Of a DNA stretch of 64,000 nt, positions 1-64,000 are shown piece after piece. The stretch is taken from contig JBHGNT010000003.1 of the NCBI GenBank assembly GCA_043228905.1, positions 868,001 to 932,000 on the forward strand, in the 5' to 3' direction. Positions within the stretch are counted from its first letter, which is position 1, and every line of letters begins with the position of its first letter. A program made the position numbers and the translations under genes. Under the pieces are notes generated by a model. That model worked only from the letters and a program-made list of their open reading frames with translations. It was not told the origin of the DNA and ran no database searches. This stretch comes from Azolla caroliniana. Its lineage: Eukaryota; Plantae; Polypodiophyta.

Positions 1-300
1 TTAGAGACTTGGAGTCTAAATGCCATTCACACTTCTTTACCTCTAAAACTTATCTTTGTAGGTAACTATAGAGACAAAGTTTAACTCTTGGAGATTTGGA
101 GTAGGAAGCCATTCACACTTTACATTTAAAACTTACCTTAGAGATGTGGAGACAGAAGCCATTCACCTCTACCTCTAAAACTTACCTTTGTCAGGTAACT
201 ATAGAGACAAAGTTAAATCTTATAGATGTGGAGTTGGAAGTGATTCACGCTTTACTTCAATATTACCTTTGTAGGGTAATTGTAGAGACAAAGTTAACTT
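1..300. repeat. Degenerate tandem repeat, unit about 50-85 bp
   Basis: Motifs GCCATTCAC, CTCTAAAACTTACC and GGTAACTATAGAGACAAAGTT recur 3-4 times in the first 300 bp. Confidence 0.7.
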
Positions 301-439
301 TCGATGGGTATATACGGCTTTTGTGACAAGAGTCTACTTGGACTCAATGATGGATATGTTATATGATTTTTTCGACAAGAGCTTGTGAGGACTTGTAATA
401 AGATCTTTCCTACATAATGCGGGCCATCTATTAGCATGT

Positions 440-860
440 TCTTGTCGTTTCCTTTTGTGTGGAGCCACTTTATGTGTGGCCTTTTCAATATGGGTTGAAT
501 AAGTGGCATGCATTTCTCGACCATCACGTGGGTTGCAGCCATCTTGAGTAATGGTTGCTCACATCCTCTCTTATTTGTCTCATGAAGTTGTGCATCGTTA
601 TCCCCAATATGATATCCTCCATCATTATCCTAAAGGTGAACTTAGAGATGACAACGTTGGCTTCATGCCTAATCAAACACAACAAATGACATTTGGCTTT
701 AGGAGTAGAGTCCCATCAATTTGTCTAGTATTTTTTCATGCAGTGGCATCTAGTGAATTACCACATGACATTATATGGTCATGCCCGTAACACATATCGA
801 CACGCTCGACCCCAAGGTTCACAATTTTAAATGCATAGCTCAACGTTTAAGAAAAATTCC
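440..860 (+). pseudogene. Possible highly degenerate Ty3/gypsy aspartic protease remnant
   Basis: Broken frames read PLYVWPFQYGLNKWHAFLD and FHAVASSELPHDIIWSCP, loosely like retropepsin motifs (..LID.. and FxV..PYDIILGRPW). There are stops and frameshifts, and the match is weak. Confidence 0.25.
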
Positions 861-1676
861 TTTAGTAATTAGGCAAGTTCTTGTTTGTACCCAAACAACA
901 AGGAAACTTATAACGAAAGTTCCATTAAGACTAGGAGAGAAGATACATTTCTTGGAGGAATGGTTACTTGCACTGAACACCAATGCATGGATTGAATTTC
1001 ATTATGCTGCTTGAAAGTATAATTCTCTGCGAAATCTACTATTGAGACTATTACATCATTTGGAAAACCAGATATGCAAATCTTAAACTAGATGGGCCTA
1101 CCATGAATAAATGAAGTTGTGCAAATGATTGTGTTGTGCTTGTATATGATGGGATCATAAATGAATCCTCCAGTTGTGCAAATGAATCATCGAGACATTG
1201 TGTTGTGCTTGTATATGATGGAATCGTAATGTGCTCCATGGGATGGGCATGGGGATGTGGGTTGTTTTGGGTGGGTGGGTCTAACATTGTTCTTACTCCA
1301 GTAGGATAAAACTTTTAGTGTTGACTATGGGATTTGCTAGCTTCCATGCACTAGAGATCCATGTCACGCATAAGCATGTATAGGTCGTACAAATAATGAT
1401 ACTCGTCATGCACAAAATTATAAGAAATTAAAATTACAAACTAATATGATTACGTATGAACCTCTGAACTTTCTACACCAAGTGCTCACTCCAAACTTTG
1501 GATGTGCCCAATGACAAAGCCACTCAAGAGTATACCTAACTTCCTCAATGCAAAGTAATAGTTCCTATATTCTTCGTTTGTTTGTCATTCTAAGAAAGAA
1601 TGTTCTTTGGTTCATCATATGATTTGTTTCCCGTAAAGGTATAAATTATTGAGGTGAAGTCTATGGTTTCTTATTT

Positions 1677-1816
1677 GGGAAAAGTACCAGGATACCCTTG
1701 GAAGTTCGTCTATTTACCATAATGCCCCTGGAAGTTCCAAATTTACCAAACTACCCCTATGTCCAAAAAATTACACTTTATAGACGAACTTCTAGGGGTA
1801 TCCTGGTACTTTTCCC
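1677..1816. mobile_element. Mutator-like MITE, 140-bp deletion derivative
   Basis: Termini GGGAAAAGTACCAGGATACCC ... GGGTATCCTGGTACTTTTCCC are inverted repeats. A perfect 9-bp TSD TTCTTATTT lies at 1668-1676 and 1817-1825. Same family as 35948-36260. Confidence 0.9.
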
Positions 1817-2214
1817 TTCTTATTTTCAAACATTGCAACAATGAAACTCAAATAAATGTAACTTAAATTTTTTTGTCTTCTTTAGGAAAGAACTCAAGGT
1901 ATGAAATGAAGAACACATCATGAAAATCAATCAACAGTTGGGCTATCACATTCACATCAAATGACCACACACCTTGTATCATGGGATTTACAAACTTTGC
2001 ATATGTGTTCACCTAAGATGTCACCACACAAATAACAAGAATAAAACCTCAAATGATATATGAATGCATAAATGTGGACACATGTCTCGACACATCTCCT
2101 GAGCATTTGTTTCATTCTATTGGGTAGAAAAAAATTATACCATTTATTATCTCCCCTCTCTCTTATTAAATTGTTATTATAGGATGATCAAGCATCACTC
2201 ATACAATAATGATT

Positions 2215-2940
2215 GTTTTTGTTTTTTCAATTTAAAGAATATATCTTGTCATTAGTGCAAACATTTTACAAGATTTTAAAATTCTATGTGACCGGCGGGG
2301 GAAACAACTATTTTAGAGGCTGAAAATGCCAATAAGGAGTGCCGTAATTGGATGTCATGAATGGAGTAGCTGTCCAGACAATAAGAAACTCATGCCGTTG
2401 AGCAATTTTAGCATCAAAATCTCTAACTATACCATCTCGTTGACCCTTCAAAGTATGAACTATGTCTAACCAAATATTTGAAACCAATACAACTGATGAT
2501 GTTTTAAGTTGATGGAAAACAAGGGAGCACCGAGCCTTCCTGAAATAGTATCTCCTATATTGGTTGGACTTCCTTCTATATTCCTAAAAATGACAACAAT
2601 GATAATGTATGAACACTTCCAGATTTAGTGTAAAATCCATGGTCCATAGATTCGGTGTCATAATGGAATGCATCACGGACAAGTGATGTCCAAACCACCA
2701 TGCTCGGAGTGAAAACCAATGGGGGGAAATAGTTAGCAAAAATTCCAAGGAGACGTTGCCATATCGATTGAGACTCAATGCATTCCCATAAACAATGCTT
2801 TTGAGTTTCTATTTGTAATTGGCATCGAGCACAACCAGAAGATACTCCCATCCTATGCAACCATGGGCCAACCGGCGAGGCGCGGTGTACAAGTAACCAT
2901 TGTACATGCAATATTTGGTATGGTTGTTCATATAATAATG
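2215..2940 (-). mobile_element. 5'-truncated LINE (L1-like) 3' end with zf-RVT zinc-binding region
   Basis: ORF 2576-2911 reads WLLVHRASPVGPWLHRMG..CARCQLQIETQKHCLWEC..SQSIW, typical of the non-LTR RT C-terminal zinc finger (CxxC..E..H...C). An A-rich tail lies on the minus strand near 2215-2227. Confidence 0.75.
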
Positions 2941-3777
2941 ATTGTTAATTCATTCATCCTCTTACTCTCATATTATATATAGCAAGTGGCTCATGGCCCC
3001 GTGAGTCACGAGGGCTAATTTTGGGCACTCCATTATTTAACACTTCTAATATCGAGGCATTATCCATGGGCATCTCACGGTTTTGTATCAAAATTGAGCC
3101 ATCTCTACGATCGGAAAATGACCTCACGTACATTAATACCACTACGCACTCAAATGCTTCTCTTCTCGCGAAATAGGAGGCCCAAACAAATGGTGCAACA
3201 CAGAGACATTAGTAATTGAACTAGTAAGTTGGAATATGCGAGTCCAAACATTGTGTGTGTTCTAACAAAAAAACAGTGCATGTATACTATCAAAAAAACC
3301 CTTGTGTTTAGTGTATTAAAAACACAATCAAAGTGATGTGGCTCGAAACGATGTACACATAATTCACGCATGATGCTATTAATGATGACAGACCTAATGA
3401 CATCGAGCTTTGGGTAAGTCGACGGGGAACATATCGACGATAGAGATCGATATGGAGAGAGGTTTACGGTACGTAACGTACCTAGTAGTAGTAGTGCGGC
3501 GTGCCCCAGTTACTTAAATAGCACCATTATCAACGTATTTACTGGATTGTGAAGCCGATAGATAGTCTCTGCGACTTGCATGGGATTCGTAGTGTCAAAC
3601 CCTTCGAGGGATGGACCTCGAGTTTGCGGAATGGTAGTAGTGTTTGTAAACCCTAGGTCACCGTCTATTTCTCAAGCATCGGGCCCGGGAGAAGACCGAG
3701 GGCCAGGCCAGGCTGGCTCCGGCCAAGCTCAAGCTCATCCGGACGGAAAAGGAAGTCCAAAGGACCAGCAGAGATTT

Positions 3778-3860
3778 GGCACGTGCGGAAATGTTTTTTT
3801 GTAGCACGTGGGGCATTGTGTTTTGGGCGCACGTGCGCAATGCCTATCGTGGCACGTGCG
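3778..3860. promoter_or_regulatory. Cluster of four CACGTG G-boxes in a GC-rich island upstream of the zinc-finger gene
   Basis: GCACGTG occurs at about 3779, 3804, 3829 and 3852, roughly 25 bp apart. It may instead belong to a repeat or TE. Confidence 0.4.
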
Positions 3861-4075
3861 GATTCCATCCGGCCTGAAAAGATTCCGTCCGGCAGAAGAA
3901 GCAAACGGAGGTGACGAAGAAGAAAGAAAGCGGGGGGAAGCCCAAACGGTCAGGAACAAAATCGGAGAGATTAGGATGTGATTAAGAGGCGATTAGGTGG
4001 TGATTAGTGGGAGAGATGGGACCAAGATTAGTGTTGATCAATCGATCAGGCCAATGGATTAGGTTTGGGCGGCAG

Positions 4076-4447
4076 GGAGAGATTAGATTAAAGTGAAGCG
4101 GAGATCCGCGGTGGAGATTAAGCAAGGGATTAAGGAGAGGATAGGGGTGATTAGGCAGAGTGCATATGAAGATTAGTCGTTGATTATGGAGGGGCCTAGA
4201 GAGAGAGTGTGTGTGCAGGCAGAGAGCCTAGAGAGAGAATGGCGAGGGCTGCAGGGGGGAGGCAGGTGAGAGATTAGATTAAAGTGAAGCTGAGATCAGC
4301 GATGGAGATTTAACAAGGGATTAAGGAGAGGTTAGGGGAGATTAGGGAGTGATTAGGCAGAGTGAAGAGGAAGATTAGTCGTTGCTTATGGAGGGGCCTA
4401 GAGAGAGAGTGTGTGTGCAGGCAGAGAGCCTAGAGAGAGAATGGCGA
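4076..4447. repeat. Tandem duplication, about 190-200 bp x2
   Basis: GAGAGATTAGATTAAAGTGAAGC...GCAGAGAGCCTAGAGAGAGAATGGCGA is present at about 4076-4245 and 4268-4447. Confidence 0.85.
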
Positions 4448-4899
4448 CAGGTCTAGGCATTAAGTGAGGAGAGAGGATTCTCTCTCCTCTCTCTTGTTTC
4501 CCTCCCTTTCTCTCTCCTCTCTCTCTCTTCTTCTTCTCCTTCTCTCTTCATGAACGTTGGAGCCATCTCTGTCTCTGTCTCTGTCTCTGTCTCTGCCTCT
4601 GTCTCTGGCGTGTTTTCGTCTGCTTGATTCATGGCTAATGGCGATGGTGATTTAATCGCCTCATTTCAGAGAGACGTGTAGAGACAGAGCGCGTCTGCTT
4701 TTTTGCTTATCCTTCGTTGGCCGATCCGAATCTTCATCAGATTCTCATCGGAATCTTGTTAGAATCTCACTACCCGATTGTTTTGTTCTCGTTTCTCTAC
4801 GCACAGCGAGAGACCGAGAGCGAGAGCGAGAATCTTAATCAATCAATCAGAAGCTTATCGCTAAGTCTTGATCATCGTTTCTTTGCATTTGAATCGTAT

Positions 4900-5308
4900 C
4901 AGAAAAAGAAAGCAGTTGGAGTTAAAAGAAGAAGAAGAAGAATATTCACAAAAGGAAGAGGATTAAAATTAAGATTAAGAAGATCAGAGGTGGAAGAAGG
5001 AGTAAACATTAGAAAAAGGAAGAGGATTAAGATTAAGATTAAGATTAAGATTAAGAAGATCAGAGGTGGAAGAAGAAGGAGAAAACGTCAACAAAAGGAA
5101 GAGCATTAAGATTAAGATTAAGATTAAGATTAAGATTAAGAAGATCAGAGGTGGAAGAAGAAGGAGAGAAACATTAACAAAAGGAAGGGGCTTAAGATTA
5201 AGAAGAAGAGCAGAGATGGAAGAAGAAGAAGGAGAAGAAGGAGAAAAACATTAACAAAAAGAAGAGCATTAAGATTAAGATCAAGAAGAAGAAGAAGAAG
5301 AAGAAGAA
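4900..5308 (+). repeat. Compound (ATTAAG)n/(GAA)n repeat in the putative 5' leader
   Basis: Runs of AAGATT and GAA are organised in ~80-bp units containing AGATCAGAGGTGGAAGAAG. Confidence 0.85.
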
Positions 5309-8300
5309 ATGCGAGGAAGGATAGTTGATCCACCTGCTTTCATTACCCCGACATGTGCAGGATCATCAACAGATGATGATCCATCATACACAGAGAACGC
5401 GACAATCACATCCCGGAGGAGAAGCAGTCACGTGGGGAGACGGATCATAAGGGGGCGAGTCTATGATTCTCAGAATGGTGTCACATGTCACTGGTGCAGG
5501 CAAAAGACAGTGGAGGATCACGTGCATTGCGGGCTCTGCTCCATCTTCTTCTGCGGAGGATGCCTCCGGAATCGACACGGGGAGCTTATCGACCTGGAGA
5601 TGGAGACGGATCGCAACTGGATTTGCCCTAGATGCAGAGGCGGCTGCGGCCCTGGATGCAATCACTGGTATTTCCTTCTGATTCCCTCTACCTATACATT
5701 GAATCACTGTATGGTTATGGATTGTATTATATTGTATTATATGATTGTATGATTATGCATTGTATTGTATTCTAGGATTTTATGTATTGTATTGTATTAT
5801 ATCATTGTATGATTATGCATTGTATTGTGTTATATTGTATTCTATGATTTTATGTATTGTATTGTATTGTATTATTTGATTGTATGTTGTGTTGTATGAT
5901 ACTATGATTTTACGTATTGTATTGTATTATATGATTGTATGATTATGCATTGTATTGTATTGTATTCTATGATTTTATGTATTGTATTGTAATATATGAT
6001 TGTATGTTGTGTTGTATGATTCTATGATTATAATGTATTGTATTTTATGACTGTATATAATGTGTTGCATTGTACTCTATGATCTTATGTAATGTAATGT
6101 ATTATATGATTGTATGTTATAATGTATGATTATGTATTCTATTCTATGATTTTATGTATTGTATTGTATCATATGATTGTATGTTGTATTGTATGATTGT
6201 AATGTATGTATGTATGTATGGAGATCAACCTGCATTTTCTTCTTTTTTGGGTGTGCAGTTGCAACTGTGGGCGTTGCAGGAAGGTTCAGGGATTGGGGCC
6301 GACAGGGCTTCTGATTCGCACCGCCAGGGCTTCAGGATTCTCGAATGTCCATGACTTCTTGATCGCTCAGAGAACCAGAGAATCTCCGCAGGCCATATGG
6401 GAGCGAAAGAGAGGGAAAGGATGGTGCCGAACAGGGGATTTGGAATTCTCCCAATCCTCGGACCTCATCAAACAAACCCAAGACGCCATAGCTGAAGAGA
6501 AAGCTCAGAAATGCAGGAAAAGGCTGAGCTTCCATTCACCCTACAATCGCTGTCTAACGGAAACCCCTGGATGCAAGAATGGCCATACTACTGATGATAA
6601 TGATGATGATGATTACGGTATTAAGAAGAAGAAGAAGAAGAAGATGAAGACGAAGCAGGATCAACCGATTACTGTTAGGGCTGAGGAAAACATTGCTGTT
6701 AATCCACAATTACAAGAGAAGCAGAAGAAAAATCAGCGTAAATCAACCTCTGCAATTCAACAAAAGCAGATGAATTCCACACCATCCACTGCTACTGTGG
6801 CTCCTCATCCTCCAGGTTCTGGCCATGTTTTGCAGGTTAAAGAAGAGAAGAACGAGATCCCGGCCTCTCTAAATGACCATAGCTCTATGCTCCAAGTGGC
6901 TAAAGAACAGAAATCTGAGTTTCAGATCACTCAGAGGAACCCTACCTCGACAGTAACTTCTACCTCCGGATTAACGACAATGCATCATCTTCCGCATAAT
7001 GTGAAGGAGGAGAAATTTGTTGATATGGAGGATCGTGCTGGGATTCATCTAAGAAATGTTAAGGAAGAAGCTTGCGAACAATCGCACGCATCTCCTGCCT
7101 GTAATTCCTTAGGTTCTATGGCAATAAGCTATGTCACCGCATTTTCTCGCGATTCGAATGATGCCATATGGGGTAGATTTAGCTCCGAATTCAACATATG
7201 GTCTGAGAATGAAGAAGAAGAAGAAGACGATGAAGCCGATAATTATAATTATACGAAAGAACCTGTTTCTTCTATTTCTAATGAAGCTCGATGCTGCATT
7301 CTAAATCCTTCTGGGACCTTGATCAATGTCAAGAGGGAGAAATCATGGCCTGAAGTACCTACAACATTTTGTGCAGGCCACATGAATGAGAGAGAATCGG
7401 TCGAACAAAATGCCATGCTCGATAATCATGATGATGATGCGCAGAAGATGCCTCGAGCATTATGTGTCCGTGATGGAAATGAAGCAAATGGGGATGTAAA
7501 GAAGAGTGGAGGGTCAGTAGTTCATGTGGAACAACACCTGTGGAAGAAAGATGATACATTCAAGGGCCGATTGGATCGAAGGCTTTCGGAGCCATTCGAT
7601 GGAAAAGAATTGGAGGTGCTCATGGGATTAGTGAGCCAACGGAAACCCTTGTATCGAGTCCGTGAAACGAGAAACAACTCCTCGCAAGTTATCTCGAATG
7701 AGGAAGGAAACTCATATCTAGATCATTATCCTGGTATACACACACACACATATATATGACTCTGTGTACTTTTTTTTTTCTCTATTAGCTGGAAATCATC
7801 AGAACACTCTGAACCTCTGTTTCTCTTTTGTTTTTTAATGGTATGTAGAGTTAAATTCACTGCTCGAGTCGGCAAGCTGTCCAATGTCGAGGCTATGGTT
7901 TTTACGCGGATTCTTCTTCTGGCTCGAGGTAATGCAATGTTAAATCATGTCACTGGAAATTACAATACAAATACAGTGCTCAACCACTTATGACAGTTGA
8001 TGCCAAGCGAGGGTCTATGTTGAGCCAAATGGCCTAGGGTTTTAAGGTTTTGTAATTGCAATGCTCAAATCTTTTTCTTCCTTTCTATTTTCTGAAGGTC
8101 AAGGTTAGGGTTTTTGGTTACTTAAAGAAACCCTAAACCTCACTAATCTCTAGAATTGTAAACCACCTAAACCCTATAGTTCTGAACCATTAAGCTCCAT
8201 ATCCTAAATCTATATACCCTAGAGCCCCAATCTCTGAACTCTTAAGCTCTAAACCCTAATTCGTACACCATTAAATTAAATCCTTTATCCTACACCATTA

Positions 8301-8695
8301 AATTCTTAAGAAACCCTAACATTTACCTCGGATTTCTCTCACTTTGTACACTTTGACATCTACTAAGAAACAAAATAAATACAGAATGCAAGCAGTGCGG
8401 GTGCGTTTAAGCCATGGATTTCTTCGGTGCCAAGGCCATCATCTTCAATAGACGACGATGATTGCATGGTGATTGATGGACCTGATTGTGAGGTATATGT
8501 ATATGTGTACATTTATGGTTTTCCTTTGAGTGGAACTCTGTATGATTTGTCTTTGGTTGATTAATAATGCAAACAATTTTATGGATCTAATGACATTTTT
8601 ATCTCTTCATTCGCAATTGTTTACCCTTGCAGATCCTCGCTGTAGTTTATTCCATAGGCGACGACGACGATGACCATGATGAGGCAATTGGATAG
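5309..8695 (+). CDS. zf-4CXXC_R1 (CDCA7-type) zinc-finger protein with an uncharacterised plant C-terminal domain; 5 exons: 5309-5667, 6259-7733, 7849-7928, 8385-8492, 8633-8695
   Basis: Spliced protein reads RGRVYDSQNGVTCHWCRQKT..C..C..FCGGCLRNRHGE..WICPRCRG..CCNCGRCRK..GLGPTG (zf-4CXXC_R1 pattern). It has a basic NLS (KKKKKK) and ends RKP..SYLDHYPEL..LRGFFFWLEN..GAFKPW. All junctions are GT-AG and in frame. Confidence 0.85.
5715..6220. repeat. Degenerate (TATTG/TATGA)n simple repeat filling intron 1
   Basis: Continuous TGTAT/TATTG/TATGAT motifs run for about 500 bp between the donor at 5668 and the acceptor at 6258. Confidence 0.9.
8030..8325. repeat. Degenerate telomere-like (AAACCCT) motifs in intron 3
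   Basis: TAGGGTTT occurs twice, followed by several AAACCCTAA variants on the opposite orientation. Confidence 0.5.
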
Positions 8696-8754
8696 TGACA
8701 GTCGATCAAATTACATACGGATTAGTTTATGGAAAGCGTGACAAATCTTTTGAT

Positions 8755-8960
8755 TAGTCCTCATGACATGTCATTAAACTCCTTAATGACCTGTTTTTGA
8801 TGTGCCAATAACCTCCTTAAAATTGCTAGATGTGTCATTGAACTCCTTAATGGTCATGCTCGAGGTCTCATTTAACCTCAATCACTTGGCATGTTATTAA
8901 CCTCCTTAATTACTATTGTATGTGGTATGCCATTAACCTCCTTTAATTTCCATTGTATGG
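8755..8960. repeat. Minisatellite of about 35-40 bp in the putative 3' UTR
   Basis: About six copies of ATGTCATTAACCTCCTTAAT-like cores. Confidence 0.65.
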
Positions 8961-9104
8961 TATATCTCCTCTCTTACCCATGTACGATATGTTAATAATC
9001 TCTTTAGAAGACAAGGCTGTTTCCTTTTTGCATTTTTGGAGTGATATATGCGAGAACCAAAATTTCTAATTATCTATATGAGCTTTTTGATAATCTTTGT
9101 CACA

Positions 9105-9177
9105 TCCGTTGTAGTCTAGTTGGTTAGGATACTCGGCTCTCACCCGAGAGACCCGGGTTCAAGTCCCGGCAACGGAA
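9105..9177 (+). tRNA. trnE-CUC: tRNA-Glu (anticodon CTC)
   Basis: TCCGTTGTAGTCTAGTTGGTTAGGATACTCGGCTCTCACCCGAGAGACCCGGGTTCAAGTCCCGGCAACGGAA has acceptor stem TCCGTTG/CAACGGA, anticodon arm CTCGG-CTCTCAC-CCGAG and T-loop TTCAAGT. It matches the plant cytosolic tRNA-Glu pattern. Confidence 0.97.
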
Positions 9178-9178
9178 C

Positions 9179-9186
9179 TTTTTTTT
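9179..9186 (+). terminator. Pol III oligo-T terminator of tRNA-Glu
   Basis: A T run starts 2 nt after the discriminator base. Confidence 0.8.
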
Positions 9187-9621
9187 ATCTTTTTCACTCA
9201 TGGTGTCGCTTGCCCCTTATTTAAATTTTTTTAATCTTTTTCACTCATGGTGTCCCTTGCCCCTTATTTAAAAGGATGAAAGCTCCAGTTTTGCTTCCAT
9301 CCATGAATTCTACATGTGTCTCCAGTTCAATTAGCCAAAAAATCATTATATAAAATTAAAATTTATGAGTTTTTTTAGTGAAATGTTGTTTGTGCAAAGG
9401 GGTACACCTGACAGATATGATGATCTTCGTTGGAACATATTGGAACTAAAAATAGTAGTGTGTGATTAAAGATAGGACCCATGCACATGTTCTTTTGGGG
9501 TGTGGGTAACTCTTGAATGGGGATTGATTAGATGACCATTCTAGTCATTGATTAATGCTGACTTTTGTAATTAAAACTTTGAGAAGGAATAAGTGTTCAT
9601 TTAACCAATGTAATGGACCAT

Positions 9622-9657
<36 letters not shown>

Positions 9658-10869
9658 TATATATATATACACACACACTTTTGATATGACGAGTTGACAA
9701 CACAAACTCATGTAATGGGATAACACATGCCCATTGGCATCTTAGAAACAACACCCCTTCTTCCACGAACGAGGAAGGGAGTCTAAGTATTAGGCTATGC
9801 TTTCAATGCATTGCACTCTGCCACATTCGAGTTTGCCTTCCACATATTGTCATTTTGGTTTGCTATCTTCACGTTCATCTCACAATCGCAATTTGCACTC
9901 TATCATAGCATTTATTTGAATAATTCTTTAAAATCAAGAGACAACCCATTTCCGCCAACAAAGATGAGAAATGATTTTTCTTATGAACCTTATAGCTCTC
10001 CACATAGAGCATATATAAAATATTTGCTTTGTCCCATAAGTCAATCATATTTGACCTCCAATGACAATATTTGAATGTATCTCATGTATGGCAACTATGC
10101 ATCTAAGGCAATGATCACAAACTTTGCATACAGTCACATGTGTTGAGAAATCAAACAAGGGGATTGGTCTAACTAGAATGACATGAAAAGGGCATGTTAG
10201 CTTTTATAACATGGGAGTAATGGAAGATAAGGCACATGTACTAAATAGAGTGTCGAGGTGAAATAGATCCATGGGATCAAAGTGCACCATTTCCATGAAG
10301 TGTGTGGAATTTATCAATGGCTCTCGATGTTCAAAGCTTTTACTGATGATTATTGCAATTGAGAGGACACACTGCAATTCAGTTCAACACATGTATAGGG
10401 ACAGTTCTTAGGTTTAAAATGTGGGGCAAACGAACCAAAATGTAATCCAAGGTGGTAGTACTACGAGGAAGGGCGTGAGTAAAAAAATGCATATTGAATG
10501 AGTCTTCTCGCCTTTGCCTCAATGCATAGTCTCACTCACATCGAAGAGAAGGTGAGCTACATGATGCAAATGTAGCGTCCCGATCCAACAACATTATGTT
10601 CCAGTACACAAGAACAAGAAAAGGCCAAGACGATCATTGTTTTCTAGAGTTTAAACAAGAACAATCTATCTATCTACCTACCTACCTATCTATATACATA
10701 TGTTGCAAGAAGCCACGAAGACTCGTGGGTGCCAGGTCCAGCCCACGTATGTATGTGTAGTGGGGTAAAAAGAGAAGGATGTAGCGCGGCCAAGCCTTGA
10801 CCCAAATGTGTGTAGGTAACTACATAAGGAAGTGAGGAGCCATGGATAAGTAAGAATTTGCAATCATTT

Positions 10870-11100
10870 AGTGAGCCACTTTGTATTAGTATGTATGTAT
10901 GTGTGTATGTATACATATATGTACATATGTATGTATGTATGTACTTGGCCCAAATGTGTGTAGAAGGAAGTGAGGAGCCATGGATAAGTCTGTATTATGT
11001 ATGTATGTATGTATGTATGTATGTATGTATGTATGTACGTGTGTATGTATACACGTGTGTATGTATACAAATATGTATAATGTACATATGTATGTATGTA
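10870..11100. repeat. (ATGT)n microsatellite with an embedded duplicated segment
   Basis: TATG repeats. CCCAAATGTGTGTAG...AAGGAAGTGAGGAGCCATGGATAAGT occurs at about 10800-10851 and 10948-10989. Confidence 0.8.
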
Positions 11101-11972
11101 TGGTGTGCACATGGAGGTTGCCAGAAATCTATGGAAAACTTGGAAGATATAAGAAAAACTCACATCTATGGCAGAAATTAGATAGGTAGACAGACACCAT
11201 ATATCTGTTCTCCAGGTACATCAGGTTGGCCATAGACCTGTGTTCATCAATCATGCTTTCCATTGGAGGACCACTGGCTTCTCTTGGATCTCTCTCAAGG
11301 TAAAAAGATTTCGTATGTATTCAAATGATATTCTGATTTCTCGTAAGAATTTGAGGTGGGATTGTTGAATCATAGATCTGATTTCCTCACAAACAAATAA
11401 AATCTTCAAAGGGTTTATAACCCTTAGGGTTAGGGCTAGCATCAGAGACTGTATTTTTAAACAGAATGATGTCCCTCGCAAGTCTCCACAAACAAACGAG
11501 ATCTCCAAAGGGTTTATAAACGTTAGTGTTAGGTTTAGCAATAAAAGACTGAACGTTTAAATAGTCTCACAAATGTTCACATTCTTAGTTTTTTTATGGT
11601 CGTTTTAGTGTTTATTGCATTGGTTTTCTTCATGTTTATCTCTTATGTTCAAATCCTTCCTTGCTTCCAACCTTGGAATCATTAGTTTGTCATTATGAGA
11701 CCATAATGTTGAAGCATTCTTAGATGCAATTTGTCATTTGTGGATCTCAATGACGTAAAAGTTCGAATTTTTTTTGTTGCCATTAGGATCAACACAAAGT
11801 GATAACTTGAAAGAAATTTCGCCATTGGGTCAAATATGCATTTTACTCTCTTGTAATTTGGCAATATTTTGGGTTAGGAAAATACATGAGATCACTAATA
11901 ACTCAATCTGTACTTGAAGTATTAGAACACTTGACACTTGAATCAAGAAAATGAATGAGATGATTGCAGTTT

Positions 11973-12925
11973 ATGATGAACTCTAATCAAGGAAATGGAA
12001 GTAATGTTATACCTTGCTCAAATGTGGATGGCAATTCAACCTGTCATCTTTTGATAGGTTAAAAATATATGATTCAGAAAAGAAAAATGTTTTATATAGG
12101 GTTACCTTGTTTAATATATTACAATACAGATCATAAAAGCTCATCTGTAAACAAACATTTAATCTTAATTCATTTAATGAATGAATTGTGTTTCTTCATG
12201 AACTTTGAAGGACACTAGTTTTATTCTTCCAAAATGCTTTTTATGTAGAAAAGTGGGATTGAAATTCCTAAATGTGTACCGGTGGTTATTGAGGTGCCGA
12301 AAGGTAGTTTTCTGAAAAAGCGTCCAGATGGCTCAATAGACTTTGTTTTGCCATCGCCATGCCCATTTAATTATGGATCGGTGACCTCTATCCAAGGATC
12401 TGATGGTAAAATATTTTCAACCTTTTGCAACTCATGTTTTTCATCTACTTTGACCTCAATGCACAGTATATAAAGATTTATAATATATAATGTGCTCACC
12501 TTTGGGCGGGGTGTTTTCTCTATGTTGTAACAAGGGTTAACTATGCAGGTGATCCATTAGATGCGATTGTTCTTGGAGATTATCTTCCATATGGGCATAT
12601 TGGAACCTGGAGAGTGAAAGGAAAGCTCAAATTCATCGATGCTGGTATGGTTGACGATAAATTAGTATGTGTTCAACCATCTCATTTCAATGAGTCATGT
12701 TTTGATAAGTTTTTAGAAATGGGTCTTCTTAATTTATCGGGTTTTCCTGAGGTAAAAGATGGTGAGAGATCTCGGCAAGAACTTTATAACGAAGATCTTA
12801 GTGTTCTTGATTTGTTGTCCCTGACTATTATTTTTAAGGCATATGCCCCATTTAAAGGATGGGTTAATGCCACTAGGAAGAAACATGGCATGACCTCCTT
12901 TGATGGTTGGGAGTTTTATGACTGA
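11973..12925 (+). CDS. ppa: Family I soluble inorganic pyrophosphatase of bacterial-like subtype; core exons 12249-12405 and 12549-12925, putative upstream exons 11973-12057 and micro-exon 12130-12146
   Basis: Spliced core reads VVIEVPKGSFLKKRPDGSIDFVLPSPCPFNYGSV..SDG|DPLDAIVLG..IDAGMVDDKLVCV. It has the family I PPase signature D-G-D-P-L-D-A, restored across a phase-1 GT-AG intron, plus the NYG and D-x-G-x-x-D-x-K motifs. The upstream exons are inferred from phase compatibility only. Confidence 0.85.
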
Positions 12926-13220
12926 ATTTATGGATGAACTGTGGTTGCAAAGCTCTCCAATTTTTGCTTTTTTAGCGGAACTGTTTCGACATATTGAGGT
13001 CTGCTGCTATATATGGCTAAGCTGCCTATGAAAGCATAAAGAAATCAATCTCTTGTGACCTCCTTTGATGGTTGGGAGTTTTATGACTGAGTTTATGGAT
13101 GATCTGTGGTTGCAAAGCTCTCCCATTTTTGCTTTTTTAGCAGAATTGTTTCGACATATTGAAGTCTGCTGCTATATATTGCGAAGCTGCATATGAAAGC
13201 ATGAAGAAATCAATCGCTTG
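12891..13220. repeat. Tandem duplication (about 165 bp x2) of the PPase last codons and 3' UTR
   Basis: TGACCTCCTTTGATGGTTGGGAGTTTTATGACTGA...GAAATCAATC is repeated at about 12891-13050 and 13056-13215. Confidence 0.9.
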
Positions 13221-14880
13221 TATTATTTTTGATGAATACAGATTTTCACAGAGTCTTGTATGAAATCTCATCCAGTTGGTATACGCGAGTTTAATGAAGC
13301 TTGTGTATGTGTAAAGCATATAAATGTGCGTGTGTGTGTGTTAACACGTGCAAACAAATACTGTAGATTGGGATACAACCTGGACAGTATGGGGTATTTC
13401 TGTTTTAATGGGAAATATCTCAACATTCTTTTGTATCAAATCTTGATATATGCATAGATCATCCTTCCCTCTCTTGAAATCCTATCTCATGAGAATTTAT
13501 CTTAAAGAGCAAAATGGAGCATTTAATTTAACTGCTTTTTTTTAGTGTATTATGGGCTATGAAATGAAGTGTCATGCATTTTGATGTTATGTCACTCACT
13601 GTGTACTTGTTTCCGGGAACAAACTCCCCTTGTAATAACCAATCCAAGCATTATTCTTATGCTGGTGTATGTAATAGGATGGTTTCCCCATATTGTTTTG
13701 GCTATCGATATCCCAAAACCTTCTGGTAGTAGGAACCACTAGTCTTAATGGTATGAGCAAACATCTTGCATTATTGGTGTAGCCATCTAGACCCCAAAAC
13801 TCGAGGGTGTTAGGGCCACATTTGTTATGGACGATTTACACCTCTCATAACAACATTCACATGGAAGCCAAATATTTCATCCATTGATACCTAGTCTTCA
13901 TCATTTGAAGATTTTATATTCTGTGATATCTGTGGATTGTGGAGCTCAAATAATGTGTTTGGGTCTAAAATACCCTGTTGTAGGCTCGAATCTCATTCAG
14001 GGTTAACAAATGGTGTGTGTTGTAGGCCTGATTCTCATTGAGGGTTAACAAATGGTGCACACACTCTTAATAAGATGAGTCTTATTGGTGTGTTTGATTG
14101 ATTAGTCGCTTCTAATATGTTTACATTATGCTTGCATTTACTTTGGATGACATCCTCTTCAAAAAACTAAATGTAGCTGTGATATATTCTTCATTGATGA
14201 CCAACATTATTGATCTAGTTTGTGTATGACATGCAACTTTGCAAGTATATTTCTCCTTTACGCAAGTATCTCTTGTTTATAAAAATAATTCTAAGTTGTA
14301 TTTTGCTCGGCATTCAAATGCTTGTGATGAAATGTCAATGTCCATTCATAAATGCCACAACTTGTGGGTTACTTCAGAGGCTACTCTTATGAAGACACCA
14401 CTTCTTGCCATCATATGAATAACTTCAACATAAGGGTGTTCTTTTTTCGATGATCTTTGTGATATACCAAAGCTTAAATCACCTTACTTTTATGTAATGG
14501 TCAAGGCTTGATAGACATGAATAATATTATTTAGACATGCACTCGCCCATAGAATCTTCATTTTTTTCATTCCTTTGTGGAGTAACCAATAGAAAAGTCG
14601 CATGGAAGCGTGTGCAAGACACAAATAATAAAGCATCATACCGTTTTTTAACTTGGATCAAAATCTAGATGTAAAGTCATTTTTACCCACAAAATTTAAA
14701 GTTTCACTCAAATGTGGTAGCACAACTATCTCCTTCCTTCTAGTTAAATGGTGTTATTTACTAATCCAAATAACAAATCCATGTTGTAATCAAATAATGT
14801 GACAAGACCATAATCTAGTTGACACTTTGTTCCTTTAACCACAAACATAATTGAGACTTGCTATCACATGAAATTGATTA

Positions 14881-14984
14881 GAGAGAGAGAGAGACCCTTG
14901 ATGGATGTACCCACAGTGGCATCTAGAGAAATTAGAGATATCTATGGAGTAATAGAGAGGTGAGAAAATTGGGTTTGGAACCCA

Positions 14985-15051
<67 letters not shown>

Positions 15052-15432
15052 ATTATCGTCTTCGGAGGTCAAATATGACCTATGAGACCAAAAATATTAC
15101 ATTTCAAGTGATACGTGTGAAAGTGAGTAGTGACTCTCGATGTTCAAGAACTTTACCAATGAATGTTGCAATCAAGATCGCACATTGTGGTTGTGAGAGG
15201 AATTCATGCAAGGATTGGGCTCGATCGAAGAGATGTGGAAAGCATGGTCGAATATGATCAAAGGCAGAGCATTGTATCAAAGTGTGAACTTGTTTAGGGC
15301 AAAGTGGGCATAGCCGACCACTCTCATCACTTGTGCCCCAACGCCCTATCTCACATCGCAATGCATGTGAGCTAAGTCGCATGGAAGCAATGGTTCAAAT
15401 GGCAGATAATGGTATGGGCTCTAACATGTAAG

Positions 15433-15483
<51 letters not shown>

Positions 15484-15752
15484 CCAGATGGATGTACCCA
15501 CATTGGCATCTAGTGAAATTAGAGATATCTATGGAGTAATAGAGAGAGGTGAGAAAATTGGGTTTGGAACCCAAGATGTAGAGAGAGAGAGAGAGAGAGT
15601 TGCCTAATGGATGTAGCTCAATTGGTAAGGTTGCCAATGGAGACCAGGTGGTCATGGGTTCAACCCCTACATTCCACAGTGGCATCTAGTGAATTAAGAT
15701 ATATAAAGTATGTTATAGAGAGGTGAGAAAATTGGGTTTTGAACCCAAGACA
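14881..15752 (+). mobile_element. Three related SINE-like copies separated by (AG)n/(TA)n; the third carries a tRNA-derived head
   Basis: A shared body CACAGTGGCATCTAG..GAGAGGTGAGAAAATTGGGTTTGGAACCCAAGA occurs at about 14910-14988, 15498-15577 and 15675-15750. The third copy has an A-box (TAGCTCAATTGG) and a B-box (GGTTCAACCC) at 15609-15675. Confidence 0.65.
15048..15435 (-). mobile_element. LINE 3' fragment inserted in an (AG)n microsatellite
   Basis: ORF reads MRLSSHALRCEIGRW..RLCPLCPKQVHTLIQC..FDHIR, the RT C-terminal R.SSH.L.IE.GRW...C..C...H...C pattern. Its 3' end runs into (CT)n(TA)n. Confidence 0.75.
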
Positions 15753-16135
15753 TAGTGCTTGTAGTGTACCCTAGTCTAGCTAACATTGTATGATGAGGAA
15801 TAATTTAACATATAAGAGGGTGTAACCAATTCTGATAACCTTATGGTTTTTTATAGCAATTTGAGGAAGCTTGCGAATGGGAACACATTTTCTATATTCT
15901 TTTCCCTAATTTGTTCCATCAACTTTTGTGGTTCCCACATTATGTAATGGAAGAAGAGTAGGGAAGCTTACATAGGCATTACCTTTTCTTTTCTTTTGTC
16001 TTTTTTTGCTTTTTGTAGGATCACATCACTATTCTTACACCCTTTAGAAAAGCAAATTCGTGTGAATTGTTTTCTTTTCATTTCTTTTCAGTTGTAAGAG
16101 GATTTACAGATTTCTTCGTAATTCGAAACAAAGAA

Positions 16136-16594
16136 ATTACTGGCCAATTGTATGTAATAATCTTGTCATATCAAATGTGATAAGGAGTAATGTGTATGCA
16201 AACTTCTTTTATCTATACTAAAGTGAATGTAAACTTGTTACCTACAAATAATGGTATTCGATACACAAAGAATTGCATGGTTGATAGTTGAGATCTACTT
16301 TAAGTTCCAAGCCAATGACCAATCTTTTCAGATGATTTCTCTTACCAAGTTTCCAAGAGATTACTGGCAATTGTATGTAATAATCCTGTCATATCAAATG
16401 TGATAAGGAGTAATGTGTATGCAAAATTCTTTTATCCATACTAAATTAAATAAACACAAAGTGAATGTAAACTTGTTACCTACAGATAATGGTATTCAAT
16501 ACACAAAGAATTGCATGGTTGATAGTTGAGATCTACTTTAAGTTCCAAGCCAATGACCAATCTTTTCAAATGATTTCTCTTCCCAAGTTTCCAA
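16136..16594. repeat. Tandem duplication, about 225-235 bp x2
   Basis: ATTACTGG(C)CAATTGTATGTAATAATC...CCAAGTTTCCAA occurs twice, nearly identical. Confidence 0.9.
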
Positions 16595-19500
16595 AACACA
16601 AAAGGATGCCCCTACATTTTAAATCTAAAGTAATACATTAGGTTCATACAAAAATCGTGATTTTCGTGTTGTGGTTAATATGTACAAGTTTATAACTTTT
16701 GTTGCCCTCATGAGATCCATGTCGAAAACCCCTTCATAAAGGAGAGACATTGTAGAACAAGACAACTAGCATTATTACAACATTATTCGTCATCCCACTC
16801 ACGTGGTATCGCAAATTTGTTTAAGTTACCTAGGTCTCACAAACAATTGTATTGAAGAGAGGTTCTATAAAATCTATGTGAACTAGATTAGGCCAACAAA
16901 TTATTGAAGTTATTATTCATGTGGAGACCAACCTAGTCTCTAAACTCAAGAAAGCAAACAATATTGGGCTTACCCTGGTTCCCAACTAGGTAGGATTTCG
17001 GAAGGCTTTTTTGAAAAGTAGTTTTGCGTACCTAACACCATTTTGCATAAGAAATGATAAACAATTTATTCCTCCACTATAAAGTCCCTTAGTTCATAGT
17101 TCATGTGTCTTGTGAATTATCCTTAGTGATCATACATTGATGCCTTAGTTGTTGAATTCACCATTGATTTCTAGAAGGGTGGTGATCCCCTTTGTGAACA
17201 TTCAGGTGCATGGGTTCTGCCCAGTGATTTTTTTGTTTGGCATAATGTGCCAAGGGGCATTGGGAATCCATTGTAAAAAGGCATTTAAGAAAATGCAAAT
17301 AAATGTTAGGGGTATTTCTACAATTTCCCCCAATAAACTATAATATCTTAAATACATTCAAGTAGACACGTCAAGTAGTGTGTCTTGACTAGGTATTGCC
17401 CAACAAGATGTGGTTGACACATCAACAAGCTAGGTATCTTTTAAAAGTCATAATTTGGGTCCTACTTATCCACTATATCTTGCAATCTTCTTAGTTAAAA
17501 AGAAACATGTGACTTGAACAATTTGCCTAAAATTTTATGGATGTCAATATATTGCAGCAATTGACAAGATTTACTAATCAGTAACTAATTGATATGGTAA
17601 AGTTCCAATTTACTCTATGCAAGGCATAACTATGTAGCATTAACATCACTCGATGTTGAGTTACAACATAATATAAATGTATGTATAACCAAGAAACTTA
17701 TAGAATCATATGAGGAACCTTTAGTTCTTATTTTGCAATTTCAATGAACGAAAAAATGATCTCACGAATACTAGCTCCATGTGTTATTTAATTGAAAATA
17801 TTTTCAATCCAGAGGGTGGGTTAGATTGTCTAACAATCCACGTTAAAAATGTTGTAGTGACCAAAACCTGTCAATTTTAAATTAGGATCACAACATGTAT
17901 TCCAAAGTAACAAAAAGTATCTCATAAATTGAAAGTGTTGTCCAATCGTGTTCGGGACAAAACTTAAATGTTATTGCTTTTACCTCATAACAACTTCATT
18001 TGAGATGAACATAACACTCTTAGCTAGTCAAATCTATATTTTCCAACCATTGAAGAGATCGGAGCACTTATAGCAACGTTCAAGAACAAACCAGTATGAT
18101 TTACATGGACACTTTCTAAAAATCGCTCTTGTAATGTCTATCATAGCTAGAAGTACATGTAAACTTTTAAAGGTTAAGGTAATCACGTGGTGATGGATTG
18201 AAAAGATCTTCTACAATATATTAAAGATTTCGTGTTGGAATAATATCATTAGTTTTTAAGTTTCCAACCTTTAATTTCTAAAAGAGAGTATTCATCAAAT
18301 TGGTTTGGTAACAAGTTGTTGCCAACCGATTTAGCCAAATCTAGCAACTAACATATTTTATACATACATATAAATCCAAAGCAGTAGCAAGCAATCATGT
18401 AGCTAGAGAGCCTATTGTCAATAAATATTTGTAGAAAACAGAAAATGGGGTAGTAGAAACAAAAGACCAATAACCAATCTGAATAAAATATCAAAATTTA
18501 TTAATCCCTTAAAGTTTGTAAAACATTAACGATTCTTGTTGCTCAATGCTAACATGCAGGCCTCACCTTTAAGCGTATGCTTAACCATTTATGATTGTCG
18601 TAACCCTCTCTTTAGAATGTCATAAATCCTTGCCTTTTGCTAAGTTTCAAAGGGTTTGACTAATAGGATATTTCAAGAGACAAAAGAAAGGCATTAAAGT
18701 TTCAAGTAAAAGAAATGAGTTACTAGTGCGGAACCATTGTATTAACATGTGCATATTGAATATGTAGGAAATTATTGTCCACGGTAGGGAACGCACCGAA
18801 TAATCTGCCTAAAAAAAATGATTGAAGGGATCAAAAGTCAAAAGAGATCATGGTTGTTTGGGGTATATTATGAATAACTCTTGGCTTTCAAAACATTAGA
18901 GACAATCATGAATGTAATGGTGTGTCTCTAGAGGCATACATACCCAAGGATCTCTAACGAAATACAAAAATGGAAATTTAACTACACGAGAAAGATTTCG
19001 TCCATCACAGTGGGAAACAAATCAAATTAGGGTAAGAGGAATTTAATTTAATAGCAATATACAAGCTACAACCATAATCTTGTTTTCATTCTTATTTATC
19101 TTGTCATTCTAGAAACACCTTAGAGGCCTTTCGACCCACACAAGCTAAAAATATATTCAAATTTAGGATGGGGAATAATGGTCTAGGACAAATACTTCGT
19201 CTATGATGGTTTCTACATGTCACAAATCCCTTTTCTTTTTTTTACTATACATGCATTTGAGGGGTATGAGGAAAAATCAAATATATGATGAAATCCTATT
19301 TGATTGATGAGAAAGGCGAACAACGAGAGATGAGATGGAGCATCGATATTTGTCTTATGTGTGGCCCATTACGGTTTGAATAGACCTTTCTTTTGGGCTA
19401 GCTTTTCGCATTCACCTTCACTTGTGTAAGTTATGATTAGCAAGTACTATGACAATTTTGGAAGACATTAAAAGTTACAAATGTCAAACATGGAAAACAT

Positions 19501-22500
19501 CGTTTACTTCAAGATAATGCTTGCTGAGAATTCAGTCCTTTGTATAATAGTCTCATAAATATGTACCTATAATACAAACTTGAACTCCCAAATTCGTTCG
19601 CAATTCGAATGCTTGAATGCCCTCATAAAGAAGCTTGTATGCCATATATTGTTAGTTGAGGGGGGGGGAAGAGAGAGAGAGAGAGAGAACAAGTGTAATG
19701 TAGCTTGATATTGATTATGTATCATGATTGAAGTTTTAACTTCAAAACACATACGCAAGTCAAATATGTTTTCCCGAGGGAATGTTAATTTAATAACTCA
19801 GTCATGTGTTTCAATGCTTGAAGTTTACAAAACAAACATCGCGTCAATAAGAAGTTTTCAAATATAAAAATACACTTGAACGTGTCTAAGATCAATAGTA
19901 AATGACAGACCTCATACATCAATTGTATTTGGGCAAATTTAATTTATGGCACGGTTGACGCACTAAACTTGTCCAACTAGTACTAGCATCACTTTGGCCC
20001 ATCCTTGTTGTATTTAACTACTAGAATCCGGGATCTAGATAACACAAAATAGTGACTCCATCCCTTTGATAATTCGCCCTTCACTACAAGAAATGTTTTG
20101 CCTTTGTGTTTTATTGATAACAAAATGTGTGCCATTCATGAAAAAGATACTTGCTAGCAATGGCCCCATCTACCCAACATTTTGTCTTTTTCCTCATAAA
20201 TCTTAGTGTGGGTTTTCTTGGTCTTCTTTCTCAAGTCACACATGTGATGTGGACAAGTTTAGATGCATTGTTCATCAAGTTTGGACCTTGTTTTGGCCTA
20301 TTTCATTTTCGAATGATAATTCTATGGACAAGTATAGTTTCCTCTTTATGCATAGAGAGTTTTGCTAGACAAATTGACTAGTTAGGCAACATATGCTCAG
20401 CAAATAGGAGATGAACATCATGCATTGTCGTGGTAATGGATCAATATGGTTATGCATATTCGAGTTGTCCATATATGGCAATAGCAATAGTGACCTCCTT
20501 GTTCGTTATGAATTATGTGACAACATCCTTCCTTTCTACATTGGAATAATTCATTCAACTTTTTCATGTATCCTATACAATTTGCATGATGAAACAAGGG
20601 TTGATGTTACCTCTAGTTTGGAAACTATCAATTGTTCTTTACATCTCATTTTCAACCCACCATTGGTGGTTATTTGTCTCTCCTTATCAACCCAATATGT
20701 TTCTATTTAAACCAAGTCCATTCTTGATGTGTTTCCACATCTAACATGGAATTCAGGTACATTTCAATGAATGTGGATGGTATTACCCCGTAACGAGTCT
20801 AACTTCCTCTATGTTACAAAGCAAATGGCAAAAAATTCGATAATAATCACATCACAAAAGCAACCACTCTACACTACCTCAGAAGTTGTACCAACCTCTA
20901 ATGTGTGTGTGTGTCTAGGCATGCGTGCATGCCTAAATGTGAAGTACAGGTCTTGAGATTGTATTTCAACTTACATGGATTCCTTGGCAGAAGTATGTTC
21001 GGAAAGGAGGGTTGGGTAGATGGAGTCAAAAGTTAGATTGGCGAATGTGACAAGTTGAGGGACATCGAGAAAGAGATGATGAGGCAACTTATGCTAGGAA
21101 TACTTTCTCTAACAAATTTATGTAATCAATCAACCATGTATTAGCTCTTAGAAAAAATAGAACTTCTTTCTCCACATGGAAACGGTATGTCGAATTATTT
21201 TCAAGTGACATTATCAAGCACATTCTAACACGGCTTGTATTACTAAATAATATCATTTCCTTTGTGCAATAATGTGAAGATATATATCATTGTAGGGTTA
21301 GAAATTATATGGTAAGTTAGCCATTAAGAATGCATATAAACTTACACATTTTGAAATATGACATGATAATAATCTCGAGAAAGATTTGCAAGAAAAAAGC
21401 TAGTGCAAACGTATCATTTAATGTTTTCGAAGGATAATCTTATCCACCCATTGGAGTCTATATTAAGTAACATGATCAAACATTTCCTTATTATTTAGTG
21501 TGCCTAATTGCATCCTAACATAATACCTCAAATTATATACCCGTCTAATTGGTTTGAATCAATCAATGATAATTTGACCCACATTATGATGTTGCATGTT
21601 CTTTATTCCTTAAAAAAATGGTGTAGAGTTAAATCAAATGATGCTTTATCCCCATCTTAAAACATTCACATTGTCAAAGTCTCAATAGGTTATCCTCCAC
21701 TATAGACACAACATGTTTCACTCATTTGGTTGGGCTTTTGTTTCCAACTTCTACATATGAAATGACACTATATTTCTCAAGGTACAAAGCAAATGTGTTG
21801 CCACATCATGCAATAAGCCCATAGACACTATAGTCTATCAAAGTGAAGCATCTCAACCGGAAAAAGGAAATTATATCTTCTAGCACATTGTGCAAGATCA
21901 TGTGCATTATGCACTTTTCAAGTGAAGTGTCAAATTGTATGCACTCTCATGTTCGCTAGAGCATGCTCTGAATGTTTATTTAGCATGGACTCTCTAAAGC
22001 CATCATTATGATAAAATTAGTGTGAAAAGTAACCTTAAAGAGCCTAAAAGTAGTCGTGTCTTGTTAGCACTTCCTTTCATAAGCCCAACTTATTGCTTTC
22101 AACCAATAGAGAATGAACAATGAATTTGTAAAGAAATTTCTTTAGATTAACTATAAGTATGTATGGAGCTCAAACAAAAAAGAATAACGACCACGACATC
22201 ACAACGATTCCTCCAAACTTGAAGCCACACTCTTGAGATTTCAAACGAGAAGCTTTACTAATACATCTTCATGATCGAATATTTATGTTTAATAACAATG
22301 TTAAAGCAAGGTCGTGTCTCTTTAAGTTACAATTTGGTAAGGGAGTGTGCAAAGTCTTTCATGTGATATGCATAAAGGCAATAAACACTTCACTTTGTGC
22401 TTCCGCATGTAATGGCCTTGTTAATAATAAAAGTGACTACGCATAATTTTATAGAACTGTTAGAACTTTTTAAAGAGTCTCTTACATGATGTACAAAGAC

Positions 22501-25429
22501 AATGCTTATACATGGTGCTTGACTTTTTAGAACGATCGAGCTTTGAACCGTAACTAGACAAAAGGAATATATATAAATCCATTGATTTTAGTAACCTTGC
22601 AAATAACTTGGTTTTACTCGTGATCCATCTCTCTTCCACTCCCTGTCCTATTTGCTAATCATAAATCAGGAATGCCTTGTTTAAAGATACAAATTCAATA
22701 GTGCATTACATTATCCTATGCATGTTAGCTCTTAAATTTTCATGTGTACCTCAAGCAAATGAGGGATAGCTTATGTGCTCTATGACAAAACTGTGAGTAT
22801 CTATCTAAAAAGAGTTACATGAGTAAAATGAAAAGAATAACAAAACCTTGCACCACGTAGAAACATGAAATGGAGCTTTGATACCCGATTCATAAAGTTG
22901 CCCCTCAATGTGAGCGAAGGTACCAAGGATGATCTCGAGGTATACCCATGATATTTTTCATAATATCAAAATTGCCCCTGATTCGACCATAGAAAGAGCA
23001 ATGTGTCATCTTCTTAAACCTAAACTTTATAAGAGGTAAAAAATGAAGATGCAATGTGCAAAGCAATTGGATTGGCATTTTACACAAACTTATTGGATTA
23101 TCATGTAGGCCAATTACAAAGATGTAGTTGGATTATTGTAACTGATTAGCAATCATGTGACCTAAAATAGAGTATCAAACATTATGATTAGAGTAACCTT
23201 ATTTTATTTATGATGTAATCCAAGCCTTTGGTGCTCTATTTATGCTAAATCATAATCTAGGACACTTCATTGATGCATTGTCCATTTATTGAAGTCTAGG
23301 TTTAAGAAAAGTTGAGTTTGCCATTTGGTGTTCCTACCATTTGAACGAGTATAACTTTGGTATTATTAAATCATCCCATGTACAAGGGAAGGATGTTTGT
23401 GATATTTTGCCTCAAAAATTAATCGCTCCATGAGGACTAGATCAAATCAAAAGAAAGCTTTTATTTCCTCTATCCATTAAAGCGGAGCATTTCCTAGGAC
23501 CTCTAATGCACTCACTTTTATATATTGTCCTAAATCCCATGGGGAGGAATATATATGTATGCACATAATGGATATCGACACATGCGATAGTTACCACGCA
23601 AAACTTGTAGATCAAACGTATCTTTGTGGGTGCTCACATTTGAATCCCATTCTTTGTTCAAGAAACATTTTAATATATTATAGAACGACAAATTACAATA
23701 TACCGAAGGTCACAGAATGGATATATAAGTAGTTAATTATCCAAAGTAACAATGGGTTACAAAGGAAACGAAAATGCCATATATTATTTCTATTGGATAA
23801 CAAAATTACATAGTTTCTAAGGTCACATAGGGATACGACATGAAAAACATTGGCTTCTCTTGTTGGTTGGCAAAATCAATCCAGATAACAAATATGCAAA
23901 ACAAACATGGGCCATTTTGATTGCACAAGCCACCAACCAAGATTTAGGCCATGTGGGCCTGTTGTTGATGTAGGACACCACCTTTGATGCAAGTACTACC
24001 AAGACCACCTTTGATGAAATGCAAATACAACCTGAGTCTAAAGCTTTGTGTGAAAACACTCATTACTCATTAAATTTCCGTCTGAAAACTTTGGCTTTAC
24101 TTCAACTTTTGAAGCCACGTCTGCATTATTGAGATGTTGATCAAGTTTTCAGACTTGTTGGGGTGGAACATTCAAAAAGGGAATAGAATACAACTAAAGG
24201 ATATCAATTTTCTTTCAAAGTCCTTCGAATTTTGTGCTAGTATATCATGATTTGCCATTATTTCATGCGTGAAAATGAAACTCAGCCGAATAGTAAATAA
24301 GGAAGTTTGGAACGGTGTCTCAAAAGTAGAGATATATCGTTACAACAATGCACATTATGTAATATGTATCACACAACAAATTATGCTATGCATAACATAT
24401 ATCTATATATATATATATAAAGCTTATACATATGCCACATATTAGTACGGATGAGCTTCCCAATTTTTCTTTATATTTCATTCATGTCATAATCCCTCAC
24501 TTCTCATTATTCAACTAAATAGTGGCTCCATGCATACCACATGATCCAAGCACGCCGACATGATGCACACACATGAACCTATCGATGAAAATAAATTCAC
24601 TGGGGAAATTGGAGAGAGGAACCTTACATATTTCCAAAAACTATCCAAAAGTAACACTTCCTCAAAGTTAGAGGCTACTTAACCGATGAAAGAATAAGAA
24701 ACTTTTCCAAACAAACACATTCTTGTACCTCTGAAACATTTGGGAAAGGTTGTTTGATGTTAAAAAGAACAATTTAGTTATTAGTTTGCACTATCTCATA
24801 TGCGTATTATAAAGTAGAGTGTATATGATGTAGATGTTATTAATCATGTATGGCGACAATGACTAGTTGTGAGGTTGTGTCAAGCTAACCTAATCGAATG
24901 TCCTTACCACCTTATAATTTTGGGGTCTAGGTGGTGAAAAGACCAATTCGATGGAGTTTATCCATTGAGTGCATGAATTCACATTAGCTACTAGGATGAA
25001 TGAATTTGTCGGAAGTTTGTGGCCCCAACAATCTAGCTCATTTTTATTACGGATCCAAAGAGTCAAGAGGTTCATTAGCTATGTTGATCCTACCTAGAAA
25101 ATGGGTTTGCAATATTAATGAAAACTTTAGCAGTGACGTCGGCTACTTCTTGAACATGACTTGATCATATGCTACTTTAATCGATCTAACAATGGACATG
25201 GGCCGGAAACGATAAGGGCGGAGATGGCCGAAATGTTATATATATTTCTTATGCTCGTCAGACAACAAAAGAGCATCATTCTCTATGTTGGCCAACAAGG
25301 GCATGAGTTACATCAAGCCATGTTTCTTAGAGCATGCTTTCTCGTAATTCATGTAAGAACCTAGAATGAGTGTTGGTGTATGTGTCGCCTGTGTATTATT
25401 TTTGTGTATATGCATGCATATGCAATTAC

Positions 25430-25600
25430 GTATGTACAATTGAATGAATGAATGTATGTATGTATGTATGTATGTATGTATGTATGTATGTATGTATGTA
25501 CAATTGAATGAATGAAATGTATGTATGTATGTATGTATGTATGCGTGCGTGTGTGTGTGTTCGTATGTATGTATATACGCATGCATGCATGCATGTATGT
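25430..25600. repeat. (ATGT)n / (GT)n microsatellite
   Basis: Long TATG runs are directly visible. Confidence 0.9.
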
Positions 25601-25869
25601 CTCATGATTCATCCACTTCCAATGCGAAGTGCAGGGTGTCTGTGTCCGTACACCCTCACTTCTCCCGTACAACCCAAAAACAGCAGGAAGCAACAAAACA
25701 AAAAAAAACAAAGACAGAAACAAAAAAGAAAAGGCTCTTTTCTTCTTCTTCGTTCAATTCAATTCATTCATTTCATTTCAGGGAATTGCTTTCTATTTTT
25801 CCCACAGAAACACACCAAAAAAATAATAAATGGCGCAAAAAACAAAAACAGGAGGACGTATTCAACCGG

Positions 25870-25946
25870 CCAATGAGACAGTGCCATGTGTCATGACGAC
25901 CAATCAGCACTCGCCACGTAATCGTCTCAACCCCAAGCACCACGTA
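25870..25946 (+). promoter_or_regulatory. Tandem ERSE-like CCAAT-N9-CCACG elements plus ACGT boxes
   Basis: CCAAT-cagcactcg-CCACG at 25900-25918 matches the consensus exactly. CCAAT-gagacagtg-CCATG at 25870-25888 has one mismatch. An extra CCACGTA lies at 25940. Confidence 0.5.
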
Positions 25947-27501
25947 GACTAAATTACGAGAAATAATCACTTCGTTTTAATCGCTTGATTATTTATTTGC
26001 AGAGAGCAAATTAAATTTACTTCTCATTTTTCTTACTTAAACGATAAATAAATAAATCAGCGAGCACATTGTATTTCCATTTTATTCTGTGCTTTTTTGT
26101 TTTTTCCCAATTGTTACTCTTTTTCTTATTTTTCCCCGTATTTCTTTATATTTATTTATTTATTTATTTTCTTCATTCATTCTACGACTTACCGTTTCAC
26201 TGCAGGAACAATCTTCTCACAAAAATGTATATATATATAATCATTTGTCCCCGAAACCATCGACTTCGATTGAATTGAATGCATACCTACGCTATTCCAT
26301 TCAAATCATCTGTCTCTCCGTCTGCCTATCGCATCCGCGGATTGACTCTTACCTGTCTGTCAATCTAATAATATGTGTCCACAAACATCACCACATTCCT
26401 CCATTCTTTCATTCCTTCACCAGAGATCACGCTATGTCTGTTCTTCCGATCACAACAGATTGTACTCACGACACGCACCATCAAGATGTACACACATGTA
26501 TCTGCCGGCAGTTCTCTGCATCGACATCAGTTCACCCCTTTCCCCTTTTTTTTTAGCAGACAGATCCAACAATCCGGACTTTGATCAGTAAATCCTTCCA
26601 AAATGACCACACTCTCTCTCACAAATTAAAACATTTAAGACTTGTCTTGGTCCAGTTCAGAACGCCAAACAAGCCTTGAGAATTGTCACATATGCATCGA
26701 CCTCATAACGGTTCTAACACCCAATCAATCCACAGCCTGTTCATCACCATCCTAGCCTAATGAACACACAATCTAAACAATAACTAGTCCAGAAACTAGA
26801 GAGAAACAATAACCACGCACAACTATTACCAGAGAGAATCGCTCCCATCCCCTCCACCCAAAAAAAGAGGTCTTCAAATCAACAAATATACATCATCATT
26901 CCGACATGGGAGGCAGGAGAAGATACAAGAGAGTAATAGTGTATAGCAAAGACATCACTGATCAAGAAAATAAAACATTATAAGCTAAAAAACGAGAAAC
27001 ATTTACACTTAATTTAGCGCAGCAGACATGGAAGTACAAAAGAAAGATCAGAAATGAGGAAATGGAACCGATTATACCAGGGAATACCGATGGTAATCAG
27101 CACTGAAAGGAGTATAAGCAATCAGTTCATGCTTTCTCGGGGCTGATAACAAGTGGGAGAGGAAAGGGAACGGATTCAATGCCTATTACAAAAATGCCTC
27201 CGTTTCATGGGGCAGAGAAACAAGCAAAACCTTGAGAAGACGAGAGATAGACGACGAAGAAGAAAACTCAGAAAGCAAAGAAAAGGAACGGATGAAGTCT
27301 AAATAAGACAAGGATGGGTTCAGTGTAGTCTGAGAGGGATTAGACAAGAGTGTATCCTGAACATGAATGAATGGAAGGCGGGGATAATTTAAGAGCATGT
27401 CGTAAGAAAGAAGGAAGAATGGATTACTGTGTAATTTTATATGAGGAGGAATGATGGAAGATCGAATAGATTTCTGGGTAAGAAATAGGAAAGTGCGTTT
27501 T

Positions 27502-28398
27502 TTAAGCATGCCTCCACGGTTCGTGGAGCAGATGAAGCACGCACGAATCACAAGAATCCACGGTATCATTCAACTTGTCGAGGTTGGCGATCGCTGAAGC
27601 CATCCATTCTTGGTCTAGAACCTCGTCAAGAAACGCATTCCCCTCACTGTCGAGCTCATTCAAGAACCAGCTAGTATTGTCAGGAGAAGCGCAGGTAAAC
27701 AAATCATTTCCAGAGTTGGAAAAGAAATCTGTACGAAACACAGTGTTTGGATCAAACCCCAGACCTCCGCTATTCAGGTCTAGATTACAATCGTCTTTCT
27801 TTCTTTCTTCTTCTTCATGTGGAGGATAGCAACGGCCGTTCTTGATATCTTGGCCAGCTCTCATGGAAACTGTATCACTGCTAGCGCTGCAGATATGGTC
27901 TCCATGAGAAAATGTGTGACTATAGTCCCTTGCTCCAGAAGGTATAGAAACGCCACGAAAATGGCTCTGGACTTCAACGTCATTATGGTTATTTTTGCTG
28001 TGATAATTGTGAAGAACAGAGAAGGAGCCAGTACTGCTCCCAATGCTAGACTCCGCTTCGCTGCTACAACTTTGTAATCTGACTCTAGATTTTACGGACT
28101 CTTCCTTATGAAGGTGGAAAGAATTTACTGACGATGCAGGTTCTGAAGCGCGTGTTGCATATTTGTTTTGGCATAGCTGTGCAGGATTCAATGAACGAAT
28201 ATGATTCTCAGAGACACAGCAAGAAGATGATGATGAAGATAGTGATGGTGATGAGGAATTGGAAGAAGAGAGACAGGAAGAGGACGAAGAAGAAGATAAC
28301 TTGATATTTTGGCGGAGGCGACGACGTTTCTTGAACGAATGGTCGTCCATGATATAATGACGCTTGGCAGAAGGAGAAATCCGGGAAGAAGACGACAT
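27502..28398 (-). CDS. Intronless uncharacterised 298-aa protein: basic NLS, poly-Ser, acidic/aromatic C-terminus (possible transcriptional regulator)
   Basis: An 897-bp ATG-TAA ORF in GC-elevated, non-repetitive DNA. It has KKRRRLR, a Ser tract, LDLN and WFLNELD..FLDEVLDQEWM. It is flanked by a pyrimidine-rich leader (to about 29250) and a long trailer. No family recognised. Confidence 0.6.
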   Translation of the reverse strand: MSSSSRISPSAKRHYIMDDHSFKKRRRLRQNIKLSSSSSSSCLSSSNSSSPSLSSSSSSCCVSENHIRSLNPAQLCQNKYATRASEPASSVNSFHLHKEESVKSRVRLQSCSSEAESSIGSSTGSFSVLHNYHSKNNHNDVEVQSHFRGVSIPSGARDYSHTFSHGDHICSASSDTVSMRAGQDIKNGRCYPPHEEEERKKDDCNLDLNSGGLGFDPNTVFRTDFFSNSGNDLFTCASPDNTSWFLNELDSEGNAFLDEVLDQEWMASAIANLDKLNDTVDSCDSCVLHLLHEPWRHA

Positions 28399-29894
28399 GT
28401 TGATGACTATGATTATTATAAGACAGGGAAGAATCGAGATCTAAAGGAAATCCGCGAAGAAGACGTCATATTGATAACTATAATTATTAACTCTCTGTGT
28501 ATGTTCTCCTGCCTTGAAGAAGTATTAGTTACAGCTTCAATGGTGACTTTTATGAGTTTCAGCATAAGCCTCGAAGCACAAACTGAAAAATTAAGAGGAG
28601 ATAGAACATACGCAGAGAAGAAATATAAGTTCGCAATCTAGATAGAACTTCCGCATTCGCGACTGTGGAGCAGCTACTGTGGCGGATTATATGGAGACCT
28701 TGATGCGTGGCGTTGCAGCGTAGATATCTGAGAAGAATGCAATCCTGGGAGAATAGGGGCTACTTGTGGCAGGAAGACGTTCCAAAACAGTTTTTTAAGT
28801 CTGCATAAACGCCAGAGAGGCCAGTTTCAGAGGCCACTGATGCAAGGTTGCAGTATGAATCATGTTGAGGCCATACAAAAATGGAATACACGAAAACAAG
28901 ATGAGGAAGAAGGTCGCCAAAGTCGGGATTAACACTCTATTGCCTTCCAGGGAGAAGCAGATGATGCAGGTTTAATGGATGCTTGGCTAGGAATCGGTGC
29001 AATATATTGAATGTTACTCAGGAGGGAGAGAGACAGGAATGGAGATAAACAAGGGAACAGGAGTACAGAAAAGGAAGGGAGGAAGCGAAGAATTTTTCAG
29101 AGAACTGGCGGAAAAGAGATGGCGAAGGCGAAGGTTATGGCTATGGCGATGGCGATGGATTAAGAGGAATGAGAGTCTGCAGAGAAATCAGAAGGAGGAG
29201 GGGAAGATGAAGGAGAAAGAAGGAAAGAAAGAAAGAAAGAAATGAAAAGGAGAGAGAAAGAGAGAATCATTAAATTAAAAGGAGGGTGTGTATTTGTTTT
29301 TTAAATAGAGTAAATAAATAAATAAGAATTTTTTTTAAAAAGCGAAAAAACAAAATATAGTTTTTAAAAAAGAAAAGTAGCCTTTCTATTTTTTTCCCGA
29401 AATCCAAAAAACCAAAATTTATTTACTTTTTTAAAAGAACGAAAATAGAAAAAACGGAAGAAGAAGAAGAAGAAGAAATGAAAAGAAATGCAGAAATCGA
29501 GGAAGAAGTACACGCACAAATAAATTTGGAAAATTTAATTTCGAAAAAAATAATAATTAATTATTAAAACATTAAAATTAAAAAAGAAATTAATGTAGTT
29601 ATACATAAACAAACATGCGGTTTTTTTTTACCTCTTCTTTTTTACGGACCCCTTTTTTTAGACCCCCAAAATAAAACAAATAAATAAATGGTGATTTTGT
29701 TAAATAAATATGGAATTTCCTGTATTTTGTTTTTATTTTTTTTGGGGGGGGAGGGGGGCTATTTAGTAATAAATATATGTTGTCAAAAGTTTTGTAACTT
29801 GCATGCAACGTTTCACACTTTGGAGTCTCTAATGTCCGGACAAGAACCAATGGAGTTAAAAAGAAATAGTAGAAAAATATGTACTATATAGATA

Positions 29895-30085
29895 TTATAT
29901 GTACATAGATGTATGTATGTATGTATAATGTGTATATATGTATGTACCGTATATATACTGTATATGTATGTATGTATGTATGTATAAGGCATTTATATGT
30001 GTGTGTGTATGTGTATACAATATATATATAGATATATGTACATATGTATGTACATGTGTGTATATATATATATATATGTATTTAT
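29895..30085. repeat. (AT)n/(ATGT)n microsatellite
   Basis: Directly visible simple repeats. Confidence 0.85.
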
Positions 30086-31399
30086 GCAGATTTTTAAGAC
30101 CGTGGAGTCCTCCTCATGTGGCATATTAGAGACATCAATATTGGATGGCAAAGAAGAAAAGGGCCATTCTCTTTGATCATTGGGTTACACTATTTGAGTG
30201 TCCCATATTCGACGGTGACAACAGAAGAGAATGGAGATCACAATGAATATGTGGGCCTCTTCTGTTTGAGTTGACACTAAAGGCCAAAGCAACAAAATCT
30301 GCATCTTGCCTATTTGTTACGCATGAAGATTTGACAAGCCCGTTGAGAACACGCCTTACAAGGAAAGGTTCCCCAACCAAAGCCGAAGAGGGCTATGATG
30401 GTTTATTTGTTTGTAGAGCCAACAAACAAAGAAGACGAAGTGAGCTTCTAACCATGGATGCAAGACAATGAGGAGACTCGTGTAGTTATGGCCAGCCCTG
30501 AATTATGGTTATAAAGTTGTCAAGAGTTCTACTTTCTCTTTCTAGTTCCAAATTACTTGAAAAGTTGTGACCATGCCCAATACCTTGTTCCAAATTGGTT
30601 TGAAAGTTGCCTCCACCTTCTTTACCAAATAAGCATTCACTATATATATAGGAATGTCTATTTGTTTTGTTATTTTCTTACAATAGATGCATAACATAAT
30701 ATGAACATTGGATCACAAGGCCGAAAAGATAAATTCGTTACATGTGGCTTGACATCGTTCAACTACGTGGTGATCATACTTCATTGTTGATATTGAGAAA
30801 CACATGCAATTTCGAGAGCTTTAGGAACTTTATTGTAAAGTCTAAACCTGAAGGAGCCAAAACTAAGATGCACCAATCTTAAAACAATAAACATACGAAG
30901 AGACAACGAGTATACAAAGGTTTCATGTTTGTGCATATGGGAAGGGACACGAACAAGGAGCTTACAAGTTTAGATGTTGATCATAACATTCGAGGTTTTT
31001 ACCTGCGAAAACATGTCCAAATCATCGACATTTGCTACGAAGGCACTTCATTGATGCAAAATCGATTGGTTTCTACGCTCGTCGGCCACGCATATTCTTT
31101 TTTATGCCATATTGGCATGTGACTATTTATCCACTTAATGGAACGTTGGCTTTGCATTTAGCTTTCATATTCTCTGAGGGAATTCATTTTTCACCCTTGT
31201 TTATTACCATTAATTATTTGACTTTGAGAGAGAGGATTGCATGATAATTGATATACAAGAGATAGTTCAAAAGACAACTTTTGCGAGTGGTTTAATCTCC
31301 TTTGTTATTATATTAATGTATTGAAGGGGTTAATTACAGAATTGTTAATGTGATGTGGACATAGCCTTTTACATTCATCCCTATTAATATATCAAGTTA

Positions 31400-31930
31400 A
31401 GAATAGGAGGAACTATGAAAGTTTTGCCCTAGATATCGTCTTTGACATATATAAACAACAAGAAGTCGATCTCTCATTAACGTGTCTGTTAACATTGTAT
31501 ATCCTCACAAATGTCATGATGAATGTGAATCTCAACAAGATGTTCATTGCACCTTGTTCGGTTGCTATTGCTATATTCATCATCTTGTTGACTAATATGA
31601 TCATGTAAGCAAATATAGGCATCCTAACTGTTGTATTGTATTGATGCTTTCACACTCATAATAACGGCAATATCCATGTCCTTATTATACATTGGCTCCG
31701 ATGATGGATCGGGTTTCATATGATATCTCGTTCTTTACATTGCAACATGGATTGTCTCTTCGTTGAGCATAAAGGATGTTGACGAATATATGTGTCACAA
31801 CTAAAAATATGAGGGCCCATAATAATACATTGAGTGTGTGGTTGGCATGTTTGACAAGATGTCCAAAAACATAAAGTAAACCACTTTTATGGTGATCACG
31901 TTAATTCAATTGTTATCCTTCACAATCTAT
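31400..31930 (+). pseudogene. Possible degenerate PIF/Harbinger-type transposase remnant
   Basis: Broken frames give VAIAIF, IECVVGMF (compare IERAFGIL) and VILHNL (compare CCILHN) in the expected order, with many stops. Confidence 0.25.
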
Positions 31931-34900
31931 AAATCTTTTGTTATAACTCAAACTTAACCTCAGTTAATGGTATATGTAAGACCCAAAGTCATTATTTTGA
32001 TAATAGGCCAGTAAACATGGCATCCATTTCTTTTATTTCTTACCATCAAATGAATAGTTTGAATATGTATTGAGGTTGTGGTATTTGGTAATGGTTCACA
32101 AGTGATATTGTTATTTTTTTCAATTATTAAATAAATATTTTGTATCACACCTCAGTACAAGAAGATTGGACATGCAAGTGTTTTGGACATATTGTAATGG
32201 TTTGTATGCGGTTTCTTTCTATTTACGAAAAAACATGTTGAGCGTGCCCCACTGTAGCCGTGAAGCTAGGTCTCCAAGGGTTTCAAAAGAAGTCAGGATA
32301 GACTTATGTGAAAAAAGTGATTTCAAGCATGCCTCACTCTCGTAAATTTGGGTACATGAGAGTATAGTTGTGATTATATGTGTTGGGATAATGTATTATT
32401 TTGACCAAAGATCGTCCTCTACAAATGCCACAAGTGATTGTTCGTTTTTTTCTCATAAAATGCTATACAAAATATAGTCCTTTTTCCATGTCGCCCGTGA
32501 AGTCTCAATAGCTCATACGAACATTTGTCATGTTAAAGGTTGTCCATATATGGTACAAAAATGGCGATATCTTTCCCGATTGACCCTAGAAATTTAACCA
32601 TGGTAAACATTTGACATCATTCGTTTCTACTCTTTTAGTGGGATAACTCATTGCTAGAAATGAAAAATAATCACATTCTTCTGGATGTTTAGCTAAGGAC
32701 AGTCGTTAGGTTTATAAATTTCCTAACATTGTAGATACGGTTTGGGGTTTTATTACCAATTATCAACAACCACAATTTAATTTTTTATCCTTTACAAGGT
32801 TGTTCCAACACTACTAAGGGAGAAATGCATCGTTTCTTGTGCGCTTCTTGGATGACAACCACCTTTTATTGCCCAACGTTTCATACTAGGTGTTTTGGAA
32901 GAAATCAAAAGAAGAAAAAGGTGAGATTGCATTGTGCAAACTACTTCCGGTGGACACATTTCACACTTTATCACGTAGGATATTAAAATTGCACAAAAAC
33001 TAGTAAACAAGATCGAATAAAATAATAAACACATGCATATTCATCGATATATTGTTGGAGAAAATGTTACCTTATGATACGGGTGAAACGCCTACAAAAT
33101 CATATATATCTGTTAATCCACCTATGCGTACCTTCTTCATCTTTCCCGTGTTTTATTAGTCATCCGACTAGCAACATAGGTTCATCATTATGGTTTGGCA
33201 TGGCTGAAATTTTATCAAGCCAACTATTCATTAGCTTTCATTGGTATATGTGTGAGTGTGTATTACTCTATGACATGACCTCCAAACATATAATACAATT
33301 AAAAAATGTAAATGTATACAACTTTTGCAAACTAAATCTTTGTGTTTCCTAACATTTAGTTATTTAGTCTTACATCATGTCTGAGACAAACCAAATAAAT
33401 TTAGTGTACACATGGGTAGACACGAAATGAGAGGGATATGTGTATAAAGAATCAATTACCTCGTGTGATAATTGATGTTGAATAACATCAATTGAATGTT
33501 AGTCTAGATGGCTTGCGTTAGTGATGCTACAATCTCATTGCAATGTATATAAGATACTTAATGTTGTGTTAGAATATCAATGTAAGGGGAGATCTTTACA
33601 TCATGCTAGTAATGGGGTTACTATCTATTAGATTTGGTTGGGGAGATGAGGTTTTGAACATCACAGATGATAAAAAGTAAAATCATCGAGGGAGAAAGAG
33701 GGAAATGAACATCAACCACGTCATACATGTGAATGAATGAAGAATCCAGTGAGGCAATTTGATAAAAAATCAACGTCCATGAGTTGAATTTAATGCGCAT
33801 TATGCATAGAGGCATCAAGTGAACCGGTTAAGAGATATCATCTATACCCAGGTCAACTATTAGCATATACTCGTCTCTTCGTATAGCAGTGATGAAATTT
33901 AAGATCTAGACATGACAATGGATTTCATATAACAAATAAGTAAAGGATTTGCAAAAAAACATAATGTTAGACAACGTTATTTACCATGTAGTTAGAGGAC
34001 AATGCAAAAGTTGTTCACACCATTAGATGAGATTTATCAAGCAATGGACACTAGTGGCAAGAGTTCTTCCATAAGAGTAGACTTCAACATTCACATGGAA
34101 TTATTGTCCATGTGTTAAGCAAAACATTGACCTTGTCGCTCAAAGAATCATACGTGTATTGATCATGCCTAAAAGTTCCATTGTTCCTAAACAAAGACTA
34201 GACAAAAAATGACTCTAATTAGGGGCTATTGTATATTTACTAATCTCAAAAATCGCATCCAAGGATAAAGACTAGAGTTAAAATATGCCTTACTTTTACT
34301 TTACAAAATAATGATTTAGAATCCAAGTTAAAATAACCCTTACTTTTACTTTACAACATGAATGCTTTTAGAGTCCATGTGGCAAGCACATTTAGAGAGT
34401 GTCATGTTTTGCGGTCTTTCTTTCAATGAAATGGATCATTTGAAAACTCCCACATTTACACGACCGATGATGTTATTTTGTCAATTGGTAACATGGCCAC
34501 ATTTTCAACATGAAGTTTTTTGCACATTTTTATTTTTTTCCAGGAGACGTATATTTTTTGAAACCTTGGATCTTATGATATTTGGAAATACAAGATCTTG
34601 ATATATACATTGCTTTGGACGTTTTAATTTGGATAACCCTTATTTGAAACCCTAATTTGGTCCACAAATACATGTAATTTGAATCTTTCTCACATGGATT
34701 TAAGATATAGCAACATGTTTTCGACTTAAGATATTCCTTGATATTGTTCAAGTTTGGATGCTTGGAAATAACATTCAAACAACATGGGGTTTGTGATGTC
34801 GGTCAAGAATCAAGGCCTCATAGTATTTCAATAATGAGGATTCCACTTGTTGTAGTTGAGCTCCACCACACAAGTTGGTCAGTGTTATCATGCCAACTTT

Positions 34901-35947
34901 GAGGAAAGGCCATCAGGATAATAGATTCCCCTTATTTGTGAATAATATATCTAAACTATTATGGAATCATGGAAGCAATGAGCATGATTAACCCGGCCCT
35001 AGAATCCAACAAAGACAACATACATTTTAACTACATATAGTGGATTGATTTTCAAGATTTTCAAGATTGAGTTCTTGTGTTCACCCTAATTTCAAAGCAA
35101 AACAACTATCTCGATTATAAGTGTGAGACTAGTGTCATGTGCAACATGATACAGGAGAGGAAACCAAGTATAGTTTGCACATCTTGCTGTGGGGTGGATG
35201 CCCATGTGTGTTGGGTTTCACAATATAATTTGGTTGGGTCAGTGATCAAACATAAATCTCAAATGTGTATTTGTGTAAGCCATGAGAATTAAGTGTACTT
35301 TGTCAAGTTGGCTTTGGCAAATGGTGTAAACCACCTCTAAACCAATAATAGGTTATGGGTAGCAAACAAGTGTACAAAAAGCATATTATTCAAAACTAAT
35401 CAACTTTGTACATGCAAATGTAATTATTGGAGTACGTGATTCAAACCTTGTATGTCAAAAGTATAAAGCAATGTAAATATCTTTAGAGTAGAAACTACGT
35501 GTTAAGTGGCAACATATACTTAACCTTAACCCACGGGAACATTAAAGTGGGTGCACCAACACATTTATCTTTGATTGCACAAGAAACATATAGGGAACCT
35601 CGTTGTGAGATGGGTTTAAAGAACAAGAGGCAATACAACTTTATTCTATTAAAGGCTAAACCTATAAGAGGGTTTAATTTTAAATATATTTTCTCTATGT
35701 TTGAGGTATTGGGTTTATACATACCTATAGCCTATGCACTTTTACCTTGCTTAACCTTCAATATCTATTTTCTTTAACCAAGTTTTTCTCCTCAAAATTT
35801 AGTCGATCTCATCTATCTCCTAATCCAAAATCATAGTAGTTCCATTCACCCATGCACATACACATGACATTGTCGTTTGGAATAAAGTCTTTGTGCAAAA
35901 ATGTAGGCACATCAACCTGTGCATAGTTTCTGATGTGGTTTATTATA

Positions 35948-36260
35948 GGGAAAAGTACCAGGATACCCCTGGAAGTTCATCTATTTACCAGAATGCCCCT
36001 GGAAGTTCCAAATTTACCAAACTACCCCTATGTCAAAAAATTTACACTTTATAAAGTAATTATACACGCAAATCTACAAGCCCTATTTACCAGAATACCC
36101 TTAAAACACGCATTTCTTTTCTTAAGAGATTCTTTGGGTCCTTTGTACTTACTTTATAAAGTGTATTTTTTTGGACATAGGGGTAGTTTGATAAATTTGG
36201 AACTTCCAGGGGCATTCTGATAAATCAACGAACTTCCAGGGGTATCTTGGTGCTTTTCCC
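35948..36260. mobile_element. Mutator-like MITE, 313 bp with ~110-bp TIRs
   Basis: Left end GGGAAAAGTACCAGGATACCCCTGGAAGTTC...ACTTTATAAAGTA mirrors right end TACTTTATAAAGTG...GGTATCTTGGTGCTTTTCCC. A perfect 9-bp TSD TTTATTATA flanks it. Confidence 0.92.
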
Positions 36261-39200
36261 TTTATTATAATACATTAGGTTGTGTGTTGTTTTGGTGTAG
36301 GGGTATCACCACAAATTACAATCATCAAATTGTAGTGATTGGTCAAGCTCGAGACTAGTTTAAGCCATTGAGTGTCATCAATTTCTACAAACTTCACATA
36401 TCAATTTATCATGGGAGTAATTTGCTCGCATCATACATGGTTATATAATGGAAGATGTGTACTTTTCATATCATAGATCTCCTAGTGATTTTATTATTTG
36501 GAATAGAATTTGGGTAGATATATTCTATTCCCTCTGTTTTTGTGTATACCATGGTGCCTTGATGAGGAACATGTGCATGCAAACTCATGCTCTTGACAAT
36601 CGGTTGGAAATGTTGTGTCAATAATCTAAATTTGTGTAATTGTTTTGAAGATTATCGTTCATCTTTGTCTCTTTTAGTAAAGTAAGCTCTAAAGAGAACA
36701 TTGTTCATCACTCTAATAAATACTTCTTGAAAAATGTGACATGGCATTATATCATCTTTCATATTCATTTATTGGTACTTGTATTTACCTTGTCCGACAT
36801 GTCTTTCTTGATTGTATACTCTAATATTTCCATCACACAAAGATTACTTGAGCGACATTTAAGCTTAAAACCAGAACTAGATTTACTATTTCAAACAAGA
36901 ACCCAAGGCCCATCACACAACCATGTCATTGACATATTGGTAGTCGCATGGTTACCATTCTCATCATTCTTTCTGAAAAATAGATTCTTGATGTGCTCAT
37001 GCTCATCACAAAGTGGCAATCTACATCCTCAACGCTCCACAAAATAAACTATATGATATGGTGGACAATAAGTGGGAGACCAATTTTTAGCAACATGAAC
37101 TATAAAACAATTCTTGGTGCAAAATGGAAATGATGCGTTTTGTCGAAGTTAATGCACGCCTTACGCAAGGTTCCATCGATCACAAATATATTCACATATG
37201 CAATTGAACATTTTGTATGATGAAGAACTATGAACTAGATTGGATTTATCATGCCAAATCGTAAAAGGCCATGATGTTTATTTGGTTGCGTTGAGGAATT
37301 TCCAAGGAATAACTAAGGGTACTTGTCAAAAGTAACCATTATGCATAGGGTAATATCAATGATATTAGGGTATAGCCTCGGTCAAAAAGCGTAATTGAAA
37401 GTGTGTTATTCCCCCTAATAGCAAAAAGGAAAATTCGTCATCTAAGGCTTTGGAGACCCTAAAGTATTGGTTATTACATTGTTTACAAGGGTATGCTTTC
37501 ATTATGTTGATTATGACTAATTTCTCTCCAATAATTGTTCACTTGACCGACATGTTAAGTCATCTTTTAATATGCTCCTTATATTTCTATGGGAATGTAA
37601 GGCCCTATGAAGGGGGCTCATAGCTCACGAGGAGACCTAAAAACATGTCTAGATTTATGTCGTTCATGACTACACAATATATTGTGGAAGCTAGCCAAAT
37701 GGTAGCGACATTATATGGTCGTGCTATTTTTTCTTCGTAAAAATGAGTTATGTCGAATTATGGCTACACCATATCTTCTAGAATTAAGCCAAATGGTAGT
37801 TACTAGTGATTTCTTTCTTCATGTTTGAATATCCATGTAATGATTTCACTCATTTAATGAGTTGTACATTTATGCTTTTCACCTCTACTACATAATGATT
37901 TCTGATTAATTGCTTTCCTTTCATTGTGTCCCACAGGGATCAAGTAACATTCACGCGGTGGGTTCTCTTATCTCCCTAATTTTTGTCATTTCTCCTACCA
38001 ATAATCCCAACTTCCAAGGGTATGGTGAACTTCGGTGCAATGAAAGAAAATAAGAACTAGCATTAGTATGAGGATGGTGTTTGTCGAGTTCAACTGTCAA
38101 GAGTGTTGACAAATGCAAGGTTTTATATTACAAATCATTTATATAATCTCTAGAGAATGGACGATGTCGACCAATATATTAAAGCCATCTTTACTTATTG
38201 AAGATTAACTTACTTTATTCATCCATTTTGTTTAGAGAAAACTCGGATTTTATTCCATAAGAATATTGACACCTTTAACCAAAAGTTTTACTTTTTCTGC
38301 CTTGTAAAATGTTGTAAGCATTGGAGGTTTCAGGTGAAATAGCTCTTCTAAAGCAGCCCATACAAAAATTTGTCTCGAAGTTAAGGTGGAACGCAACAAT
38401 CATGGAGTAAAACCAGTCTTTAACTCTTATAAGAAGTGTATGTCCCTTGAAGCATCATTGAAAAGAGAGACAAGCTCAGTAAATCACATACGTGATTTTA
38501 GCATGCCCATCACAAACCTTAATGTCGTGTCACTTTTTATATTGCTAATGGTAATGACTCTCTTAAGTATGAGAGAATGAATATTTCTGACCTCTAAGTT
38601 TGTCATAAAAGTTGAATGTGCACGCTATCGATGACACTTCTATTTAAAATGAACAAGAAAATTAGAGAATAAAGGAAGGTCCTTATCTCATAGCCTGCAC
38701 CGTATTGCACGAAATGCTTTATTGTTTATATTTTTGGCCTTTCCTTTAAAGAATTGATTATTGGTTATGGCATTGGCTTCCTACTTTTTCAACGCATAGT
38801 TTCGAGCCATCTGAATACACTCCAATATCTACGATCTTCAATTTTGCGTGGAGGCATGTTCTCATTATATTTTGTTTTTCACGTTTATCATCGCACAATT
38901 GACCCATTCATGTGGCCTTGCACATGCAAGAGTTTAGACCCAAACGACAAAAACCCATTAACGTTTGAAATGTCCTTTATCATACATTAACCTTATTGAT
39001 GTTTAGATTTACAAAAGGGTTGTTGATACTTTGATAAAAAACACAATTGAGTTTTAAATCACCGCGGTCATTTTTATTTGTCTCAAGTAACGAGTAGAAA
39101 TAATGTTTCCATGGTCGCACATAAATAACTTTTCTCGTCCGTTTTTATGGGGTTTTCATTTTTGGAGGTTGTCTATATGTGCTTGCTTTTGACGTGCTAT

Positions 39201-41539
39201 AAATACTAAAAATGTGACCTTTTAAAATATATAGAGGGCCCAACATAATAATGGAAGCATACAAAAGAATTGATCGATTCGCATTGTAAGGTGAAAGACT
39301 ATGCACATTTGATTAAAGACATGCAATAATGGGACAAACAATTTAAAAGTGTTAACTTCGACCCACTTAGGTCTTGATAGATGTGCAACAATAGTATAAC
39401 TTCCCCTAACCATACAGTTTACCAATGACTATTGATAGGTATCGACGTATAAGCTTCGACTATAAGAAATAATTGGAGTTCTAAAGTATATAAGTAAAGT
39501 GACCATTCATAATTTGCCTTGATACGGCTATTGCCATTTTTGTGTTTGAGTTGTCTCGAGATGATCATTCATACCCCTTTTAGGTTTGTCTAATATTATG
39601 CTCTCATTGTTCGTATATATTTTGTGGTGGCCGTGGGAGTCGTGCAACAAACATGTTATCAACAACTCTCTTTGGTTTATCGTAGATGCATAAGCACATA
39701 GAAGAAGGGGAACGAAACTTGAGCGTTAACTCTCAAATGTATTTAATTAGGACAAGAAGATGATCCATCCCGTGTGTAGTTATCGTTAAAGACAACGTAC
39801 ATGAGAATAACTACTTTGAATACATAGAGTTGTGTTCCACTTACATTTATTTGGACACGTTGGTGAAGCTTCTTCACATTGCATGACATGCTTATGTATT
39901 GCGCCAAGTTTGTTATGTACAAAATTGTGATGATTTTTTGTTTCAAGTTGACCAAAGGATGGTTATCACAAAAGTTAATGAGCATTTGCTTATTAGAGAT
40001 CATCTCAAAGTAACCCAAGCATCATCATTTAAAGAGCATGTCCCTCACACATTTTGTGTTGAGGTATTTGTAATGTTCATACATTTTCACATGTTCTAAT
40101 ACATGACTATAATATGGCTTCTTATTCAATTCACTATTGATGGTATCATTCCCTTTACGCAAGAAGGAGATAATGTAGAAAACACCCACATACACATCTA
40201 TGTGCAAGAGATAGAATCACATGCATGAGCATAAAAGTGCATACACACATAAAAGTCGCAGAACTTGATACTACAAATAAGTCATTGTTGATATTCGTCA
40301 TTAATGATCCACAAACCATAGAAGCAACTATTTTCATAGAAGATAATTAACTAACAAAAAATCAAACCTAATTCCAAATGAGCATTATTTCCAAATCCAA
40401 TCATCGAGATAGATGCTCATAGCTCAAACTACTCTAGGCGAAATATGAAATTTTGGATAAAATTCAACCATGCACATAAATTATTTATACTTGCCTTGTT
40501 GACATGTATAATTTATTGGTAATATAGGTTTTAATTCGTATAGATGTTCCATCAATATGATTGCACAATATAGAAGCAATGAACTACACAATATGGAAAT
40601 AGACGTGGTAAACCCGTACCACATTGACATAGAGGTTATTTAATATATTCCATGTTAACGAAAGGGCATAACATGAATTGTTGCTCACTCATCAATTGCC
40701 ACCATTCCAAACGAGAAACCAATCAACGCATGGGGTACCTTCGATAGTCAAACTTTGTCTGCCCTATACATAATAGTGATTGGATAAAAACGTTCAATTG
40801 CGGCATAATTGGTTAGGATTCCTCAGAAGCTGGTGGTCTTGAATATCTCTACTAAAGTTAAGGAGGAGGGTATCCATTGTTGTGATGTGATGTGTGTGTG
40901 GGGGATAGAAGTGTGAGAAAGGGAGGTTTTTACACTATTATGTGAGCAAAAGAACACAAACATGAACAACATTCCCCCATCTATGTGCATGCACAAACAC
41001 TACTACAAAACATGGGGCATACGTCTCTTTACGTAAGGCACACATATAAAATGTATAAAATACAGAAATAGTCTACGTGTACAACCACTCATCATATACA
41101 CAAAAATGAGATCACATTACACCTTCACACACATGCAATTCAAGGCAAAAGCATCAAGATATTGTACATGTTGAAGGCAATTAGGCAAAATCCCATCTTC
41201 CCTAGTCTCAAAATGGTGTGTGGATGTCTTATGAAAGCTATTTGCATGAATCTCTAGATTGACAACTATTTCAAAGTACATATTCACCTCTTGATGAGAG
41301 GCCATGTTTACAAGGTTGAAAAATGGGTGTTTTACCAAAAGGACCGTCCTATACGAGGATTGCATTCTCTATGATAAAAGATGTCACGGCGGATTATAAA
41401 ACATTTATCATCTATTACGATCTCATAAAATTAAAAAGCTACATTGACAACACAAATGCTTGAAAAGAGGTGAAAAGAAAATTCTGGAGTCGTTCTACAA
41501 AGAGAAGTAACATAGAATTCAAGCAATTCCATAAGGATG

Positions 41540-42455
41540 TGCGAGATCAACCATACGTAGCATGACCTCAGTCATACATATCAAAACAAATGAATGAGGG
41601 ATTGAAACATGTCATTGCTCATCTCTTGGTTCCACGAGCAACGTAACAACAGATCACGAGAGACTTGAGAGGAGTGTTGTTCCTTGGAGCAAATGTTTGT
41701 GAGTGGAATAACATGAGCTCAACCATACATATTGTGCTAGTTGAATGAAGGACCGAAACACGACGTTGCTTGACACGTGGTTCCATGAGTGGCACAACGG
41801 ATCACAAGAGACTAAAGAGGAGTATTCTTGATAGGAATAGACGTGTGTAAGTGGAATAGCATGAGCAAACACATACAAATCATGCTCGTTGAATGAAGGA
41901 TTGAAACACGGGATTTTCCTTGAATCTTTGGCTCCTACAAGTGATGCAACAAATAAGTTACAAAAAGACTTACGAGGAGCGTTCTTTCCCGGAGTAGATG
42001 TATGCAAGTGGAATAACATGAGCTCAACCATACACATATTGTGTTAATTGAATGATTCAGGGATCGAAACACGAGATTGCCTCACCCTCTGGTTCCCACG
42101 AGGGATGCAACAAACAAGTTAAGAAAAGACTCAAGAGGAGTGTTCTTCCCAGGAGAAAATGCATGGGATTGGAATAACACGAGCTCAACCATACACATGT
42201 CGTGTGACTTAAATGAAGGATTGAAACCTTCTGGTTCCCGCGAAGGATGCAACAAACAGGTTCTGAAAAGGCTCAGGAGGAGTGTTCTTCCCCGGAGCAG
42301 ATGTGTGCGAGTGGAATAACACGAGCTCAACCATACACATATTGCGTCACTCGAATGAAGGATCGAAACACGGGATTGCTTGACCCATGGTTCCATGGTA
42401 GACAGATCACTCACGAGAGATTCAAGAGGAGTGTTCTTCCATGGAGCAGATGCGT
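41540..42455. repeat. Tandem satellite-like array, about 6 units of 140-160 bp, upstream of HSP90
   Basis: Core GTGGAATAACA(C/T)GAGCTCAACCATACACAT recurs at about 41703, 41851, 42008, 42170 and 42311. Each unit also has GAATGAAGGA..GAAACACG and GAGGAGTGTTCTTCC. Confidence 0.85.
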
Positions 42456-42820
42456 GTGTGTGTGTGTGTGAAAGCACCCTTCATAGGGGAGAAGAATTGA
42501 TGGCCACAAAATAATATGTATATGTATATATATTCAATGGATAAGGTTTTTAAAACCATTGAAGAAAAACAGAGATGGGAAAAACTACATAAAAATATCT
42601 GAAGTAAGTTTTATGAAGGGTTTTACCTCTCTGTTCCTGTGTGGTGTGTGTGTGTGTGTATGTATGTACATATATAGAGAGAAGTCCTGTTGATTTCTGA
42701 TTTTTGGTCTTTGTGTCGAAATTGGTGTTTCCAAGCTTCTGTTCCTTCTTTTGTATCGGGATTAGGGTTCCGGATTCCTCTCCCTGCGCTTTGGCTTGGG
42801 CTTGGGTTTGCTTTTAATCC

Positions 42821-45800
42821 ATGGCTTCTCGCTACCTTGCTTCGGCTTCTGCTCCCGTTCACACTGGTGCTCCTCTTGGACTCTCTGGTGCTTCTCTGCC
42901 ATTTCTCTCTGCAAGGTCTCTGAAGGTATGTTCTAAAAACTTTCGTTTTAATATTACTTCTAAACATTTCGCAAATAATTTATGTTTAGTTTTGCATGTT
43001 TCTGCACCAGTTTTCGAATAATATGGGATCCATAGATTGTCTTAGAAGAGAGAGTTATTGCTATTATAATGGGTTCTTATTAGAACAGAGAATTAAACTT
43101 TGTGTAGTTGTGTTGCTTCATTGTCAGAACCGTTTTGTAACTACAACTGCTTTATGTTAATATTAAATAATTTATATTAACTTAAAAAATATTTAGGTTT
43201 TTGAAAAGTATTAGAAGGTTATGACGACAAATTGGTGTGGAGTTGATGTTTCTGAGAATCCTTTCTGCTTTGCAGTTTGTTTTAAAATTTGGAAATAGTA
43301 AAAGCATGGCATGATATAAAAACTTGCTAGAAAGGTTTCTGAAAACTCTAGAAAGATCTCTGTTTTTATAGAATAACCTGATATCTGATTGTTGCTAAAA
43401 ATCATGGCACCTTCCAGAAAAACCTTTTCCCTCTTTGAAAGAAACAAAATACCTTGCTAGTTGAAGACTTTCACGAATATGAGCCAGTTTTGAATATGAG
43501 CTTGTTTATATATGTGAATTTCTCGAATACCTGCTAATCGAGGTTTTAATGTATATAGATATCACGAAAATATAATTTTCCATGCATAGAAATGTATTGA
43601 TATTTGAAAGTTATGCAGACGTTCATCACTCAGATCAGGGAGAACTATACTATTTTTTTTGCCTGTTTTGATATTAAATGTCTGAATTTGCACTTAACAT
43701 CAATGAGAAACATATAAGCTTTACCTGTTTAGATGAGGGAAAATACTTCGAAATGTGTCGTTTTCATTTTTTTTATCCAGAAAAAATATTCTATGCATCT
43801 GTGACCTGATATATGTGTAGTATGACGACTATCTGACTATGGGATAATCTGAGAAGTCATTAACTTCTATGTATGCTAAAGGTTAATCTTGTGTTTTTCA
43901 GGTTGTGCGGAATGAACTCAGCCCTCTCAAAATTGGCAAGCCTCCTGTCAATGGAAGGTTGCCCATCTATTCTCGGAGATTAAGATTAAATTCGGTTGCA
44001 ACCGAATCAGCAGTTAGCGAGACTGAAACCAATCTCAAAGGAGGAGAGGACCCAGTGACTGTCGAGAAGCATGAATACCAGGCAGAGGTGGGGGTTAATG
44101 TTATTATTATTATTATTATTTGACGAAGGATCTATTGAAATTCACAAAAGTGTTGTGGATTAATAGATACCATTTGGAGGTTGGGCTTCTTATTATTAGT
44201 TATGAAGGGTTTACCAATATATACAAAAATATTCTGAAAAGTCGAAAAGTTAAACTGATGTTTCTATACATTAAAAGATATATTATCTTGCCGAAAAGCA
44301 TTTATGCTTAGTGAGGTAAGATGTAATCCATTATATAGAAACATGACTTTATATCGTATTTACATATAATCATCACAGTTGCTGTGTAGTTTTCAGAAAA
44401 GAACAAGATATGAGCACGTTCCACTTGTATAGCTATTCCTCACAATTTAGGGGGGGCTTGTTTCAGGTTAGCAGGCTTCTCGATATTATTGTGCACAGTC
44501 TCTACAGTCATACTGAAGTCTTTCTGAGAGAGCTGGTCAGGTAGGATGTTGGAGCTGATATTGATTGATTTGCTATGATTTCTTGTGTGAAATGTTGATG
44601 TTTTTTGGTTATTGAAATATTCAGATTGCTTATAACTGCTTCTTATTGTGTCTGTCAGCAATGCAAGTGATGCACTTGATAAGTTGAGGTTCTTGAGTGT
44701 CACTGACCCAAGCCTTTTGGGCAGTGATCCGGAATTGGCCATTAAGATTCGAAGTGATAAAGATGCAAGGATCCTTGTGATTCAGTAAGTTGTATGATTA
44801 TTTCTTTAGTTTGGATCATTTCTCTTACCAAAGGTTAGCTTGTAAAGCTTATGAATTCTTATGCTTCTGTTCTAATTTGGGGCAATTGCTTGTACTTTAA
44901 ACCCTGTTTTATCATTATTTTAATCATTTCTCTTTCCAGTAATGGGCTGACAAAATTTTGACAGTTGCATTTTTTTCATCTAACTCTGGCAAATTTTTGC
45001 ATGTACTGTTCTCAAGGGACTCAGGCATAGGTATGACCAAGGATGATCTTATTCACAGTCTTGGCACTATTGCTCAAAGTGGCACTGCTAATTTCTTAAA
45101 AGCTCTCAAAGTATGTGCTTTGGTCTACATGGGTTTATGTATCCATCTCTCATGCTGGAAACCTAATTTTTGTCGTGATTAAATTGCACAGGAAAATAAG
45201 GAAACTCTTGGGGGTGATAATGGTCTGATTGGCAAATTTGGTGTGGGGTTCTATTCAGCATTCCTTGTTGCTGATAAGGTACTTGATTCTTACTTCTAAC
45301 CTTTCATGTATTTTCTCATCTCATATCTTGTGTTGATGCTCATTTGATATCTTATGTTGACGCATTTGTGAGTTACAATGGAAAAGTCAGCAAGATTAAT
45401 TTAGTGGGGTTAACGAACCTTGTATTAATGTGTGTTTTAGCTCATCCCATTCTCATGTTGATTCATTTGTTAGTTGTTTCTCGAAAATAGAGAAGATTAA
45501 TAGCCGTAGTAAACTAACATTGCTTTAATCGATGTGAAAAACTAGTTCCTATAGTTAAGAGGCGGAATTCAATCCCCAATTCATACTTTTAAGGATATGT
45601 TGTTCTTGTGAATTCCTTTGATTTGCAATCTTTCTGATTTCGAAATTTTCCATAAGGGCTCATTGGTTGGAAATACTTTGGATATGTACATTAATTCTAT
45701 AACCTTCTAATATGACTGTTGCACAGGTTGTTGTAACGACGAGGCCTCCCAACACTGATAAGCAGTATGTATGGGAAGCAGAGGCCAACAGTAGTGCATT

Positions 45801-48800
45801 TATCATCCGAGAGGAGACTGACCCTGACTTCATTCTTGAGAGGGGTACTGCTGTAATCTTGCATCTAAAGGTTGGTTATGATTTTTGACAACGTGATTTC
45901 TGCTTTGTGGGTGGAGGTTGAGGGGAAGTGTGGTCTTATTTCTGAAAATAATTTCAAATTTATTTCAGGAGGATGCATTGGACTATCTTGATACTGAAAA
46001 AGTTCAGGAGCTTGTGAAGAATTATTCACAATTTATCTCTTTTCCTATTTATGTTGGACGGGAGAAACCTGCAGTAGCTAAGGTTGGTTTCTCTTAACCA
46101 CTATGGTATCTGTGCTTGTTTTGCTCCGTCTCACAGTATGAGATATGTATACTGTTGTTACATTATTGAAATGATGATTTTTGTACAGGCAACAGAGGAT
46201 GGTACTGAACCTGAGAAGGTGAGTTGTTCTGCTAATACCAAAGTATTATTGAACCGTTTAAATTTAAAGAGACTAGTAACTAATTGGTGGTTGGTTTCTG
46301 GTTTTATGCAGGAAAAGAAAACTTACAGCTATGAACTTGTGAATGAAACAAAGCCAATCTGGGTTAGTAAACTTATCTTCATGTCTTGTTTTATTCTTTG
46401 TATATGTTTTTTCATGTAAAGGTCATATTTTATGTCATACGGACTTGTAACAAGAAATATAATCTCTCTACGATGTGTGCAGATGCGAAGCCCAAAAGAA
46501 GTTACAAAGGAGGAGTACCATGCATTCTATAAGAAGACATATGATGAACGTCTTGACCCAATGGCTTACTCACATTTTAATACTGAGGTATGTTTTTCTC
46601 AAATGGAGAGAGCTGAAATCGTTCAATTTGCGTCAAATAATAAACATTGCTTGTTTTTTTTTGTTTTATCTTGTTATGGCAGTATCTGAACTTCTCATAA
46701 GTTTCTTCTCACAGGGTGAAGTGGAGTTTAAAAGTCTCTTGTACATTCCTGGAATGGCTCCTTTTTCGTCAGATAAAGCTTCTTCAGAACTCAAGAACAT
46801 AAAGCTTTATGTTAGACGGGTGTTCATTTCTGATGATTTTCATGGAGCATTGGTGAGGCACTTGAAATCTTCTTCAAATAATATTTTATTCAAAATAATA
46901 TAGTGACCATGCTGTTCTCATATCAACTTTGTTCTGGCTTTATGCTACAGTTTCCTAGTTACCTATCCTTCATGAAGGGCGTTGTTGATTCTAATGATCT
47001 ACCTCTAAATGTATCTCGTGAACTTCTGCAAGAGAGTAGAATTGTAAGTGTCTTTTTAGCAGCTGCATATGAGATATGTTTGGGACATACCTGACACTGT
47101 TGTCTTACAGATGAATCTCATGAAGAAAAGGTTGACAAAGAAATCATTTGATTTGTTTGATTCGATTATGAAGAGGAAGGATCCAGAGGTAACATAATCT
47201 ATGTAGAATCTAGATGTTAGACATATAAACTCTACTGATGGTTTCTCTCAGGTATCCATGTCTTTGATTAATCTAATGCACGTTTGTATACTCATTTGCT
47301 TCATAGGAGTACAAGAAGTTCTGGAGGAACTATGGGAAGTACATAAAACTGGGTATAAGTGAAGACAAAGATAACCAAAAAAGACTGTCATCCTTCCTGA
47401 GATATTATTCATCAAAGCATCAGGAAGAAATGACTAGCCTGAAAGATTATGTGGAGAACATGAAAGAGGACCAGCAGGCTATTTACTACTTCTCATCAGA
47501 ATCTGTTAAAAGTGCTAGGAATGCTCCCTTCATGGAGAAACTTGTTGAGAGAGGATACGAGGTATCACATATCTTGGCTGCTATTTTATTCTGTTATTAC
47601 TATATGATTGCAGCTCTCAATATTCTTAACACTGAAAAAATTGATCTGACTTGTAGGTTCTGTTTCTCACGGAACCTTTGGATGAGGTTTCAATCAATGC
47701 TCTCAAATCTTTTAAGGGGAAAGATTTTATTGATGTGAGCAAGGAAGACTTTGATATAGGTATGCATTTTCGTTGCACATCTTAAGAAAATGCTCAGTAT
47801 TTATGTGTAATCATACCCCATGTATTTCTGCATTACACAGTAGTCAAATGCTAGATGCATCCGAAATCTTAAACATCATTAATATTTGCATCTAAATTAT
47901 TAAGTAAAGCTATTTGAAACTTAAGTTGTTTTACGAACGTATGGTTATTGATAGTTTTAAATTAATACTCGGATTTGCCTAGTTTTGAGTATAGATATTT
48001 AAAACCTCAGTTTTTTGTTGATATTGCAGTCTGTCTGTGGGGTAGTAGATTGTATTGATTTGCTATATATCAATTTTAAATCTCTTATATGCCCATTCAG
48101 TGGAAATAAAATTTGACATTCTTCTTTTTCTGTGGAATAGGCATATAAGACTTTCTCATACACAAGTTTTTTCTTCTATCTTTCTGTGATGAATAAGCAC
48201 TTGTTATTTCTAGATCCAAGAACTGTGCTATATCAACTTTTCTTTTTACGCAGGTGATGATGAAGAGCAGAAACAACTAGTGAATGAATATGCACCTTTG
48301 TGTGATTGGATGAAGGATATGCTGGGCGAGAAAATTTCTAAGGTTGAAGTATCGAAAAGACTGAGCACTTCACCATGCGCACTGATTTCGGGTAAATATG
48401 GATGGTCTGCCAACATGGAAAGGTATAGCGCGTGTACTTTAAAGCCTAGATTTAATGCGGAATGAGGCTTGAGAAGATTTGTTAACACTCATGTCTTTTG
48501 TTTGCAGGATGATGAGAGCCCAGAATCTAGGTGATACCCCTGGGCTCAGAGAGTACATGGCATCAACTAGAATTCTTGAAATCAATCCGAATCATCGCAT
48601 AATTCAGTACCTGGATGTGAGTAGAATTATAGTTATTTTTCATCCGTATTATGGCATTTTAAAAATAATATTGCTTGACCTAGATAGAGATCACTTTTGC
48701 TAGGATGCTCGGCTTGCTGGAAAAGATGACACTATGGACACTGTTGAGCTTCTTTATGAAACTGCTCTTATGTCAAGTGGTTTTGTTGTGAGTACTTATT

Positions 48801-49582
48801 TGCCAAATTTTCTTTCAGTTTTGTGTTTAGGATTTTTTCTTTATGTCTGAATTTCTGTTTCATCCATGAAATATTAGTAAATTTGAGAAAAGAAACAAAT
48901 TTTTTGGAGCAGCAGCAAACTTATGGAAAAAACCACTATTTTACGTTCGTTTGTTGGATTTTTCTTATGATTGGTTTCCTTGCTGCAGCCTGAAGATCCA
49001 GCAGGTCTCGGTTCCAGAATCTATCAGTTGATAGAAGCCAATGTAAGTGGAGGCAACAACGTGAACCAAGTATATAGTGAGACTCAATATAATGCTGCTA
49101 GTCAAGGATACAATGAGGGTCAATACAATACTCCTAGTCCAGGATACAATGAAGGTCCTTACAATGCTGCTGGTCAAGTATACAATGAGGGTCAATACAA
49201 CACTTCTAGTCAAGGATACGATGCTGCAAGTCAAGGATACCCTGAAGGTCAATACAATCAATACCCTGGGAATCCAGGATACTCAGAGGGTCAATACAAT
49301 CAAGGATATGATGGGAGCCAAAGCAATCAATATGGTGTGAATCAAGCATACACTGAGGGTCAATATGATCCAAGTCAAGCATATAGTGCTGGTCAATATG
49401 ATGCAAATCAAGGATACAATGGAGGTCAATACAATGTGAGTCCGGATCAAGGTCAATACAATGTGGGGCAAGGTCAATATAGCGGCCCTGAAGAATTTGC
49501 TGGAAATGATTTGCCACCGTACCAGGATCCCAACTTTGCCCCCTCGACCAGACCACCTCCAATTGAACCCGAAGTTGTGTGA
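42821..49582 (+). CDS. HSP90-5: Organellar (plastid HSP90C-like) HSP90 with a repeat-rich C-terminal extension; about 20 exons (42821-42925, 43902-44087, 44467-44540, 44659-44784, 45017-45110, 45192-45278, 45727-45870, 45969-46082, 46189-46218, 46312-46362, 46483-46587, 46715-46852, 46951-47043, 47111-47188, 47308-47561, 47657-47759, 48254-48422, 48508-48616, 48704-48787, 48989-49582)
   Basis: The N-terminus is a Ser/Ala/Arg-rich transit-peptide-like sequence. Signatures seen: [55 protein letters not shown](K)[55 protein letters not shown] and LEINPNH. The HSLYSH and ISDDF forms are organellar. Plastid versus mitochondrial assignment is an inference. Confidence 0.93.
49070..49485 (+). repeat. 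Coding minisatellite, about 36 bp (YNEGQYNxxSQG) units in the last HSP90 exon
   Basis: GGTCAATACAAT/GGTCAATATGAT recurs more than 10 times and the frame is preserved throughout. Confidence 0.9.
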
Positions 49583-50320
49583 TATGAAAGCGCACACATA
49601 TCAAAGTGTGAAATGGGTTCATATACAACTGTCAGAAGTTTGTTCCTAAGTGAAAATCCTTGTATATGACTCATATGAGTATGGAAAGCATAGAATTAAA
49701 CTGTTATTTCTTTTGCCTGGTTTCCAAATTTATTATAATACCGGAACTGCTTGCATTGTGCAAGATGTATTGAAATTTTGACCTTGAAATTAAGAGAGTT
49801 TTTATGGGGTAACACAACAGTATGTCAGAAATGATGAGAAGATACGACAAATCTATGTGAATTTGGCATGAATTTTCAGGAATTCCTAATAGATTGGCCT
49901 AGGAATTTTCAGGTCTAACAACTACAAGGATGGCAACATCTCTGAGACACAACCTGTGCTATTTGCTCGACTACTTGACCATAGAACCAAACTCAAGGAA
50001 TATCAAAACAGTGAAATTGGGCAAAATATTTTGGATTTCATTTGTTTATTCCATGGGTCATATGCTCCCCCCCCCCCCCGGTGCCATCCTCCACCTGATG
50101 ATGCTAAATCGTCATCATCATCATTGTCGACAATGTTTATTTTTTTTCGTTTATAAATGGAGTTGCACTTTAGTGAATGAGGGCACCTTTTCGTCAAATA
50201 TTGAGAAGTAGCTCTATTGGAAGTAAAATACGTTGTCTATATGTTTTTCCTCATACCTTACGAAATTGAAATGCTTCTCAGAAGTGGTAGGGGGTTGTCA
50301 ATACAATAGATACTTATGTG

Positions 50321-50570
50321 ACTAAATCTTTGGAAATGTGAACCATTTGATCGTTAGACACTTTTTGTAATGTGGTGTAGACACTTTTTGTAATGTGGTG
50401 TTGTTTCTTGTGTGAACCTAACCTCATGTTAGGTACACAATTGTTGTTTGGATTTTTGAGTAAATCTTTGGAAATGTGAACCATTTGTTTGGGTAGACAC
50501 ATTTTTTATTATGTGTTGTTGCTTGCATGAATGCAACCTCATGTTAGATACACAATACTAGTTTGAATTT
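50321..50570. repeat. Degenerate tandem duplication, about 140 bp
   Basis: TAAATCTTTGGAAATGTGAACCATTTG and AACCTCATGTTAG each occur twice. Confidence 0.7.
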
Positions 50571-51063
50571 CTTCAATGTGCATGATATGTGCCTAAAATA
50601 AACTTGAGGCTTTCTTGTTTGGGTTCCTCAATCATTTATTATGTGTATTAGTATTAAGAAATTGTCCTGAAGTCAAGGTCATCGAGTGACGCTTCGTTAA
50701 TTGTTTAGGATCTCATTGATTCTATATATGGTGAATTGCTCGTGAAAGTTTTCCTTGTCAAGTATTGCAATACATGATGCTCTATTTTGCCTTGCTATCC
50801 ATGTTTTTTCATCAATGTGACCAATGACAATAACCTAGGTGCACAACACAGTTTTTCGTTGGTTAAAAATGTACCATTATTAATTAATGTTGAGTTTTGT
50901 TGATATTACCGATGCCAAATTGCTAGCGAACTTTGATTTTCTAGGTCACCTAGATTTTCCACGTTGTCGTAGTGTATTTCGTACACTACGTGAAAAAGTA
51001 AAAATAATATAACCGATTTAATTACATATAAATAAATAAAATAATATATCAAGATATTTATCA

Positions 51064-51132
51064 CGTGCATAGGGCAAGATTCAAACCTTGTACCTCCACG
51101 TAGCCAAACCTCAACTTTACCATTATGCTACC
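51064..51132 (-). mobile_element. tRNA-derived SINE-like head (degenerate)
   Basis: The minus strand reads GGTAGCATAATGGTAAAG...GGTTTGAATCTTGCCCTATGCAC, with A-box and B-box-like motifs at tRNA spacing but no proper cloverleaf. Confidence 0.4.
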
Positions 51133-51435
51133 TTATCTTTAGTGTTTTATAAATAGATTTAATAACTATAAGTGCTTTATTTGCGCCTACCTTTATTAAA
51201 AGGTAAATCGTGCATTTTTAGAGTGTGTGAATATTTTATAGAAAAAAACGCAAGCAACTAAAAAGTGACTCGTGCACATCTAGCGTGCATGAGCACTATA
51301 TTTAGCAAATAAAAGCAAGGATTAGAAAAGCATCACATGCATATTTAGTGTGCATGAACATATTAAAAAAAAAAGCATGTAGCTATGCTTAGTCTCTCCC
51401 ATCACTACATAAGGATGGGGAGCACAATGTAATAG

Positions 51436-53790
51436 TGTGTGAAATATTTGGAAATTGGATATATTTCCGAAAACACCAACCGATTAATATAATCGTGGGA
51501 TTCACGAAAATAATATAATCTATACTTGTGGGATTCACAAGTTTCTTATATCTTTCTTTCAATCTAAATACATATTCTTATCTAAATATTGATTAATAGA
51601 ATACAATACACTCGTGGGATTCACGAAATTTCTATCTCTCTTTCTAATAATCTATTCATTACTAGCCTCATCTCATATTCTTCTTTCTCCTAGTCCAAAA
51701 CCCCGGTGGTTCCCACCCGACTCACGCAAACGATCCGGAGCCGAAAGGCACGACACAGTTGGTGAACCCGACGTGAAGGTGGGTGGCAAGGAGATGGAGA
51801 ATCAACAAGAGGCGATGAACATGATGATGATGATGTTCGAGAGAATGCTACAAGAACAACGCGAGATGTCGGAGATCACGATAGTAGTAAAGCGGCTCGT
51901 ACAACGAAACGGACAATTCAACGGAAACGATGTGTCACGCTATCTACGTGACTACAAGGCGGAGATGATACGATGTGGGATACCGGAAGGATTGCAAGTG
52001 ACATCCTTCAATCGGGTAGCCACGGATGAGTTACAAGAAAGAATCTACAAGATACGGCAACAAAATTCGACATGGGGGTCATTCGAAGAAGCTTTACGAG
52101 AGGCATATGATTACAAGAGATCGAAGGGAAAAGATCGGCGAGAATTCGACGAATGGGTGGCATCGGAGAAGACCCACCGAAGTGCAACACAAGCATTCCT
52201 AGAGTTCGAGCATCGTCTTGCTCAACTCTCGGAGCGGGAACAACGGTTGGTGGGGGAGGATAAAGTCCTAATGTTCGTAAAATCGATCGATCGAAAAGAA
52301 AGGATGGACATCGGGATCGAACTCGAAGACGATGACGGTACGAATGGTCTTACCGAAAATTGGGCCGAAGTCCAAAGGGTATGCCGGAGACATGATGAGA
52401 GGAAGATGAGAATCTTGTCAACAACATGGCCGATGAAGGATGGTCGATTGAAGACAAACGATGGAGCCGATATGAAGGCCGAAATACAACATGATGGTGC
52501 GACGGAAGAGGGTGTAAAACAAGCTACCCTCTTGTCTTGCGAAAGAACGACGGCGAAGGATAAGGCCGATAACCCAAGTGTAGAAGAAGATTTCGGAATA
52601 CAAGTGTCCGAAACATCAGGTGAAAAAGGGGTAAGCATAATTGATGTTTCCATAATTGATGCAGTGAAAGAGAGCAAGGAGGACTTGATTGAGGAGGTCA
52701 CCACAAAAGATGACATCGAATCGAAGGTGGCTATGGACGAATCAATGGCGGATGGCCATATCGAGATTTCTCCACCACTGATTCTAGAGACTCCGGCGGT
52801 TGCGTTCGAAAGGCAACGTGAGACCGAAGAGACGGAAGGTGGCGGAGAGAAAACAAAGGTCGAAGTCGATGCATACGACGGAGAGATAGCCGAGAATATG
52901 GCTATGGGTGAAACAATGGAGGATGATAATACCGAGGATTCCTACCCACTAATTCTAGAGACTTCGGCAGTTGTGTCCGAGAACCAACGTGAGACCGGAG
53001 AGACGGGAGGTGGCAGCAAGAAAGGTAAAGTCGGAAGCCGGTTTGGATGGAAGGTGATCCGGACGGGATTCCGATCCGAAAGAAAGCCGAACCGGGTAAA
53101 AGAGGATTCGACCAAAAGTCGACCCGAAAGAAAGCCGAACCGAAAGGAAAAGAATTCGGCCAAAAGACGACACAAACGAAAGCCGAACCGGGCGAATGAG
53201 GATTCGGCCGAAAGACGACCCGAAAGAAAGCCGACCCGAAAAGGGGTCGACTCGGTCAAAACCGATCGACCGAGTCTGACTTGGCCGAACGCGAATATGG
53301 ATGGAAGCCGACCTAGCCGAAAGCCGATCGGACGAGATCGATCCGGAAAGAAGCTAATCCGACTCAACCGGAGGTTGGACCGGTCAAGGCTGGTGAAAAC
53401 GAGGAAAAGAAAGCCAACTGAAACCGAAACCGATAGATCGAAACCGGGCCGGAAGGAGACCGACTCAATCGAAACCGAACAACCGATTCCGATTTGGCCG
53501 AATACGAATCCGATCGGAAGCCGATCAAACCGAAAGTCGATCGGACGAGAGCAATCCGGAAAAAAGTCAAGGTTGATGAAGACAAGAAAGAGGCCAGTAA
53601 AAGACACTACCACGAATGACAAGGGCCAAGAATATGACGAGAGAGAACAAAGAATATGGTGGATCGGATGGCGACAATGGTTCGGGTGGAAAGAATGGGT
53701 CTACTCAAAATGGAGAGACAAAGTTGACATAGCGGGACAAACGGAGGATGAAGGGGAGACAACGAGCATCGGCAACTTCGGCACAACGTG
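51436..53790 (+). mobile_element. LTR retrotransposon 5' part (Ty3/gypsy-like): LTR about 51436-51757, PBS, gag-like ORF; no pol or 3' LTR seen
   Basis: The putative LTR is bounded by TGTGT...ACACA with internal GTGGGATTCAC repeats. The PBS follows 2 nt later. CpG-rich composition contrasts with the flanks. Confidence 0.75.
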
Positions 53791-53875
53791 TTGTACCAAT
53801 CTCATGGCATATGATCTTTTGCAACTTAAGGCCAATGTTTTCTATTGTAAATGCAAAGTGTTTGCGCACCTTTGA
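51614..53875 (+). CDS. Retrotransposon Gag-like ORF (likely true start at MENQQE, about 51793) with acidic then highly basic repeat extension
   Basis: Uninterrupted 753-codon ORF. FNGNDVSRYLRDY...W..FEEALREAY resembles a Ty3 capsid-like region. It is followed by a duplicated PLILET..RET.ET.GG segment and RKPNR repeats. No protease, RT or integrase motifs. Confidence 0.65.
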   Translation: MGFTKFLSLFLIIYSLLASSHILLSPSPKPRWFPPDSRKRSGAERHDTVGEPDVKVGGKEMENQQEAMNMMMMMFERMLQEQREMSEITIVVKRLVQRNGQFNGNDVSRYLRDYKAEMIRCGIPEGLQVTSFNRVATDELQERIYKIRQQNSTWGSFEEALREAYDYKRSKGKDRREFDEWVASEKTHRSATQAFLEFEHRLAQLSEREQRLVGEDKVLMFVKSIDRKERMDIGIELEDDDGTNGLTENWAEVQRVCRRHDERKMRILSTTWPMKDGRLKTNDGADMKAEIQHDGATEEGVKQATLLSCERTTAKDKADNPSVEEDFGIQVSETSGEKGVSIIDVSIIDAVKESKEDLIEEVTTKDDIESKVAMDESMADGHIEISPPLILETPAVAFERQRETEETEGGGEKTKVEVDAYDGEIAENMAMGETMEDDNTEDSYPLILETSAVVSENQRETGETGGGSKKGKVGSRFGWKVIRTGFRSERKPNRVKEDSTKSRPERKPNRKEKNSAKRRHKRKPNRANEDSAERRPERKPTRKGVDSVKTDRPSLTWPNANMDGSRPSRKPIGRDRSGKKLIRLNRRLDRSRLVKTRKRKPTETETDRSKPGRKETDSIETEQPIPIWPNTNPIGSRSNRKSIGREQSGKKSRLMKTRKRPVKDTTTNDKGQEYDEREQRIWWIGWRQWFGWKEWVYSKWRDKVDIAGQTEDEGETTSIGNFGTTCCTNLMAYDLLQLKANVFYCKCKVFAHL
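51760..51777 (+). other. Primer-binding site complementary to tRNA-Trp
   Basis: TGGTGAACCCGACGTGAA is the reverse complement of TTCACGTCGGGTTCACCA, the 3' end of plant cytosolic tRNA-Trp(CCA) as I recall it. Confidence 0.85.
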
Positions 53876-53974
53876 CTTGTATCACCCATTGAATTCACTA
53901 CTAAATAAGCTATCTCCCTTCTCAATGAAACATGTTGCCAATATCTCTTAGGGGCGGTAGTCCCCGATTGATGT

Positions 53975-54640
53975 TTGTATGTTGTACGAAACTTGGGGGT
54001 CGATACATAGCTCCTATATATGAAACCTAGGGTATGTGGGGAACCATGACTATAGACTTGATAATGAGAAGGTGAGTAGATCATGTTGTGTGTGGGTGGT
54101 TGTGTCATTTGTTCTATAGAGATAGTCGAGGGGGGTATTAAGAGCTTGACAAACTCTGACATGGAAAGGTGAAATGAAGTCAAGGAGAAGTTAGGAAGAG
54201 CGGAGATGGGAGATAGAACTAGAAGAGAGCAAGGTTCAGAGAGGCGACAGGTTGAGAGATCCAACGGGAAGTATCTCTAGTGGATCGATCGACTAGGAGA
54301 TGTATTCTATGGAACAATCACATTTGCAAATGACAAATCATTGGGAGAACAGTCACGAGATCAAGTATGAAACTGTCACGAGATTAAGTGCAAAGACTAT
54401 CAGGCACTAAAGAGATTGGAAACGAAGAGCGAGGGATCAATTTGTAGGGACTACAAATGGACAACGGGCCATATTCGGGTAGAAGCTGCTTACCCAAAAT
54501 GGGTAGAAAGAGCGAACTGAGAAGGATGGACACTGGGAGGAGCCTAGAGGAGATGGGTGACTCGGATTGCCCACGAACATATATATGCACGAGAGATGGC
54601 CTGGGACCTCTTGGGCTCTTGAGCTCGTGATGACTCTTGA
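53975..54640 (-). mobile_element. Probable LTR-derived fragment(s)
   Basis: GC-elevated, purine-skewed segment with TATA-like motifs and a repeated GTCACGAGAT. Boundaries and TSD not resolved. Confidence 0.25.
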
Positions 54641-57445
54641 TTTTGATGAGTGGGGAGGGTGGATTGATTGGAGGGGTCAAAACAAACACGAAAATCATGA
54701 GGAAAGTGTTTATTTTGTATAAGTAAGTGTTAAAACAGAATAACATACAATCAATGATAGTTGCGTTAAAACAGAGTGTATATGTGTGTGTGTGTGTGTG
54801 TGGTGTTTGAATTATTGTAGTGGGCGATTTGAAGCAGCACAGACGGACATCGCCTTCTTCCATGAGATCATCATCTCCTCCGTCTCCGTCTCCGTCTCTG
54901 CTCTGTTCCTGATCAGATCACATCATTTCTCTTCTTGTCCGCCTTCTTCTCCCCCCCCGCCCCATCCTCCTTTCAAAGGTATGTTTTTTTTTTCTATTTT
55001 CATTAATTATCGTCGTAAGATTTTGATTCTTTTTTGTTCTCAAACAAAGTTCATTTATTTGTTTTATTACTTAGAGTCTTTGTTTTCTTTTTTCAGCAAG
55101 TAGATTTTTAATTTGTTTTTTCCTACTTATAAAATAATGGGGAATTTGAGAAGAAAATGCGACAAAATTTACAGGAATTTTGGTATATCACATACGTTTG
55201 AGTTGTGGAATCAGGCTGGCAGATTTTTTCTTTATGAATTGGGTGGATCAAATGATAGGAAATGATGAGAGAATACTGAAAAGCTATAGGAATCCGATAG
55301 GAAACTTATATATTTGTTGTATTTTGGTTCCTTCACAAAATATTTTTGAGTTAGAGAAGTTCCGGAAATTGGACCAAGAAACACAGTATTTATAACGTTT
55401 CTTTCCATGCTAGGCGGGTTTGCATAAATTAGTGGAAATAATTTAAATTACCCCAAGAATTTCGGATGTATGGTAGGAAATCTGATCGCAATGTCAGATT
55501 TAGTCCCCAACTGGAAATAAACTTAGCAGAATTTGGTGGAAAACATATGTATTCATCTGTGATTTACTTCCATTCTTAAAAATCTCTAACCTGTGATGAA
55601 CTCATAGGAAAAACTTTATATATTCATATCAGAGTTTGTTCCCAGCCAGAAAGTTCTGAATTCAATTGACATTGTAGAGAATAAGAGAACCTTTTGGAAT
55701 CAACAAGCCAAATTTAGAGATTAGACTGATGCATGAACATAGTTAAAAGTGATTAACGATCCCAGGAAATTTCTTCACGAGTTATTTGTAATGGTATGAA
55801 CTGGTTTGATCGATCATTACAACACGAGTAATTGTTTTCAAATGGAAATTTTGATTTATGGTTAAAACATGCCTAATCACATCCAATAATATTCACGAGT
55901 GGTTAAGAATGGGATGAAAGCTTTTGATTGGTCATCATGATATGGTTAATCATGTTGAACAATATTTGTAATGATTTTGAATGTGCTGAATATTTTTATT
56001 TCATCATTTTGACATAAACGAGATATGGATTTCTGCAATGGTATTTGTATATCTATATGAGAGATGATTTTCATCCATGTATAGGATTTTTATGTTTCCA
56101 TAAGATAGTAATTTCTATACATATGGCCAAAACTTAACTAGCACATGTAAAACCTATTCAGACCATATAAGTAAGCGGAACAAAATTGATGAAGTGATCA
56201 AGCAAGATGAAAATGTCAAGCTAAAGTGCAGAAATATTTAATTGAACCTAGACTAGGTGGAACATCCAAGATCATTTATGCACGTCCTAGATAATTTAAG
56301 TAGAATGGATTGCCAAGGTCTGTAGTTGGACTTACCGACTGGAAGAAAGAAAGGGATTAAAATATTTCTAATAATGTTTAGAGAAATATCTGATCTGGGA
56401 GCATTGCACTACTGACTAGAAGAAAGAAACGATTAAAATTTTTGTAATAATATTTTGAAAATATATTGATCTAGGAACCAACTCTTGTACACACTTTTTT
56501 GTCTTATACATTTATACACTGTAAATAGTCTGTAGAGAGTGAGTGGAGCAGTTTACTTCTGCATGTCTTCTCAAATGATTACTTGAGAAGAAACTTCATA
56601 TTGTTGAGATTTTGAATCCTCTTAGGCCAGCCACTGTGAAATGATCTATTATAGGAACATCTAGATTCATGTACATATTCATATGCATGAATACAAATAT
56701 GTTTATATTTATGCATATATGCATGCTTGGGTATGTGTATGTATGTATGTGTATTTACGTATAGCTATTTATACATATGTGAAAACACAACTTGATTAAT
56801 CAACTGCTACATTTCTCTTCCTTTCGCAATAAATATCTAATACATTAACACGAATGCATGTGTGCATCTGACAGCTGTGCACTCACGTGTACTACTAAAA
56901 GTAGCCCCTGTAATTCTATAATTAAATAATCAGTTAACTTCAGTTCTTACAACCTGCTATCGTATGAGTTTACAACCATGTACTGAGGTTTGAATTGCTT
57001 ATAGACTAATCAAACGAAAATTGGGTTTTGTAGGTCATACAATCAAAATTCGAATATCTTTGTGGAGATTCTTTCCTCAATTTTATCTTAGTAGTGAATG
57101 CAAGCTACTGTGGTCATAAAAATTCTATCATCCCTCAATGCTCTTGTGCAGCCTACCTTCTTCATTTAGGTAACACTTGCATTGCATTTCTACCTGGGAT
57201 TCTATAACAGTCAATTTCCTTATTATACATTTTGTTTTTGCATTTCTAGTATTTGAAGAAACGATCCACTTTGTTCAGAACAGCTGTTTCAGTTCATTTT
57301 GTCAAACTTATTGATGCTGAAATGTTCTAAGATTTTGGCATAATAGGTACGGTTTGGTTCTCTGTGCTCTTTCCCAGACTCAAGTCTTTACACTTAATAT
57401 TCGGCACCAGACTAATATTGGTGATTGTACAGGTTTCTACTAGCA

Positions 57446-60400
57446 ATGGTGGATTTACAACCAGTGCATCGCTATGCAGCTGGTGCATTGATATCTTTAG
57501 CTCTTCAGCAAGCTCATATTAACCAGTTATCCCTACACGATCATCTAAATGGTTGTATAGAAAATGAAGAATACTCTTCAATAAATACAGGAATTGATGA
57601 AGAAAATGATATATTATGGACGAGCCCCCAATCTGGTTTGCTTCGCCCAATATTCAGGTATGTCTCCCTATATTGATGTTGAGGATAATTGAATGTTTAA
57701 AATTTATAACAGCAATTAGAAAGTATTGATTGGGCTTTCAGTACAATGAACAACTTTCTTTTTACCACATTTGCCTAGAGGAATAGGATTACAAGATAGC
57801 AACTAGTATACCTGTATATTGAGAGTGTCCGGATTCCATAAGAATGGGGACTTGCCATAATTATTTCGTTGCCTTTGTGATGGAGTTTTACTGGGTGGAC
57901 ACAAAATCTGACATCATTCTGTAACGTCTCTTGGGGTCCTTACCAGAAGTTTCTTCTTACTCAGGTGGTGTTCTTGAGAATCGCCTAAGGTTGTGTGCAA
58001 GGACATACTACCGTTTACCCTTTTGTTGGTGAGATGGGTGAGAGCTAATGTCAATCCCCCTCGAGCTACTTACGTGTAAACGAACTATGAAAACATATGC
58101 TAAATGCAATCGACAACTCAATCAAATACACAAAACAAGACCTTTTACCTTGTTTCCATGCACCCGGTAGAAGAATGAAGAGACAAGAAGTCATAAACTT
58201 GGTTTAGCATCCATTAGTCCACTTAGATAATTACAAGTTATAAAGATACAATGTTTAAGCTCGTAACTTATAATTAGGAAAATAATTAAGGTGAGAGAGA
58301 GGCTTCAGCTTTAGCACTAGGGAGTATGTTCAAATGAGGAAGAACCTTTGCAAAAGGTTTAAAAATTAACCTTTATACTTCCCCCTTATTTAACCAGATT
58401 ACTTCTATGTCCCTATCATACTTGGGAGGGTATAAATATTTAAAATACGACCTTTAGATCCCATTACAATGTTAGGTTCTCTCTCTCTCTCTATTGCCCT
58501 ACATTTATGAGGAGTCTAGATTGTATACCCAGACCATAGCATCAGAGGTGAGATGTCCCACAGATACTTAACACAATCATTTATTTATTCTTTTAAGACA
58601 TATTGATATATGCCAGAGTGAGCAATTAAGTTTGCCAACATAAAGTTCAGATTGAGAGTATCTACTTTACAAAGGACCATATACATATGCAGCCAGGTAC
58701 AGTTTTGATGTGTAGATTTCATGCATAACACATATAAAGATGTAAGGTGGATTGTATCTCTAGCAAGATTATTCAAGATCTGTTTGGAGATGACATGCTG
58801 TCTCTAAGCCAGAGGCATGAGGTTCCTAAGCCTTACATTCTCTACTATTACCACGTCACACTCACAACACCTATAATTCATCATAGGTATATAAAGAATA
58901 CCCCTCTTTTCAGTTAGAATGGTTTATACATAGAGGGATCCCTTTTGAGAGACAGGCTACATCTTGAAATTTTTTATATGCAGGAGATATGAATAACTTC
59001 TTAGAGGCTGTTGAGAAATTTACATGGAGACCAAATAGCAGAAATTGAGCAGGTCCATGCTCATTTTCTTGTACATGACCTCAATCCCACTATAGACTTT
59101 GGTTAGAGGTCGATTTTCTCATTGTGTGTTTGTGTTTTGGATAGCATATGGTTGCACATCAACTTCTAACTCACAGCACTCTGTTTGTTTCCCTAACAGT
59201 TTCATCATTTTAATAATTTTTTTACTTTACAGTGGACACTCATCCACATTTAGTCTTGATGTTCCTTGTAATTGCAAATAATAATAGAACTATACAATGT
59301 TTTCTTAAATATTTATTAAAATATTGTTGAATTCATTGTCGATAGCTCCCATATGACACCATATGACAGGTATCTTAAAATAGAAATCAAAGCATGGGTT
59401 GGATTAGAACAAACAGCATTATCCATGGATGCAAAATCACATATTGAAGCTGTATGTGCCTTCTTAGAACCTCTTATTAAACAACATCCAAACTTGGGTT
59501 TCATCAAATATAAATGATTCTTGGGGATTCTGATTTCTCTGCAGTTTTTGAGAATACTCTCAGATGACGAAGATAATAATACTGCCTGCGACAATGCAGA
59601 GGTAAATTTGGCTGGAACTATAGAATCTATCACACTTAATTTTGACAACTCTTTCTCTGCCTCGGATGATGAAGCACAAACATCCAAATCTTCAGATACC
59701 TTGGGTGAATCCAAGCGCTTAGAAAGTTTGGATGTGGCTTCTGCTTCATCTATAGGTGGCTCCAATCAAGATTATCATGGATGTAATGGCAGTGCAACTC
59801 TTGAAAATATGGTACCATTGCTCAAAGAGGATTATTTTGCTTTTCCTCCAATGAAACATAATGAAACAGTCCCTGATACAGACTGGAATCAAGAAGAAAA
59901 TGATGATATGAAGAGATTAAGAGAGGTGCAAATGTTTACACATGAAGATAATGATGTTAATCTAGCAGCAGATCTGGGATCATTGACACAAAAGAGGAAA
60001 GTAGCAGTATTATATGAGCTGCTCGCTGCAGCAGTTGCCGATATTCCCGAAGAAGGTGATGATGTGTCAAGGTCAAGGCGGGGTTATGATGCCCGGCAAC
60101 GGGTAGCTCTTAGGCTCTTAGCAACCTGGCTCAATGTAAAGTGGAATAAAATGGTTAGTATCTATACCACATATATGTACTATTTGTTGATTGCGATATA
60201 TAATATGTCATAATCAAACATCTAAGAATATGTGCAGGCTGCAATGGAGATTCTAGTGGCATATGCTACCATAGCAGCTCAAGAAGATAAAGAAGAAAAC
60301 AAGGAAAAAGAAAATGAAACAAACAACTGGGCTAAATGGAAGCGAAGTGGACTTATAGGTGCCGCTGCAGTGACTGGGGGTGCACTGTTGGCATTTACTG

Positions 60401-63400
60401 GAGGTTAAGCAACTTTTCGAATATGCTATATATCCTTGCTGGAATGTCCACTGTAATTCAAAATGGTATCATATTTATTTATTTTCAGGACTTGCTGCAC
60501 CAGCTATTGCTGCTGGTTTATCTGCATTAGCACCAACACTTGGAACAATTATACCAGTGATTGGGTCAACCGGCTTTGCTGCAGCTGCCACAGCAGCTGG
60601 TTCTGTTGTAGGTTCTATTGCCGTTGCCGCTTCCTTTGGAGGTGCATTGTGTTTTTGAATGATCTTAATGTGGGCCCGCACATTCTTGTTCATGAAAGCC
60701 ATATGTTAATGATGTTCCTTGGACACCCTGGGTCTCAATGGTTTCTTGTTATGTTGAATAAAACCAGTAATGTGATGTTGGAAGGAGTGTGCAATGAGAA
60801 ATTCAGGGAAATGATTTGCTATATTAATGTCTTGTAAAGACTACAGTAACCAGTGGGATCAAAAGTTATTACATCCATGTGAATGTTATAGAATGCCAGG
60901 TAAAACAAAGAAAAAAATTGCATGTAAACAACTAGGTGCCTATAACTAGGTTGTGACAAAGTACAATGATATAGGGACCATGAGTACAAGTAATATCGAG
61001 GATAGATTATACAAAATATCTAAATAGGATAGGGGTAGCCTTTTGTGAATTAGCCCTTGAACCCATGAACAATATTAAAATGGGGGTTTCTTCAATCAAT
61101 GTCCACCTTGGTGGAATTGCCTGGGGAATTTTGCTCCATTATATCCTTAAACGAAGACAAAGATTATTACTTTGAAAAGAAAGAAAAAGAAAGAGAGAAG
61201 TGAAGAAGAAATTAGGACATAATCTGCACTTAGATGGAAAGAATTATATAGAAATGTCTATTAAGAGGCCAAAATGGCCTATAAGACCAAACAAGAGATT
61301 GCATCTTAATATGTTCTCTCATCTTTGAAAACAGGAAACAAAAATAAATATAACCAAGTAAAAAAGTTACATAAAAATGAAAGTGATTAAAGCATCCTGT
61401 TATACTTACATGTAAGATTCTCAAGTTAGATAGTTTGTCTTAAAAAGATCTCTATCATAGGTCAATCCAGAATGGAAATATCTCTGAAGAGCGGGAAGCA
61501 CCTGTGACGGTGGGAGATAATGTCCTTTATCTGTCAACGACAAGGGTGGGGAGGTTGTAGCCCAGAAGGACAGGGCCTATTTTCATGACAAATTGCTATT
61601 GCGTGATCTATTGTAACCCCTTTCCAATGTCCTGGCTGAGAGCCCACCTGTGCCCTTGATAAACTTGTAGCATGAGGAGAAGTGATAGGGCTATAAACAG
61701 TTTTGATTGTTCTTTGTTGATGACCTATGTGGTTGTATTGTTGTCCTTCAACTTCTCTATTTGTCTCTTGAGTTCTAGCTAGTACAGTCGCAAGCTCCAT
61801 TGATCCCATCATATTCCATTACCTTGCATAGTGAGCCAAAGTTTTGATTAGAGGCGATAGTATCTCCCTCTCATGTCATAAAAAACAAAGCAGTGGCAAA
61901 TATAGGGTTTTTCAGATCCACTCCCTGATGACACAGTTGGCAGATTCTTTCTTCTTGCGGTGTGCGTGCACAGCTGCCTGCGTCAATGTCTAACTGATGT
62001 AAAGATGTCTATTGTTGCCATATCACACTGTGCAGTACATGTCATATATATATATATATATATATATATGCATATAAGAGGTCCTGATGATGAATCCATC
62101 CTCAATTGTGTGTAAAAAATGCACCTTTTGGTGAGCCATTTTCCTAGTAAGAGATGTTAGACTTAAATTCCAATTTGGTGTGTAATTCTATACATCAATG
62201 ATCTCCTATTCTTACACGAGGCTAAAGTGAGATATCTATATCTTCCCAAAAAGTAAGATGTTCACATTGGTTACACAACTTCGCATTAGGTTTCTTTGTG
62301 TGCTTAAATCATTCTGATGGAACCTGTGCTTTTGCAGCTGCTGGCGCTGGTCTTACAGGTTTTAGAATGGCCAGAAGGACAGGTGGCATCGAAGAATTTG
62401 GTTTTGAAGGTCTTGGAGATAATCATCAGCGAGGGGTATGCCTATGATTATTGAATTTCGTTTTACTTGTGCTTTCCTGGGGCAGTTATTTGTGACATGT
62501 CTTATTGCAGCGCTTGGCAGTCGGTATTGTTATTTCGGGCTTTTTAAACAATCCTGATGATTTTACCAAACCTTGGCAAGGTTATGGCAACGACTTGGAG
62601 ATGTGAGCTTCTAGAATTATTCTGGTAGATATTGTAATATGAGGCATTGTTATATCACTGTCTTCCATCTGTCGATCTATATCTACTTAAATTGGCTATC
62701 TCAGTGTCCTTCAATCAGACATGCATTTATTATTTGATTTCATACTTGTTCTAGTAAAAGTGGGCATGAAATACTTATTTGATCGATCCTCAACATATTG
62801 ATCATATAACTCTTTCCTTAGCTCTCTTGACTGACTGTAAAGAAAAATGCAGGATGGTGGGCCTATTAACAATTTTCTGCATCCCTTATTCAAAGCTACT
62901 TTCATTAGGCAGTTATCTTAAGGCATTTGGAATCTGGATATTCTAATGCCTTGATAATAATGAAAATATCTATGCAGCTTTCTTTACAACATTAAAAGAC
63001 CTATAAAATGCTCATCTGATAAACTTCAATTGTTTACTAGTGTAACATTGTAAGCCAAGGATGAAAATTCATTATTACATTGGTTTAGGATACCATTTTG
63101 CTTAATATTTGAAGTTGACAATCAGATTAAAGACATATATTTAGTGGTATGTTTTTGAATTTGCTATTCTGTTACCAGGTATGCTGTTAGATGGGAAACA
63201 AAAAACCTTATGGCTCTCAGCACCGCTATACAAGATTGGCTTACTTCAAGTAAGTGGGTCTGTGAAATGAGCAAGAGGCAGGAGACTGAATGAATTACAT
63301 AATCTAGTAGAGCTATACAAAGCTTAAATAGAGATGGTTTTTCTCTAGTCTTTATATATAAATACAACACCTGCCATATGCAACTTTTAGTATTCTAGAG

Positions 63401-63730
63401 GCTCATCTTGTACTGTCCTTCATGTGTTTAACCCCATTCAAGCATTTATGGCAGCCTTACCCGACTGGTATAAAGATCCAGATTCATAGACATATGCTTA
63501 TTGATATATATATATAATCCATAATAGCTGGTGAGATCATTTTCCCACTCCTTTTAAAATCTATTTCCTATCTTAATTTGTCACTTATCCCCAGGTATAT
63601 CAAATGAATTGATGAAGCAAGGAGCTATGCTGACCGTTCTTAGCACACTTCTTAGTGCTTTGGCATGGCCATCTACCCTGTTATCTTTGACAAATCTAAT
63701 AGATAGCAAGTGGGCAGTTGCAGTTGATAG
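57446..63730 (+). CDS. TMCO4: TMCO4-like / DUF726 alpha-beta hydrolase-fold membrane protein, 3' end beyond the window; exons about 57446-57657, 59370-59451, 59544-60153, 60238-60404, 60489-60641, 62338-62435, 62511-62602, 63179-63249, 63595-63730; 5' UTR exon about 54820-54978
   Basis: Motifs seen: RYAAGALISLALQQAHINQ, RKVAVLYELL, GYDARQRVALRLLATWL, WAKWKRSGLIGAAAVTGG..LAAPAIAAG, GAAGAGLTG.RMARR.G.IEEF.F, YAVRWETKNL and ALAWPSTLL..LIDSKWAVAVDR. The GT-AG junctions keep the frame. Confidence 0.9.
57920..58573. mobile_element. Possible solo LTR in a TMCO4 intron
   Basis: The segment starts TGT and ends ACA, with a near-TSD CATTC/CAATC (4 of 5 match). Composition differs from the surrounding intron. 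Confidence 0.3.
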
Positions 63731-64000
63731 GTGTGTGCCTCAACTACATGTTCAACAAGATGCGTAACTACTTTTTAAATGTTTAATATCTATAAAAAGT
63801 TTGGTTTGTTGTCTGCATTTTGAAATTATACATTTGCAAAACTGGTTATGGGAATCTCTGGAGAAAGTTGGATTAATGTAGGATAAATGTATCTCTTGAG
63901 TAACAATCGGCAACGGTTCGGTTCGGTTTGAGAGTGTCAAAACCAAACCGTTAAAACCACAGTTTCATGGTTAGGTCAAAATTAAAATTTAAAATTTTAA

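What the first reader, a model, noticed from the sequence alone, without database searches (positions are those of the whole stretch)
11973..12925. Intron-containing pyrophosphatase that looks bacterial: candidate horizontal gene transfer into a land plant
Seen: a spliced gene with the family I PPase signature DGDPLDA split by a canonical intron. Its N-terminal part is IEVPKGSFLKKRPDGSIDFVLPSPCPFNYG and it ends FKAYAPFKGWVNATRKKHGMTSFDGW. Established: plant cytosolic PPases have VEI.KGSKVKYELDK and LYSSVVYPHNYGF, and plastid PPases have the eukaryotic AKME/NYG..PQTWE type. Neither fits; the conserved KYE and DR residues are missing here. Inference from memory: the pattern IEVP(R/K)GSFLKR..G.IDF.SP.PCPFNYGSV...FY...K..LN..R...G....GW matches a short, poorly characterised bacterial PPase-like subfamily. 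That would make this a domesticated bacterial gene with gained introns, an N-terminal extension and a ~40-aa insertion after DDKLVC. Its substrate may not be PPi.
Basis: partly seen in the sequence, partly recalled or inferred. Interest (0 to 1): 0.85.

Follow-up and report, generated by a model that had tools for sequence, protein, structure and literature searches.

The report
Ancient bacterial-type pyrophosphatase relative in ferns
This is a real, spliced fern gene from a little-studied, mostly bacterial offshoot of the pyrophosphatase enzymes; mosses, clubmosses and algae share it, so it likely came from bacteria long before ferns arose, and its rebuilt active site likely cuts a longer phosphate chain than plain pyrophosphate.

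Summary
The gene is real and spliced, but the first exon was misplaced. Contigs of 4 of 4 runs join 11299|12254 and 12405|12549, giving a 191-aa protein from ATG 11253; 11973 lies in intron 1. The protein belongs to a short family I PPase-like subfamily found mostly in Myxococcota and Proteobacteria (144 bits against a bacterial short-form profile, 51 against canonical PPases). It is not a transfer into ferns or land plants. Orthologues occur in mosses, lycophytes and Zygnematophyceae (one clade, 100/97), and glaucophytes carry the subfamily too; a single origin for all eukaryotic copies is not rejected (AU p 0.51). No seed-plant name appeared among the 120 best hits. The metal-binding core is intact, but E31, R43, Y51 and K142 (E. 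coli numbering) are gone in bacterial and plant members alike, and other basic residues are conserved instead. 39 of 50 bacteria with the short form also keep a canonical PPase, so it looks accessory. Most likely it is an Mg-dependent hydrolase of a longer phosphoanhydride, probably in the plastid; this is untested. Verdict: an uncharacterised variant of a known family, anciently acquired.

The parts
11253..11299 (+). Coding part of exon 1 (ATG at 11253; 47 nt); 5' UTR covered by contigs from about 11113
   Evidence: (joint 11296>12251, GT..AG at cut +3, in 4 of 4 runs)
11300..12253 (+).
12254..12405 (+). Exon 2 (152 nt): E20, K29 and Y55 equivalents, the PCPFNYG motif and D65
12406..12548 (+). 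Intron 2, 143 nt, GT..AG, phase 1, inside the D-G-D-P-x-D motif; the same site is read through in Closterium records
12549..12925 (+). Coding part of exon 3 (377 nt with stop): D67, D70, D97, D102, K104 and Y141 equivalents and the long C-terminal helix
12671..12799 (+). Plant-specific variable insertion (about residues 108-150); low confidence in the model of the Pteridium orthologue
12891..13220 (+). Tandem duplication of 165 bp (12891-13055 and 13056-13220, 93% alike) that copies the last codons, the stop and the start of the 3' UTR; the ORF ends in copy 1

Best explanation
This is a spliced fern gene of a short, family I pyrophosphatase-like subfamily that is otherwise mostly bacterial; it was likely taken up from a non-cyanobacterial bacterium no later than the common ancestor of Zygnematophyceae and land plants, and it likely encodes an accessory Mg-dependent hydrolase that clips the end phosphate from a phosphoanhydride longer than PPi. 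Shown: gene structure, subfamily membership, the streptophyte clade, retention of the metal cage and general base (E20, K29, Y55, D65, D67, D70, D97, D102, K104, Y141) and loss of E31, R43, Y51 and K142. Predicted: the PPase OB-fold. Inferred: water activated on the retained metal cage attacks the terminal phosphate as in canonical PPases. The lost residues line the leaving-phosphate side (roles recalled), so that side is opened and relined with subfamily-specific basic residues, which would suit a tri- or short polyphosphate, or an organic di- or triphosphate. Also inferred: plastid location and loss in seed plants. Odds by step: ancient bacterial origin about 0.85; active hydrolase about 0.85; main substrate not PPi about 0.5; plastid about 0.55.
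For: Splice joints in 4 of 4 runs. Window protein scores 143.6 bits on a profile of bacterial short forms and 50.9 on canonical PPases. The fern profile scores bacterial short forms 120-144 bits but Arabidopsis and Medicago PPases 33-35. Streptophyte clade 100/97 in IQ-TREE and 97 in FastTree of 380 rows. Shared intron site with Closterium. Site audit and column counts over 380 rows: K29 99%, Y55 100%, D70 100%, D97 98%, D102 99%, K104 99%, Y141 97%; the K142 column is A/S/G in 96%; new conserved R after K29 (93%), K at Y141+4 (96%) and R at Y141+11 (88%). In Acinetobacter PPase, R44 and K143 are among the residues holding PPi and K143R is inactive (PMC6770254, passages). 39 of 50 genomes with the short form also hold a strong canonical PF00719 match. 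The short form is more basic than the same genome's canonical PPase in 19 of 19 pairs (median 4.4 pI units). AlphaFold models match family I PPases. N-terminal extensions of moss and glaucophyte members are S/T/A/R-rich and low in D/E.
Against: No assay exists. Plant members are not uniformly basic (window core pI 5.2; range 5.2-9.1). The window's own extension is only about 20 residues, short for a transit peptide, and no targeting predictor was run. No gene neighbourhood is shared across 53 bacterial loci, so context gives no substrate. The donor is unresolved: the bacterial sister pair has 94/77 support and no names. Cyanobacteria were not searched directly. Seed-plant absence rests on the 120 rows listed of 1206.
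Confidence: 0.45

Rival explanations
1. Same ancient history, but the enzyme is an ordinary PPi hydrolase with a rewired active site: subfamily-specific basic residues take over from R43 and K142, and it serves as a second, conditional PPase.
For: Ten of the 14 audited catalytic positions are kept, D42 aside. Three new basic positions are 88-96% conserved. Same fold. Databases name some members inorganic diphosphatase, by similarity only.
Against: Even K143R abolishes activity in a canonical enzyme (PMC6770254 passages). A canonical PPase is present beside it in 39 of 50 genomes. It scores far below the NCBIfam equivalog cut-offs (36 vs 200 bits).
Confidence: 0.33
2. Membrane-associated polyprenyl-diphosphate phosphatase that supplies or recycles the lipid carrier for the plastid peptidoglycan wall.
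For: Its range (glaucophytes, Zygnematophyceae, mosses, lycophytes, ferns) overlaps the lineages reported to make plastid peptidoglycan (PMC9434261 and PMC4815162, passages). Long, basic and more hydrophobic C-terminal helix in bacterial members. Opened leaving-group side.
Against: BacA is present in 47 of 50 genomes that carry the short form, so no replacement pattern. No cell-wall genes recur beside it. Several vascular plants keep nearly the whole pathway (PMC4815162 passages), yet no seed-plant hit was listed. Patchy in bacteria: 54 of 201 genomes of one phylum.
Confidence: 0.07
3. Recent transfer from a bacterium into ferns or early land plants.
For: Bacterial short forms are the closest non-plant relatives.
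Against: Ferns nest within a starred streptophyte clade that includes Mesotaenium and Closterium. Intron 2 site shared with Closterium. Glaucophyte members exist.
Confidence: 0.03
4. The eukaryotic copies came by several independent transfers (streptophytes; glaucophytes; other algae), or came in with the cyanobacterial endosymbiont. This concerns origin only and is compatible with any of the substrates.
For: The free IQ-TREE trees split streptophytes from glaucophytes, with weak support.
Against: FastTree joins all 24 eukaryote-like rows (93). The tree holding 15 eukaryotic rows together has a log-likelihood 0.68 higher, AU p 0.51. An unnamed intron-bearing record that falls near the glaucophytes shows the same intron site. 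None of 53 bacterial loci is titled as a cyanobacterium (4 of 64 parts scanned).
Confidence: 0.35

Closest known systems
Family I soluble inorganic pyrophosphatases (PF00719; E. coli Ppa, Sulfolobus 1qez, Acinetobacter 6k21)
   Same: OB-fold core (Foldseek E 1e-9; VIA Z 13.5, rmsd 2.6 over 126 residues); D-x-D-P-x-D motif; metal ligands, general base, K29, Y55, K104 and Y141.
   Different: Lacks E31, R43, Y51 and K142; a 7-residue deletion in the K29-R43 hairpin; bacterial members lack the loop region after K104 and the last helix; longer helix after Y141; Pfam matches only positions 1-94 of 153; basic rather than acidic in bacteria.
Plant cytosolic PPa1-5 (Arabidopsis 4lug/5ls0, Medicago 6mt1)
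   Same: Same fold and core motif.
   Different: 33-35 bits against the fern profile, no better than archaeal or bacterial canonical PPases; 23-28% identity in structural alignments; not the parent lineage.
Trypanosome vacuolar soluble pyrophosphatases (5cuu, 5cux)
   Same: Family I fold (VIA Z 12). Recalled: they hydrolyse short-chain polyphosphate, a precedent for non-PPi substrates on this fold.
   Different: Eukaryotic-type, much larger, weak sequence match (E 1e-4); no sign of close kinship.
Anciently acquired bacterial genes of streptophytes (Yue et al. 2012, PMC3493653; Ma et al. 2022 as cited in PMC12448838; fern aerolysin-like genes, PMC9477723)
   Same: Bacterial origin with introns gained later; like the aerolysin-like genes, found in land plants other than seed plants (passages).
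   Different: No pyrophosphatase is named in the three main texts searched or in the one Yue supplement held. The Ma et al. list could not be read, so it may be listed there.
Pfam InPase PF18823
   Same: Another divergent PPase-like family; seen as a weak hit on a canonical protein.
   Different: 0 of 5 fern proteins matched it at E <= 0.1.

Membership tests
Family I PPase superfamily (PF00719) | Profile match over the curated cut-off | tested here: met
   5 of 5 fern orthologues match (first member 44.9 bits vs cut-off 23.5). Window exon 3 alone gives 23.1 bits.
Family I PPase superfamily (PF00719) | OB-fold PPase architecture | tested here: met
   AlphaFold models of a bacterial member (pLDDT 93) and the Pteridium orthologue (83) match solved PPases. 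The window's spliced protein itself was not folded.
Canonical family I PPase (enzyme of PPi) | Metal cage and general base D65, D67, D70, D97, D102, E20 | tested here: met
   All kept in the window protein; D65 is E in part of the betaproteobacterial branch.
Canonical family I PPase (enzyme of PPi) | Phosphate ligands K29, R43, Y55, K104, Y141, K142 and E31 | tested here: not met
   K29, Y55, K104 and Y141 kept; R43, K142, E31 and Y51 absent in all 18 subfamily rows audited, present in all 11 canonical rows.
Canonical family I PPase (enzyme of PPi) | NCBIfam equivalog cut-offs (PRK01250, PRK02230) | tested here: not met
   36 bits vs 200 and 32 vs 246.
Canonical family I PPase (enzyme of PPi) | Mg-dependent PPi hydrolysis; hexamer in prokaryotic-type enzymes | not testable with these tools
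   Needs an assay; no oligomer prediction was run.
Short bacterial PPase-like subfamily (no named model found) | P-x-P-C-P-F-N-Y-G motif, K-R after the first strand, F-F-x-x-Y-x-x-x-K helix, terminal G-W | tested here: met
   143.6 vs 50.9 bits. The window has K for the conserved R and I for the first F.
Plant PPa1-5 cytosolic or PPa6 plastid PPases | Closer to plant PPases than to bacterial proteins | tested here: not met
   vs for the PPa1 type. No PPa6 sequence was held for a tree; eukaryotic-type structures score lowest.
Endosymbiotic (cyanobacterial) gene transfer | Cyanobacterial sister group | tested here: inconclusive
   0 of 53 short-form loci titled as cyanobacteria, from 4 of 64 parts of the collection; no direct search of cyanobacterial genomes was possible.
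Plastid-targeted protein | Transit peptide | tested here: inconclusive
   Composition fits in Sphagnum, Ceratodon, Cyanophora and Gloeochaete; the extension is short in the window and Mesotaenium. No predictor available.

The most novel reading that the evidence does not exclude
A single uptake of a Myxococcota-like gene at the root of Archaeplastida gave plastids a family I-fold enzyme that is not a pyrophosphatase but the soluble polyprenyl-diphosphate phosphatase of the chloroplast peptidoglycan pathway, kept from glaucophytes to ferns and lost in seed plants.
Probability: 0.06. Interest if true: 0.8.

Novelty: new variant of a known kind. Interest (0 to 1): 0.45.

Why it matters
It marks out an apparently unstudied branch of a textbook enzyme family: the catalytic metal core is intact while the leaving-group side is rebuilt. 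It has members in tractable organisms (Physcomitrium XP_024358807 / A0A2K1IRK7, Ceratopteris KP509_22G043600, Myxococcus and Corallococcus species), so one assay panel and one moss knockout would say whether the family I fold has a second native chemistry. It also adds a candidate to the non-cyanobacterial genes of early plant evolution that seed plants seem to have dropped. It is less surprising than first scored: ancient bacterial acquisitions in streptophytes are a well-described kind, and the gene is already annotated as a PPase-like protein in several plant genomes.

Tried and rejected
First exon from ATG 11973: rejected, all four runs splice across it. Gene neighbourhood as a clue: none shared across 53 loci; a SpoIIM-family neighbour in 27 of the 30 best loci from one phylum but 2 of 53 broader loci is read as lineage synteny. 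Replacement of BacA: BacA present in 47 of 50. Viral carrier: 29 viral loci, all weak (E 1e-12 or worse) and partial, none the full short form. A search for longer eukaryotic relatives was swamped by bacterial hits and added no new named eukaryote among 120 rows. No run is on record as RNA, so expression rests on spliced contigs only. The window's own genome is not held, so copy number and the fern's canonical PPases were not checked. ESM Atlas gave only PF00719 clusters. Earlier findings of the scan: none by words or sequence. Literature: nine searches listed no paper that, by title or abstract start, describes this subfamily; six accession terms gave 0 papers. Two careful trees did not finish and were read as quick trees. 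No tree was rooted with canonical PPases, so direction of transfer is inferred from distribution. No complex prediction was run.

Full report
Observation. The window is plant-like DNA; neighbours include a zf-4CXXC_R1 gene and an Hsp90 gene. At the stated place there is a PPase-like reading frame split by a 143-nt GT..AG intron inside the D-G-D-P-x-D motif, ending at stop 12925. Exon 3 matches PF00719 (E 7e-5), and its best named relatives are from Adiantum and Ceratopteris, so the host is very likely a fern. Contigs of 4 of 4 public runs laid on 9000-14500 skip 12406-12548 and also skip 11300-12253, both with GT..AG ends. Run X2 matches 12312-12404 and 12548-12920 with no difference. The runs are only guessed to be RNA, and X1 and X14 may be one data set. 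The supported model is 11253-11299, 12254-12405 and 12549-12925, 191 aa, with an in-frame stop upstream of the ATG.

What family it is. A profile of five fern proteins found 1206 proteins at E <= 1e-5 among 7997 scored, of which 120 were listed. After the plant rows come short proteins of about 120-180 aa with names such as Myxococcota, Nannocystaceae, Acidobacteriota and Kiritimatiellia, at 120-144 bits. The same profile scores solved canonical PPases, including Arabidopsis PPa1 and Medicago PPase, at 22-45 bits. In GTDB, 53 of the 80 loci kept were this short form, mainly Myxococcota and Beta- and Gammaproteobacteria, and none was titled as a cyanobacterium; the scan covered 4 of 64 parts. 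The window protein scores 143.6 bits on a profile built from those bacterial loci alone and 50.9 on a profile of canonical PPases. AlphaFold models of a bacterial member (pLDDT 93) and of the Pteridium orthologue (83) have the family I fold. The plant insertion is a low-confidence loop of variable length.

When it arrived. It is not fern-specific. Of the 18 rows with E below 1e-39, 11 are named or hold named members: Pteridium, two Adiantum, Ceratopteris, Ceratodon, Physcomitrium, Sphagnum, Selaginella, Diphasiastrum, Mesotaenium and Closterium. Seven are unnamed; six of them were in the tree, where five group with ferns, mosses or Mesotaenium and one is unplaced within streptophytes. No seed plant is named among the 120 rows. 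Cyanophora and Gloeochaete (glaucophytes) also carry the subfamily, with long N-terminal extensions. Two further members lie, without introns, on metagenome contigs beside an armadillo-repeat gene of eukaryotic look. In an IQ-TREE tree of 57 rows and 137 columns, 11 streptophyte rows form one clade at 100/97; fragments, near-copies and most long branches were left out. Closterium records read through an intron at the same D-G|D-P site, while Sphagnum records are contiguous there. Whether all eukaryotic copies share one origin is open. FastTree on 380 rows joins 24 eukaryote-like rows at 93. The free IQ-TREE tree puts two unnamed bacterial rows beside the streptophytes at 94/77. The tree holding the 15 eukaryotic rows together is 0.68 log units better, AU p 0.51. 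No tree was rooted, so the direction bacteria-to-plant is inferred from the family being broad in bacteria and narrow in eukaryotes. The donor cannot be named.

How it likely works. Against E. coli Ppa (fetched), the window protein keeps E20, K29, Y55, D65, D67, D70, D97, D102, K104 and Y141, and lacks E31, R43, Y51 and K142. All 18 subfamily rows audited lack those four; all 11 canonical rows have them. D42 falls in a gap in that alignment but aligns in the HMMER alignments. Over 380 rows the retained sites other than D65 are 91-100% conserved (D65 is often E in the betaproteobacterial branch), and the subfamily has its own conserved basic residues: R after K29 (93%), K four residues after Y141 (96%) and R eleven after (88%) (the sample is heavy in one betaproteobacterial branch). 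From recall, the retained residues bind the metals, the attacking water and the attacked phosphate, while R43, K142 and E31 serve the leaving phosphate. In Acinetobacter PPase, R44 and K143 are listed among the residues that hold PPi, and K143R is inactive (PMC6770254, passages only). In bacteria the short form sits beside a canonical PPase in 39 of 50 genomes (50 of the 53 loci were sent), occurs in 54 of 201 genomes sampled from the Myxococcus phylum, and is far more basic than its genome's canonical enzyme in 19 of 19 pairs (20 fetched, one not parsed). I read this as an accessory Mg-dependent hydrolase whose leaving-group side is rebuilt for a longer polyanion such as tri- or short polyphosphate, or an organic di- or triphosphate. 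Against this, the new basic residues may just replace R43 and K142, plant members are not uniformly basic (window core pI 5.2), and gene context gives no substrate. Transit-peptide-like extensions in mosses and glaucophytes suggest the plastid, but the window's extension is short.

The peptidoglycan idea. The range overlaps the lineages with plastid peptidoglycan (PMC9434261 and PMC4815162, passages), which suggested a lipid-carrier diphosphate phosphatase. BacA is present in 47 of 50 host bacteria, no wall genes recur nearby, and several vascular plants keep most of that pathway, so this stays a low-odds reading. I did not check which plant genes are already candidates for that step.

What is known. 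Plant orthologues are annotated only as hypothetical, uncharacterised or inorganic diphosphatase. Nine literature searches (listings only) showed no paper on the subfamily. The words pyrophosphatase and diphosphatase do not occur in the main texts of Yue et al. 2012, a 2025 review of plant HGT or the Ceratopteris genome paper (word searches and passages), nor in the one Yue supplement held. Ma et al. 2022 is not held, and its supplementary list, like other supplements I could not see, may include this family.

Verdict. Bacterial affinity is supported; transfer into a land plant is not, because the gene predates land plants. It is a new variant of a known kind: an uncharacterised PPase-like subfamily with a remodelled active site and an old plant branch. 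Interest 0.45.

Noticed in passing
window 12790-12863: Of 13 listed read differences inside the coding sequence, 9 change the amino acid, 7 of them in residues 147-172, and three of four runs share most of them against the window. This copy may be a diverged allele or homeologue under relaxed selection; no catalytic residue is hit. The list was cut (46 rows not shown).
   Followed up: partly
window 12891-13220: 165-bp tandem duplication of the gene's end; a contig of a more distant run (X3) runs through both copies, so it may predate this species.
   Followed up: partly
window 5279-7756 (+): Gene with a zf-4CXXC_R1 zinc finger split over two ORFs.
   Followed up: partly
window about 46000-49600 (+): Hsp90 gene (PF00183 at 47307-47735) followed by an ORF with a Y/Q/G-rich repeat at 48971-49579.
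   Followed up: partly
window 51593-53872 (+): 760-aa ORF with internal repeats and no Pfam match; resembles a retrotransposon gag-like ORF by eye (recalled, untested).
   Followed up: no
window 27505-28440 (-) and 59518-60655 (+): Long ORFs that look like exons of plant genes but match no Pfam family as fragments.
   Followed up: no
L082:1477-1980 and L083:3256-3702: Intronless members of the subfamily on compact eukaryote-like metagenome contigs, head to head with an armadillo-repeat gene; organism unknown.
   Followed up: partly
L169:39-1938 and 26 other loci of L164-L193: In one myxobacterial lineage the gene lies next to a SpoIIM-family gene; in L169 a GNAT and a DUF58 gene follow on the other strand.
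   Followed up: partly
P0126; P0376; P0200: A 545-aa protein with three canonical PPase domains; and apparent fusions of the short form with a saccharopine dehydrogenase C-terminal domain and with InlB B-repeats, possibly assembly chimeras.
   Followed up: no
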